From IMG/VR virus record IMGVR_UViG_3300020477_000037, positions 1 through 52,535 of that record: a stretch of DNA of 52,535 bases; one strand, 5' to 3'. Positions 1 through 52,535 of the stretch are shown here, piece by piece. A program made the translations under genes and the position numbers. Position 1 is the first letter of the stretch, and every line of letters starts with the position of its first letter. Below the pieces are notes generated by a model that made no database searches, had not been told where the DNA came from, and saw nothing but the letters and a program-made list of their open reading frames with translations. This stretch comes from a virus (Duplodnaviria > Caudoviricetes).

Positions 1-130
1 GCTGCTGAAATGGATGGTTGGATTGATGAGTTTAGATTTAGTAATGTAGATAGAGGCTGGACTGGTGCAACAATTACTGTTCCAACCTCTGCACATTCCT
101 TAGATTCGGATACACGATGCTTGTTGCATT
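1..130. repeat. Near-identical copy of the contig's last 130 bp (terminal overlap, copy 1)
   Basis: 1..130 aligns to 52406..52535 with 4 mismatches (positions 2, 33, 51, 54); 55..130 is identical to 52460..52535. Confidence 0.95.
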
Positions 131-909
131 TTGATGGTTCTAATAATTCAACTACTTTTACTGATTCAAGCTATGACACCTACCATTACTACTCAGTCAT
201 ACATATGCCGACAGGCCCAAGTAATTACAACCACGCTGACGTTAAAGTAGTTGTATGGACAGGTACAGTATGGAAGGAAGTGGTCAGATACTATAGCTCT
301 GCTTGGCAACGTAATACTAATACAGCTGATTCTACTGCTACGACTTGGACTAACGCTACTGTCAATGACATGGTTCATGCTATTAGTGAAGCTATTGAAA
401 ATAACACTAGACTTCGTATGAAAGAAGCTGACGTTGAGGGTATCTCTGATGCTAATTGGAAAGCTGCTGGCGGTCTGACTATTGGTACAACGGTTAAGGT
501 GGGTATGGCTGTGACCATGAAGTCGGAATCTACTACGGGTAATTCAACTACTGACTTAGTACAGTTTAATTATGACGGGGCTAACTTACAGGGTACTTGG
601 AAGACAAGAGTATTTGGCGGTACTAATATGCCACCACTCGCAGGATCAGCACCAAGTAACATTATACTAGAGGTAATTGATAATCGTGTTAGTGGTACGC
701 CAACCTATAAGGTTTCCCGTGACGGAGGTAGTAACTATGACACTATATCTTCATGGGACATAGAAGACACTTTAGCTGATGGTACTACGGTTAGATTAGC
801 AGACGTAACCATGACTGCTACTTCAGGTACTAGCCCTCTTGTAAGTATTGAACAGAGTGGCACGGGTCAGGATTACAGGTTATATTCACTTGGATTGAAA
901 TATAAATAG
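1..909 (+). CDS. C-terminal part of the tail fibre / receptor-binding protein (continues the ORF starting at 48527 across the contig join)
   Basis: ATG at 10 corresponds to 52415, which is in frame with 48527. Contains the LamG-like end motifs DGWIDEFRFS and LLHFDGSNNSTTFTDSS and is Thr/Ser-rich. Confidence 0.8.
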   Translation, partial: AAEMDGWIDEFRFSNVDRGWTGATITVPTSAHSLDSDTRCLLHFDGSNNSTTFTDSSYDTYHYYSVIHMPTGPSNYNHADVKVVVWTGTVWKEVVRYYSSAWQRNTNTADSTATTWTNATVNDMVHAISEAIENNTRLRMKEADVEGISDANWKAAGGLTIGTTVKVGMAVTMKSESTTGNSTTDLVQFNYDGANLQGTWKTRVFGGTNMPPLAGSAPSNIILEVIDNRVSGTPTYKVSRDGGSNYDTISSWDIEDTLADGTTVRLADVTMTATSGTSPLVSIEQSGTGQDYRLYSLGLKYK

Positions 910-916
910 GAGTAGC

Positions 917-1105
917 TTGATGTCTATTACTAGGATACATACGCCAGAGAATGTTAAGAAAAATGAAGAGGAAAGTATTTATACAAATACAATGGCATCT
1001 ATTGATACTAACGATATTACAGACGCTAAGACTAAAGCTGTAGTAGATAAGATTATAGATCTAATTAAATCTCTTAAGGAAACATCTAAGAAGACATGGG
1101 CATAG
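917..1105 (+). CDS. Small hypothetical protein after the tail fibre (possible fibre chaperone); likely start ATG 920
   Basis: ORF with AGGAG SD directly after the fibre stop. Confidence 0.5.
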   Translation: MMSITRIHTPENVKKNEEESIYTNTMASIDTNDITDAKTKAVVDKIIDLIKSLKETSKKTWA

Positions 1106-1152
1106 CTTTATTATTAATTTAATATTAATTATTTTGAAGGCTTCGGATATAA

Positions 1153-1404
1153 ATGGAATTTGATCAATTAAAAGATGACATTAATAATATCCATAAAACT
1201 CTAATCAGAATGGAAACTAATCAGGGTAATATATTAAATATGGTAACTAAGCATGATTCTGAACTATATGGAAACGGTCACGATGGGTTAAAGATTAGAA
1301 TAGATAGAATAGAGACTTCTGGTCGTTTATTTAGCAAGATTGCTGGACTTGGTTTTTTAGGAGCCTTCGGCAAAATTATTACTGATATTTTTAAAGGAGC
1401 TTAA
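1153..1404 (+). CDS. Lysis-region membrane protein (coiled coil plus C-terminal TM; holin/antiholin-like)
   Basis: N-terminal coiled coil and hydrophobic IAGLGFLGAFG near the C-terminus; sits upstream of holin/spanin candidates. Confidence 0.5.
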   Translation: MEFDQLKDDINNIHKTLIRMETNQGNILNMVTKHDSELYGNGHDGLKIRIDRIETSGRLFSKIAGLGFLGAFGKIITDIFKGA

Positions 1405-1405
1405 A

Positions 1406-1576
1406 ATGGACGCAATGTTGAAAGGTAAGAAGACTTACTTAGTTGCTATTATTGGTGGTGTGATGGCTGGACTTGAGTGGTATGGAATTACTGTGCCTGA
1501 GTTTGTTTATGCCATGCTAGGCTCAATGGGTCTTATTACTCTTCGTCATGGTATGAAAACTGAGGGCGGAAAATGA
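1406..1576 (+). CDS. Putative holin, 56 aa (not in ORF track)
   Basis: Translates to MDAMLKGKKTYLVAIIGGVMAGLEWYGITVPEFVYAMLGSMGLITLRHGMKTEGGK: two TM segments, GKKTY motif, AAGGAG SD, ATGA overlap with the next gene. Confidence 0.65.
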   Translation: MDAMLKGKKTYLVAIIGGVMAGLEWYGITVPEFVYAMLGSMGLITLRHGMKTEGGK

Positions 1577-1839
1577 CAGTTTATTTGCTCATGGGTGGGT
1601 TGGTAATGTTAATTGGTATCTACCTATATGCTAAGAGGGAAGGATTCCGTAGTCACGCTCTAGATAGTTTGGAGCGTGGCAACGAAATAGCCAACAAAGT
1701 AAATGATCAGGATATAAAAACAGATGATGAAACAAATAAAAAGGTTAAGTTATTTTCTGGTAGTAATGCTGTTAATTTCTGGATGCGGAGGAACGGTTCA
1801 AAGAAGTCTGAAGATGTATCCAATACCAGAGATGCCTAG
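1573..1839 (+). CDS. Putative i-spanin (Rz-like)
   Basis: N-terminal TM followed by a helical region; overlapped by a lipoprotein ORF in another frame. Confidence 0.55.
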   Translation: MTVYLLMGGLVMLIGIYLYAKREGFRSHALDSLERGNEIANKVNDQDIKTDDETNKKVKLFSGSNAVNFWMRRNGSKKSEDVSNTRDA

Positions 1840-1972
1840 TTTAAATATTACTTCGAGTGCTGATATGGTTAGTATGCCGGAAAAAGATTTCTCTGATCTA
1901 ACTCAATATGTGATCAGATTAGAAGGGCAACTGGGCAAATGCAATGATCAATCTAGGGCGTTTAATGAATAG
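1724..1972 (+). CDS. Putative o-spanin lipoprotein (Rz1-like)
   Basis: Signal peptide with lipobox ISGC, Pro-rich segment, overlapping the Rz-like gene. Implies a diderm host. Confidence 0.6.
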   Translation: MMKQIKRLSYFLVVMLLISGCGGTVQRSLKMYPIPEMPSLNITSSADMVSMPEKDFSDLTQYVIRLEGQLGKCNDQSRAFNE

Positions 1973-2381
1973 ATGGGGATTATATTTACTATGGGGTGTT
2001 ATAGGGTTTTTACTTTCGATTGGTATTTTAGTTCAGAAATCAAATGGAGAGAGTATTAAGGAGCCACCATTGGAAGAGGTTGTTAAGTGGAAACCCGACA
2101 GATCTCTAGGTCTTTTATTGATGTATCAAATAGAAGGTAGAGACATTATATTTGCTCATCCAGTTAAGAGTCAGGGAGAGTACAGACAATGCAAGGAATT
2201 ACAGTTTAAACCTAAATATAATGAGATTCACGTTATTCTAGGAGGAACAAATCCTTGGATATATATTGTTACAGGCGATGCTACAATGTACCGGCTAAAA
2301 AATTCTGTCAAATGGGAACGTATTGGCAATCTAGCAAAAACTATATGGCAAAAACCATATCAATTTATAGTAAAGGAGTAA
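1944..2381 (+). CDS. Membrane-anchored hypothetical protein; likely start ATG 1965
   Basis: N-terminal TM (WGLYLLWGVIGFLLSIGILV) followed by a soluble beta-rich domain. Confidence 0.5.
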   Translation: MINLGRLMNRWGLYLLWGVIGFLLSIGILVQKSNGESIKEPPLEEVVKWKPDRSLGLLLMYQIEGRDIIFAHPVKSQGEYRQCKELQFKPKYNEIHVILGGTNPWIYIVTGDATMYRLKNSVKWERIGNLAKTIWQKPYQFIVKE

Positions 2382-2385
2382 TGTA

Positions 2386-3609
2386 ATGGGAGAGTTCAAG
2401 GAAGGATCTTATGCACATCCAGATATCGGCAATGTGCCAACACCAACTATCAGCAATGTGTCTCCGTATCCAAGTATAGCTGACAGAATACATAGCCCCC
2501 AAGATTGGACTGATAGTAAAGCATTGGCCCACGCACTTCAGCACCAATCCGATTATACAATATCTCCAACAGATGCTATGGCTCAGTCTTTAAATACGGG
2601 GTTCTTTAATAAGGCTGGCGAAGTGAAAAGTGATTGGTCTTGGCCATCTTGGGATGATGTTGTGCAAAGTGCAAAAAATCTTGCAAAGTCAGCATGGAGT
2701 CTCAAAGGGTTACAAGTTGTATTAGGTGGTATTGATGCATGGCAAACAAGAGAAGCTGAACAAGCTAATAATCAATTAGGCCGTGATCTTTTAAAGCAAC
2801 AAGGGGATTTGCAAAGAGAATCACTTGATTATGCTAGACAACGTCAGGAAACTATTGATGCTCAGAGAGAGCGTGATCGTCAAGAAGCTCAAGCTAAAGT
2901 CAGGGAGCGAGAAGGACAGCTTAGTAGCTTAACGTCACAATTTACATCTCCAGAATATCTTGAAGAAATGCGACAGTTAGCTAAGACACAAGCACAGCCG
3001 GTAATAAACCAAATTGAACAGAATTACAAACAAGATATGATTGATTTTGAATCTCGTAAACAACAAGCTGAGAGTCAGTTAAGTTCTTCTAGGTATAGAG
3101 GTACAGTATTTGACACAAGACGTAGACAGGTGAATGAGCAATTAAATAGGGAGAGGGCTATTATAGATAGAAAAAGAACGGATAGTCTTTCTAAGGTTAC
3201 CGCAGACATAGAAGGTATTGCACAGAATACTTTACAGCAAAACTATGCCCGTGCAACACAATTATTTAATACAGGCATTGGTGTAGATCAAATAGCAAAC
3301 CAGATCCGTCAGGGTAATATCCAGCAAATGAATCAGAGTTTACAGAATATTGACAGAGCTTATGGTCGTGCCGGACAATTTGCTGGCATACAACAAGCAG
3401 GTGTTAGCGGATTAAAAATACCTTCTACTTTTGCTGGTATGGCTAGTGATGTAACAGGGACTGTGTTTGAAAAGCCTGACTTTGAAAAGAAATATGATTT
3501 TGTTTTAGCAAAGACAGAAGATGAAGATAAGGCTTTAAAAGCTATTTCTGGTTATCCGGTGAAGGGAGGTATGTTTGGACAACCCACCCCCACCCCCACA
3601 ACACAATAA
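2386..3609 (+). CDS. Putative internal virion (ejection) protein
   Basis: Q/R/E-rich coiled coil with a short hydrophobic segment; first of four large genes that end in the LPD38-like protein. Confidence 0.55.
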   Translation: MGEFKEGSYAHPDIGNVPTPTISNVSPYPSIADRIHSPQDWTDSKALAHALQHQSDYTISPTDAMAQSLNTGFFNKAGEVKSDWSWPSWDDVVQSAKNLAKSAWSLKGLQVVLGGIDAWQTREAEQANNQLGRDLLKQQGDLQRESLDYARQRQETIDAQRERDRQEAQAKVREREGQLSSLTSQFTSPEYLEEMRQLAKTQAQPVINQIEQNYKQDMIDFESRKQQAESQLSSSRYRGTVFDTRRRQVNEQLNRERAIIDRKRTDSLSKVTADIEGIAQNTLQQNYARATQLFNTGIGVDQIANQIRQGNIQQMNQSLQNIDRAYGRAGQFAGIQQAGVSGLKIPSTFAGMASDVTGTVFEKPDFEKKYDFVLAKTEDEDKALKAISGYPVKGGMFGQPTPTPTTQ

Positions 3610-3618
3610 GGTATAGCA

Positions 3619-5295
3619 ATGAACGATAACAGCACAATAAATAGTTTAGTCGGTAGGGATATTCCTCAAGTTAGTCTAGATGAATTGATCTATGGTGGTT
3701 ATACGTCTAGCTCTTTTAAAAGCCCGTATGAGACAAAAGCAAAAAACATAGCTAAAACTGTGCAAGATTTAACTGCACTTGAAGCACAGGGAAAGCTGAC
3801 GGCTCGTGGCAAGACTAAGCTGATGCTTGCTCAATCAAAATATGATAATGCTTTAAAAGACTTAGAGGTTGATATCCAGTCTAGGTATGGAAGGTTTGAT
3901 GCTAAGAGAAAAGCCAAACAAGCAAAGGATTTAAAGAGTTCTTATGAATCAGAATTTAAAAATGTCCTCAAGGGTTACGATAGTAATGATATCCAAACTG
4001 AGAGAATACAAAACTATATATATAATTTCCCAATCAGAAATCAACCTCAAAGTAAAGAGGATATTCCAAAATTGTTATCTAAATTTCGTCATGGGATGTC
4101 TAACCTTGACGTAATTAATATAACATCCCGCAATACTCTTATTAAAACAACTAAGGAGTTAAATGATATAAGAAAGGGACGTATATCTGCTGCTAAAGAT
4201 GCCGGTGAACAATGGTTGGCTGATGACGTAAGGGTATATAGGATGCAGACTAAATTACTAGATTTGGTAAAAAACCCTAAATACAGAGGTGTTGAATTTC
4301 AAGAATGGTTTAAGGATATTCAAAAAGAACTCAAAGATAAATCGCCAGACCCAAAAGCATTCGTACAATATAAACCAACTGAAAAAGAATTTAATCAAGC
4401 CGAAGAAGCTTTTAAATATTTGAATGGTGCTGTATTTAGAGAAGGGTTCGACAAGAATTTCGAACCAGAAGGATACGCTAGAAATTTTTTTAAATACATG
4501 GGCGATTTTAATAAAGTTTTTTACGGTAGGGATATAGCTAGTGAAGAGGGGTTACAGGCTATTGGTGAAAGATTTAAACAGGTATCTGACTATGTTGATA
4601 AAAGTTATAGTAAAGAGAGTAAGTTATATAAAGATAGGCTTACCACAGATAAGTTAAGAGATCTTAAATTTGCTTATGCTATAGATCCAGATCCGAATGT
4701 TAATTTAAAAAAAATAAAAGGTTTTTTTGATGACGTTCTAGTATTACCAGTACAAGTTTCAGAAGTTAATAAACATTTATCGAATTGGAAGGATGGTGAG
4801 AAGCTGTTGGAAACTGGCGAAACTAAAAAATTAGAAGACTCTGCAAATATGCTCGAAGCCTTTCTATCAATACCACAAGCAGTCAGGAGGAAGTTTGCTA
4901 TAAAGGGCAAGTTTCCACTTTTACCAAATACAAGGAAATGGTTAAGGGATAGTGTTGTTGATTATTTAAATAGTGACGTTGGCGGGGCTATGCTTCATGA
5001 AAGAGACGCAGAATTTAAAGATTTAGATCTTAATAAGCCAAGTGCTTATTTTGAAAAAACAAAGAGACCAAGTCAGGCTAAACTTCTTAAAAAAGCGGTG
5101 GAGGAGTTTAAGAAGTCAGAACATTATTATACTGAAGATGGTCAAGTTGATCAAACATCTGCTGCAAAACTAGGCCAGATGGGTACTGACAATATTAAAG
5201 AGTCAAAAGAAAAAAATTTAAAAGAATTTTTAATTCAATTTCTTGCTGATAAATTTATGACAAGTCTTCTCAACCCAGATTTAAACGGGGGCTAA
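3619..5295 (+). CDS. Putative internal virion protein (helical, K/D/E-rich)
   Basis: 558-aa ORF within the ejection-protein cluster; no catalytic motif recognised. Confidence 0.5.
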   Translation: MNDNSTINSLVGRDIPQVSLDELIYGGYTSSSFKSPYETKAKNIAKTVQDLTALEAQGKLTARGKTKLMLAQSKYDNALKDLEVDIQSRYGRFDAKRKAKQAKDLKSSYESEFKNVLKGYDSNDIQTERIQNYIYNFPIRNQPQSKEDIPKLLSKFRHGMSNLDVINITSRNTLIKTTKELNDIRKGRISAAKDAGEQWLADDVRVYRMQTKLLDLVKNPKYRGVEFQEWFKDIQKELKDKSPDPKAFVQYKPTEKEFNQAEEAFKYLNGAVFREGFDKNFEPEGYARNFFKYMGDFNKVFYGRDIASEEGLQAIGERFKQVSDYVDKSYSKESKLYKDRLTTDKLRDLKFAYAIDPDPNVNLKKIKGFFDDVLVLPVQVSEVNKHLSNWKDGEKLLETGETKKLEDSANMLEAFLSIPQAVRRKFAIKGKFPLLPNTRKWLRDSVVDYLNSDVGGAMLHERDAEFKDLDLNKPSAYFEKTKRPSQAKLLKKAVEEFKKSEHYYTEDGQVDQTSAAKLGQMGTDNIKESKEKNLKEFLIQFLADKFMTSLLNPDLNGG

Positions 5296-6777
5296 ATGCA
5301 GAAGTTAGGTTCTGATGCGGATATAAATATACAATATGGTCTTGAGCATTCAGAAACGCCTTGGCATCGTATTTTAATACAGCATAATCCGGGCAATGAA
5401 GATGGTCGCTATGCTCGTGAACAACTAGAAGATTATTTCATAGATAAGGCGGAAGAGACAGGATTGCTAAATGACGAGTCTGGGCATCTTATCCCAGAGA
5501 TTGCTGTAAAAGCTTCTCGTTTTGCATGGGCTGATTATGATACAGCTATGCGTGGTACTCCGTTAAAAAAATTATGGGATAGGTTTATAGAAGTATCACT
5601 TGCCTTTAAGCACCAGCATCTTGATTCTAATCAATATGATAATACAGTCCTCTCAACAAAAAGTGACTATCAGTATAAACCTTTACAAAAAGCTTCTGAA
5701 TTAGAGGTTGTACGAAAAGGGACTCACCACCAGATTGCTAGAGGTGATACTTTAACAAAGATAGCTCGTAAATATAATGTATCATTAGAATCATTAGTAG
5801 AGGCAAACCCAAAAGAAAAATCCCCTTGGCTTAAAAATATAAATCTCATTATGCCCGGTGGCTGGGTTCGTATCCCAGAACCAATGCCATCAGAAGAATA
5901 TACTGAGGCTCAATTGGGCTTAGTGGGGGTTCGTCCTCCAGAAACTGCAAAAGAAGCGTGGGCTAAGACTTTTCTAAAAGAAAGAAAAACGTATGTTAGT
6001 CCAGAACATCTTACGGTAGAATTAGATAGACTTTCTAATATGAAAGATAAGGATGATCTTAGTGCAATTCAGGGGTTTCTTGGGAAACCAAGCAAAGAAC
6101 GGTACTCTGACTTTGGTAAAACTTTTGGTTTTTCAATAAAATCTAAATCTACGAAACAAAAAACTTGGGAGAGAATTAAAGCTGTTTCTATTGTTGCAAA
6201 AAATAATAGAGATTTTTTTGATACTGCCGTTAGTCTTATGCGATCTCATGATCAAAACATTTTAAACGATAAAAATGTGTATCCTGTTATAACAGGTGGG
6301 AAGGAAGATGATTTCCATGCTATGTCAGGGCCACATCCAGTATCGAATAAAGGCCTTGCATTAGATTTTAGGATGCAGGGGAAGCTAGGTGGAGATAAAG
6401 ATAAAAATACAGTAAAGATGTTACATGATCTAGCAAAAAAAGACTTTGGACTGAAAGATATGGATTTATATAGTGGGTTAGACTTGTTCAAGCCTGTATT
6501 AAGAAGGGATGATATCAAAGAGGGAGAAATTAGTCCAACAACGATATTTAAAGGCTATGAAGGTAAAGAAGAAAAAAAATCAAAATACGGTTATAAATAT
6601 GATTTTTATTTCAAAAAAAATAACATCTTATATCATGTGATAACTGAGGGGGATCATGTTCATTTTGATAATATGCTCACAGAAGATTATAAATTAAATA
6701 AGTTTCATGTGCAAGGGATTTATCCAGAAGAGATAGTAGAATCAAGTGTACGCCCAAATGAAGAGGACGATAATTAA
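5296..6777 (+). CDS. LysM plus M15-like Zn peptidase: putative virion-associated peptidoglycan hydrolase
   Basis: LysM (HQIARGDTLTKIARKYNVSLESLVEANP...INLIMPGGWVRIP); peptidase-like motifs SGPH...GLALDFR and EGDHVHFD. Confidence 0.7.
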   Translation: MQKLGSDADINIQYGLEHSETPWHRILIQHNPGNEDGRYAREQLEDYFIDKAEETGLLNDESGHLIPEIAVKASRFAWADYDTAMRGTPLKKLWDRFIEVSLAFKHQHLDSNQYDNTVLSTKSDYQYKPLQKASELEVVRKGTHHQIARGDTLTKIARKYNVSLESLVEANPKEKSPWLKNINLIMPGGWVRIPEPMPSEEYTEAQLGLVGVRPPETAKEAWAKTFLKERKTYVSPEHLTVELDRLSNMKDKDDLSAIQGFLGKPSKERYSDFGKTFGFSIKSKSTKQKTWERIKAVSIVAKNNRDFFDTAVSLMRSHDQNILNDKNVYPVITGGKEDDFHAMSGPHPVSNKGLALDFRMQGKLGGDKDKNTVKMLHDLAKKDFGLKDMDLYSGLDLFKPVLRRDDIKEGEISPTTIFKGYEGKEEKKSKYGYKYDFYFKKNNILYHVITEGDHVHFDNMLTEDYKLNKFHVQGIYPEEIVESSVRPNEEDDN

Positions 6778-9700
6778 TGCAACCATTTGCTGATTTTTTA
6801 AAAACTTTCAATCAAAGAGCTAGGAATATAGAGAAGGCTCGTGGTCAATCCCCTGATACTGTGGTTGGTGGTGACCCTGTGATGACAACTAAAGAATCTC
6901 TCATTACAGAGAAAGAAATCCCTAAGTTAAAAGATACTAAACCTAAAGTAAACACACCTAATGTAATGCCGGAGCTTACATTGTATCAACCCCCGGTAGA
7001 TGAAGATTTCTCTTATGACTTTCAAGGAGACATAGATTCTCCTAATGCAAATATTCCTCCTGAAACAGAAACGAAACCACTTATACAATGGGATAAAGAT
7101 ACAACACCATTATCAGAAAGATTTGATTGGAAGATTCCATTGGAAGATGTTGATGATCTGATTGCTATGGGTGCTGTAGGTTTTTGGAAAGATATAGTAG
7201 GTGGTATGGATGTGTATTCTAAGGAAGAGCTACAGGAAAGATTAAAAAATATCGCTGAAGATGCAAGTAGAAATATGGATACATCTGATATGCCCAGTAA
7301 TTTTTGGGAGTTAGGAAGTCTTACCAAAAAAGGTGTAAGAGGCATACTATCAATGTTAGGGCCAGCAGGTGATACAGATAGATTGCAAGAAAATGTTAAC
7401 GAATTCAAAGCTAACTTATCAAAGGAAACACAAGATGCTTTAGAAAGAAACTTTGTTACTCAAGATGCCGAAGGGAATTATCATGTTGGTAATGCCGATA
7501 TCAATACATTACTTGCTATGGTTGCGGTGCAATCCCCAAATATTATAGCAACATTAGGATCGGCTTATATTGGAGGTGCTTTATTAACAAGACTAGCTGG
7601 GATACCGGCAGCTTTAACTCCCAAAGCATTAGCATCTGTTAGAAAAACTGGTTACTTTACATCAGCTATTGGGACTCAATATACCGCAACGGCTCTTTCT
7701 ACATCCAGTCAAGTATATGAATCTTTATCTGAACAACCCGCACATTTATGGCAAGAAAGTCCACTCTATAATCGTGTTATGGATAAGTTATTAAATAATC
7801 CAGAGCATGGAGTTCCCACAGAAGACTATGACAAGCTACATGATTATGCGGTTGAATCAGTATCAAGACAATTAGCCTATGAAGCTGGGATTGTTAGTGG
7901 TGATATTTCTGCTTTAGCCATGACTCCGTTTGCCGGATGGCTTGGTAAAATTATGAGTGGCAAAAAAGTACAATATAATAAAGCATTCTTTAATAAAATA
8001 GGTGCTGTTAAAGAAGGGTTAAAGGGTACTGGTTTAGAAATGGTTGCGGAGGGGATGCAAGAAGGTTTTGCTGAAACTATGACAAGGAATTATTATCTCC
8101 GTGAGGGTGGTCAGCCTGTTAATATTTGGCATAATGTAATTAATGATACTATAACTGGCTCACTTGTATCTGGCCCAACCGCCCTTACTATGACTACTGC
8201 TGTAGCAATTACAGCACCAATACAAATAGATAAGATTAATAAAGAAATTACTAAAGGATTAGAGGGTGAAGGGTTGTTTGATGTTGGATCTACATTAGAT
8301 GAAACTGGACTATCTTATGTTATAAATCAAGACATTAATATAAGTGAGTCCGATAATAAAACATTGCAAGACTTGGTAGATAATGCTGATGAAGTTTTAG
8401 CTAGAGAGCCTATAGCAGAACAAGATGCTGATGGGTCTGATGACCCAAGCATGATAGCAATAGCCAATCAATATAATGTTGTTAGACAAAAAAGAGATGA
8501 TGCTCTAGCAGAACTTGCAAGAAGAACTGATGAAAGAGTTAATGAAACTGAAGAGGAATCAACACAAAGTGCTTTATTAGATCAGCCGGTTGTTCTTGAT
8601 CCGATTATTGTAGAAGCGGAAGACCCGTCTAAGTTTAAGGTTGAAGAAGATGAAGATGGTAAATTTTATATTAATAATCCAGTTACAAAAGAAAGAATGG
8701 AGAAACAATATAATAATTTAAACTCAGCCCAACAAGACGCAAACGAATTGAATAATTTAAATCAAAGGCCGGATGATTTGGAAACTCCTTTTACGGTTTC
8801 TTTTCAAAACCCAGAAACTAGGCAACGAATTGTGGATACTGCAAAAAAATATAAGTATCGACAGGGATCTGGTAGCAAACAAAGACGGGAGGCGTTTGAA
8901 GAGGATCTACAAGTTGGTGAGAACTGGGTTCCAAAAGCAGATGATGATAAGGATATTGTTAAAAGTGTTTACCTTATGTCCTATTATATACATCAACGGC
9001 AGAAATCAGAGAAGAAAAGGGATAAAAAAGTTTCGGATGAGATGCATAGTCTTTTAAATGAAGTTGGATATACGGATGAACAAATTGCTTTTATGGCAAA
9101 TGAAGCTAAACAAGCAATTATTAATAATAAAAAGATTAAATTTTATGATGTTAACCCTAATCTCACAAAAGAGCCGTATGAGTTTACTTGGAAGGGGATA
9201 GAAGATCCAAGTGGGGAGCCTGTCATTTCCACAGATAGTCCTCGTATTATAGATACTCCACAGAAAAAATCTATTTTTAATAGATTTAAAAAATTATGGA
9301 AGCGATTAGATGATAAGAGAGCTTCTGTAAAATTAACTACGGCTGAAAGAATCCGTGAATTATTATCTGAAGGGATTGGTATTAAATTTAAGCCCGGTTT
9401 TAAAACACAGCTAGATCCAACTAACCCAAGAAAGTGGAAGATAAAAAACCTTTCAGATGTTCAAGAGTTAATCCATTTATTTGGATCAGCTTTAAGTGGC
9501 TATCATAAGAGTTTACATACGGCTTATTATCGTGCTGTTAAGGCTGAAAAAATAAAAGGATTACATTTAGATCAAGCAATACTTGGTGAAAATATAGGTG
9601 AGTTTAAAACAGAAAACGAAAAAATTAATGCTATATGGGGGGAGTTTTTAAATCAATATATATATGACAGCCAGACGACAGCAAAGAATTATCCGGCACT

Positions 9701-12700
9701 ATATAAAGAGTTTGTTGCATTTTTAAACAAGAAACCAACCGTTGCTACTTGGGTATTTCAAATGCATTCTGCCGGTCAAAAATGGTATCACGCCTCTGAA
9801 TTAACAAAAGGCTTGTCTCTCATGGTAGGTGGTTTAGGTAAACAGGAAGAGGTGGATCGTAAAATAACAGAGGTTAATACTGTAACAAAAATGGATACAA
9901 TTATTAATAAGGCGTTTGATGCCGGTCATTCTTTAGGTTTGGCAAGAACTTGGATGACTAACGATGGTAAGAAGTTCAAGCTCCACGCACATGAAGATCC
10001 TCAGTTAGCTTACCAGTTAATGTCTGGTGAGGGTTCTAGTATTAGTTATGGATTATCAGGTAACTTTGTAACACCGTTTGATATGAGAATGCGTTTATCT
10101 TTAGATAAGTTAGCTTCACAAATGGGTATTACAACAACGAATTATAGTAGTAAAAAGGGAGCGGAAAGATTAGAAAGATTTTATAACACCATTTTAAAAG
10201 ACTCTGATGGGAAAGATATCACTAGAAGAAAGTCTAAAATGGTTGATAAGTTAGATGATGAGGGTAATGTAGTTAAGGATGAAGATGGGAATGTCATACA
10301 AGAAGTTGAATGGGAATGGGTACCTGTTAAGGCGGGGGATTTTAGAAGTTTAAAGTGGATTCTTTTGCCAATAGAAAATCTCAATGGAAGAAAATCTATA
10401 CTTGGTAAAGAATTAGGTGGTGGTAGATACACGGTTTCGGATGCCAACAAAGATAGTATCAATAAGGATATCACCTATTCAACTATGTTTAGTGCGTATG
10501 CATTAGCTAAAAGAGCCAAAACATTAAAGACTCGTGATAAAGAAAATTTATTTACAGATGAACAGATTAAGGCAATTATTGATGAAGTAGAAAAGCACAT
10601 GAAAAAAAATGACGTTGATGCATACAATGTGTTTGTTAAAGCACATAGAGAGCTAGTTGGGTTTGGTGAAATGTTAGCTGATTATGCAGTTGATGCCGGT
10701 TTAATTTCTCCAGAGGTAAGAGAAAGGTTTAGGATTGAAACTGATTATGTCCCATATATTAGGAAAAGAGATATGGATACTGGGGAGACTCTTCATTCTT
10801 ATAAAACTGGACGCTTAGATTTCTGGCAACCAAAAGCTATGAAAGGTGGGACTCATAGAATAATTGATCCGATTGAAAGTTTAATGAGAAATTATTCTAC
10901 TATAGTTCGATCTGCAAATCGCAACGATGTTATGGTTAAGTTATATGATATGTATCAATATATGTCAGCAAAAGATTTTCCTGAAAAAGGAGCCACAGAT
11001 CCAGTTAATGAATCAGATAATCCTATTACATTTCATGATGAACCGCAAAACAAAGAGGCAATATTTTTATCTAGAAATGAAATTATTCGTGAATTAGATA
11101 AAGACAATATATCTGTTACAGATGCAACTTTATCTAATAAAAATATGAAAGCTATAGAAAAAAAGCTATCTGAACTTGAGTGGGATGTTGGTATTGGTGA
11201 AGTTCTTGAATACAATATGATTGATGTTGATGAGGATGGAATACTTATACATTCTATTGCTAGCGAGAATACACAAAATAAATTTGTTATTTATAAACCT
11301 AATGAAAATTATCAGAATATTAAAGAAGAATATTCAGATAATAAGGTGAAGACAATTCATGATGGCAGGATGGCTCTACAGTCTTTCTTTAGGCCTTCGA
11401 TTGACTCAAGCACAACATATGTGTTTTATAAAAATGGAGAACGTAAGTTTCTAGAGATAAAAGATACAGAGGAAGGCAGGATACTGCAAGATACATTAGA
11501 CTTATTACAGCCGAAGGTTGTTAGGTTTGTTGATAATTGGATGGGTAAGCAAGCTGTAGATAATTTAAAAAGAGCCTACCAATTATTTGGTAAGTTACCA
11601 GCTAAGATCCAGCGTGAAATGATTGTTTTAAGTCCAGACTTTATTATAAGAAACTTTATGAGGGACACTATAGTTTCTGGATTCCAAAGTTCCGCTCGAT
11701 CAAAGCCTTGGCCTATCGTTAGTGCAATGCGTGGATTGAAAATATTCATGTTTGATAAAGAAGCAAGGAATATCATGAATAGTTTCGGTGGTAGTTTCGC
11801 AAGCCAATGGGAGAATCCTTTCGTTTGGTCACAACCTAAAAATGTTAAGGACTTACAAAAACTGATATCTCCAAGAATAATGCAAGATAAAGTTCTTTCC
11901 CCGGTTGCTCTTCTTAGGATGCTCGCTGATTTTGGTAAGATGACTGAGAGTTTATCTAGGATAAGAGAATTTAAAGTTGTCAAAGAAGAGTTGATGAAAG
12001 GTGATAATCTAGCTAGGCTTGGGGATAATGCATCTTTATTAGATAAAATTAAATTTAAAATATGGAGTCCCGTTCCACCTGAATATGCTCAGTTTATACA
12101 AACAGATGAAGATGGTGTTGCTTTTTCAATGAACGAGATAGATGCCACATTGTTGGCTGCTAAAGCTGCCAGAGAAGTATCGGTTGACTTTGGTAAAGGC
12201 GGTTCTAGTAGCTTTATAAGAGGACTAGCAGCTACTATTCCTTTTATGAATGCTAGAATGCAGGGTTGGCTTCAAGCTGGGAAGACATTAAAGAGAAATC
12301 CAGCTTTATTTATGACTCAGTTTTCTATGTATGCTTTAGCTTCTCTTTCAGCTTACGCTTTTACTAAAGAAGAAGGCAAATTAGATGATCGTAAAGAGTG
12401 GGAATTAGATATGTACCATTTTATTCCAGCTAGTATTATACCAGAAGAAGCTAGGGAAATGATGTCTAAGTTATTTCCTTGGGTATATGGCGAAAAAGAT
12501 GCTGATGTTAAGTATTTTAAAATACCAAGAGCTTTTGAGTGGGGGGCTATGACCCGTATTATAGAAGGTTTCTATGATTGGTTTCAAAAAGATTTAAAAC
12601 CGGCAGAGGCAAAAGCTTTATCTCATCTTATTGTTAGGACTATTGGTGATACTTTTTCGCATTCTGGTGCTTCTGGTCTTACACCTGCTTTATATCAAGC

Positions 12701-13619
12701 ATACAATAATTATAATAGTAATATAGATACATTTCTTGACAGGCCAATAGACCCAACAAAAAGTCAAGCTAAACCTATGGAAGATCGTGCCTATTCTACT
12801 ACACCATTATCTATTAGAGCATTAGCTAAAATGGTTGGGATGCCAGCAGCTAAACTTGCTTACTTAAACCATACATTCTTGAGTTCTTTTGGTCAGTTAT
12901 TAGCTTTAATCGCAGACAAAATGCTTTACGATAAGGAATATCCAGATAAACATTTTACATCTTATCCTATATTTAAAACTATCTTTTGGTCTGAGGATGT
13001 TAATTTAAATGCTTCTGTCGATAAAAGTTACAAAACCTTTCTTCATATTGCAAGGGTGAGGGAAACCGTAAAGAGTTTATTTGACGCACAAATATCTGGA
13101 GATAAAGATCTAGAAAAATCTGTAAATCCAAGAAGGCCAGAGTCTTATCATAGGGAACATTTAAAATATTTATATGAAGATGACCCATCTTTTAGTCCTT
13201 ACTTATCCTATTTAGCACAGAACAATGGCTATAGATTTAAAACTAGAATTGATCGTGCATATAAAGAAACAAGAAAGTTTTTTAACGATAAAAAGGAAGA
13301 GCGTAAACTTATTCAAACAATGGATAAACCTACAGAATACTTGCAAACATTAATAGAAGAAAGCTATAGTCAGCAAAACAAGAAAGCAGAAGAATTTATT
13401 AAGGTTGTGGAAAAGGAATTATCTACTGTTAAAGATTATGAAGAGACTGCATATAAAACAGATCCTTTTGTTAAGCCATTGATAGAAGGCGATATAGGCG
13501 ATATGGTTGCAAAAGTAGTTGAATCTATTTTAACCAAACCACGACAAATTTCTAATTTGATGAAGAGTGCGTTAGGTAATATGATTAGAGATACAACTAA
13601 CGAAGAAAACCAACCATGA
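6777..13619 (+). CDS. Giant internal virion / polyvalent protein with C-terminal LPD38-like domain
   Basis: 2280 aa; motifs YVPYIR, PDFIIRNFMRD, VDFGKGG, IPFMNARMQG and YFKIPRAFEWG resemble LPD38-type ejection proteins. Confidence 0.7.
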   Translation: MQPFADFLKTFNQRARNIEKARGQSPDTVVGGDPVMTTKESLITEKEIPKLKDTKPKVNTPNVMPELTLYQPPVDEDFSYDFQGDIDSPNANIPPETETKPLIQWDKDTTPLSERFDWKIPLEDVDDLIAMGAVGFWKDIVGGMDVYSKEELQERLKNIAEDASRNMDTSDMPSNFWELGSLTKKGVRGILSMLGPAGDTDRLQENVNEFKANLSKETQDALERNFVTQDAEGNYHVGNADINTLLAMVAVQSPNIIATLGSAYIGGALLTRLAGIPAALTPKALASVRKTGYFTSAIGTQYTATALSTSSQVYESLSEQPAHLWQESPLYNRVMDKLLNNPEHGVPTEDYDKLHDYAVESVSRQLAYEAGIVSGDISALAMTPFAGWLGKIMSGKKVQYNKAFFNKIGAVKEGLKGTGLEMVAEGMQEGFAETMTRNYYLREGGQPVNIWHNVINDTITGSLVSGPTALTMTTAVAITAPIQIDKINKEITKGLEGEGLFDVGSTLDETGLSYVINQDINISESDNKTLQDLVDNADEVLAREPIAEQDADGSDDPSMIAIANQYNVVRQKRDDALAELARRTDERVNETEEESTQSALLDQPVVLDPIIVEAEDPSKFKVEEDEDGKFYINNPVTKERMEKQYNNLNSAQQDANELNNLNQRPDDLETPFTVSFQNPETRQRIVDTAKKYKYRQGSGSKQRREAFEEDLQVGENWVPKADDDKDIVKSVYLMSYYIHQRQKSEKKRDKKVSDEMHSLLNEVGYTDEQIAFMANEAKQAIINNKKIKFYDVNPNLTKEPYEFTWKGIEDPSGEPVISTDSPRIIDTPQKKSIFNRFKKLWKRLDDKRASVKLTTAERIRELLSEGIGIKFKPGFKTQLDPTNPRKWKIKNLSDVQELIHLFGSALSGYHKSLHTAYYRAVKAEKIKGLHLDQAILGENIGEFKTENEKINAIWGEFLNQYIYDSQTTAKNYPALYKEFVAFLNKKPTVATWVFQMHSAGQKWYHASELTKGLSLMVGGLGKQEEVDRKITEVNTVTKMDTIINKAFDAGHSLGLARTWMTNDGKKFKLHAHEDPQLAYQLMSGEGSSISYGLSGNFVTPFDMRMRLSLDKLASQMGITTTNYSSKKGAERLERFYNTILKDSDGKDITRRKSKMVDKLDDEGNVVKDEDGNVIQEVEWEWVPVKAGDFRSLKWILLPIENLNGRKSILGKELGGGRYTVSDANKDSINKDITYSTMFSAYALAKRAKTLKTRDKENLFTDEQIKAIIDEVEKHMKKNDVDAYNVFVKAHRELVGFGEMLADYAVDAGLISPEVRERFRIETDYVPYIRKRDMDTGETLHSYKTGRLDFWQPKAMKGGTHRIIDPIESLMRNYSTIVRSANRNDVMVKLYDMYQYMSAKDFPEKGATDPVNESDNPITFHDEPQNKEAIFLSRNEIIRELDKDNISVTDATLSNKNMKAIEKKLSELEWDVGIGEVLEYNMIDVDEDGILIHSIASENTQNKFVIYKPNENYQNIKEEYSDNKVKTIHDGRMALQSFFRPSIDSSTTYVFYKNGERKFLEIKDTEEGRILQDTLDLLQPKVVRFVDNWMGKQAVDNLKRAYQLFGKLPAKIQREMIVLSPDFIIRNFMRDTIVSGFQSSARSKPWPIVSAMRGLKIFMFDKEARNIMNSFGGSFASQWENPFVWSQPKNVKDLQKLISPRIMQDKVLSPVALLRMLADFGKMTESLSRIREFKVVKEELMKGDNLARLGDNASLLDKIKFKIWSPVPPEYAQFIQTDEDGVAFSMNEIDATLLAAKAAREVSVDFGKGGSSSFIRGLAATIPFMNARMQGWLQAGKTLKRNPALFMTQFSMYALASLSAYAFTKEEGKLDDRKEWELDMYHFIPASIIPEEAREMMSKLFPWVYGEKDADVKYFKIPRAFEWGAMTRIIEGFYDWFQKDLKPAEAKALSHLIVRTIGDTFSHSGASGLTPALYQAYNNYNSNIDTFLDRPIDPTKSQAKPMEDRAYSTTPLSIRALAKMVGMPAAKLAYLNHTFLSSFGQLLALIADKMLYDKEYPDKHFTSYPIFKTIFWSEDVNLNASVDKSYKTFLHIARVRETVKSLFDAQISGDKDLEKSVNPRRPESYHREHLKYLYEDDPSFSPYLSYLAQNNGYRFKTRIDRAYKETRKFFNDKKEERKLIQTMDKPTEYLQTLIEESYSQQNKKAEEFIKVVEKELSTVKDYEETAYKTDPFVKPLIEGDIGDMVAKVVESILTKPRQISNLMKSALGNMIRDTTNEENQP

Positions 13620-13858
13620 TTGGAGTATTAATGAATAGCAATAAGTTTAAAGAATATATAACAAATAAAAATTCTTTAATAAAAAGCTATAAGAATTTTC
13701 TTAATGTTATAGCGGATTGTTATTGTCATGAAGATATTATCCCAGATGAAAAAATTCGGACACATCTCCATGTTATAAACACAATGCATTTAAATGCGAG
13801 ACAAGTGGATATAATGGGTGATATAATAAGGAGTGAATTAAAGCCGGAGTTAAACTGA
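13616..13858 (+). CDS. Hypothetical protein
   Basis: ORF coupled to both neighbours (ATGA and TGATG overlaps). Confidence 0.5.
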   Translation: MIGVLMNSNKFKEYITNKNSLIKSYKNFLNVIADCYCHEDIIPDEKIRTHLHVINTMHLNARQVDIMGDIIRSELKPELN

Positions 13859-14721
13859 TGCGTGGGATTGTAGATAAACATACTCCAGATGGAATTAGAA
13901 TTTGGCAAATACATTATACGGCAGATCCAGATAAAGACCCAGAGACAAAAGAAGGTGGAGAGTGGTTAGCTAATGAGCTAATGGGATATCCGGGTGGGAT
14001 GGCTTCTCCTAAATGGAAACAGGAGATGGAGGTTGACTTTGACTCTGTAAGTGGACAGCTATTATTCCCAAGGATGGAGGAGTGGAAAGATAAGCTGATG
14101 ATCCCACGATTCGATGTGCCGGATAGCTGGACTTTGTATGGCGGATTTGACTACGCTAGTCGTGGTGTATCCGCCTTCGTTGTTTTCGCCAAAGGAAAGA
14201 ATACAGATGACTATTATGCTATCTGGGAATTCTATGAAAAAAATAGCGGATATTTAAATACGATTAATGCTATCAAATCCTGTCCTTATTATGATAAGTT
14301 GGAATGGATTGTTGCAGACCCGCAGATATGGGCTTCTAATCAGCAAAAACAGGGGTCTGATGAGATGGTTAGTATCGCCCAATTGTTTGGGGAACAAGGG
14401 GTTCACTTCTTAAAAGGATCAAAGGGTGGTGACATTGCCGTAGGTGAAAGAGTTAATCAAGAGCTATGGAATTTTCAGGAGAATGAAGTTCCTAAGTTCA
14501 GGTTATTTGATAACTGCGATAAACTCTGGTGGGAGATGACAAGATTAAGATTTTCTGATTGGAGAAATTCTACGGCTCTCTCAAGGAACGCTAAAGAGTC
14601 TCTTATAGAAAAAGATAATCATGCTTGGGATTGCTTTAAGTACTTTCTGAGAATGATAGAAACAAATTGGATGAGTAGTAATATAGATTCATTTAATCCA
14701 TCTCAGCATATTATTGGATAG
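13858..14721 (+). CDS. terL: Terminase large subunit, C-terminal part (lid/linker plus RNase H-like nuclease domain) as a separate gene
   Basis: WKQEMEVDF lid motif; YGGFDY...SAFVVF, IVADP and EKDNHAWDCFKY carry the acidic nuclease motifs; no Walker A/B. Confidence 0.85.
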   Translation: MRGIVDKHTPDGIRIWQIHYTADPDKDPETKEGGEWLANELMGYPGGMASPKWKQEMEVDFDSVSGQLLFPRMEEWKDKLMIPRFDVPDSWTLYGGFDYASRGVSAFVVFAKGKNTDDYYAIWEFYEKNSGYLNTINAIKSCPYYDKLEWIVADPQIWASNQQKQGSDEMVSIAQLFGEQGVHFLKGSKGGDIAVGERVNQELWNFQENEVPKFRLFDNCDKLWWEMTRLRFSDWRNSTALSRNAKESLIEKDNHAWDCFKYFLRMIETNWMSSNIDSFNPSQHIIG

Positions 14722-14733
14722 GAGATTTTATGA

Positions 14734-15066
14734 ATGGAAAATGTTTCGACTCTTATTTCAGACCTAGGAGTACCAATTACGGTAGCTTTAATGGCGGGGG
14801 CAGGTCTGTGGTTTACAGTAAAATGGCTGATGAATATTCTAATGAAGCGGTTAGACGAGTTGGAGCAGATCAGTCGAGACACCGCAGAAGAAACATTGAG
14901 ATCTATCCAAAAGGAAGAATCAGATTCAAAAGAAATACTGGTAAGATTAATAGATAGAATAAGGGCATTACAAACAGATGTTATTAGAATTGATACAATG
15001 TTTAGAATTAAATATAAGCTACCAATCGATGAACGCAGAATCTCTAGAAATCAGAAAGAGGATTAG
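14734..15066 (+). CDS. Membrane protein with coiled coil (holin-like)
   Basis: TM LGVPITVALMAGAGLWFTV followed by coiled coil LIDRIRALQTDVIRID; AGGAG SD. Confidence 0.55.
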   Translation: MENVSTLISDLGVPITVALMAGAGLWFTVKWLMNILMKRLDELEQISRDTAEETLRSIQKEESDSKEILVRLIDRIRALQTDVIRIDTMFRIKYKLPIDERRISRNQKED

Positions 15067-15136
15067 CGGGGTAGAGCAATGGTAGCTCATCGGGTTCATT
15101 ACCCGAAGGTAGGGGGTTCGATTCCCTCCCCCGCAA
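15065..15136 (+). tRNA. tRNA-Met(CAT), initiator (fMet) type, with atypical U37
   Basis: Acceptor (A)GCGGGG/CCCCGC(A) with 1:72 mismatch; anticodon stem TCGGG/CCCGA with three G-C pairs; loop TTCATTA; T-arm GGGGG-TTCGATT-CCCTC; followed by CCT rather than CCA. Confidence 0.85.
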
Positions 15137-15302
15137 CCTCTGATGAGTATAAAAATTGGGTGTATAAATATAATTCCTGTGATTGTTTAGCTAAAACAGA
15201 GTGTATATATGAAGGTTATTCATCGTGTAGAAGGGAATATCTTCAGGAAGAAATACCAGATTGGTATTGTGACCACCCATTTTATAAGGAACAATTAAAA
15301 AG

Positions 15303-15896
15303 ATGGAAATAATTACTAAGGATGCGGGTGGTAATCAATTCATAGCTGTTACAGAATATAAACCATGCCGGAAATTAACAGCCTGTTTATATCTAGGTAA
15401 CGATGAGTTCCCTAGATCTTATGTAGTGGTAGCATCAGAAATACCACATACCAGACGGGCTATTATTAATGGGCAGGAGAGTGAGTCCCATGACCCTGAG
15501 TATGTAGTCTTTGATGAATTTTCAGGAAGGCTTTCTCCTTATTTTATAGATGAATTGAAGCGATTTCTAGGAAGGAATTATGTCGAGAAAGTTATCTGTA
15601 TATCTTCCAATGAAGACCTAAGAACAAAGATTAGAAGAGAATGTAATATAAAACCAATATATATCGAGAATAAGAAACGAGATGATTGTGCTGTTATATT
15701 GCAAGATTGGTTTAAGAGATTAAGAGATAATGGAGAACCCACATTAAAGATAAGAGAGAATTGTATAGAGGCTAGGAGTTTCAACTATTTACCAGCTAGG
15801 CTTTCTGTGGTATATTTACTTGAGTACTTTGAAAGACAAAGAGGTAAGAAAGTATTTCTTCCAAAGGTACAAAAATTAAGAGGCGGATATTCATAA
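15303..15896 (+). CDS. Hypothetical protein; possible degenerate terminase nuclease-like (RNase H fold) paralog
   Basis: Pattern SYVVVASE...YVVFDEF...helix...VEKVICI...LKIRENC...LSVVYLL parallels the TerL nuclease layout but lacks the catalytic Asp motifs. Confidence 0.4.
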   Translation: MEIITKDAGGNQFIAVTEYKPCRKLTACLYLGNDEFPRSYVVVASEIPHTRRAIINGQESESHDPEYVVFDEFSGRLSPYFIDELKRFLGRNYVEKVICISSNEDLRTKIRRECNIKPIYIENKKRDDCAVILQDWFKRLRDNGEPTLKIRENCIEARSFNYLPARLSVVYLLEYFERQRGKKVFLPKVQKLRGGYS

Positions 15897-16009
15897 TGAA
15901 ACTAATGGATGTTGTTAAGGTAGTATGTGTCATTGTTATTTTTTTTTCTTTAATGCTTCTTCTTACTCACTTTGTAGGGAGTCAAGTTAATTTCCAATCT
16001 CATGGGTAA
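15896..16009 (+). CDS. Small single-TM peptide, 37 aa (not in ORF track)
   Basis: MKLMDVVKVVCVIVIFFSLMLLLTHFVGSQVNFQSHG; TAATG overlap with the upstream gene. Confidence 0.45.
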   Translation: MKLMDVVKVVCVIVIFFSLMLLLTHFVGSQVNFQSHG

Positions 16010-16014
16010 TAATA

Positions 16015-16305
16015 ATGGATGACATAGAAAATATAGTTGTAAAAATAAAAAGTGCTGAAGAAAAACTAGGTCAACTTGTTCCAAAAAACTTTTTCAGTTG
16101 GGAAATTTACATGGTTAATAATACTGAAGTATTGAGAGATGTTCTTGACCTCGTTAGATCGACAGCAAATATAATCAGGAAATGTGCTTGTACTGAATGT
16201 AATATTGTCTTTCAAAGTCACCACGCACTACAACGCCACATGACCTCCAATCATAAGGAATCGAGCGATGAAAGGGTTAACAGAAAAACAGGAAAAGTTC
16301 ATTGA
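16015..16305 (+). CDS. C2H2 zinc-finger protein
   Basis: CTECNIVFQSHHALQRHMTSNH matches C-x2-C-x12-H-x4-H. Confidence 0.65.
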   Translation: MDDIENIVVKIKSAEEKLGQLVPKNFFSWEIYMVNNTEVLRDVLDLVRSTANIIRKCACTECNIVFQSHHALQRHMTSNHKESSDERVNRKTGKVH

Positions 16306-16885
16306 TGAATACCTTAAAACCCCAGATGATAAGTCGGGTAGTGCTAAACGTGCGGGTTTTTCTCATCCAGAAGTTACGGCAAATAAATTACTACGCACCG
16401 ATAAAATTATTAAGGCTATAAAAGAAAAGCAGAGCAAGATATCAGAGGCAGAGGGGGTAACGGCAGATTGGTTAGCGAAATATTATAAAGCAATTATAGA
16501 AACACCAATTACAAACATATGTGATTGGGATAAAGTCAGCGGGTTAAATACAAGACCATCATCTCAGATAGACCAGATGTCTGCCTTTGCTATTAAGGAA
16601 GCATCGGAGGGAAGACCTAGAGAAGGTGAAGACCGTAAAGTTTTTCTAAAGATGGAAAGCAAATTAGAAGCAATGTCGGCCTTACGCAGTATGTTGGGAA
16701 TAGATGCACCGAAACGGCAAGAGGTTAAGGCTACTACTGAAACTTACAATATGACGGGTACTAATGAAGAAATCGCAAGCTCCCTCATTGGAACGCTTGA
16801 GAGCCTTATTACAAAATCCGATTATACAGGGGAAAATTTCGGAGTTACCTCATCAGGAAATCCTGAAAATAGAAAGACAAATTAG
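16268..16885 (+). CDS. terS: Terminase small subunit
   Basis: LTEKQEKFIDEYL...SAKRAGFS N-terminal HTH and KMESKLEAMSALRSMLG, typical of the Terminase_2 family. Confidence 0.88.
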   Translation: MKGLTEKQEKFIDEYLKTPDDKSGSAKRAGFSHPEVTANKLLRTDKIIKAIKEKQSKISEAEGVTADWLAKYYKAIIETPITNICDWDKVSGLNTRPSSQIDQMSAFAIKEASEGRPREGEDRKVFLKMESKLEAMSALRSMLGIDAPKRQEVKATTETYNMTGTNEEIASSLIGTLESLITKSDYTGENFGVTSSGNPENRKTN

Positions 16886-17492
16886 CCTACTGTCTTTCAG
16901 GGAATCTCCTGAGAACTTTATATTTTCTGGGGTTCTATTAACTCGTGATGAAAGAGATCCTGACAGCCCAGTAAAAGCATTTTGTGATAAGGACTATTTA
17001 AAAGCTACACTAAAAGCGATTCATGAGTCAAAGATAATTTTTATCCCCAAGTCTAGACAGGTTCAATGCACTTGGTTGGTATGTGCTTATTGTTTATGGC
17101 TTGGGATGTTCCGTCCCCACCAAATGATATTCGTACAGAGTAAGAAGGAAGAAGACTCTGCCAACCTCGTATTCAACCAGAAGTGGACTAAAGGAAGAAT
17201 CTCTTTTATGTACCATCATCTTCCTGATTGGCTTAAAGTTGCCTGTCCGGCTGAAGGAGCTTACGCTAAACTCAATTTCGACAATGGCTCCATGATTTGG
17301 GGAGTGCCGGAGGGTGGAGATGTTGTCCGGCAATATACTGTCAGCCTACTCTTTGCTGATGAGGCAGGGTTTCAGCCTGAGTTTGAGAACGCCTACCAAA
17401 GTTGTAAACCTATGAGCCAAAAGATTGTAGCTGTAAGCTCTGCTTGCAGTAGTACTTACTTTGCACAGATTGTTCAATCTGCAAATGAGTAA
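16764..17492 (+). CDS. terL: Terminase large subunit, N-terminal ATPase domain as a separate gene
   Basis: Walker A-like IPKSRQVQCTW, Walker B LLFADEAGF, coupling motif IVAVSSA; stops about 16 aa later with no nuclease domain. Confidence 0.85.
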   Translation: MKKSQAPSLERLRALLQNPIIQGKISELPHQEILKIERQISLLSFRESPENFIFSGVLLTRDERDPDSPVKAFCDKDYLKATLKAIHESKIIFIPKSRQVQCTWLVCAYCLWLGMFRPHQMIFVQSKKEEDSANLVFNQKWTKGRISFMYHHLPDWLKVACPAEGAYAKLNFDNGSMIWGVPEGGDVVRQYTVSLLFADEAGFQPEFENAYQSCKPMSQKIVAVSSACSSTYFAQIVQSANE

Positions 17493-17493
17493 A

Positions 17494-17606
17494 TCCCCTA
17501 GTCTTTGACACAAAATATTGTAACCCTAAAAGAAATTGAGTTGATCAATCACTCGTAAACCATTAGGTTTATATTTTAAGACAGGGTCACCAGACCTTTT
17601 CGGGGA
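17494..17606 (-). ncRNA. Candidate multi-stem structured RNA / complex terminator where the two arms converge
   Basis: Nested minus-strand pairings TCCCC/GGGGA, GGTCT/AGACT and GTGACCCTG/TAGGGTTAC, with inner hairpin TAAACC-TAAT-GGTTTA. Confidence 0.35.
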
Positions 17607-17610
17607 ACCT

Positions 17611-18078
17611 TTATTGAAATTTATTTAATTGATTTTCAGGAACGAAGTATGCCGGTGGTCTACCATTTCCTTTATCGGTAAACTCACCAACATTCCTAGC
17701 ATCCTCTCCTGAAATCCACCCAACTATATTAAAGTTTGGTGTTCTACCTTTCACTAAAACAAAACGATATTCTACTGGGGTATCAGGTCTAACGATCAGC
17801 CCATTATTTTTATTAGTTGTTTTTATTTCTACAGGATTTCCGTTAATTATAAAATCTGGATGTCCCATTTTATTAACAGAGCCATCCCAATATATACCTT
17901 TAAACTTAGCAAAAGCTAATTCACCACAAGCACCCTGTATATTATCCTCCCAAGTATGTCCCTTATACCCATACGCATCCTTCATATTTTTACGCATAGA
18001 TTCAATGCACCGAAGGACTCCTATTTCAGATGCCATCTTTACTTCATACCAAGTTAGTTTAATAATAATCTCTGCCAA
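17611..18078 (-). CDS. Phage hypothetical protein, PD-(D/E)xK-like nuclease fold
   Basis: GACGELAFAK...HPDF...VEIKT motif pattern. Confidence 0.55.
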   Translation of the reverse strand: MAEIIIKLTWYEVKMASEIGVLRCIESMRKNMKDAYGYKGHTWEDNIQGACGELAFAKFKGIYWDGSVNKMGHPDFIINGNPVEIKTTNKNNGLIVRPDTPVEYRFVLVKGRTPNFNIVGWISGEDARNVGEFTDKGNGRPPAYFVPENQLNKFQ

Positions 18079-18371
18079 TAATAAAATTCTCCATCTCTAT
18101 TATTTTTTTTATATTCAGTATCCTCGTTAAGTTCTTCAGTATCCTCTTCTTCTATTTCTTCTTCCCAATCCTCTCCCATCTCCTCTTCCATTTGTTTTTC
18201 AAATAAAGCGTCTGCTTCTAATGCTTTTTCTACTTTATATTCATCAATCTTATCTTGCATATGGTTGGTTGCAAGGCCACCCATTAAACCACCTAATGCG
18301 TTGGCGATTAAACCTTCACCTAATCCACCGCACCCCCCAAGTAAAAACAATAAAGGTATTAATTTTATCAT
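18054..18371 (-). CDS. Glycine-zipper lipoprotein with acidic tail
   Basis: Lipobox LGGC, GLIANALGGLMGG zipper, E/D-rich C-terminus. Confidence 0.6.
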   Translation of the reverse strand: MIKLIPLLFLLGGCGGLGEGLIANALGGLMGGLATNHMQDKIDEYKVEKALEADALFEKQMEEEMGEDWEEEIEEEDTEELNEDTEYKKNNRDGEFYYWQRLLLN

Positions 18372-18418
18372 GATATGCTCCTATAAGGACACAGAATGGA
18401 CTATTTCATGTCCGGTTT

Positions 18419-18658
18419 TTACTGCCTCTTGTTATCTATACCAGTAAATTCTAAAGCCAAACCAGAAACAGATGCTCCTACAGATAATCTAAGCTCAATT
18501 ATTGCCCCCGCAATACCAATCCTAGCATTTATATTTTGCAAAGGATTTATCCCTAGAGACTCTAATTGTTTTCTATATAAATCCATAGTGGTTCGCTGTT
18601 TTGAATTCGCTGTTTTATCAAAAGATATAAACGTAGAATGCTCTTCATGTTCAGGCAT
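18419..18658 (-). CDS. Hypothetical protein
   Basis: TAATG-coupled to the upstream lipoprotein gene. Confidence 0.45.
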   Translation of the reverse strand: MPEHEEHSTFISFDKTANSKQRTTMDLYRKQLESLGINPLQNINARIGIAGAIIELRLSVGASVSGLALEFTGIDNKRQ

Positions 18659-19269
18659 TAAAAGCTCCCTAATTTATAAGAAATATGATTCTTTCTTTCA
18701 TCCCAATGCTTTGAGATTTCTTCTTCCATTTCCTTATGAAGTTTATCCGCACGTTTTCTAACCCTCTGTTTGATATCTTCAGATAGGGTAAGATAACTTG
18801 ACAAACTTTTCTTAACCTTATCCAGATCGAGTTTAGCTAAAGAGAACAACTCATTCCTTTGAGGATGCTCCCAATGATCAATAACAACAACACCATGATG
18901 CATTGAGTTTGTAAAAGTTTTCATAACTGTTTCGCTTAATTGTTCCTCCTCTGAATTCATAAAGTCTCTAGCTGTAGTACTACCCATATAATCTTTTAAT
19001 AAAGACCTTGTATAAAATTCTATAACTTTAGCGAGATCGTTTCTAGCTCTATCATCTGCGACAATCCTTTGCAGAGAGAAATTTCGGATACCAGAAGCGG
19101 AGCCAATCCCGTAGAACACCTTACCTTCTTCATCGGAAAAGGCTCCACTACCTTTCATTACCCAATCGGGAGGGCTAACAGATTGGAGTAACGGAGCGAC
19201 CCTCTGTGTCTCCTGAGTTGTCGAGCATGACGTTAGAACCAGAAGTAAAATGCCTAATATGGTTCTCAT
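18658..19269 (-). CDS. LPP20-family lipoprotein
   Basis: Lipobox LTSC; PDWV...FYGIGSA...ADDRARNDLAK resembles LPP20-type domains. Confidence 0.7.
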   Translation of the reverse strand: MRTILGILLLVLTSCSTTQETQRVAPLLQSVSPPDWVMKGSGAFSDEEGKVFYGIGSASGIRNFSLQRIVADDRARNDLAKVIEFYTRSLLKDYMGSTTARDFMNSEEEQLSETVMKTFTNSMHHGVVVIDHWEHPQRNELFSLAKLDLDKVKKSLSSYLTLSEDIKQRVRKRADKLHKEMEEEISKHWDERKNHISYKLGSF

Positions 19270-19492
19270 CGTTATCCTCTACATTAGGGTTAATATCTAT
19301 ACAATTATCATGTCCATCAAATGCATAAGACGGATGGTCTGTTACCCTTGTATGAATTTTCACCGCCTTATCAATCAAGTCTTCTGGGAATTGTGTTAGA
19401 ACAATATACAAAAGACCACCAGAAAATACAAATGCAATAGCAAGCGGGGCTAGGAACTTCTTATAGCTAACCATCAAAGCCACCAGTATCAA
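19175..19492 (-). CDS. Membrane-anchored hypothetical protein; likely start ATG 19474
   Basis: N-terminal TM FLAPLAIAFVFSGGLLYIVL. Confidence 0.45.
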   Translation of the reverse strand: MILVALMVSYKKFLAPLAIAFVFSGGLLYIVLTQFPEDLIDKAVKIHTRVTDHPSYAFDGHDNCIDINPNVEDNDENHIRHFTSGSNVMLDNSGDTEGRSVTPIC

Positions 19493-19694
19493 ATGCTTCT
19501 AATGCCTCAATATTTTCTTTGGCCTGTGCTATACCAGAGATATGTTTATGTGCTTCTTCTGTATAATTCGTATGTTCTCCAATACCTACAGGATTGTTTG
19601 TAAGAATTTCCAACGCTAAATTGTGTTCTTTTATTTCAGATTTATATCTCTGTAATAAAGCGTGATAAAAAGTTTTACTATATTTACCAACCAT
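19467..19694 (-). CDS. Small helical phage protein (NPVGIGEH motif)
   Basis: Helix-NPVGIGEH-helix pattern I recall from marine phages; AAGGAG SD. Confidence 0.55.
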   Translation of the reverse strand: MVGKYSKTFYHALLQRYKSEIKEHNLALEILTNNPVGIGEHTNYTEEAHKHISGIAQAKENIEALEAFDTGGFDG

Positions 19695-19708
19695 AATAAT
19701 ACTCCTTC

Positions 19709-19879
19709 CTAGTGATTAGGATTTGGTTCTATTTGATCATCACGGCCCTCATAATATGGAGGCGTACCACCAACATGGATATTATTTTTTTCTTGAACAA
19801 TATCCATCTCTTCTGCCGGCGTACCAAATAAAATAAAGAATAAAAAATAAACACTTACTGTAATTTCAATAATTCCCAT
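19709..19879 (-). CDS. Small TM protein, 56 aa (not in ORF track)
   Basis: MGIIEITVSVYFLFFILFGTPAEEMDIV...; AGGAG SD upstream. Confidence 0.5.
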   Translation of the reverse strand: MGIIEITVSVYFLFFILFGTPAEEMDIVQEKNNIHVGGTPPYYEGRDDQIEPNPNH

Positions 19880-19921
19880 AATAAACTCCTGTAATTATTA
19901 TATTGTTTTTATGAAGCCAAA

Positions 19922-19989
19922 GGTCTACCTGAGAATGTCAGGGAGGAGGAGGCCGGATGATGGCACAAACCTAACAGCCCAAGTAGACC
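19922..19989 (-). ncRNA. Candidate sRNA: long hairpin with an anti-Shine-Dalgarno loop (CCUCCUCCUCCC)
   Basis: Minus-strand stems GGTCTACTTGGG/CTCAGGTAGACC (12 bp) and TGTTAGG/CCTGACA (7 bp) with G-U pairs; loop contains CCTCCTCCTC. Confidence 0.5.
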
Positions 19990-20001
19990 AATAGCAAAAT
20001 G

Positions 20002-20217
20002 TTATTGACTTACTTGCACATCATTATTAGTTGTTCTTACTTCTTCAATTAATGTTTGCAATGCATCTACTTGTTTTTGAGTTGCATTGCGTTTACCAGT
20101 AAGATTACGCCATATCCTAGAGAACTGAGTATTACCGGCAACGAGTTGTTCTTTTTCCATACCTTTGTAATTAATTGGGATGTTTACAAACCGGAATTCC
20201 ATTGGCTTACCTTTCAT
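20002..20217 (-). CDS. Hypothetical protein
   Basis: ORF on the coding strand of the arm. Confidence 0.45.
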   Translation of the reverse strand: MKGKPMEFRFVNIPINYKGMEKEQLVAGNTQFSRIWRNLTGKRNATQKQVDALQTLIEEVRTTNNDVQVSQ

Positions 20218-20383
20218 TAGAGTTTAATAAATCGGCTTTTACCACTAAAAGCAATGGTGACTAGGTTGTATATTCTGATGGAGAACGCATAACCAACACG
20301 TTGGACAGACCCGTAGTAATCCATTTTACATCCCCACTAGCCGGAAGGTAGATGCAAAAACCTGCCCACTTTCGCACCGTCAA

Positions 20384-20767
20384 CTAGAAATCAAAGTCTT
20401 TCTTTTTCTTACCACTTCCGTTCTCCCCAGACCCATTGGCACGTTCCGCAAACTGAACCTTATTCGCCCTGATCTGGACTTTCTGATTAGTCTGACCGTC
20501 CTTCTCCCACCTTTGTTGCTCAAGCTCTCCGTAGACAAGGACTTTCACTCCCTTAGTTAAACGGTTCATAACATTAGATGAATATTCTTTATCCATCCAC
20601 CAATCCACATCCAAATAATGTGGCTTACTCACCCACTCTCCAGTCTTATCCTTATAGCTTTTGTTGTGACCGATAGAAAACTTAGCGACAATATTCTTAC
20701 CGATCTCTTTTGATTCAGCATCTCTGGTTAAGTTGCCGGACAGCCTTACTTCATTAACATTAAACAT
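20384..20767 (-). CDS. ssb: Single-stranded DNA-binding protein
   Basis: NEVRLSGNLTRDAE, KGVKVLVYGELEQQRWEKDGQ, C-terminal DFDF. Confidence 0.92.
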   Translation of the reverse strand: MFNVNEVRLSGNLTRDAESKEIGKNIVAKFSIGHNKSYKDKTGEWVSKPHYLDVDWWMDKEYSSNVMNRLTKGVKVLVYGELEQQRWEKDGQTNQKVQIRANKVQFAERANGSGENGSGKKKKDFDF

Positions 20768-20781
20768 AATAATCTTTCCTC

Positions 20782-21672
20782 TCAATTAATAATGTTATAG
20801 ATTTTATCCACCATTACTTCAGACCATTCAGACGTTTTCATTTGTGCGTATATCTTAATTTTTTCTAAAGCTTCATCTGGTGGCGGTGAATTTGGGTTAT
20901 CCTCGTCAATCCTATAGGCTTGCTCTACGAGCTTACTTTTCACCAAGTCAGGTGAGTCTTGAGAGTTTCCTATGTACGTCCTAATTGCTTCTAACTTATC
21001 CCCCCTTGCTTTCTTAAAACCATTTTCTTTTACAGGTCTTTGGGTTCCTGTATCACCATTCTGGAAATCGTTAAAGTCTGTATCTTCTCCAGTTGGCAGA
21101 ACAAACTTCTTTAGGTAGGCATACTTAATTGCGTAGGATACAGCCTTCCCTATTCCTTTATCGTTTTTATCCCAACCATAACCATAGGAATAAACTGTAT
21201 CTGTGTCGGAAGGGTTGTCAGCATTAATAAATTTAACGCCAACCTTAACAACGGACATAATGTAACCCTTGTCCATTTGTTTTATATCATGGTCTTCTAT
21301 GGACGGTGAAACAGTAATCCCGGCATCAACCATAGCCCCATGTAATACATTAGCGACAGCATCATGGCTTGCAAAACTGTAACCCATTTGGTGTTTAGCA
21401 TCTTCAGCAACACCCCTAACCTTATCCATGACCTGTAATATTTTTTGCTGAAGATTTGGGCTTGATATTTTCCCCTCTAAAACAAGATCATCTTCTATAG
21501 CATCTAACCTAGCTTGTAAAACAGGGATTGTTTCATATGAATTTTTAAACAACGTAAGCGAATCTAATAATTTTTGAAAATTAACCTTTTGTTCTTTACT
21601 TAAAAGCAATGGCTCTAATTCTTCCTGTGTTTCTTCCTCTACTACCTCTTTCTTTTTTCTACCCATCGGCAA
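20782..21672 (-). CDS. ERF-family ssDNA annealing protein
   Basis: GYGWDKNDKGIGKAVSYAIKYAYLKKFVLPTGED ERF motif. Confidence 0.88.
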   Translation of the reverse strand: MPMGRKKKEVVEEETQEELEPLLLSKEQKVNFQKLLDSLTLFKNSYETIPVLQARLDAIEDDLVLEGKISSPNLQQKILQVMDKVRGVAEDAKHQMGYSFASHDAVANVLHGAMVDAGITVSPSIEDHDIKQMDKGYIMSVVKVGVKFINADNPSDTDTVYSYGYGWDKNDKGIGKAVSYAIKYAYLKKFVLPTGEDTDFNDFQNGDTGTQRPVKENGFKKARGDKLEAIRTYIGNSQDSPDLVKSKLVEQAYRIDEDNPNSPPPDEALEKIKIYAQMKTSEWSEVMVDKIYNIIN

Positions 21673-21764
21673 GTCCTTTATAATATTGTTAATAATTTAA
21701 TAGTTTTTTGATTACGATATAACCCTCCCATTAAAGATTTCAACTGCATAAGCAACAATCGGCT

Positions 21765-22214
21765 CTAATCCTTTTTTTTTAATTCCACAAAATCATTCTT
21801 AGGGATCTTGTATGTTAATCCACTTGGTATTACATATAAATCTTTTAGCGGTTCTGTAATTTTTACATATCTGTAAGGCTTGCTCCCAACTATAACGCAT
21901 GGTAAGGAATTAAGATGGTAATTAATATTTTCGCCAATCCTATGGGACAACCAGTACTCTGCCATCGTATCTTTTTGTTCAAAGAATTCGTTATCATAAA
22001 GAAAATACTGAGAAACCTTTCCATTTTTAATCCCCACACCCTCTAAAAAACAATCTTGGTTAGAGAATATAGTCCCGCCCCACATATATAACTTAATTTC
22101 AAAGTTAGGGAATCTATCGCTGAACTCTTTAAAACATTTCAGTCCATTCTTTCTGACAGATTCATTGGATACTGGGCTGAAGTCTACATTCGTTGTATTA
22201 TTTTTTGAAGTCAT
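21765..22214 (-). CDS. Hypothetical protein
   Basis: 149-aa ORF overlapping the end of the YqaJ gene. Confidence 0.5.
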   Translation of the reverse strand: MTSKNNTTNVDFSPVSNESVRKNGLKCFKEFSDRFPNFEIKLYMWGGTIFSNQDCFLEGVGIKNGKVSQYFLYDNEFFEQKDTMAEYWLSHRIGENINYHLNSLPCVIVGSKPYRYVKITEPLKDLYVIPSGLTYKIPKNDFVELKKKD

Positions 22215-23271
22215 ATCCTAATCGCTCATTTAACCTAATCTCATGATCTTCCCAACTGATGTTGTTACGAAACTGCTTCCATCCTTTTGGGACATTAGTA
22301 TACTTCTCTTTAGTTTTTTCGGAATACCCCGCCTCATTAGCGAGTCCCTGCCAATCAATTCTTGGCTTTGGTTTAACCGTTGACCAATTTACTAATACCT
22401 TATCACCGGGGTTCTTTAGCTTGGTGACTTTTTCTTTAAGCATTTGTGCTTTGATGAGGGCTTCATGTTCCCTTGCGAGTTTCTCATGTCTCTTAACCTC
22501 ATCGTTATGATATCTATTCTTGCATAAATGAAAGTAAAAGTCAAATCCTTTTTCATGTTTTTCATCAAAAACTACTTTATCTGCTTCGATAAATTCTGAT
22601 TGATCTACCTGATCAAGTAGTTCTAGGTCAATCTTATCTCCACTTGGGTCAGGCGGGACATCATACTGAACTCTTTCCCAAAAGCTTAACTCAGCCTCTA
22701 GCAATCTATCCTTATCTTCTTTTGTAACCTTTATTTTAAAACTTTTAAAATCATTTACTCCTATTAATGCAAGGACATACCAATCATTTATGCCGGTGAC
22801 ATTAGCATAGTGGACTACCTGCCAATAATAATAATTAGGCACTCCATTTCTCCAGTCATCATATCTCTGTGAAGTTTTTACTTCAACTCCATACTCAGCC
22901 TTATTAACAAGTTTCCATGCGTTCTCGATGCCACCATGTATTTTATATTTTTTATATAGATCCTCATCGTAGCAAACCAACCCATCAATATGGGCGTGGA
23001 TAAAGCTATGCTCTGGATGCACTAAAGTATCCTCAACATCACAAACAAAATCCCCCGTTTTCTCTTGGTGAAATTTCTTAACCAACGGCTCTTGTTCTGT
23101 ACCCCACCACATACGATCCATCGCTTGTTCATTAAAACTTCTTTCAACCTTACCTGTATACCATTGGTGTAAATATAAAGGAGATTCCCAAGGGTTTACT
23201 TTCATAATCTTTGAGGCATCCGTTCCTCCAATTGACTTCTTTTTTAATTCCAATTGTTCTGGTGTTAGCAT
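22198..23271 (-). CDS. YqaJ / lambda-exonuclease-like recombination nuclease
   Basis: IGGTDAS, WGTEQEP, AHIDG, VEVKT and YYWQVVHY motifs. Confidence 0.9.
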   Translation of the reverse strand: MLTPEQLELKKKSIGGTDASKIMKVNPWESPLYLHQWYTGKVERSFNEQAMDRMWWGTEQEPLVKKFHQEKTGDFVCDVEDTLVHPEHSFIHAHIDGLVCYDEDLYKKYKIHGGIENAWKLVNKAEYGVEVKTSQRYDDWRNGVPNYYYWQVVHYANVTGINDWYVLALIGVNDFKSFKIKVTKEDKDRLLEAELSFWERVQYDVPPDPSGDKIDLELLDQVDQSEFIEADKVVFDEKHEKGFDFYFHLCKNRYHNDEVKRHEKLAREHEALIKAQMLKEKVTKLKNPGDKVLVNWSTVKPKPRIDWQGLANEAGYSEKTKEKYTNVPKGWKQFRNNISWEDHEIRLNERLGYDFKK

Positions 23272-23275
23272 GGTC

Positions 23276-25099
23276 TTATCCTCTTGTTAAATTATTTGAA
23301 TAGAACCTTCCAGTACTTCGATCATAGTCGAGGCTACATTTTCCTAATTTACCTATATGTTTACTTCGCATTTTTTGTACATAGATATTGACACGGTTTG
23401 CCAGAACACCATCATCGGTCATGGGTCTTGCACAACAAATAATTGAATCACCTTTATCAGACCAATGATGAGATCCTGCAATGTCAGATCGCTGTGGAAT
23501 CCATTCCCCAACCCTACCCCTGTATTCAGATGGCGGTTTAGTTGGATGAACTACCACCCAAATGTGAAGGTTATGCATACGGGCAAACTTCCTTATTCTT
23601 CCTAGTGCTATAGAGATATATTCTGTCTCTGTTAAGCCATCATAAACATGGGATACTTCATTCCAAGGATCAATTATAATTCCATTGATATCTCCTTTTT
23701 TAAGTTCCATTATTTTCTTAGATATTTCCAGTATCTTATATACCGTTGGAGGAGAGTCATGGAAATCTAAGAAATTAAAATGATCCCTAAACCATTTGAT
23801 CGCCTGAGGTACTTTATGTTTATGGTCTGGATGACTAGCACCATCGGTTATATTCATACCAATCTTTTTTTCTATGAGCTTAGAGAGATGGTCTTCTGGT
23901 TGATTTTCTGCGGAGTATAAAATAAACTTCCAATCATTTTGTTCTGCGAGATTAATAAGCCATTGATCCAGAAGCTCTGATTTCCCCATGTTACCCTGAC
24001 CATGCATCCAAGTGCATTGTCCTGAGAGTACAGTATAGAATTCATCGACATCTTTAAATCCGGTAGATAACCCCTTCGGTCTACCATTCTTTACGATATT
24101 ATAAAATGACTCCTCTAAGACATCCCATCCCACCAACCCTTCTACCGGCAAGTCTTGCCCTGCTTCGATAATAAAACTTCTAAGCTTTTCCTTCCCATGC
24201 TTTAAAAGAAATTCATTAGCATCTTTAATACCGCCATCTTCAGCGGGTTTTAAATCCCAATTTAATATTCTTATTTTATCTTTACCGCATAGTTCTGATA
24301 GGTAGTTAATTAATACTCCTCTTACTTCCTTCCCTTTAGCGTCATTATCTACAGCCAATATGATTTCGTTTACCTCACTTAATGTGCCGGATATTTTATC
24401 TAGGTACTGTAGATTTTTACTAGCCCCATTAGGAAGTGATACGACAGATATTAATCCGCTCTCATAGACGGACAGACAATCGATCTCTCCCTCAACAAAG
24501 ATAACCAACGAGGTTTGTATTGCGTCTTGATTATAAAGATATAACTCAGCACCCTTCTCTAGGGTAAAATTTTTATAAGTCCCATCACCGCTATCAGACC
24601 TGCATTTAATATTTACAACTTTCTTATCTACGATATATGGAAACTGGGCAATTGATTTACCTGCCGGTGTATATTTTGTAGATATCTGGAAGTGTTTAAT
24701 AGTTTCCTCAGATATACCTCTATCAGCCAACCATTTTTTAATTCGGCTATCAACTAATCCTGATACAGGGAAAACCCTTGGTTCATCTAGTATTCTAAAT
24801 TCTTTTAATGTGTCCTGTGGCGTTGTTAATTTTTGTGGTTTAGTCCCGTTGCCATTAAAGTCACTACACCCACCAAACTTTTCACAATGGTGGCAGTAGT
24901 ATGTAACACCTACTTTACCTGTATCTTTGAATACTTTATTAAAATGAATTCTTAAACATGGTCTGTCTTGATGCGTAGAACCTCTAGCCTCACAACATAA
25001 CGGGCATGGTACAGATATCTCTCCATCTCTAACCTTACCCGAATCCACCAGTATACCCTGTAGTGTTAACCAATCTAATTGATCTGTGATAGAACTCAT
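23276..25099 (-). CDS. Primase-helicase (T7 gp4 / Twinkle-like)
   Basis: Zn ribbon CPLC...YCHHC; TOPRIM VEGEIDCLS and AVDND; SF4 helicase motifs GQGNMGKS, IIIDPWN, VVVHPTK. Confidence 0.9.
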   Translation of the reverse strand: MSSITDQLDWLTLQGILVDSGKVRDGEISVPCPLCCEARGSTHQDRPCLRIHFNKVFKDTGKVGVTYYCHHCEKFGGCSDFNGNGTKPQKLTTPQDTLKEFRILDEPRVFPVSGLVDSRIKKWLADRGISEETIKHFQISTKYTPAGKSIAQFPYIVDKKVVNIKCRSDSGDGTYKNFTLEKGAELYLYNQDAIQTSLVIFVEGEIDCLSVYESGLISVVSLPNGASKNLQYLDKISGTLSEVNEIILAVDNDAKGKEVRGVLINYLSELCGKDKIRILNWDLKPAEDGGIKDANEFLLKHGKEKLRSFIIEAGQDLPVEGLVGWDVLEESFYNIVKNGRPKGLSTGFKDVDEFYTVLSGQCTWMHGQGNMGKSELLDQWLINLAEQNDWKFILYSAENQPEDHLSKLIEKKIGMNITDGASHPDHKHKVPQAIKWFRDHFNFLDFHDSPPTVYKILEISKKIMELKKGDINGIIIDPWNEVSHVYDGLTETEYISIALGRIRKFARMHNLHIWVVVHPTKPPSEYRGRVGEWIPQRSDIAGSHHWSDKGDSIICCARPMTDDGVLANRVNIYVQKMRSKHIGKLGKCSLDYDRSTGRFYSNNLTRG

Positions 25100-25800
25100 A
25101 TCACCATCCTTTCCTGAACCTTCGTTGATTGTTTAGCTTGATTGAGATACTTATCAAAATGTTTACTGGCATAATACACATCAGGGTCAATATAATTTCT
25201 CATCTTCTCGTTATCTCTCCACTCTTTTGTTTTAAATTCATTAACTGTTTGGAAATCCTCAACCTCATAACCATCCCTTAGTCTTGCGGATATTGTTTTT
25301 AAAATTGGAGCGGTAACCTTCCTTCTTTTTCCGGCACAATTATTAAAGTGATCAATGATTTTTTGTGCCTTGATTTTTAGTTCTGGATTATCCTCTCTAT
25401 CTTTTATAATAGTATTATTATATATATTATATATATCCGTTTTCACTTTCTCCCCATCAAAAGACATAAGCCCCTTGTCTATAAGGACTTGGATTGCTCC
25501 TTCCAACTCATTCATATATTCTGGATTATCTATATGGAGTTCAGTACAAATCCAACTAGGATCGTTAGGTAAGAAGCCGTTATTCTTTATATATAATAAG
25601 ACCATAAAGTGCAGATAAAACTTAATTATATCTGCGAGCTTATTAACTTCATAATTATCTATAAGATCTAAAGGAAACTTAACCCATTGTAATCGTTTGT
25701 TTTTCTTAGGATCTCTAGTAAAATTATAATATTGATCAACCAAAGGGATAATTAAAAGTTTGACATTATCTTTTTTGTGGTGTAAGTTATCATTTCTCAT
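25096..25800 (-). CDS. Putative replication initiator with phage conserved C-terminal domain
   Basis: IIDHFN...ISARLRDGY...KTKEW...MRNYIDP...HFDKYLNQ; lies directly upstream of the helicase. Confidence 0.7.
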   Translation of the reverse strand: MRNDNLHHKKDNVKLLIIPLVDQYYNFTRDPKKNKRLQWVKFPLDLIDNYEVNKLADIIKFYLHFMVLLYIKNNGFLPNDPSWICTELHIDNPEYMNELEGAIQVLIDKGLMSFDGEKVKTDIYNIYNNTIIKDREDNPELKIKAQKIIDHFNNCAGKRRKVTAPILKTISARLRDGYEVEDFQTVNEFKTKEWRDNEKMRNYIDPDVYYASKHFDKYLNQAKQSTKVQERMVI

Positions 25801-26332
25801 GTTCCTTATCCTCCTTTAAGGGGGGGCTTGACTGATCATCTGCCCCCTCAACCTCCTTCATTTGTCTTTGATGTTGCTCATATAAACGGTATTGTCTAAC
25901 CTTCCAACAAAAAGAATGATAGCTAACCCCGCATTCCTTCGCCATTTTTGTGCCGGTGATTTTAGTTTTACCGTCAGCCCAATCCATCATCTTTTCTTTA
26001 GCCTCATCAGTCCAATAGTATTTCTCTTGTCTTGGTTTTCTTTGAAAGCCAGACGGCCTGACCCCTCTAGGTAAAGTATTTTTAAGGGGCGGTACTTTCT
26101 GGAAGAATTTATTATTCGTAGTATTCTTCGGCTTAACGTCTCCTTTATTGATACTATGCCTAGTGTTTAACACCTTATCTCTTTCTTCTATTAGCTTAGA
26201 GGTAGGTATTACTTTTTTAAGTGTTCCTTCTGGCGTGTAAACCTTTACCTCAAATAAGGCTGTAGTGTTTTCATTCGATATAATCTTGGACTTATATCCA
26301 CCCGCACTCCATTTCCCGCCAGATTTAAGCAT
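25790..26332 (-). CDS. Hypothetical protein with C-terminal HTH-like region
   Basis: WTDE...TKMAKECGVSYHSF resembles an HTH. Confidence 0.45.
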   Translation of the reverse strand: MLKSGGKWSAGGYKSKIISNENTTALFEVKVYTPEGTLKKVIPTSKLIEERDKVLNTRHSINKGDVKPKNTTNNKFFQKVPPLKNTLPRGVRPSGFQRKPRQEKYYWTDEAKEKMMDWADGKTKITGTKMAKECGVSYHSFCWKVRQYRLYEQHQRQMKEVEGADDQSSPPLKEDKEHEK

Positions 26333-26531
26333 GAGTACCCCATTCTTTTTCTGGCATATTTTCTAGCCATTGGTTTAATTCGGATTCTTTAATCCGCAAT
26401 GAACCGCCCACTTGATACACCTTTGGTGTTCCATCTCCACGCTTTAACATTCGATAGAAGGTGCTGTATGGGAAATCTAATCGCTTAGATACCTCGCTTA
26501 TTTTTAAAAACTTATCTTCTTTACTAATCAT
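26325..26531 (-). CDS. Excisionase/AlpA-like HTH DNA-binding protein
   Basis: FLKISEVSKRLDFPYSTFYRMLKRG...VGGSLRIKESELNQWLE. Confidence 0.8.
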   Translation of the reverse strand: MISKEDKFLKISEVSKRLDFPYSTFYRMLKRGDGTPKVYQVGGSLRIKESELNQWLENMPEKEWGTHA

Positions 26532-27111
26532 CTTGATCCCCTTTCTTAGGAATTTCAATATCGTCTACATCGTCCATAGGTATAAGCTTTACCGATTCGA
26601 TATATTTATTAACACAAACGCTTAACCCATGAAGTAAGACCTCACCTCTATCATCAGATGGTTTGATATTATTTCTTTTATAAAAACTACCCATTATCCA
26701 TGAGATAGCACAATCAACTCCAATACTTTCTTCTCGTTCTAATTGATCCAGTTCTTCGGATGTTATTTCAGAACATCTCTTTTGGTTTTGGTAGACATCA
26801 TGAAGTAAATCTTCAAATGTTCCTAGTGGAGCAAAGGTAATTATATCCATAGCTAAATCACATAACATTTTAGTAAACTCTTCTGATATTCCATCTATAT
26901 TTTTATTTCGCATAAGATTTAATATTCTTCGTTTTCTTATTTCATATGATGGCTTTGTTTCTTCTTGATATTGTTTCACCTTATCTTTTTGCATATCAAT
27001 TCCACTATCAGTTGCCTTGCTATTCATTTCTTCTTCAAGTCTTTTGATAAGATCATCGTTAAGTCTTTTGATACGGTCATTGTTAGGTTCTTTCATTATC
27101 GTCCCTTTCAT
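26524..27111 (-). CDS. Hypothetical protein
   Basis: 195-aa ORF within the operon. Confidence 0.5.
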   Translation of the reverse strand: MKGTIMKEPNNDRIKRLNDDLIKRLEEEMNSKATDSGIDMQKDKVKQYQEETKPSYEIRKRRILNLMRNKNIDGISEEFTKMLCDLAMDIITFAPLGTFEDLLHDVYQNQKRCSEITSEELDQLEREESIGVDCAISWIMGSFYKRNNIKPSDDRGEVLLHGLSVCVNKYIESVKLIPMDDVDDIEIPKKGDQDD

Positions 27112-27388
27112 GTTCTAAGTTTTCTTGTTCTATTTTTTTCTCGTCAATCTCTAGAATCTCATCCATAACCCTTCGTAGTGTATTGACATTTTCCATTAGG
27201 GTTTCTATCCCTTCCTTAATTCTTTCACTTGGTTCGCTTGTCGCATCAAAATCTAATGCTTTCTTTACATCAAATTGTACTGATGGATTCCTAATAGAAT
27301 AATCAGAACTACCAATCAGGTTATTATTTTGTAGCTTTGCTATTGTATGAATAAATTCGTTGGTTAGGTTTTGTATTTTTTTACTCAT
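27083..27388 (-). CDS. Hypothetical protein
   Basis: 101-aa ORF within the operon. Confidence 0.5.
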   Translation of the reverse strand: MSKKIQNLTNEFIHTIAKLQNNNLIGSSDYSIRNPSVQFDVKKALDFDATSEPSERIKEGIETLMENVNTLRRVMDEILEIDEKKIEQENLEHERDDNERT

Positions 27389-27389
27389 G

Positions 27390-27716
27390 TTATGTTTCCT
27401 CTATTTTAATTGGATATTGAGATTCAACCCATGTCTTTTTTAGTTTATAGGTTTCGGTTCGGTAGCCCTTAACATCCTCGTATGCCAGATCATACGAACC
27501 GTCCTTATTAATCCAGACAATTAGAAAATCAACCCGGTATTTCTTTCCGTCTGCGAGATCAATCGGAACCTGCCGGAGAAAGTACAAGATCTCTCCGGCC
27601 TTTTGTAGTTCTTTTAGTTCCGAATACCTACTAGCCTCTCGCTTGGAATCAAATCTAATCCCATCAACAAGAGTAGGACTTGAATTATATTTTTGTCTTC
27701 TTATATTGATTCTCAT
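27390..27716 (-). CDS. DUF1064-like endonuclease (putative resolvase)
   Basis: KYN...VDGIRFDSKREA...YRVDF...EDVKG...YKLKK. Confidence 0.85.
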   Translation of the reverse strand: MRINIRRQKYNSSPTLVDGIRFDSKREASRYSELKELQKAGEILYFLRQVPIDLADGKKYRVDFLIVWINKDGSYDLAYEDVKGYRTETYKLKKTWVESQYPIKIEET

Positions 27717-27982
27717 GTTGTATTTAAAATACCCTTAACTTCTTGTGATGCATTAGCTTTAAATTTTTTCTCCTCTAGGTTATAGTTTTCATTAATAGCC
27801 CAATCTACACCTAAAAATTTAGTCAATGAATCATGTAAAAATTCAGTAAAGTAATGGTTAAACGAATCTTCAATATCCCCTGCTATTTTATCAAATTCTT
27901 CATTACTTATTTTATTTGGGTCAATATCCCAATTTAAAAGGTCATCATCATCAAGCAAAGTTATTTTCCAATGACGTTGCAT
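27713..27982 (-). CDS. Acidic hypothetical protein ending in KKFKANASQEVKGILNTT
   Basis: AAGGAG SD; C-terminus shared with 28417..28740. Confidence 0.55.
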   Translation of the reverse strand: MQRHWKITLLDDDDLLNWDIDPNKISNEEFDKIAGDIEDSFNHYFTEFLHDSLTKFLGVDWAINENYNLEEKKFKANASQEVKGILNTT

Positions 27983-28025
27983 TTTTAGCTCCTTTTATTT
28001 CCTTTCACAAGATTTTATTGCATGA

Positions 28026-28373
28026 CTAGAATAAAAATTTATAGACATAAATCATGCGGTGTATGTATATACATAGTTCATCTCCTGCCTTTGCATACTT
28101 ATTAAGCCCTCTAATACTTAGGCGTTTATTTCCACGCTTCGTTGTATAAAACCTCATTACAGTTTCTATGTCATTATTCATGTCCCGATCAAGGGGATCG
28201 CTTCGCAATATGCATTTAATTCCAGTTTTGTTTTTGAAATTTATATTATGTTCAAGGGCTATATCTAGTATCGATTTATTACAATCAATGATACTCTTAT
28301 CAAGCATAGTTTGAGTGACCTTGAGTAATCCACTCCTACCTGAATTTTTAGTTGGTTTTAGCAGTCCACCCAT
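28026..28373 (-). CDS. Stand-alone domain resembling the N-terminal DNA-binding barrel of MvaI/BcnI- or EcoRII-type restriction proteins
   Basis: VTQTMLDKSIID...FYTTKRGNKRLSIRGLNKYAKAGDELCI; resemblance is from memory. Confidence 0.4.
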   Translation of the reverse strand: MGGLLKPTKNSGRSGLLKVTQTMLDKSIIDCNKSILDIALEHNINFKNKTGIKCILRSDPLDRDMNNDIETVMRFYTTKRGNKRLSIRGLNKYAKAGDELCIYIHRMIYVYKFLF

Positions 28374-28416
28374 AATTAGTCTCCATTTTTTTTAGGTTTA
28401 AACTTAAAGATAATTA

Positions 28417-28740
28417 TTAGGCTGTATTAAAAATATCCTTAACTTCTTGCGAGGCGTTAGCTTTAAATTTTTTCCAATGACCGCCCCATCTATTACCTCT
28501 CTCATCTTTTCTTCCATACTTGTAAAATCGGAGAGCGAGATCTATATCATACTTATATTTGCCGGACTGATTTTTTACTTTACTCTTAATAAAAATAGCG
28601 TCTCTTACATCATCACGTTGCATCTTGCGGATTTTATAATTTCTCAATTGCAGAACGTGAAGATGTTTACTGCCCTGTTTAACTAAGATACCAGAATGCC
28701 ATTGGTTGTACTTTCTTTCATACCACTCTATCAGTTTCAT
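28417..28740 (-). CDS. Basic hypothetical protein ending in KKFKANASQEVKDIFNTA
   Basis: AAGGAGGT SD and its own sigma70-type promoter. Confidence 0.6.
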   Translation of the reverse strand: MKLIEWYERKYNQWHSGILVKQGSKHLHVLQLRNYKIRKMQRDDVRDAIFIKSKVKNQSGKYKYDIDLALRFYKYGRKDERGNRWGGHWKKFKANASQEVKDIFNTA

Positions 28741-28769
28741 ATTACCTCCTTTATTATTTTTGAATTATT

Positions 28770-28798
28770 ATCTTACCATACTTTTATTCTGTAGTCAA
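28770..28798 (-). promoter_or_regulatory. Sigma70-type promoter
   Basis: TTGACT-17 nt-TAAGAT with extended -10 TG. Confidence 0.7.
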
Positions 28799-28924
28799 AT
28801 TTATTTTCGGATCGAACCCAACATCACTTGTATTCCACTCCGCACTACAGGCTATAAAAGAGAGTATAAACAGAATAAGTATAAGTGTACTTAATTCTAT
28901 CCATATATATGGTTTTCTATTCAT
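28784..28924 (-). CDS. Small putative lipoprotein, 46 aa (not in ORF track)
   Basis: MNRKPYIWIELSTLILILFILSFIACSAEW...; lipobox-like FIAC; ATGA overlap with the upstream stop. Confidence 0.45.
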   Translation of the reverse strand: MNRKPYIWIELSTLILILFILSFIACSAEWNTSDVGFDPKINLTTE

Positions 28925-29157
28925 CCTAGCTTCTTCACATCTTGCTGTTTCATAGTCCATAAATTAAATATCCTCCTAAGAATAAAACTTCTACATAAAG
29001 ATACGAGTGTAAACATCCCGGCTATAATAAAATGTTTTTGATAAGTTACATAAATACCTAATACTGGATATATTAGATACTGTGTCCATATTGCCAGACC
29101 ATATCCAACTGTTATGTTTGCTAGTGATTCTATAAAGCTATGACTAAGTGTTTGCAT
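28921..29157 (-). CDS. Small two-TM phage membrane protein
   Basis: SFIESLANITVGY...FTLVSLCRSFILRRIFN, a common phage family pattern. Confidence 0.65.
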   Translation of the reverse strand: MQTLSHSFIESLANITVGYGLAIWTQYLIYPVLGIYVTYQKHFIIAGMFTLVSLCRSFILRRIFNLWTMKQQDVKKLG

Positions 29158-29184
29158 TACTTCTTTGTCCTCCTATATTTTAAA

Positions 29185-29628
29185 TTAAACAACCCTATCT
29201 ATAAACTCAGAGGTTTTTCTCATACGCTCTGACAATACTCTTAATAGTGGCAGGAGTATTTCTGGTTTCTCTTTACACATTTCTATATATTGATCATGTG
29301 TTATCTCAGCCAAGATAACCGTAGATCTTGCTATACACGATGCTGATCTACGCAACCCGTCTATCATTGCCAACTCACCAAAGACTTGGTTCTCCTTAAG
29401 AGTAGTAACGTATTTAGGTATGCCATCATCACCGCCTCGCCTGACTTCTACCTCCCCATATAAAATGATATAAGCTTGGTTAGTTGCTTCTCCTTCTTGG
29501 ATAATTACTTCTCCTTCCTCTGCCCTTATAGTTTCGTGTAATCTATTATCAGTCATGACTCTAATGAATAGATCGTTACCGTTTAAATCTTTTGTTGGTT
29601 CTCGCATATTAATACGTTGCATAATCAC
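29185..29628 (-). CDS. Stand-alone cyclic nucleotide-binding domain protein (CRP-like, no HTH)
   Basis: GEVIIQEGE...YIILYGEVEV...VFGELAMIDGLRRSASCIA phosphate-binding cassette; ends after the C-helix. Confidence 0.88.
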   Translation of the reverse strand: MIMQRINMREPTKDLNGNDLFIRVMTDNRLHETIRAEEGEVIIQEGEATNQAYIILYGEVEVRRGGDDGIPKYVTTLKENQVFGELAMIDGLRRSASCIARSTVILAEITHDQYIEMCKEKPEILLPLLRVLSERMRKTSEFIDRVV

Positions 29629-29840
29629 CTCACTTTTTTAACTCTAGTATCACCGTTTATATTAACTGCCCACTTAACTAAGACTGGTGTTTCATCGTAG
29701 CTAATTTGTTCTATCTCATATTTGTATTCTGTTTTTGATTGTGGTCTGCCAATACAACCACATAAGCTAATTCTTTTAAAACATTCTAAACATCTCTTCT
29801 CATCACTCATTGGAACCTCCTTATATAGTTTTAGACTCAT
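29625..29840 (-). CDS. Small Cys-rich hypothetical protein
   Basis: CLEC...CGC motif. Confidence 0.45.
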   Translation of the reverse strand: MSLKLYKEVPMSDEKRCLECFKRISLCGCIGRPQSKTEYKYEIEQISYDETPVLVKWAVNINGDTRVKKVR

Positions 29841-30054
29841 TATATTTTTCCCACCATATTGTTAACGATATATGCATTCCATTATCACTTTCCCCTCTAA
29901 ATTTATACGACCAATTTTTACCTAGTTTTCTGATTAAAAATTTTTCAAACTCATGAAGGAATACATCACTCAACACCTCATGATCAGCAATCTCTTCCTC
30001 TTCCTTTGAATTCTTAAAGCTTGATACTCGTTCTATTAATAATCTTGTTCTCAT
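29821..30054 (-). CDS. Hypothetical protein
   Basis: GGAGG SD; ATGA-coupled to the HNH gene. Confidence 0.5.
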   Translation of the reverse strand: MRTRLLIERVSSFKNSKEEEEIADHEVLSDVFLHEFEKFLIRKLGKNWSYKFRGESDNGMHISLTIWWEKYNESKTI

Positions 30055-30386
30055 GTTACCTCCATTTTGTTTTTAGTGATAGCACCTCTACGCCCACCAT
30101 GAACCATCCTTAAACGTCCATCTTTAGAAACGTTCCTCACTCCAAAGGTTGGTGTTTGTGAGTGGCAGTTAGGACAAAGTAGTCTTACGTTGTCCAATGT
30201 GTTTCGCTTGTTATCCCCATCAATATGATCGAGGTGTAGCGTTAGTTTATTCCCTAGCCATGTTGAAATATTACAGGTGTTACATTTATCTATATTCAAT
30301 TGGTTTTTAAGGTATCTAATCATGACCTTTTTACTCGCCTTACCATTCTTAACTACTTGTTCTCTTTTCGAGTTCCACCCGCTCAT
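30051..30386 (-). CDS. HNH endonuclease
   Basis: CNTC...LHLDHIDGDNKRNTLDNVRLLCPNCHSQT. Confidence 0.9.
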   Translation of the reverse strand: MSGWNSKREQVVKNGKASKKVMIRYLKNQLNIDKCNTCNISTWLGNKLTLHLDHIDGDNKRNTLDNVRLLCPNCHSQTPTFGVRNVSKDGRLRMVHGGRRGAITKNKMEVT

Positions 30387-30456
30387 GCTACCTCCTTTAA
30401 TCCTTTTTATTTTAAAATATATTAAAACAATTACAGGGATTAATTACTCTATTATG

Positions 30457-30479
30457 AGGGGAAAGTTTCCCTTCCCCCC
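30457..30479 (-). terminator. Hairpin downstream of the DUF932-like gene
   Basis: Minus strand GGGGGAAG-GGAAA-CTTTCCCC; weak U-tract. Confidence 0.4.
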
Positions 30480-30491
30480 ATCCTAGAATAA

Positions 30492-31331
30492 TTAAGCAGT
30501 CACCTCGATCTCGATTTGTTCAGGTTGAAAGCGAGGATTATAGAGGTTGTCAAAATTCTCTACCTTGTTATATTTTTCCATGAAATTAATGATATTCATT
30601 CCCGCAGTCATAGTTTTGTCTGGGGAATATTTCTTCCAAACCTCGTTAAATGAATTATATAAAGAATATGCTGTACGTCCCTCAAATTCCTTATATTTCG
30701 GGGATAACCAATGCTCTGCCACGCTGTTACAATGTGATTTGCCGGTCAATATAGGAACCTCTCCTTCTTGGAAGGATGAATCCATTGCAGACAATTGGAT
30801 TAATGCTAATCCCTGAGCATTTGAAATAGGCATTTCCCTTAGTTTCGTTTCAAATTTTTGAAATTGGCTGATCGATTCAAGCCAATGTGATACTCCGCCC
30901 ATCATCCAAGCATCGATTCCCATCTTACCGATCTGAGAAGTTTGTTTTGCTCCCCATGTGAAATCAGCGTTATACATTCCATTAGTGCAAACAAAAAGAG
31001 ATTTTCCCATAAAGATTTGTTTGCGGAATTTTCTCATGTTACTAGCCCGCATAATTAGTGAGTACTGCCCGTCTTTGGCTTCCCAATGCGGTGTTGACTC
31101 GTTGAAAAGATACTCGCAATACATTGATCCAGAATCGGGTGAAAGGAAATAATTTTTATTATTAACGTGTTCCATTAACCCCTTGCCGATTAACGCTGAT
31201 TCTAACCCTTCCACTTGGTCTGCGAATGCTGTAGGACAATGTCTAGATGAAGCATCCTCAGGGACTACCAAACTACAATTTTTAACTTGACTCTCATTTA
31301 CTTTGTTGAATCCGCCGGCACATAAGCCCAT
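30492..31331 (-). CDS. DUF932-like protein
   Basis: FVCTNGM and RTAYSLYNSFNE motifs. Confidence 0.65.
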   Translation of the reverse strand: MGLCAGGFNKVNESQVKNCSLVVPEDASSRHCPTAFADQVEGLESALIGKGLMEHVNNKNYFLSPDSGSMYCEYLFNESTPHWEAKDGQYSLIMRASNMRKFRKQIFMGKSLFVCTNGMYNADFTWGAKQTSQIGKMGIDAWMMGGVSHWLESISQFQKFETKLREMPISNAQGLALIQLSAMDSSFQEGEVPILTGKSHCNSVAEHWLSPKYKEFEGRTAYSLYNSFNEVWKKYSPDKTMTAGMNIINFMEKYNKVENFDNLYNPRFQPEQIEIEVTA

Positions 31332-31388
31332 GATATCCTCCTTGCTTAGTTTCGATTAGACGTTATTGTCTAATCTCATTGTTTCTAT

Positions 31389-31417
31389 ATTAGATCATAC
31401 TACTCGTTTTAAGTCAA
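31389..31417 (-). promoter_or_regulatory. Sigma70-type promoter, followed by a perfect 8-bp inverted repeat at 31354..31375
   Basis: TTGACT-17 nt-TCTAAT with extended TG; the repeat reads GATTAGAC-N6-GTCTAATC. Confidence 0.6.
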
Positions 31418-31440
31418 TAGGTGTTTTTCTTTTTTTTTAT

Positions 31441-31569
31441 TTAAAATTTAATTGTATATATTACCGCCGTATCTTTTTCTCTTTCATATAAGTTTGAATG
31501 TTTATATTTGTATTGGTTTGTGGCAGAACATCCAATACATAAGAAAAGAATTAAGATAATTAATTTCAT
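31441..31569 (-). CDS. Tiny putative lipoprotein, 42 aa (not in ORF track)
   Basis: MKLIILILFLCIGCSATNQYKYKHSNLYEREKDTAVIYTIKF; AGGGG SD; C-terminal Phe. Confidence 0.5.
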   Translation of the reverse strand: MKLIILILFLCIGCSATNQYKYKHSNLYEREKDTAVIYTIKF

Positions 31570-31577
31570 GGTATCCC

Positions 31578-31628
31578 CTAAAAAATAGCATCCAAAATCG
31601 TTAATAAAATATAGATAATTGCGTCCAT
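31578..31628 (-). CDS. 16-aa hydrophobic micropeptide
   Basis: MDAIIYILLTILDAIF; GAAAGG SD. Confidence 0.35.
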   Translation of the reverse strand: MDAIIYILLTILDAIF

Positions 31629-31648
31629 TTTTTGCCTTTCTATTAAGG

Positions 31649-31732
31649 TTAATATTGAATGATTTTAATTGTAAACCAAGCGATAATTAATACCCAAGTT
31701 ATCGCCATTAATATTTTTTGATTTATCGTCAT
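31649..31732 (-). CDS. 27-aa single-TM micropeptide
   Basis: MTINQKILMAITWVLIIAWFTIKIIQY; GAGGGG SD. Confidence 0.45.
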   Translation of the reverse strand: MTINQKILMAITWVLIIAWFTIKIIQY

Positions 31733-31793
31733 GTTATCCCCTCTTTAAAGATTATTAATGTCTACCCTACCCTATCTATTAAAAACTTTATAA

Positions 31794-31820
31794 AATCCCT
31801 TAGAATTGATCTAAGGGATT
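31794..31820 (-). terminator. Intrinsic terminator-like hairpin after the GP88-like gene
   Basis: Perfect 11-bp stem AATCCCTTAGA/TCTAAGGGATT ending in a short T run. Confidence 0.55.
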
Positions 31821-31830
31821 CTAAAAACCT

Positions 31831-32634
31831 TTAATAATTTACGATAAAAGGATTCTTACCGATTTGTTTTAAAGCTTTCCCCTTTGCTTTCAAACAAACT
31901 ATAAAACCATGTTTGTCTTTTGGATCTAAAAACCGATTGTCGGAAATTTCACCGTCAATAGCTAAATAAGAATGATCTTTCCATAACTGATATTTATCCG
32001 GAGAAAAACAAACGGCAACATTTATTCCTAACTGAAAAGCTTTTTTAACCTTTTGACAATCTAGAAAGTTACTCGTATTTCCATCAAAGGAATACGTTAA
32101 ATGATAGTTTTCATATGTATTATTTTTGACTTTGTCTATATCCTTTGTATAGTCATAAAATTGAATTTCTGGGAATAGTTGAAAAATTGATTCATAATAT
32201 TGATTTTCCCAAATAAGCGAGATTTTAGAATAATCAATGTCACTAAAACAATTTAAGCGAATTGCCGGTTTTAAATTTCTCTTTTCACAAAAATTTCTAA
32301 ACTTTAAAATTTCTTCCACTAAAATAGTTATAAACAATTCCCTATCATTTTCAAAGAATTTTAGTTTTTGTAAACGAGCCTTTTGTACACTAGAAAATTT
32401 CCCTCTTCCCGCATAAGTCAAGCAAATAGACTTACAAAGGTTTCTAACGGCCTTTAAGCAAACATTGTCATTCGGATATAATGAAACATTAGCAGTCAAA
32501 TATTGACTTCCATTTTTCGATTCTTTAATTATTTTTGAGTTTGAATTCCAAGAAAGTAATTTTCCAGATTCGGCTAGAAAATCATGTTCTATTAAATAAT
32601 TTTGAAAAACTTTTCTATAAGATTTTCTTTTCAT
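31831..32634 (-). CDS. GP88-like protein (radical-SAM-related phage family)
   Basis: VCLKA...CKSICLTYAGRG, AIRLNCFSDI, QFYDYTK, NYHLTYS, IDGEISDNRFLD, LKAKG. Confidence 0.7.
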   Translation of the reverse strand: MKRKSYRKVFQNYLIEHDFLAESGKLLSWNSNSKIIKESKNGSQYLTANVSLYPNDNVCLKAVRNLCKSICLTYAGRGKFSSVQKARLQKLKFFENDRELFITILVEEILKFRNFCEKRNLKPAIRLNCFSDIDYSKISLIWENQYYESIFQLFPEIQFYDYTKDIDKVKNNTYENYHLTYSFDGNTSNFLDCQKVKKAFQLGINVAVCFSPDKYQLWKDHSYLAIDGEISDNRFLDPKDKHGFIVCLKAKGKALKQIGKNPFIVNY

Positions 32635-32672
32635 TTTATAGCCTTTCTATTAAGGTTACTCATTTCTTCCAT

Positions 32673-32701
32673 AAACTATCAAATTTGGAATATCTTGTCA
32701 A
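32673..32701 (-). promoter_or_regulatory. Sigma70-type early promoter
   Basis: TTGACA-17 nt-TAGTTT with extended TG. Confidence 0.65.
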
Positions 32702-32739
32702 TAGAAAAACGAATACCTTGTCTAAGCGTCTCAGCTAGG

Positions 32740-33240
32740 CCTAGTTAAGAGATTATTTCTCGTGGCTATAAGACCATTAGTTATATTGAGAAAGTCGATT
32801 CTAGTAAATAACTAATTTTAAATGAGTTATGCCGTTTATTCTTAATAAGTAAAGTTTAATAAAAAAGTTTAATAAAAAAGTTTATATTAGTTTAAAATAG
32901 TTTTTTATAGAATTTTAATTCTATGAAAGAGAATCAAAATAAGTTTAATTGGACTCATAAAAGTTTTAAGAGAAAAAAGAAAATAGGAATGGTATATTAT
33001 TTTTTTATATAGGTTTATTTGAATGGGATATTAAGGGTTGATAAATCGGAAAATCGTTTCATTCCCTAACAAGAAAGCATTTTTTTAAATCCCCAACACA
33101 ATGTATAAGGATTTAAAATGAATATCTATCCAATTAGATCTAATGTGATCGAAAAATGCATATATAATGAATAGATTCTTAATCAAAATCCAAACTCGAG
33201 CCTGAATATGGAACCTAGACCGCTAGGTTCGGTAACTATT
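32740..33240. other. AT-rich non-coding divergence region (candidate terminus/pac/control region)
   Basis: No long ORF; A/T tracts; 13-bp tandem AAAGTTTAATAAA at 32851..32884; inverted repeat GAACCTAG-ACCG-CTAGGTTC at 33211..33230. Confidence 0.5.
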
Positions 33241-33241
33241 A

Positions 33242-33439
33242 ATGGATTCCTTCGAAAATATCCGCTCCGTTTTTTTCTCAAAATGTGTTTTTTGCCAAGC
33301 AGAGAACTCGTATATTTACTTGTCTTCTCATTGGGAATGTGTTAACTGTCATATTGTTATAGAAACTTGTTGTGAGGGATATAATGACTGCTCATGGAAG
33401 TCCTCAGAGGCTCATAAAAGCAAAAAAAATCAAAGGTAA
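33242..33439 (+). CDS. Small Cys-rich (zinc-ribbon-like) protein
   Basis: CVFC...CVNCH...CCEG. Confidence 0.4.
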   Translation: MDSFENIRSVFFSKCVFCQAENSYIYLSSHWECVNCHIVIETCCEGYNDCSWKSSEAHKSKKNQR

Positions 33440-33695
33440 GGGTAAATATCAATTTCCTAAATGGAAGCCCGTAAAAGTCATCTGGGATGATGCTGTGGCA
33501 GATGACGTATGGATGGGTGAAGCTGATATAGATAAGTTAAAAGATGCCGAAATTGAGAGCTACGGTATGTTTTATAGCTGTTCTAAGCAGTATATTGTTA
33601 TTGCTAGGAGTAAAGCTACTGATGCCAATGATGATTGCATTGAAGGTACGTTAAGAATACCTATGGGTATGGTTAAATCGGTAGAGGAATTATAA
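33372..33695 (+). CDS. Phage hypothetical protein; likely start ATG 33384
   Basis: VKVIWDDA...SYG...IPMGMV pattern, common in phages. Confidence 0.6.
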   Translation: MRDIMTAHGSPQRLIKAKKIKGKGKYQFPKWKPVKVIWDDAVADDVWMGEADIDKLKDAEIESYGMFYSCSKQYIVIARSKATDANDDCIEGTLRIPMGMVKSVEEL

Positions 33696-33705
33696 TGGAA
33701 GACCC

Positions 33706-33981
33706 ATGGGATCTAAGATCATCAGTTTTATTTACAATGACTGGAAAGAATACCGGCACAGGTTCGTAGCTGAGATGCTCGGAGTATGTTTTAATTTATC
33801 GGGGGGTATTATTTTAGCAATAACTTCACCAAATCCTTCACTTTTTATTATTTTTTTGTTATTTTTAGTTGGAGGTGTGTTATTATTAAGTGGGGCAATT
33901 GCTAGAAATTCTATTGCTTTAACTTGTTTGTACAGTTTTTATTTATTTATTGATTCATTGGGCTTATATAGGAGTCTATAG
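33706..33981 (+). CDS. Three-TM membrane protein
   Basis: Three hydrophobic segments. Confidence 0.55.
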   Translation: MGSKIISFIYNDWKEYRHRFVAEMLGVCFNLSGGIILAITSPNPSLFIIFLLFLVGGVLLLSGAIARNSIALTCLYSFYLFIDSLGLYRSL

Positions 33982-34451
33982 TGGATTTAGGCAGACAAGA
34001 ATTAGATTGGATCTATAAGTTGGAGCCGACAACGTATAGGGACGTTCCGGCAGTTAAATCTAAAAGTAATAAAAATCATCTAATTAATCTAAACGGAAGG
34101 AAGAATATGCGTTTGCACACACGCTATCATGAGATCATCGAGGAATGCAGGGAACTATCAGAAACCAAAAACGAAGACTACGCAAAAGAAGTAGATCCGT
34201 TGTGGAATTTACGGATGTGCGAGAATGCTGGGGTAGAAAGTTGGGTTGGAGTAGTAATTAGATTATGCGACAAGTTTTCTAGGCTATTATTATTTACTAA
34301 AAAAAGAACTCTGAAGGTTAAAGACGAGGGGATAGTAGATACTCTGAAAGATATTGTTAACTACTGCATTTTCTGTATTATATTCTTTGAAGAATGGCAG
34401 GAGAAACAGAAAAGAGTGGCAGAGGGTAACTCTACAGACAATCAGCAATGA
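33981..34451 (+). CDS. DUF1599 / nucleotide-modification-associated domain protein; alternative start 34107
   Basis: KNEDYA...IRLCDKFSRL...EGIVDTLKDIVNYCI. Confidence 0.8.
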   Translation: MDLGRQELDWIYKLEPTTYRDVPAVKSKSNKNHLINLNGRKNMRLHTRYHEIIEECRELSETKNEDYAKEVDPLWNLRMCENAGVESWVGVVIRLCDKFSRLLLFTKKRTLKVKDEGIVDTLKDIVNYCIFCIIFFEEWQEKQKRVAEGNSTDNQQ

Positions 34452-34659
34452 CCCAATGTCTTTTAAATCGAGCCAGATTTTGTCTATAATCAGTAATGAT
34501 GTGCCTTTGGATATTGAAACCATGTCTGAATTTGTCCGGCAAGCACAGGATCATGACCCCAAATTAGGGGCAATAGCAATTAAGATGTTTGAGGAATTAA
34601 ATTATCGCCGGAATGTTATGATTAGAATTGGTGAAATGATAGACGGAAAGATCATTTAA
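34448..34659 (+). CDS. Hypothetical protein (start uncertain, about 34457 in the 34354 frame)
   Basis: 3' part of ORF 34354..34659 that follows the DUF1599 stop. Confidence 0.35.
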
Positions 34660-34722
34660 AATTTCCCTCTCTATCTTTTATACTAGTATAATTATATATA
34701 TATAATATATCCCTTTTTTTAA

Positions 34723-35454
34723 ATGCCGAAAAATACTAAAAAACGTCTTGCATTAGCATTAGTTAGCAAGGGAGTAGCTAGAACAATTCCATATGCCGGT
34801 CAATTGTTATTAGCTAAAGATTTATACGACCTAGCTAAAGCAGCAAAGATATTAGTATGGGGTGCTGGCAGGGCAGATAATCCTGATAGAAAGGGATATG
34901 ATAAACTATATGGGAAGGATGTAGTACAAGGTGACCCATATCATGACCATCCAGATACATTGGATACAATATTACCTACTCTTGGGAAAAAAGATAAGGA
35001 TCTTGTGATATCTAATTTTGTTTTAAATACTTTGAAGGATAGAGAAAGAGATGAGGCCTTACAGCAAATAGCGAGTAGTGTGAGCGATGATGGGTTCGCT
35101 GAGATAAGGGTTCGTGGTACAGATGTTACTCGTAATGCTATTAAATCTAACTGGCCTAATATATCGCCTAGTGAAAGCGATAATATCCCGGTATACTTAA
35201 CTGGCAGGAATACTGTACAAGTGGGATATACACCACAAACAATTATGAACGAGGTTGGGAAATATTTTGATAATGTTGAATTATCTAAAGACAGTACCGG
35301 TTCGAGAATAACTGTATTAGCATCAAGTCCTAAAATTGGTAAGATGGAATTTAAAAGAGAAGAATTCACAGGTGAATCTGGATCTGCTAAAACTGCAATT
35401 AAAAGACCAGCGACATCGAGTTGGCTCCAGCCATCGACTCGGCTTAATAGATAG
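34723..35454 (+). CDS. Class I SAM-dependent methyltransferase-like protein with N-terminal IPxxGQ...AKDxYD motif
   Basis: ILVWGAGR (motif I-like), DPY, DLVISNFVLNTL, SSVSDDGFAEIRVR. Confidence 0.6.
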   Translation: MPKNTKKRLALALVSKGVARTIPYAGQLLLAKDLYDLAKAAKILVWGAGRADNPDRKGYDKLYGKDVVQGDPYHDHPDTLDTILPTLGKKDKDLVISNFVLNTLKDRERDEALQQIASSVSDDGFAEIRVRGTDVTRNAIKSNWPNISPSESDNIPVYLTGRNTVQVGYTPQTIMNEVGKYFDNVELSKDSTGSRITVLASSPKIGKMEFKREEFTGESGSAKTAIKRPATSSWLQPSTRLNR

Positions 35455-35463
35455 GAGAGTAAA

Positions 35464-36108
35464 ATGGAATACAAAGATAGACCGCAAGCAAGGCAAACAG
35501 AAACTTACAACAAGGTAATAAGTCGATTGAAGGAGGCAGCTAGGAATAAACTTACACCTGTCAGTATGGCTAAGAAGGCTATTCCTGTTGTTGGGCAAGC
35601 TATGGCTGCCAAAGATATCTATGACATAGTGACAAGCGTTATGGATGTTTTAGGTTCAGAGGGAGTTCTGAATAGAACGCCTGACATTGATTCTGTAGTT
35701 AGTAAAATCCAACAATCATCTACTAAGGGTAGACTTAAGGAGGTTAGTAAAAAGTTATTACCGACTCATGACGATAAGGCTGTTGTGGATAGGATTGCCT
35801 CTGGATGGCGTGACGTAGATCCTTCTATGTTGAAACAGCAACAACGACTTGATCGTGAAACTATAGATAGTTCTATTATAGATTCCAGAGGTTATAGTGA
35901 TGATATGTGGGATAGTTTGTATCAGGAGGAGGCTCCTGATTACGAAGGTGCTGAAGAAAGAGTAGATGAGGCTAGGGTTGAAGAAATGCAAGATATATTT
36001 AGGGAACGATTTCATGAAGCGATAGAAGAAGAAAGGGCTACGAACCCTGTATACGAACGATTGCGTCGCCAAAATGAGGGAACTATAGATGCGGTGGATG
36101 GCTGGTAA
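35464..36108 (+). CDS. Hypothetical protein with the same IPxxGQ...AKDxYD motif and an acidic C-terminus
   Basis: AIPVVGQAMAAKDIYDI; D/E-rich tail; AGGAG SD. Confidence 0.6.
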   Translation: MEYKDRPQARQTETYNKVISRLKEAARNKLTPVSMAKKAIPVVGQAMAAKDIYDIVTSVMDVLGSEGVLNRTPDIDSVVSKIQQSSTKGRLKEVSKKLLPTHDDKAVVDRIASGWRDVDPSMLKQQQRLDRETIDSSIIDSRGYSDDMWDSLYQEEAPDYEGAEERVDEARVEEMQDIFRERFHEAIEEERATNPVYERLRRQNEGTIDAVDGW

Positions 36109-36166
36109 TTATTCATATCAAGGGGAATTAAGATGGCTGGTAATTATTCATATCAAGGAGAATTAG
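36097..36166 (+). repeat. 35-bp tandem duplication spanning a gene junction
   Basis: GATGGCTGGTAATTATTCATATCAAGGGGAATTAA then GATGGCTGGTAATTATTCATATCAAGGAGAATTAG (2 mismatches). Confidence 0.9.
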
Positions 36167-36663
36167 ATCGTCATTATCGTGATATACGAAGAGAATACCC
36201 TAAAATCCCTGAGATGGAGGTAGTTCCTGATTATGGGAAAAGTTGGGGTCATTTAGAATTTTATCCAGCCGGTGAACATAATAGGGCTGGTAAGCTTGTC
36301 AATCCTTTAGATAAGCCTAGTATTAGGGTTTCTGATAAGACTCTTGTTGGGCCGAAGTTGAAATCAGCTATATTCGGTGATATGCTACATGATCGTAATA
36401 TACCGGGATTGAATAAGTTAAGAGGTGATATTAAAAAATCATTAACAAAAGAACAACGTCAAAGATCAAAATCTAGATATAACAGGGGTAAGCGTTTATG
36501 GAATGAAAAAAGAACATATGATAAATTCTTTGAGTATAGTGATTTAGATGCTTTTATTCGTGGCTATCTTTCTCCTGATTGGAGAAATGAATGGAGTAAT
36601 GCTTATACGGATGAACAAAAATCTATCATGGATCAGTTTATACAGTCATTAAGGGGAAATTAA
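36133..36663 (+). CDS. Hypothetical protein directly upstream of the portal
   Basis: 176-aa ORF; GHLEFYP, AIFGDMLH and LDAFIRGYL motifs (possible degenerate zincin-like fold). Confidence 0.55.
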   Translation: MAGNYSYQGELDRHYRDIRREYPKIPEMEVVPDYGKSWGHLEFYPAGEHNRAGKLVNPLDKPSIRVSDKTLVGPKLKSAIFGDMLHDRNIPGLNKLRGDIKKSLTKEQRQRSKSRYNRGKRLWNEKRTYDKFFEYSDLDAFIRGYLSPDWRNEWSNAYTDEQKSIMDQFIQSLRGN

Positions 36664-38757
36664 ATGAGTGAAGAATATAGTCGGAATCAGAGATCAGCGG
36701 GAATTCCAAAAGATAAGGACGTAAAAGATCCTGATTTAAAACCTGACGTTCCTCACGTTCCGCCTATTGGGAAGAAGATTAATCAGGATGAGGTAGCTGA
36801 ATATATCCATAGGGAAGTGGATGATGCTTTATCTTTGAGGACAACTTGGCAAGCTGATCTGGAGAAATGGTATAAATCCTACCGTGGGATCGTGGATACG
36901 AAAGATTTCCCGTGGGAAGGTTGTTCTAATCTGTGGGTTCCGATTACAGCAACAATCATAGATACAATGCTTGCTCGATTAACCAATCCTATTTTTTCTG
37001 TCAAACCATTTGTGACTGTGAAGGGGGCATCCGCACCGAAGCGTAAAGCTGGAGATGATTTGGATGCCGGTAACCCCGCAGGGGCAAAGCAAGAGGGATT
37101 GTCCGATTACGAAAAAGCTCGTGATATAGAGCATATGCTCCACTTTGTTTTGAACAAACGGATTGATATTTATCCAATTGTTCTTGATTGGCTGAAAGAT
37201 GCTCTGATCTATGGGCGTGGAACAATAAAGATTGTTTGGAAAGAGAAGAAGCAGGTATTTAATCGAAGACTGACCTTTGAAGACTTAACGGAAAATATTG
37301 AAACTATCAGGGAGAAGATGGAGAAAGGTACAGCGGTTGATAGCCAGTTAACGCTATTACAGCAGATGGTTGGGTTACAGGAATCGACAGACTGGGTAGA
37401 TAATGATTTTGTAGAAGTGAAGACAGAAGAGATTGTGTATGACAACCCTGAATGGTTTTTCGTACCAGTAGAAGATTTTATTGTAGCACCTAGGGCTAAA
37501 GATATTCAGTCTGCAAGATTTGTTGCACACCGCTTTAGGTTAACTCTTGATGAACTCAGGAAACGAGCTAAAGCCGGGATATACCAGAACGTAGACCTTA
37601 TTGAGGCTGGGTACACACCTGATGACTATCGGTCTGATCCTTCTGGTACTAGGATGGAATATATACAGGAATTTCATGAAGGGCATCAAGGTGAAACTTA
37701 CGGCACTTACGATAAACTTGGATCAGAAGTTGAACTGATTGAGTGGCACGGTAAGTATGACATCGACAACGATGGATTCATGGAAGACATTATTGCAACC
37801 TATGCTGTGGATCAGAAGATCTTGCTATCAGTCATGGAGAATCCCTATCTTCATGGACAGCGTCCATTTGCTGAAATAAAACCATTTCCAATGGAAGGCA
37901 GGTTTGAAGCTCAAGGTGTGCCTGAATTGATCTATGATCTTCAGCTTGAGTTGAATGACTTGCACAACCAGCGAATAGACAATGGCACGATCACTAATGC
38001 TGTTATGCTTTGGGTTGACCCAGCCTCAGACGTAGACCCAGATATACATAAGGTATTCCCCGGTGCCATGTTCCCTGCTAGGAATAATGAAATCGGTGTA
38101 CTCAGAACTCCAGATGTCAAGTTTAGTGCTTTCAGGGAAGAAGAACTAATCAGGCGTATGATACAAGATAGGCTTGGTATTACGGATATACAGATAGGTT
38201 CAGCTAATCCACAGTTAGCAAACAGGACTGCTACCGGCATTATGACAGTTGCACAGGAAGAAGCTCAACGATTAGAGCATATCTTTCGTAACGTACAAAG
38301 TGGTGTTAACAATGCAGTACACCAGACCTTCGGATTGATGCAACAATTTGGTAGTGATGAAATATTTTACCGGGTGGTAGAGAATGCAACTGAAACATTC
38401 AAGACTTTAGATGCTAGGGAAATACAGGGAAGATATGATTTAGAGATATCTGCAAATAGTATTAATGCAAATCGTTTGATTGAGCTACAGGAAATGAGGG
38501 AGAAGCTCCAGTTGGCTGGTCAGTTTGGTGTAAACTTCTTGAATCCGATTCCATTGCTTCGTGAGTTCCTAGAGAAGATGGGAACGAAGAATGTTGACGA
38601 TATAGTTAAATCAGTACCAGAGGCATTTATGGCTATGCTACAGGAAAATCCTGAAATGGCACAGGCATTAATGCAGCAACTACAGGGTATGGCTGGGCAA
38701 CAACCCCCTCAACAACAAGGCAATGTAGCACCTATGCCACAAAGAGGAGTAGCTTAA
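36664..38757 (+). CDS. Portal protein (P22/SU10-like)
   Basis: 697 aa; FPWEGCSNLWVP, ALIYGRG, YDIDNDGFMED, RTATG; Q-rich C-terminus; precedes scaffold and capsid. Confidence 0.9.
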   Translation: MSEEYSRNQRSAGIPKDKDVKDPDLKPDVPHVPPIGKKINQDEVAEYIHREVDDALSLRTTWQADLEKWYKSYRGIVDTKDFPWEGCSNLWVPITATIIDTMLARLTNPIFSVKPFVTVKGASAPKRKAGDDLDAGNPAGAKQEGLSDYEKARDIEHMLHFVLNKRIDIYPIVLDWLKDALIYGRGTIKIVWKEKKQVFNRRLTFEDLTENIETIREKMEKGTAVDSQLTLLQQMVGLQESTDWVDNDFVEVKTEEIVYDNPEWFFVPVEDFIVAPRAKDIQSARFVAHRFRLTLDELRKRAKAGIYQNVDLIEAGYTPDDYRSDPSGTRMEYIQEFHEGHQGETYGTYDKLGSEVELIEWHGKYDIDNDGFMEDIIATYAVDQKILLSVMENPYLHGQRPFAEIKPFPMEGRFEAQGVPELIYDLQLELNDLHNQRIDNGTITNAVMLWVDPASDVDPDIHKVFPGAMFPARNNEIGVLRTPDVKFSAFREEELIRRMIQDRLGITDIQIGSANPQLANRTATGIMTVAQEEAQRLEHIFRNVQSGVNNAVHQTFGLMQQFGSDEIFYRVVENATETFKTLDAREIQGRYDLEISANSINANRLIELQEMREKLQLAGQFGVNFLNPIPLLREFLEKMGTKNVDDIVKSVPEAFMAMLQENPEMAQALMQQLQGMAGQQPPQQQGNVAPMPQRGVA

Positions 38758-38760
38758 TTC

Positions 38761-39072
38761 GTGAAGCACCCATTAAATATTTTATTTAAAGAATTTGAAA
38801 CAAATGAAGATAAATCAAATCATGATAAGAAATTATCTGTTATAATAGGATCAGATGATTGGAAGGTTATAACAAAAGAATTAAACGAATTGATTGGAAA
38901 AGCGTATATGCGTTATGATTCAGCGAGTAGTGCTGAAGAGTTTTATACGATTAAAGGATATGTCGATGGGTTGAAGACATTAACAGGCATGGATAAGATT
39001 CATTCCATGCGAAGAGTATTAGGAGCTAAAGTCTATAAGGCTCCTAGTAAAACACAACGGTTCGCTACCTAA
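38761..39072 (+). CDS. Small head-associated protein between portal and scaffold
   Basis: Typical position; SDDWK...KGYVDGL pattern. Confidence 0.55.
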   Translation: MKHPLNILFKEFETNEDKSNHDKKLSVIIGSDDWKVITKELNELIGKAYMRYDSASSAEEFYTIKGYVDGLKTLTGMDKIHSMRRVLGAKVYKAPSKTQRFAT

Positions 39073-39087
39073 AGCAGAGAGGTTATT

Positions 39088-40110
39088 ATGCCAGAACAAC
39101 AAGTAATACCAACACCGGCTCCACAGGAACAGCCGACTAAGACAGTAGAAAATACAGGTACTATCGTAGAGTCGTCACCTACACAAGCTCCTGACCCGCT
39201 AGATCAGGCAGTTGATCATATGATTAACAATGCATCTGAGTCTCCCACAGTGACTCCATATGGAGATGAGATAGTCAACTCGGAGTTGGATTGGACTCAG
39301 GAAACCGCACCAAAGCCTAACGTCACCTCAGAAGGGGTTCTGGGTGAAGTACCAGTTGAAGGTGAGGGGAATCAGCAAGACCTCACCGATTCCATGTCTA
39401 AACGGATTACTGGGATAAAGCAAAAACACGCTGAAGAGATAGGGCATAAAGAAGCTGAAATCTCTAGACTACAGGATTTAGTAACACGCTTTGAGGCAGA
39501 GGCTCCCCAGCCTTTACCACAGGGACTTCGTGATGAATCATCTATTGCGAGTGAGATGCAACAAATACAGCATCAGTTAGCAGGGGAACAGGAGACTATG
39601 ACCCCGGCAAAGGCAACACTTGCATTGATGAGGGTTAACGAATTAAACCGTGAACTGGATTATGTAAGACAGACGAAGTATGGTCATGAACAAGCCAAGA
39701 ATACTATTGAGAACCAACGTAAACAAAATGATGTGAATGTGGTGTCTCAGTATCAATTCTTAGCAGACCCTAATTCAGTAGGTAGTAAGTTATTTCATGA
39801 TGAGGTGTATCCGATGCTTGAAAAGGTTGTCCCTAATTTTAAGGATAATCCTAACGACATAGCTGTCGCAGCACATATCACTGAAGGTGAATTAGCTAAA
39901 CGTGAATTAGCTTCCATGAGACAACAGTTTGCCCAAGGTAATACACAAACAGTTCCACGCAACATACCACCTATTGCTACAGACAATGCTCCACAAACTG
40001 CCCCACCCCAAAATGATACGAGGGAAAGGATACTTCAGGGTGTCCGTAGTGGCAACATTGGCGGAGGAGAAGCTGCTTTGGCATTAGGTCTTGTTGATGG
40101 ATACAGTTAA
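39088..40110 (+). CDS. Putative capsid scaffolding protein
   Basis: Acidic/Pro-rich N-terminus, KRI coiled coil; immediately precedes the capsid gene. Confidence 0.7.
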   Translation: MPEQQVIPTPAPQEQPTKTVENTGTIVESSPTQAPDPLDQAVDHMINNASESPTVTPYGDEIVNSELDWTQETAPKPNVTSEGVLGEVPVEGEGNQQDLTDSMSKRITGIKQKHAEEIGHKEAEISRLQDLVTRFEAEAPQPLPQGLRDESSIASEMQQIQHQLAGEQETMTPAKATLALMRVNELNRELDYVRQTKYGHEQAKNTIENQRKQNDVNVVSQYQFLADPNSVGSKLFHDEVYPMLEKVVPNFKDNPNDIAVAAHITEGELAKRELASMRQQFAQGNTQTVPRNIPPIATDNAPQTAPPQNDTRERILQGVRSGNIGGGEAALALGLVDGYS

Positions 40111-40132
40111 TATCTAATCAAGGAGATGTCCA

Positions 40133-41017
40133 ATGGCTACCTTTGTTTCTTACAATAATGCAAACGGCAATCGTGAAGATTTGCTTAATATTATTGTAAA
40201 CATCGCACCAACGGAAACTCCCATGCTGAGTGGTTTTGCTAAAGGTAAAGCTACCGCTACGACCCATGAGTGGTTACAAGATTCTCTTGCTGCTGCTGAT
40301 ACGGGTAATGTAGTTGAGGGTAGTGATGCCTCGGCTGGTACGATGCAAGCTCGTACCCGTGTGTCTAATCACACACAAATTAATCGTAAGGTGTGGTTGA
40401 TTTCTGATACTATGGAAGTTGTAGATAAAGCTGGAGTATCCGGCTCTGAGTATTCATACCAACTGGGCAAGGCTTTAAAAGAAATTGCCCGTGATATGGA
40501 ATATTCTATTGTTAATGGTACAGGTAATGCTGGCAATGCAAGCACCGCTCGTGAGGTGAAAGGCGTTAATGCTTTTATCACTAGTAATACGAGTACTGCT
40601 GGCTCGGCTCGTGCATTGACTGAAACGATCTATAATGATCTTCTTCAGGATGTATTTGATGCTGGCGGTAACCCTGATGTTACTTATTGTAATGGTTTCC
40701 AGAAACGTAAGATTAGCGGTTTTACTGCAAGCCAAACTCGTAATATCGAAGCAAGCAATAAACGCTTGATTGCGTCTATTGATGTTTACGAATCAGACTT
40801 TGGTATGCAAAAAGTTGTATTAGACCGCTATCATTCTACGGCTAGAGTAACTTGCCTAGAGAAATCTAAGTGGAAGATTGCTATGCTACGTCCCGTTAAA
40901 GCGACCGAACTTGCCAAAACTGGTAGTTCTCGTAAGGGAATGTGTGAAGCTGAATGGACTCTTGAAGCCCTCCATGAGGGATCAAGCGGACAGATCAGGA
41001 ATCTCACAGAATCGTAA
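40133..41017 (+). CDS. Major capsid protein (SU10 / DUF5309-like)
   Basis: NREDL...ETP...HEWLQDSL...EG...NHTQI...RDMEY...YESDFG. Confidence 0.9.
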   Translation: MATFVSYNNANGNREDLLNIIVNIAPTETPMLSGFAKGKATATTHEWLQDSLAAADTGNVVEGSDASAGTMQARTRVSNHTQINRKVWLISDTMEVVDKAGVSGSEYSYQLGKALKEIARDMEYSIVNGTGNAGNASTAREVKGVNAFITSNTSTAGSARALTETIYNDLLQDVFDAGGNPDVTYCNGFQKRKISGFTASQTRNIEASNKRLIASIDVYESDFGMQKVVLDRYHSTARVTCLEKSKWKIAMLRPVKATELAKTGSSRKGMCEAEWTLEALHEGSSGQIRNLTES

Positions 41018-41037
41018 TTCCTAATCTTAATGGTGAT

Positions 41038-41054
41038 GGGGGCTTATAGCCCCC
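41038..41054 (+). terminator. GC hairpin after the capsid gene
   Basis: GGGGGCT-TAT-AGCCCCC; no U-tract. Confidence 0.5.
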
Positions 41055-41159
41055 TGATCCTGTACAGAGGACGTAATGCGTATTCATTGGTTTTATATAT
41101 TAATGATTCATTTAATTGGCTGGGTTGGCGGAGCCATATTCTGTAGCTAGGAGATTACA

Positions 41160-41339
41160 ATGCCTAAAGTTGGTGGGGTAAGCTACCCTTACACTAAAAA
41201 AGGGAAAGAGGATGCTAAGAAAGCCAAGGCTAAAGTTAAATCTAAGAAGCCTTCTAAAAAGGTAAAACCTAAACATAAAGGTATTGCTATTGTTATCAGC
41301 ATGGGGAAAAAGAAACGTGGTAGTAAATGCCCTGCTTAG
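41160..41339 (+). CDS. Lys-rich 59-aa protein (not in ORF track)
   Basis: MPKVGGVSYPYTKKGKEDAKKAKAKVKSKKPSKKVKPKHK...; AGGAG SD. Confidence 0.65.
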   Translation: MPKVGGVSYPYTKKGKEDAKKAKAKVKSKKPSKKVKPKHKGIAIVISMGKKKRGSKCPA

Positions 41340-41368
41340 AGAAAAATATATAACTGGAACCTTCACAT

Positions 41369-41674
41369 ATGAATATAGATAATAAAATTAATCAGGTCTT
41401 AACAAAGATTGAGTTTGATAAAAAGAGATTTAGAGTGCAACAAACTCAGGATATTGAACCTGTCAGGAAAGCTTCTCGTGATGATCGTGCTGATAACTGG
41501 AATGGGTTTAGCCATGATAGGCTTATGCGTAAGTTAGGTAGAATTCCCTCTGTATTTCTATATGATCCTAAGTGGCAGGATTTAAACTCCAATGACAGGA
41601 AGACTTTTGAGAAAGCAGCTAGGAGGTTCTTTGCCGAACATCCAGAATTTAGAACGTGTAACAATAACTTTTAA
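41369..41674 (+). CDS. Conserved head-region hypothetical protein
   Basis: QDIEP...MRKLGRIP...FRT pattern, which I recall following SU10-like capsids. Confidence 0.6.
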   Translation: MNIDNKINQVLTKIEFDKKRFRVQQTQDIEPVRKASRDDRADNWNGFSHDRLMRKLGRIPSVFLYDPKWQDLNSNDRKTFEKAARRFFAEHPEFRTCNNNF

Positions 41675-41685
41675 GGAGATTTTAA

Positions 41686-42120
41686 ATGGCTATGCCTAAT
41701 ACAATGCCAGAGCAACCACAGCCTCCTATGCCTCCAATGGGTGGATCACCAGCACCTATGCCTAGTGGCCCTCCTATGGGTGGCCCGTCTGAAGCTGGCC
41801 CACCTATGCCTGAAGCTAGTGGCCCCGGCGGTCAACCAGAAATGGAAGCTAAGATCCGTCAGTCACTACAGGGTAAAGTTCCACCAGAGCAAATGGAAGA
41901 GGCGGTTACTCTATTAAAAGATGAAACAGTTTTTAACTGGTTGGTAGTAATGTCTACTAATCCAAAGGTTCAGCGATTGATTGGTATGCTTGAAGGTGGT
42001 GGAATGGGAGGCCGTCCTCCAATGGAAGCACCTCCAGAAGCTCCGCCTGAAAGACCTAATGTTCGTGATCGTATTCAGGGTGCTGGTGGCGGAAGACCGC
42101 CTATGCCTCAAGGAATGTAA
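41686..42120 (+). CDS. Pro/Met/Gly-rich low-complexity protein
   Basis: AAGGAG SD; PPMPPMGG repeats flank a short helical core. Confidence 0.6.
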   Translation: MAMPNTMPEQPQPPMPPMGGSPAPMPSGPPMGGPSEAGPPMPEASGPGGQPEMEAKIRQSLQGKVPPEQMEEAVTLLKDETVFNWLVVMSTNPKVQRLIGMLEGGGMGGRPPMEAPPEAPPERPNVRDRIQGAGGGRPPMPQGM

Positions 42121-42121
42121 T

Positions 42122-43252
42122 ATGATTAGAGTTTTAGGCTTAATGCGTGATGAAGGTGCTTGTATGTTGTATCGGGTCAAGCAACCATTATCACTTATTA
42201 AAAAAGCTGGATTGGCTGATGTTTCTTTATGTGGTGTAGGAGCAGATAAAAACATATCGTTTGAATCTGCAATGCTTGAATCAGATGTGATTCATGTACC
42301 AAGAGTTTCATGCGACACCATGCACCGCTTAATGGAAACACTACAGCCTTTAGGGAAGAAGATTATTATTGATCATGATGATGATATTTTTAATGTCAAT
42401 CCATTTAGTCCTTGGTACAGGGATTTTGGGACTAAAGAAGTCAAGATCAATATAGATGGGAAGGAAGAGGTTCTTTGGAAGAATGGTACTGACGGGGAAC
42501 CTAGAAGTATAGATATAGAAGCCAATATAGAAAAGATGCAAGTAGCTAGGGAATGTTTACGGATGGCAGATGCGGTTACAGTAACCACGAAAGAACTGGC
42601 TGATGTTTATTCAGAATATAATCATAGGGTATACACATTACCTAATTGTATTGATTTCAACCATTGGTTAATTAACCCAAAGGAGAATGAAAAGGTTAAG
42701 ATAATTTGGCAGGGTGGTGACAGCCATTACCAAGATTTGATTAGTATTAAAAAACCTTTGATTAATGTTTTAAATAAGTATAAGGAGTTTGTTCAATTTA
42801 TTTTATGTGGTGAATACTTTGAGGGATTTGCTAATGACTTGCCATCTGGTATCGTTAGGTATTATCCTTGGATTAGCGTTGACGCTCATTCGTATAGAAT
42901 GTCTGCATTGAATGCTGATATAGGGATTGTGCCAATTATTCATGACAAGTTTAATGCAGGGAAATCTCCTATTAAGTTTCATGAATACTCTGCAATTAAG
43001 ACGGCTACATTAGCAAGCGATTATCCACCCTACTCCAAGGTAATAGAAGATGGCGTGAATGGATATTTATTTAAAACTGAACAAGAGTTTGAAGAAAAGT
43101 TGTTGTTGCTCATCGGGGAAAAACAGCTTCGCAGTAAACTTGCGAATCGTGCTTATCATGATACGCATAAGAATTACAATGCTGAAGATACGGTTAAAGA
43201 ATGGATGGAAGTATATAGTTCAGTTTATGAATCCTCTTTAGCAATTTGCTAG
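42122..43252 (+). CDS. Glycosyltransferase (GT-B / GT4-like)
   Basis: YRVKQP, IIDHDDD, ADAVTVTT, LPNCID, WQGGDSH, DIGIVP...KSPIKFHEY, EDGVNGYL; start set at ATG 42122 after the upstream stop. Confidence 0.85.
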   Translation: MIRVLGLMRDEGACMLYRVKQPLSLIKKAGLADVSLCGVGADKNISFESAMLESDVIHVPRVSCDTMHRLMETLQPLGKKIIIDHDDDIFNVNPFSPWYRDFGTKEVKINIDGKEEVLWKNGTDGEPRSIDIEANIEKMQVARECLRMADAVTVTTKELADVYSEYNHRVYTLPNCIDFNHWLINPKENEKVKIIWQGGDSHYQDLISIKKPLINVLNKYKEFVQFILCGEYFEGFANDLPSGIVRYYPWISVDAHSYRMSALNADIGIVPIIHDKFNAGKSPIKFHEYSAIKTATLASDYPPYSKVIEDGVNGYLFKTEQEFEEKLLLLIGEKQLRSKLANRAYHDTHKNYNAEDTVKEWMEVYSSVYESSLAIC

Positions 43253-43261
43253 GAGAATAGA

Positions 43262-43906
43262 ATGCCTACAGTACAAGAAATAGTAGAACCTGTATTGCGT
43301 GATCTTGGAATGGATTCCAGTTCTTCCTTGATCAATGATGCTAAACAAAGACTAATTGATTATGTAAACGATTCTATCCAAGAGTTTAATATACTTGCAA
43401 ACTGGAATATTCTTAAAACGCAGGGAACCTTAACATTAAATACTGGTGTTGATATATATGCGTTGGCATCTGATGCAGATGTAAATCGTGTATTGAGTGA
43501 AGAGTTTTATATTCCATCTAAGGACAAGACTCTTGAGCGTGAAGATGATGCTTACTTTGGGGAGAAACTAAACATTGGGGATACGGGGCTTCCGCAGGTT
43601 TGGCGTACTTATGGCAGAAATGCGAGCGGTGTTCATCAAGTTCAGTTCTATCCTAAACCGGCAACTGCCGAAAACAATTTATCAGTTACTTATTATTATA
43701 TTAAAAAGGTTACAACTTTAACTTCCTATACGGATGTTACTACCCACCAAGAAGTTTTATTAAGAGATGCAATTAAAGCGAAGTACCTAGAGTATGATGA
43801 TGACTTCTCTAGGGCAGACAGGTATACGCAAAGAACGAATACACTTGCCCGTAAGTTGATTGCAAGAAACCAAGGGGCTAAACAATTTAAACCGAGATTC
43901 TCTTAA
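43262..43906 (+). CDS. Head-tail adaptor protein
   Basis: Position; YVND...W...G.P...FYPKP...YY pattern. Confidence 0.7.
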   Translation: MPTVQEIVEPVLRDLGMDSSSSLINDAKQRLIDYVNDSIQEFNILANWNILKTQGTLTLNTGVDIYALASDADVNRVLSEEFYIPSKDKTLEREDDAYFGEKLNIGDTGLPQVWRTYGRNASGVHQVQFYPKPATAENNLSVTYYYIKKVTTLTSYTDVTTHQEVLLRDAIKAKYLEYDDDFSRADRYTQRTNTLARKLIARNQGAKQFKPRFS

Positions 43907-46197
43907 TGGCTGAAGAGATTAGACCAGAGGTTAGAGAGTTATTTGATATAGCTGCAAAGATTGCTGTTAATGAACAAAGGCAACGTGGGGCAGAAACACA
44001 AGGGCAAATAGCTCAATATATACCGACAAGAGGTCAACAAGTTGCTGGTATTGCTCGTCCGGTCATCAGTGCAGGTATGCAATTTACCACTCCTATGCCT
44101 GTCCCTCAAGGTGCTTACAGTATGCTTGATTCCGTAGGTATGCAAGACGCTGCTTTTTCTGCTGTTATAAATGGATTGGATTATATAGCTAGTGGCGGGA
44201 AGACGGACTTTGTACAATCTGCAATACCACAAGTCATTGGGCGTATAAGTAATGAAGCTGGTAGATACATAGCTCATGAAGCTGCTTCTAATATGATGCA
44301 AGGGCCAAATTATATATTTTACGATGATGCGGGGGTTGCTGTTTCACCGTCCACAGGTGTCCCGCATGAGCTTGTATATGACAAAGCAGCTATGGATAAA
44401 GCTATTGCTGCTAATCCTGCTGCTACTGGTCTATCCGCAGCGGCACTTGGTTATAGTCTCTATAGGTTAGCCGATGATCCTAATATAATGAATGTTGGCA
44501 GTACATTGGCAAGTGGGGCATCACTGGCTGGCAAGCTAGGTGCTGGAGGCGTATCGGCTGTAAAGCCTGTTATCGGTAAAGCTGCTGCTGCTGGTGCTGG
44601 TAAAGCTGTCGCTGGGGCTGGAATGGCTCAGTTTGGTACTGCTTTAGGCGGTGCTATGGCTGTAGCTATGGCGGTTAAGATGGGCATTGATGCTATGGGG
44701 CCAAAACTCCATGCAGGTGAAAGAACATTTGGTATGACAATGAATAATATTTTAGAGTCTGCCGTCCAATCTGGGAATGCTGTTTTATCTGATCCGCAGA
44801 TAGCATTGGCTATGTCTAGGTTACAACTACCTAATGAAGGATCTGATTCTGTAGGAGATGCAATTGATGCTTATATGTTAGGCGTATTACCCGGAACTGG
44901 TAAGGCTGGCGGATCACCAGAGGTAGACCAGCATACAATAGCTGGTTTTAACAAAATGATATCATTAGGAATGATAACTCCAGAGGCTCTTGACGATCTG
45001 TTTACTCACGATCTTGGTTATTTTAGAGGGAAGATTGGGCAAGGTGTATCATTTAATGACCAGAGCTTACAGCCAGAACCATCCCAAAAAATGATCAACC
45101 AAGTCACAACTAAGTTGACTAATCAATATAACAGGGAAGTTGTTCCTAAGATGCAGGAAACCTATAATGCTTTTTTTAATAATCCTGAAAATAGGGATTC
45201 CTTGACATCTTCAGTACAAGATGCTTTGCGTGAAGCTGGTAGGGTTGATGTTAGATTTAATGCGAGTGCGTTAAGACCTATAAATATTGGTGGCGATGAT
45301 GAGGGCAGTAATGAAATAACAAGCCCAGATCAATATATTGCTGCCGTGAGAAACCAACTAGCTAGGGCTTTTTTAGTAAATGACGGGAATGATGATTTAC
45401 CTATGAATCCTCAAGCGTTGGAAGGATTAATGAATAGGGTTCCAAAACTAAGGCAATTGCTTGGCCCTGTCATGGCTCCATCTCAACCTCAAGCAAGGAA
45501 GTTGCATCCGATAGAATCTTATTCAAAAACAATCAAAGAAGAAGAAGTGCTAGATCAGCCGGTAGAAGAAGTTGATCCGGTACAACAAAAACTAATTCAA
45601 AATGTAACTGAGTCTGTTACAGCATTTGCTGATGCTGGTAAAAGAGGAGAGCAAAGACCTACTGGGTTGTTAGGTGTTGGGTCTTTCGCACAGAACGCTT
45701 TTGTGGCACAAGAGCAGTTTGTGGATCGACATTTAGGCAACCCATTAGTTCAGCAGATGTTAACACAGGAGATTGGTAGGGCTGGTCGCCCTTATGAAAA
45801 TCCTGATAGTCCTTGGTATGATCCTGAACGTGCTGCTAAATCTAAACCTACTATGCATAGTATGATAGTGGGAATTAACAAAACTATGAAGAGATTTGAA
45901 GAGATGGGGATGCCGAAACCTTTAGAAGCTGCTGTGCCACAGCCACAGCCACAGCCACAGCCAAGCCAAGAGGCTACTGGTGGTATATTTAGTCCATCTC
46001 AAGCGGAAGAATATCGTCAAGAAGAGGTAGTGCAGAGAATGCAAGAAAAAGCATCACATACTGGGTCTTTCGGAAGTAGTGTTTTTGGAATCAATGAAAT
46101 ACCGCAGGATATATTTAGTCGTCTTAATGTTCATGCCCAAAAGCGATTGCGTGGGGGTGGTAAAGTTCCATTAAATTTAGCATACTATGAGTATTAA
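43906..46197 (+). CDS. Large Gly/Ala-rich virion-associated protein (possible ejection or membrane-spanning protein)
   Basis: Long G/A-rich hydrophobic stretch at about aa 165-265; PQPQPQPQP linker; TAATG-coupled to the adaptor. Confidence 0.5.
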   Translation: MAEEIRPEVRELFDIAAKIAVNEQRQRGAETQGQIAQYIPTRGQQVAGIARPVISAGMQFTTPMPVPQGAYSMLDSVGMQDAAFSAVINGLDYIASGGKTDFVQSAIPQVIGRISNEAGRYIAHEAASNMMQGPNYIFYDDAGVAVSPSTGVPHELVYDKAAMDKAIAANPAATGLSAAALGYSLYRLADDPNIMNVGSTLASGASLAGKLGAGGVSAVKPVIGKAAAAGAGKAVAGAGMAQFGTALGGAMAVAMAVKMGIDAMGPKLHAGERTFGMTMNNILESAVQSGNAVLSDPQIALAMSRLQLPNEGSDSVGDAIDAYMLGVLPGTGKAGGSPEVDQHTIAGFNKMISLGMITPEALDDLFTHDLGYFRGKIGQGVSFNDQSLQPEPSQKMINQVTTKLTNQYNREVVPKMQETYNAFFNNPENRDSLTSSVQDALREAGRVDVRFNASALRPINIGGDDEGSNEITSPDQYIAAVRNQLARAFLVNDGNDDLPMNPQALEGLMNRVPKLRQLLGPVMAPSQPQARKLHPIESYSKTIKEEEVLDQPVEEVDPVQQKLIQNVTESVTAFADAGKRGEQRPTGLLGVGSFAQNAFVAQEQFVDRHLGNPLVQQMLTQEIGRAGRPYENPDSPWYDPERAAKSKPTMHSMIVGINKTMKRFEEMGMPKPLEAAVPQPQPQPQPSQEATGGIFSPSQAEEYRQEEVVQRMQEKASHTGSFGSSVFGINEIPQDIFSRLNVHAQKRLRGGGKVPLNLAYYEY

Positions 46198-46199
46198 TA

Positions 46200-48527
46200 A
46201 TGGCAATGTCTAGTAAAACATTTGTAGCAAATAAGAGGGGGTTGTTTGATATAGCTCAATCTGAAGGTTTGATTGGTGATGATTTCGCATTAGAGCTTCA
46301 AAACGCCCGTATTTCTATCAACGGTGAAGTTCGTAAGAGAAGGGGAAGAGTGAAGTTAAATACAACTGCTTTCTCCGGCACACCTGATATTAATACTGTT
46401 ACAGTCTTTGACGGTGATTTTGTCCCATCTTATGAAATCATAGCAACCGCTGGGGAAGATATAAGGAAGTATAATAGTTCTACTAATGCATTTGATTTAA
46501 TAGAGACTGGATATACTAGTGGTAAACGATTTAGTACAACTCATTTTAGGGGTAATTTAATTCTAACGAATGGAGAGGAGTTGCCGTTTAAGTATGGTTA
46601 TGTTGGTAAACCAGCACAACCTACTACCGGCACGAGTGGCAGTGGTTCGTTGTCTGCAAGGACATATTTTGTAAAAACATCGTATGTATCGTCACAGATT
46701 GATCAAAGTCATATTACGAATAGTGGCTCTGATAATATCGGTGATACTTCATCTAATCTTTTTCGCTCTCAAGTGTTTCAGGCTGGGACTACATCCTGTA
46801 TTAATCGAGTGAAGCTTCGATTAAAACGTGTGGGTAATCCTACTGATAACATACAAGTTTCCGTTAGAGCTACGGATGGTAGCGGGGTTCCCACAGGTTC
46901 AGACTTAACCAATCAAGTTTCAGTTGCGATATCTACTATCAAGACTGAATATCAATTTATTGAATTTGCTTTTAGTACTTATGCTTCATTAACTTCTGGT
47001 ACTAAATACGCAATTATTATAACTCGTAGCGGTTCGGCAGACTCCTCTAATTATATCCAAATTGCTAAAGATACTGCCGGTGGCTATTCGGATGGGGCGG
47101 TATATTCATCGAGTGCCGGTTCATCTTGGACTGAGACCACTTCAACGGATTTTAATTTTAATACCTATCTGTTATCTGGAGAATCTAAACCAAGCAATCA
47201 GAAGGAACAAGCTTTATCTGCAAGCAATGTTTTAACAGTAACGGCTCCAATAGCTACGGACGGTGCGGTTGCTTATAATGTTTATGTGTCGGAAACATCT
47301 AATGCTGAAGTTAAACAGACCGAAAAGCCTGTAGCATTAGGGTCTAATTTCACAGAACCTGACAGCGGTCTGGTTAGTTTAGGGGCATTACCAACTCTTT
47401 ATACAAGTTGGTATACTAAGGAATTAGATGCGGTAACGGATTATGGTAAAATAGTATTTAGTATGAATGGCAGGATTTGGTTTGCCGGATTTGAAGATGA
47501 ACCATTAAAGATCCTTGGGTCTGCCCTAGATAAAGATAATGATTATACAACTGCAAACGATTCGGTTGTTCTGGATTTGGGTAGCCATGTAACTCGTGGT
47601 GATGAAATTGTCGCTCTGAATCGTTTTGGTTTAACGAATAATCTTATTATTGCATTAAAGAATCATTTCATTCGTTGGAATGTACCGGCAGAATTTAACA
47701 GTATTGTTGTAAGTGATGTATTATTTAATGTTGGGGCAATGTCACAGAGATGTGTAACGAGCGTACCTTTTGGAAGATCTGACATATTTATGCTGGGCCA
47801 AGAGGGTTTAAGCTCTATTAATGTTGAGGTTATAACGGGTGGTCTTGGGGCTAAAAAACTCACTAAAAATATTGAAGATAGGTTAAAGCCTATTTTAGTT
47901 GGAGTTACAGATCAATCAGAAGTAAATGCGATTAATTTTAAATTTGATAGAGAATATATTGTTTCGGTTCCATCTGTTAGCAAGAGGTTTATTTTTGATT
48001 ATGAATTAAAAGCGTGGTCTGAAGATAGAAATATTAAGGTTAATGATATGACTGTTACCCCAGATGGATTTCTTTTATCTGCCGGAGATGATGGGTTTGT
48101 TTACAGGGAATATCAAACATCTGCTCGTGTGAATGTATATGGGGATAGTAACAATGATTCTGATGTTTCTTTTAGGTGGGACACCCCTTGGTTAACTGTG
48201 GATAGAGCCGATGTAAAGAAAGCCTTTAAGTACTTTCAATTTAAAGGTACAGGTTCAGGAACTTTCAAGTTGGATGTTTTCTATGATTATGATACAACTG
48301 CTTACAAGAGTATCTATTTACAGTCTGATCCGTCCTTATGGGATGAATCAACGTCTGAATGGGATTCCACTTATTGGGATTTCCCAGATATCAACAAGGT
48401 TTTAATCCCGCTTATAGGACGTGGAAAAGTGGTTAAATTTTCTTTTACCGCAACACACCGAGCCGGATTAAGTATATCTTACTACGGTGTTAAATATGTT
48501 AAAAGCGGATTTAGAGGAAACGACTAA
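46200..48527 (+). CDS. Tail nozzle / DNA stabilisation protein with an inserted choice-of-anchor-R-like domain
   Basis: LQNARISINGEVRKRRG start, GRIWFAG, RWDTPWL...KKAFK end; insert at about 46690..47175. Confidence 0.75.
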   Translation: MAMSSKTFVANKRGLFDIAQSEGLIGDDFALELQNARISINGEVRKRRGRVKLNTTAFSGTPDINTVTVFDGDFVPSYEIIATAGEDIRKYNSSTNAFDLIETGYTSGKRFSTTHFRGNLILTNGEELPFKYGYVGKPAQPTTGTSGSGSLSARTYFVKTSYVSSQIDQSHITNSGSDNIGDTSSNLFRSQVFQAGTTSCINRVKLRLKRVGNPTDNIQVSVRATDGSGVPTGSDLTNQVSVAISTIKTEYQFIEFAFSTYASLTSGTKYAIIITRSGSADSSNYIQIAKDTAGGYSDGAVYSSSAGSSWTETTSTDFNFNTYLLSGESKPSNQKEQALSASNVLTVTAPIATDGAVAYNVYVSETSNAEVKQTEKPVALGSNFTEPDSGLVSLGALPTLYTSWYTKELDAVTDYGKIVFSMNGRIWFAGFEDEPLKILGSALDKDNDYTTANDSVVLDLGSHVTRGDEIVALNRFGLTNNLIIALKNHFIRWNVPAEFNSIVVSDVLFNVGAMSQRCVTSVPFGRSDIFMLGQEGLSSINVEVITGGLGAKKLTKNIEDRLKPILVGVTDQSEVNAINFKFDREYIVSVPSVSKRFIFDYELKAWSEDRNIKVNDMTVTPDGFLLSAGDDGFVYREYQTSARVNVYGDSNNDSDVSFRWDTPWLTVDRADVKKAFKYFQFKGTGSGTFKLDVFYDYDTTAYKSIYLQSDPSLWDESTSEWDSTYWDFPDINKVLIPLIGRGKVVKFSFTATHRAGLSISYYGVKYVKSGFRGND

Positions 48528-51500
48528 TGGCTACTGGATACACTAGACAACATGATTTTACTACAGATAGAGATGCAACCCCCCCTATTCCAGTAAAGGC
48601 TGATAGGGTTGACGCAGAGCTTGATGCTATTAAAACCTCGATAGATACTATTGTTGGGTCTAATGGCACAACAACTGCAATGCTTGCTGACCTAGCTGTT
48701 ACCACGGCTAAAATAGCGGATAGTGCTGTGACTACAGCTAAAATAGCTGATAGTGCGGTAACTTCTGCTAAGTTTGCAGATAGTGCTGTATCTACCGCAA
48801 AACTTGCTGACAGTTCTGTGACTACAGCAAAGATTACGGATGCTAATATTACAACCGCAAAGATAGCTGATGCGAATGTAACTACAGCAAAAATAGCAGA
48901 TAGTTCTGTTACAACTGCGAAGATAGCAGACGTTAATGTTACTACAGCAAAAATAGCGGATGCAAACGTAACCACAGGAAAGATTGCTGACGATGCCGTT
49001 ACTACTGCAAAGATAACAAACGCAAATGTAACTACAGCAAAAATTGCAGACTCGAATGTGACAACGGCAAAAATTGCCGATGACGCAGTAACTACCGCAA
49101 AAGTTCTTAACTCAAACGTAACTACAGCCAAGATTGCGGATGTAAACGTAACAACGGCTAAGATTGCTGATAGTGCGGTAACCACTGCAAAGGTGGCGGA
49201 TGTTAATATCACTTCAGGCAAGATAGCAGATGGTGCTGTGGCGGAAGCTAAGATTGCAGATACCGCTGTAACTGCTGGAAAGATAGCAAGTAACGCTGTT
49301 ACTACTGCTAAAATTAATGATGCTAATGTAACCACAGCAAAAATAGCAGATGATGCGGTTACGACAGCCAAGGTTGCAGACAACGCAATTACCAACGCAA
49401 AACTTCCATCTGGGATGGCTTTAGATGCAACTAAAATAGCTGATGGAACTGTTAGTAACGCAGAGTTTCAATATTTAAATGGTGCTACTTCAGGCATACA
49501 AGCTCAATTCGACAGCTTAGTAGATCCCGGATTCAGCGTTGATGAAACTAATACTAATACAGCCAAGAATAAATTCGTTTCAAATAATCTAGCTAAAGGA
49601 TGGCAAGATACCAAGACTGCATTTGATGCCCAAGATATTAGCGTACAGACTAATCCATTGACTATGGATGAAGAGAGTACTCCGTCTGCCCCTGCTTCTA
49701 ATAAACATAAGTTATATTTTAAAAGCGATGAAAAATTATATAAGATAAATAGTAGTGGGACGGAAATACAGGTTGGCGGTGATTCAGATTTAGTTTCTAT
49801 GAATACGGCTGATATATTTTTACTTAATGCTCGTAGATTGTCAGATCATTCAGCTAATGTGCTTAATGTAGTCGATGGATTTACAGATAATATGCAAGAT
49901 GGTAGCACTCAAAACAATACAGCTATAAATATATCTGGTTCCAGTAACATAGCCCATGATAACACTAGTAAATACTGGCAGAATACTAGAGGTAGTGCAG
50001 GACTGACTACTGACATAGCGTATACTACAGAGTCTAACTATACTCAGCAAGAATGGACTACGGCAATCGTAGGTTCATCAAATGCTACCTTTACAAACAG
50101 TTCTGCAACTGTAACTATTTCTTCAGGCACATGGCCTGCTAATTGTGATAACGGTAGGATTACTCAAGACGGTACTAACTGGTATGATATTTCTAGTCGT
50201 GACTCTACAACACAGCTAACACTTGCATCAAACTTTAGTCAATCAACTGTTACTGGAACTTATACGATTCGCATGACTGAATTTGCTACACCAGCATTAG
50301 CTGTCGATCAAAGCAACACCGACGGCAATGATGAGACTCACTTTGGTGCTGCAAGTGGCACAAGAAAAGTTGCACAAAGTTTTGTGGCGGGTTCTACTGG
50401 AAACCTCTCTAAAATCACGGTTGATTTCAAAAAAGCCAGCTCATCAAGCCCAACTGATTCGTTGTCGGCAACTATACAGTCAGACAACTCTGATTCACCC
50501 TCTGGTACTGCACTAAGCTCTGCCACAACTCTTGCTTCTGGCAGTATTGGTGCGGGGTCTTGGGGTACGCATGAATTTGTATTTTCTTCAGGTGCGAGTG
50601 TTGTGTCAGGAACAAAGTATTGGATACATGTTGAGCGATCTCCAGACCCAGATAAATACGATGACGGTGGATATTATGTTAAGCGAGCCAACGGTTCTGT
50701 TACTGGTTATGAAGATGGAAAATGTGTTAAATGGGACGGTTCTTCATGGAGCGATGTGAACGGCACACATGACTTTAACTTTGCCACTTATGTACAACCA
50801 AGTGCCGTGGTCAGTCTAAACACTCGCTCTTCAACCGCTTCTGCCAGTACAGAAACACAAACCACGGGTCATTCGGACAGTGCCCGCAGTAATGGTGTGG
50901 CGATTCTCGGTGCTGGCGGTGGTAACGAAAAGGGTTCGCAAGAATTTAAAGCAAATCAGGCAGGTGACATTACTGCGGTAATTTTCGAAGCGTATAAAGA
51001 CGGCTCTCCGGGTGATAACTATAAGATGGAGCTATACGCATCGAGTACAGCCACCTCAGTGGGCGGCACTCCTACGGGATCGGCTTTAGCAACCACCGCT
51101 GACTTTGGCGCATCATCGCTCTCTGGGTCTGCTTGGACTGAAATCACTGGCACCCTTAGTTCTGCCTATACGCCAACGCTTAACAACTATTATCACCTAG
51201 TGTTTTCACGAACAGGTAGCCGTGATACGAGTAATCATATTAGGTTAAATTCGAGTAGCGGCAATGAATACTCTGACGGATCGCACCGTGAGATGGGTAG
51301 CGGCTCGTGGGGGTCTGCGACAGGATATGATCTGAAATTCACAGTCAAGCAAGACGCCACCACAACGGTTAATCCAATCACAGAGCCTGTAACCACAGTA
51401 CCTACCTTCGCAACTCTTAAAGACGCAAGTGCTTGGTCTGATCTGAATAGTGTGGCTATTACTGATACGCCTTATGATGGTGGACATACCTTTACGGCAA

Positions 51501-52535
51501 CTGGTGGGGCAAAAATAGTAACATCTGCGACTGGTGATTTTGACGCTACTGGGTCAGGTACAGCCTCTGCTAGTCACGACAGTTCTGAGGCGGCAGATTT
51601 GTTTGATGGCAGTTTAAGTTCTAAATGGGGGTTAGCAGAAAGCGACTCCCCCGCTTGTTGGTGGAAGTATGATTTTGGATCAGGTGTTACCAAGACTTTG
51701 ACAAAGATGATTGTATACTCGGCAGATAGCAGTGGTTATGGCCCTGCCAATTTTACCTTCGAAGGCTCAAATAACGATTCTGACTGGACGGTGCTAAGCA
51801 CTCAAACTGGACAGGCATATTCAGCGAATACTTACTACACCTACACATGGTCAAACACGACTGCATATAGATATTATAGGATGAATATCAGTCAGTGGGA
51901 AGATACTGATGGAGGCACTCGTTATCTGGAGTTGCGTGATGTGCAACTCATCGAGGGAACTGTCTCGCCAAAATTCGGTACAGCGATGCTAGACGTAGCG
52001 ACTGGTGGCGACAACTATATCTCTGCACCAGATAGTGATGACTGGGACATGACTACAGATTTTGCTATTGATTTTTGGATGAACCACAGGACGCTAGTTA
52101 ATTCGGGGAATATACTTTTGCAATATGAAGATAGCGATAATTATCATCACTTGTCTTTAAGTGGAACCACGGCACTTGAGTGGAAGGTGAGAACTGGTGG
52201 CTCTAACAACTGGGCCGAAGTCTCGTCTGGCGTAACTATCACTGCGGGTACTTGGTTCCATGTCGCACTTGTCATGTCTGGCTCTGCATCAAATGTCACG
52301 GCATACTTAAATGGCACTAGAGTTATTAATACTACCGTAGGTGCTGGCGCACCTGTTGGTATAGATGCAGTGATGAAGCTTGGTGGTGACATATCTGCCG
52401 CCGCAGGTGCTGAAATGGATGGTTGGATTGATGAGTTCAGATTTAGTAATGTAGACAGGGGCTGGACTGGTGCAACAATTACTGTTCCAACCTCTGCACA
52501 TTCCTTAGATTCGGATACACGATGCTTGTTGCATT
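48527..52535 (+). CDS. Tail fibre / receptor-binding protein, N-terminal ~1336 aa (open at contig end; about 1595 aa if joined to 10..909)
   Basis: ATG 48527 (TAATG overlap), MATGYTRQHDF...; about 25 VTTAKIADxx repeats, two choice-of-anchor-R-like domains, a discoidin domain and LamG. Frame checked at several points; probably absent from the ORF track because it has no stop in the window. Confidence 0.85.
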   Translation, partial: MATGYTRQHDFTTDRDATPPIPVKADRVDAELDAIKTSIDTIVGSNGTTTAMLADLAVTTAKIADSAVTTAKIADSAVTSAKFADSAVSTAKLADSSVTTAKITDANITTAKIADANVTTAKIADSSVTTAKIADVNVTTAKIADANVTTGKIADDAVTTAKITNANVTTAKIADSNVTTAKIADDAVTTAKVLNSNVTTAKIADVNVTTAKIADSAVTTAKVADVNITSGKIADGAVAEAKIADTAVTAGKIASNAVTTAKINDANVTTAKIADDAVTTAKVADNAITNAKLPSGMALDATKIADGTVSNAEFQYLNGATSGIQAQFDSLVDPGFSVDETNTNTAKNKFVSNNLAKGWQDTKTAFDAQDISVQTNPLTMDEESTPSAPASNKHKLYFKSDEKLYKINSSGTEIQVGGDSDLVSMNTADIFLLNARRLSDHSANVLNVVDGFTDNMQDGSTQNNTAINISGSSNIAHDNTSKYWQNTRGSAGLTTDIAYTTESNYTQQEWTTAIVGSSNATFTNSSATVTISSGTWPANCDNGRITQDGTNWYDISSRDSTTQLTLASNFSQSTVTGTYTIRMTEFATPALAVDQSNTDGNDETHFGAASGTRKVAQSFVAGSTGNLSKITVDFKKASSSSPTDSLSATIQSDNSDSPSGTALSSATTLASGSIGAGSWGTHEFVFSSGASVVSGTKYWIHVERSPDPDKYDDGGYYVKRANGSVTGYEDGKCVKWDGSSWSDVNGTHDFNFATYVQPSAVVSLNTRSSTASASTETQTTGHSDSARSNGVAILGAGGGNEKGSQEFKANQAGDITAVIFEAYKDGSPGDNYKMELYASSTATSVGGTPTGSALATTADFGASSLSGSAWTEITGTLSSAYTPTLNNYYHLVFSRTGSRDTSNHIRLNSSSGNEYSDGSHREMGSGSWGSATGYDLKFTVKQDATTTVNPITEPVTTVPTFATLKDASAWSDLNSVAITDTPYDGGHTFTATGGAKIVTSATGDFDATGSGTASASHDSSEAADLFDGSLSSKWGLAESDSPACWWKYDFGSGVTKTLTKMIVYSADSSGYGPANFTFEGSNNDSDWTVLSTQTGQAYSANTYYTYTWSNTTAYRYYRMNISQWEDTDGGTRYLELRDVQLIEGTVSPKFGTAMLDVATGGDNYISAPDSDDWDMTTDFAIDFWMNHRTLVNSGNILLQYEDSDNYHHLSLSGTTALEWKVRTGGSNNWAEVSSGVTITAGTWFHVALVMSGSASNVTAYLNGTRVINTTVGAGAPVGIDAVMKLGGDISAAAGAEMDGWIDEFRFSNVDRGWTGATITVPTSAHSLDSDTRCLLH
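48668..49410 (+). repeat. About 25 tandem 30-bp (10-aa) coding repeats VTTAKIADxx
   Basis: For example GTGACTACAGCTAAAATAGCTGATAGTGCG, with synonymous divergence between units. Confidence 0.92.
52406..52535. repeat. Near-identical copy of the contig's first 130 bp (terminal overlap, copy 2)
   Basis: See 1..130. Confidence 0.95.

Follow-up and report, generated by a model that had tools for sequence, protein, structure and literature searches.

The large terminase subunit (TerL) of tailed phages is treated as a single polypeptide with two domains, and the way packaging begins, proceeds and ends depends centrally on cross-talk between its ATPase and its nuclease. The window analyzed here, the whole 52,535 nt (52.5 kb) of the marine viral contig IMGVR_UViG_3300020477_000037 (Duplodnaviria; Caudoviricetes), raises the question of how such an enzyme is formed when its parts are encoded apart and in the wrong order. 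An initial annotation had described a TerL split into two genes, with the nuclease part (C-half) about 2 kb upstream of the ATPase part (N-half). Both ORFs and their TerL identities were confirmed. In our reading, to which we give a probability of about 80%, the large terminase of this phage is a two-chain enzyme whose halves assemble in trans.

The genes for the two halves lie on the + strand, separated by 2042 nt, and each is a separate ORF with its own start and stop codon (Table 1). The 34 related loci described below also encode two genes, and neither these loci nor the window carry the ATPase and the nuclease, N to C, on one polypeptide. Between the halves lie four genes and one tRNA. 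The initial annotation had placed the genes correctly and had recognized the tRNA, terS and the zinc-finger ORF, but it had missed the gene for the 197-aa protein X and the overlap of terS with the ATPase gene. The N-half ORF starts inside the end of terS, in the +1 frame, with 122 nt in common, and its place next to terS in the late/packaging module is the usual one for a TerL gene. The ATG of the C-half overlaps the TGA stop of the preceding 80-aa ORF (cTGATG), with GGAG located 8 nt upstream of that ATG; this stop/start overlap suggests translational coupling with the 80-aa ORF.

Table 1. Features of the split terminase locus, in window coordinates.
Feature	Coordinates	Strand	Basis
80-aa ORF, no assigned function	13616..13858	+	No family match (Pfam, PHROGs); 62-aa counterpart at the same place in L009
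TerL C-half, 287 aa	13858..14721	+	PHROGs, MW202795 match, profile-to-PDB, P0039 alignment
110-aa ORF, "membrane gene" of the initial annotation	14734..15066	+	phrog_18771 (function unknown), E 1.7e-10
tRNA-Met (CAT)	15065..15138	+	tRNA scan and Rfam
Protein X, 197 aa, predicted stand-alone terminase-type RNase H-fold protein	15303..15896	+	AF2 model, structure matches
C2H2 zinc-finger ORF, 96 aa	16015..16305	+	PF12756, E 4e-5, under the Pfam cut-off
terS, small terminase subunit, 205 aa	16268..16885	+	PF03592, E 7.3e-18; phrog_51, E 1.3e-19
TerL N-half, 242 aa, ASCE ATPase core	16764..17492	+	PHROGs, phage-gene matches, profile-to-PDB, P0039 alignment

The N-half matched TerL families of PHROGs (e.g., phrog_5989, E 5.7e-13) and T4-type TerL genes in 1427 phage records, and its family profile aligned to residues 140-296 of T4 gp17 (E 1e-14). 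It has the P-loop, the Walker B motif with the catalytic Glu (D199-E200), and the coupling motif (VSS, S225) of an ASCE ATPase. The P-loop is deviant (K96-S-R-Q...T103), in that the classical GK[ST] lysine is absent and an invariant Lys precedes, an arrangement that resembles lambda gpA. K96, S97, R98, D199, and E200 were invariant across 59 ATPase sequences, as was S225 across 26 sequences.

The C-half was assigned by matches to phrog_5653 ("terminase large subunit", E 3.8e-4) and to a 504-aa protein of MW202795, annotated as a large terminase, over the C-terminal part of that protein. Against the PDB, its family profile matched the SPP1 G2P nuclease domain (E 2e-8) and the D6E TerL (E 3.7e-5), with alignment of the GxDxG, ADxS, and DKDNHxxDA motifs. 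Residues ~13-20 correspond to the final strand of the ATPase sheet, those at ~21-75 to the lid and linker, and the remainder to the RNase H-like nuclease domain, which carries the conserved acidic triad of TerL: D98, D154, and D258 were invariant across 56 nuclease sequences and align with the conserved acidic motifs of the SPP1 nuclease. The N-terminus is also highly conserved, with G3, G12, H19, Y20, A22, D23, K26, G33, and W36 invariant in 12 sequences. Pfam TerL models detected neither half, and the TerL identity of both rests on PHROGs, on the profile-to-PDB matches, and on the fused relative P0039.

The position of the break was defined by comparison with this 530-aa relative, with which both halves are collinear. 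Residues 60-238 of the N-half align to P0039 29-207 (41% identity, E 4e-37), and residues 1-264 of the C-half align to P0039 219-480 (33% identity, E 4e-48). The N-half ends at about P0039 residue 211 and the C-half starts at residue 219, with no extra residues left over and about 11 residues unaccounted for. In the predicted structure of P0039 (pLDDT 92.2), the break maps to the loop that joins helix 201-206 to strands 216-236, and the counterparts of the opening strand and lid of the C-half are parts of the ATPase domain. By this model the break sits within the ATPase fold, as had been proposed from the N-half stopping soon after the coupling motif (17 residues past VSS) and the C-half opening with a strand and the lid.

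Among the 80 loci examined, the reversed order was found in the window and 34 other IMG/VR contigs with the same split point, 12 loci were fused, and six were truncated before the ATPase came into view; 28 were split in the normal order, although in some of these the split may stem from a frameshift in the assembly, and in L084 another break lies within the nuclease gene. The reversed loci formed one clade, set apart by a single branch in the ATPase tree and again in the nuclease tree (SH-aLRT 99 each), and on these trees the reversed order has a single origin. Fused, split, and permuted states all occur within one TerL family, with at least four state changes on the tree. The dN/dS values of both halves were 0.03-0.09 (14 of 16 close-pair comparisons with computable dS). 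Both halves are functional, judging from this purifying selection and from the invariant catalytic residues, which agrees with the earlier view that both looked intact.

The 28 normal-order loci (e.g., L046, L048, and L067) have a break point and domain content identical to those of the window. The N-half stop in these relatives is overlapped by the C-half start or lies a short way before it (the overlap in L046 is TTGA), and at the break some of them have small Zn-ribbon ORFs or insertions as long as 2 kb. They encode the N-half and then the C-half without X, whereas the clade of the window has the reversed order with X. The break itself would be old and widespread in this TerL family, as an adjacent split in normal order in many relatives, and one marine phage clade would later have permuted the order to the C-half - X - terS - N-half arrangement that the reversed loci display, gaining X.

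Complex prediction of the N-half with the C-half gave an ipSAE of 0.88 in three runs, compared to 0.01 for the best of three controls; this score is a confidence of the model, which split-gene halves may pass through their likeness to solved full-length TerLs, and the alignments supplied lay outside the calibration of the tool. Of 80 solved complexes, 58 attained the ipSAE mark, as did 2 of 110 mismatched pairs. The three runs had at least 83% of contacts in common, with a partner pLDDT of 81. In the model, N-half residues 91-100, the Walker-A strand, pair with C-half residues 14-20. The N-half would supply the ATPase core as far as the helix after the coupling motif, and the C-half would add what that core lacks, the final strand of the ATPase sheet and the lid, together with the RNase H-like nuclease. 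The halves would bind 1:1 through strand complementation, rebuilding an ordinary TerL fold, and the heterodimer could then act with TerS and the portal like a normal TerL protomer. Since the ATPase fold takes a strand and the lid from the nuclease-bearing protein, the modeled pair looks like an obligate 1:1 partnership, which counts against freely separable control of cutting. Neither of the benefits that the initial annotation had suggested, separate control of cutting and evasion of Avs defences, is supported by these results. The assembly in trans that it had proposed is supported by every test run: the collinear break, the lack of an intron RNA family, the reversed order conserved in one clade, purifying selection with retained catalytic residues, and the complex prediction, within the limits given above.

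The gene for X is conserved in the reversed clade. An HMM search found it in the window and in all 36 clade loci covering the region, with no match in any non-reversed locus examined, and terS follows it directly or after a single small ORF. The sequence of X had no Pfam or PHROGs family at E<=0.1 and no detected similarity to the C-half family profile. Its AF2 model (pLDDT 81.7) matched D6E TerL (Z 11.9), the SPP1 G2P nuclease (Z 11.2), and PhiV-1 TerL (Z 11.2) best in VIA-align; among the best 11 chains (Z 10.1-11.9), eight were phage TerLs or TerL nuclease domains and two were herpesvirus terminase nucleases, and RuvC-type resolvases scored nearly as high (Z 9.3-10.2). The top PDB match in Foldseek was PhiV-1 TerL (E 3.4e-5), and the named ones among 53 BFVD matches at E<=1e-3 were mostly TerL. 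ESM Atlas structures matched at TM 0.65-0.70, the aligned part being PF17289 in four of eight rows and PF22530, the T7-type terminase RNase H-like family, in one of eight. The fold predicted for X is RNase H-like and closest to terminase nucleases. D34 and E72 are invariant and E104 and E156 nearly so, and the dN/dS values of 0.05-0.18 (five of eight pairs with computable dS) indicate purifying selection.

A rejoining of the halves at the RNA or protein level, through a trans-splicing intron or split intein not yet described, is very improbable. terL in pieces is known from group I intron-interrupted genes (Jug phages, Twort) and from a split-intein terminase locus (the "fractured genes" locus, Lake Gatun), as documented in PMC12880540 and PMC13729910 for introns and in PMC2677866 for the split intein, and trans-splicing is indifferent to gene order. 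However, those pieces are collinear and are joined again by splicing of RNA or protein, whereas the window has no intron RNA, no intein-sized extension, and a permuted order. Rfam searches of the whole window at gathering scores, and of positions 13000-18500 at E<=1, found the tRNA alone, and each half ORF has its own start and stop. The ~11 unaccounted residues are too few for an intein half at the C-end of the N-half or the N-end of the C-half, compared to split-intein parts of 88-105 and 33-54 residues in that locus (PMC2677866). The reversed gene order, which is conserved, rules out read-through rescue; the earlier dismissal of frameshifting, cis-splicing, and inteins thus held. Even harder to credit is an artefact or decay, that is, a misassembled contig, or two dead TerL fragments with a working copy elsewhere. 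The record was assembled from a metagenome, has no end repeats, and breaks off inside a tail-fibre ORF, and it could therefore lack a few bases or genes; CheckV rates its completeness at 100%. Against an artefact, the same order recurs in the 34 other contigs, from many metagenomes, and contigs of four other runs (three studies) tile region 13000-18200 collinearly, so misassembly was excluded. Decay is opposed by dN/dS values below 0.1 for both halves wherever computable, by the invariant catalytic residues, and by the search for a second, full-length TerL, which found none in the record.

The halves might also act separately, with the N-half a phi29-like packaging ATPase working without any nuclease partner, and the C-half, or X, a free concatemer-cutting nuclease that enters no stable complex. 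We consider this unlikely: stand-alone terminase-nuclease-like proteins of ~200 aa exist in other viruses, and the two genes are non-adjacent and translated from different operon positions, but the C-half keeps ~75 N-terminal residues that form the integral ATPase strand and lid in P0039, with the nine invariant residues, and the complex model pairs exactly that strand with the Walker-A strand. It is quite unlikely, too, that X is the working cutter of the reversed clade, with the C-half mainly a strand and lid donor whose nuclease domain serves DNA gripping or regulation, or that initiation and termination cuts are shared between them. The terminase nuclease fold of the X model, its purifying selection, its strict co-occurrence with the reversed order, and its gene position upstream of terS would fit such a role. 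However, the C-half looks nuclease-competent itself because D98, D154, and D258 are kept, X has no sequence homology to the C-half family or any Pfam family, the resolvases score nearly equally, and the Asp of the ARDC motif of X is replaced in the window and L009 though otherwise conserved. A possible but doubtful extension of the two-chain enzyme is a three-protein "large terminase" in this marine podovirus-like clade, consisting of the ATPase core, the fold-completing chain with the ancestral nuclease, and X. X would have been gained together with the operon permutation, and the two nuclease folds might share work, such as the initiation versus the headful/termination cut, or cutting versus debranching. 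If so, TerL would be open to study as naturally separable modules.

Two-gene TerLs are already known. According to PMC11920828 and PMC12820723, TerL ATPase and nuclease annotated as two genes next to terS are typical of most cluster AY phages, so the initial annotation was right to cite bipartite forms in actinophages, and what is new here is a reversed variant. Genes 2 and 3 of the cluster AY Arthrobacter phage BillyTP (PP978841) are annotated as a two-gene large terminase. As in the window, the ATPase and nuclease of cluster AY are separate genes near terS, but in cluster AY they directly follow each other in the normal order (359 aa and then 198 aa), an arrangement found in the 28 related loci and not in the window. 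The window differs in its break in the ATPase fold, reversed order, four genes and tRNA between the halves, and extra nuclease-fold gene. Comparison of the family profiles with BillyTP gp2 and gp3 by hhalign gave a probability of less than 1%, with low power from the single sequence on one side. One-chain TerLs (T4 gp17, SPP1 G2P, D6E, and P0039) have the same motifs and predicted overall fold as the combined halves but are single polypeptides. Another parallel is NrdA of phage Aeh1, a phage gene split by a homing endonuclease gene whose products assemble non-covalently. There too the fragments of an essential enzyme, broken at a permissive site that sometimes holds a small inserted gene, reconstitute it; the enzyme is a different one, and a homing endonuclease lies at its break, whereas none was identified in the window.

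Because the break in the ATPase fold is conserved and the gene order excludes read-through rescue, non-covalent assembly of the packaging motor appears to be both tolerated and kept stably. A two-chain TerL offers an experimental system in which each chain can be labeled, mutated, and titrated separately, and a family with fused, split, and permuted forms is a good case for the fragmentation of an essential enzyme. The co-occurring X gene suggests that annotations now miss components of some phage packaging modules. Since Pfam TerL models miss both halves and the X gene is an unannotated part, phage detection, taxonomy, and completeness tools based on TerL could miscount such phages.

The other genes between the halves varied in their conservation. 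The 110-aa ORF had no homologue in any other locus surveyed and is not conserved in the clade, and the window alone has a tRNA among the scanned loci, with none in seven related loci. Among 35 loci checked, a zinc-finger ORF with the C2H2 motif was found only in the window and L009. The ORF at the position of terS carried PF03592 in all four other clade members tested.

The reversed split of the large terminase (TerL) is genuine and is conserved across a clade of marine phages. The two genes named in the initial annotation were confirmed, since PHROGs and family profiles agreed on a TerL ATPase (N-half, 242 aa) and on a nuclease-bearing gene upstream of it (C-half, 287 aa). The N-half matched phrog_5989 (E 5.7e-13) and, by tblastn, T4-type TerL genes. 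It shared 31% identity with the first 210 residues of the 539-aa TerL of the related locus L007, and its family profile matched T4 gp17 (E 1e-14). The C-half matched phrog_5653 and, in MW202795, the C-terminal region of a 504-aa TerL; its family profile matched the SPP1 G2P nuclease (E 2e-8) and the D6E TerL (E 3.7e-5), and BLASTP gave no match between the C-half and the L007 TerL. The Pfam scan assigned no TerL family to either half. Another TerL in the record was found neither by PHROG scans of 38 ORFs nor by four Pfam models (PF03237, PF17289, PF03354, and PF04466) run over the whole record; these models missed even the two halves and are therefore weak evidence against another TerL. Between the halves lie a 110-aa ORF (the membrane gene of the initial annotation), a tRNA-Met, a 197-aa gene (X), a C2H2 zinc-finger ORF, and terS. 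The original gene list had included all of these except X.

Positions of the features discussed, in the window unless another locus is named
Feature	Position	Strand	Remark
Open ORF at record start	1-909		ORF begins outside the record
2280-aa ORF	6777-13619	+	immediately upstream of packaging genes
C-half	13858-14721	+	TerL strand/lid and nuclease
X	15303-15896		197 aa
Spacer skipped in one contig	15865-16016		between X and zinc-finger ORF
terS	16268-16885		PF03592
terS/N-half overlap	16764-16885		
N-half	16764-17492	+	TerL ATPase
155-aa ORF	17611-18078	-	phrog_18407 (function unknown)
Replication and recombination block	17611-32634	-	primase/helicase, RecE-like exonuclease, Erf, SSB
Late genes	~33.4 kb through record end to 17.5 kb	+	portal, major head protein, tail, packaging
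Three ORFs	34723-36663		243, 214, and 176 aa; immediately 5' of portal
Portal	36664-38757	+	
Major head protein	40133-41017	+	
Tail-fibre ORF	48527-52534	+	1336 aa; runs off record end
L009, 93-aa gene	4369-4650	-	convergent on ATPase half
L045, stretch of fused TerL compared with L046	4440-4620		
L046, stretch of split TerL compared with L045	5240-5420		TTGA

Misassembly was rejected in view of contigs of four other sequencing runs from three studies, one of which has a possible source sample. These contigs tile 13000-18200 in the same order, as overlapping tiles with no one contig spanning the whole stretch. Contigs of run X3 cover 13000-14821 and 14800-16953 with zero differences, and run X7 covers 16382-18062 at approximately 96% identity. 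The runs containing the window sequence are marine metagenomes. In an X7 contig (~94% identical), 150 nt of spacer between X and the zinc-finger ORF are skipped, which is strain-level variation.

The same order was repeated in related loci. A profile scan of IMG/VR yielded 187 relatives, and 80 of them were kept and classified by script. Counted as contigs rather than lineages, with many near-duplicates, 34 of the 80 loci had the reversed order, 28 had the same break in normal order (N-half, then C-half), 12 had a fused gene of 526-610 aa, and 6 reached the contig end before any ATPase was visible. Sequence identity or possession of X placed three of these six in the reversed clade. Stand-alone C-halves formed 12 protein clusters (281-302 aa, down to 37% identity) and stand-alone N-halves 26 (186-268 aa). 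When 1.84 billion proteins were searched, 1816 representatives had E<=1e-3; of the best 150, 94 were shorter than 300 aa, 3 were 300-440 aa, and 53 exceeded 440 aa; some of the 94 may be truncated gene calls. In both the nuclease tree (56 rows) and the ATPase tree (59 rows), whose roots were not inferred, a single branch (SH-aLRT 99 each) separated the reversed forms from the rest. The fused genes and the normal-order splits were intermixed in both trees, with at least four changes of state.

The break was located on P0039, a fused relative of 530 aa that came from a search for longer relatives and served as the decisive comparator. It took the place of a MAFFT global alignment against distant full-length TerLs, which misplaced the C-half and was rejected. 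N-half residues 60-238 aligned to P0039 29-207 (41% identity, E 4e-37) and C-half residues 1-264 to P0039 219-480 (33% identity, E 4e-48), so that approximately 11 residues of P0039 were unaccounted for and nothing was duplicated or missing. In the AlphaFold model of P0039 (pLDDT 92.2), the break lies between helix 201-206, which itself follows the coupling-motif strand 190-195, and strands 216-236 with the lid helices; the nuclease domain begins near residue 314. The C-half gene thus starts with part of the ATPase domain, and the break inside the ATPase fold that had been called by eye is borne out by this model.

Rejoining of the pieces by inteins or cis-splicing was considered for the reversed form. 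The residues left over against P0039 leave no room for intein halves at the break, and Rfam searches (the window at gathering scores; 13000-18500 at E<=1) returned the tRNA only and no intron family. This agrees with the initial annotation, which saw no intein motifs and held that the reversed order excludes cis-splicing. Each half has its own start codon; that of the C-half is an ATG overlapping the stop codon of the ORF before it, with GGAG 8 nt upstream. For the normal-order splits, programmed frameshifting was the alternative, and it was rejected. The frame change between the genes varies by lineage, being +1, -1, or an in-frame stop (L057). In L046 a TGA stop and a TTG start overlap as TTGA, and its fused sister L045 has Met at the exact position of the second-gene start in L046. 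Furthermore, other genes frequently lie at the break (L043, L047, L067, L074, and L081). Judged from sequence, the normal-order splits are real genes rather than frameshift sites.

The inserts at the break include small CxxC/Zn-ribbon ORFs in several loci, e.g., one of 55 aa in L067, and stretches of 1.2-2 kb in L074 and L081 coding for 247-273-aa proteins and a membrane-like ORF. Such genes may be mobile or selfish elements that created the split. The sister lineages L045 and L046 stand in different states, fused and split, which suggests a recent fusion or fission. For the permuted order, tandem duplication followed by loss is a conjecture; no duplication remnant was found, and X did not resemble the C-half family in sequence.

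Two-gene forms of TerL have precedents in the literature. Passages of PMC11920828 and PMC12820723 describe a two-gene TerL as typical of cluster AY Arthrobacter phages, and together with the annotation of BillyTP, in which it comprises genes 2 and 3 after terS, they bear out for cluster AY the earlier statement that bipartite forms are annotated in actinophages. However, the BillyTP split is in normal order, and its TerL family has no detectable similarity to that of the window. In the relevant passages on intron-split terL (PMC12880540 and PMC13729910) and on a split-intein terminase (PMC2677866), the pieces are collinear and are spliced back. Six further candidates (PMC10580990, PMC9004378, PMC7824862, PMC12210895, PMC7156551, and 10.1101/2025.01.02.630785) were rejected as precedents, as the passages concerned deal with other genes or inteins. 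Within open-access PMC and bioRxiv full text, no description was found of a permuted or reversed TerL operon, of a TerL whose break lies within the ATPase fold, or of an added terminase-type nuclease gene.

Fold complementation was evaluated by complex prediction of the N-half with the C-half, run with supplied alignments. The ipSAE was 0.88 in all three runs, and none of the three controls exceeded 0.01; 58 of 80 solved complexes pass the mark applied, as do 2 of 110 mismatched pairs. Between runs, at least 83% of contacts were in common, with a partner pLDDT of 81. The tightest predicted contacts join N-half 91-97, the strand leading into the P-loop, to C-half 14-20, and further ones join N-half 226-242 to C-half 54-64. 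In the model, these contacts amount to strand complementation, with the ATPase sheet rebuilt from both chains. The high score may reflect the model's memory of solved one-chain TerLs, and what the prediction shows is compatibility of the two halves with a normal TerL fold, not binding. Assembly of the halves in trans is well supported in silico. They would form an obligate 1:1 heterodimer, which would then act as the TerL protomer. Freely separable control of cutting seems unlikely, because in the model the nuclease-bearing chain forms part of the ATPase fold.

Both halves had been described as intact, and the conservation data agree. K96, S97, R98, D199, and E200 were invariant in 59 ATPase sequences, and D98, D154, and D258 in 56 nuclease sequences. 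For close pairs within the reversed clade, dS was computable in 14 of 16 comparisons, and there dN/dS lay at 0.03-0.09 for both halves; the other two were saturated. By these measures of constraint, both halves are functional genes. The P-loop of the entire family, fused members included, reads K-S-R-Q-x-x-x-[ST] (window N-half 96-103); it has no classical Walker-A Gly-Lys and carries an invariant Lys in front instead. In this it is similar to lambda gpA, which has a deviant Walker A.

The N-half ORF begins within terS in the window and likewise in 34 related loci, with an overlap of approximately 90-180 nt. The N-half frame was the terS frame +1 in all 19 loci worked by hand. The N-terminal residues encoded by the overlap were conserved as protein, with tblastn matches from query residues 4-20 in many loci. 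The overlap may represent simple double coding, or it may couple translation of the two genes.

Gene X had no Pfam or PHROG family. Its model (pLDDT 81.7) showed an RNase H-like fold, and the best structural matches were terminase nucleases: D6E (Z 11.9), SPP1 and PhiV-1 (both Z 11.2), G20c (Z 10.8), and T4 and P22 (both Z 10.1). Resolvases were close behind (canarypox, Z 10.2; RuvC, Z 9.3). Foldseek against BFVD gave 53 matches at E<=1e-3, most of the named ones being TerL, and ESM Atlas matches had TM 0.65-0.70, four of the eight rows aligning over PF17289. Roseophage SIO1 gp2 was also a structural neighbour. X may cut DNA during packaging, act on branched DNA as a resolvase, or have a regulatory role. 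The X HMM matched the window and all 36 reversed-clade loci covering the region, and no other locus examined; dN/dS was 0.05-0.18 in the five of eight pairs with computable dS. In 35 loci the operon order was C-half, zero to four small ORFs, X, sometimes a small ORF, terS, and N-half, and the ORF at the terS position belonged to PF03592 in four of four tested.

The window, a complete IMG/VR virus record of 52,535 bp, has no end repeats, and its CheckV completeness is 100%. The late block also includes tail proteins and a tail fibre running off the record end, followed by a 2280-aa protein and the packaging genes. The record stops within the tail-fibre ORF and starts within another open ORF, and arithmetic on the ORF coordinates showed that the two frames do not join when the ends are abutted. 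Therefore, despite the 100% estimate, the contig is probably broken in the repetitive fibre gene and not a closed circle. The sole match of the 2280-aa ORF was a weak one to phrog_18222 (function unknown), and L009 has a conserved counterpart of its C-terminal part. Given where it lies, the product may be a giant protein of the virion interior or of ejection.

Among cultured phages, the closest to the window phage by capsid infect Pelagibacter and OM43. The first of them, Pelagibacter phage HTVC106P (41% identity), differs in having an ordinary TerL adjoining the portal gene. In the window, this slot holds three ORFs without a PHROG family, and the packaging genes of the clade therefore seem relocated or replaced relative to such capsid relatives. 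The 155-aa phrog_18407 member is convergent on the N-half. In L009, the 93-aa gene convergent on the ATPase half has an HNH-like Cys/His pattern by eye.
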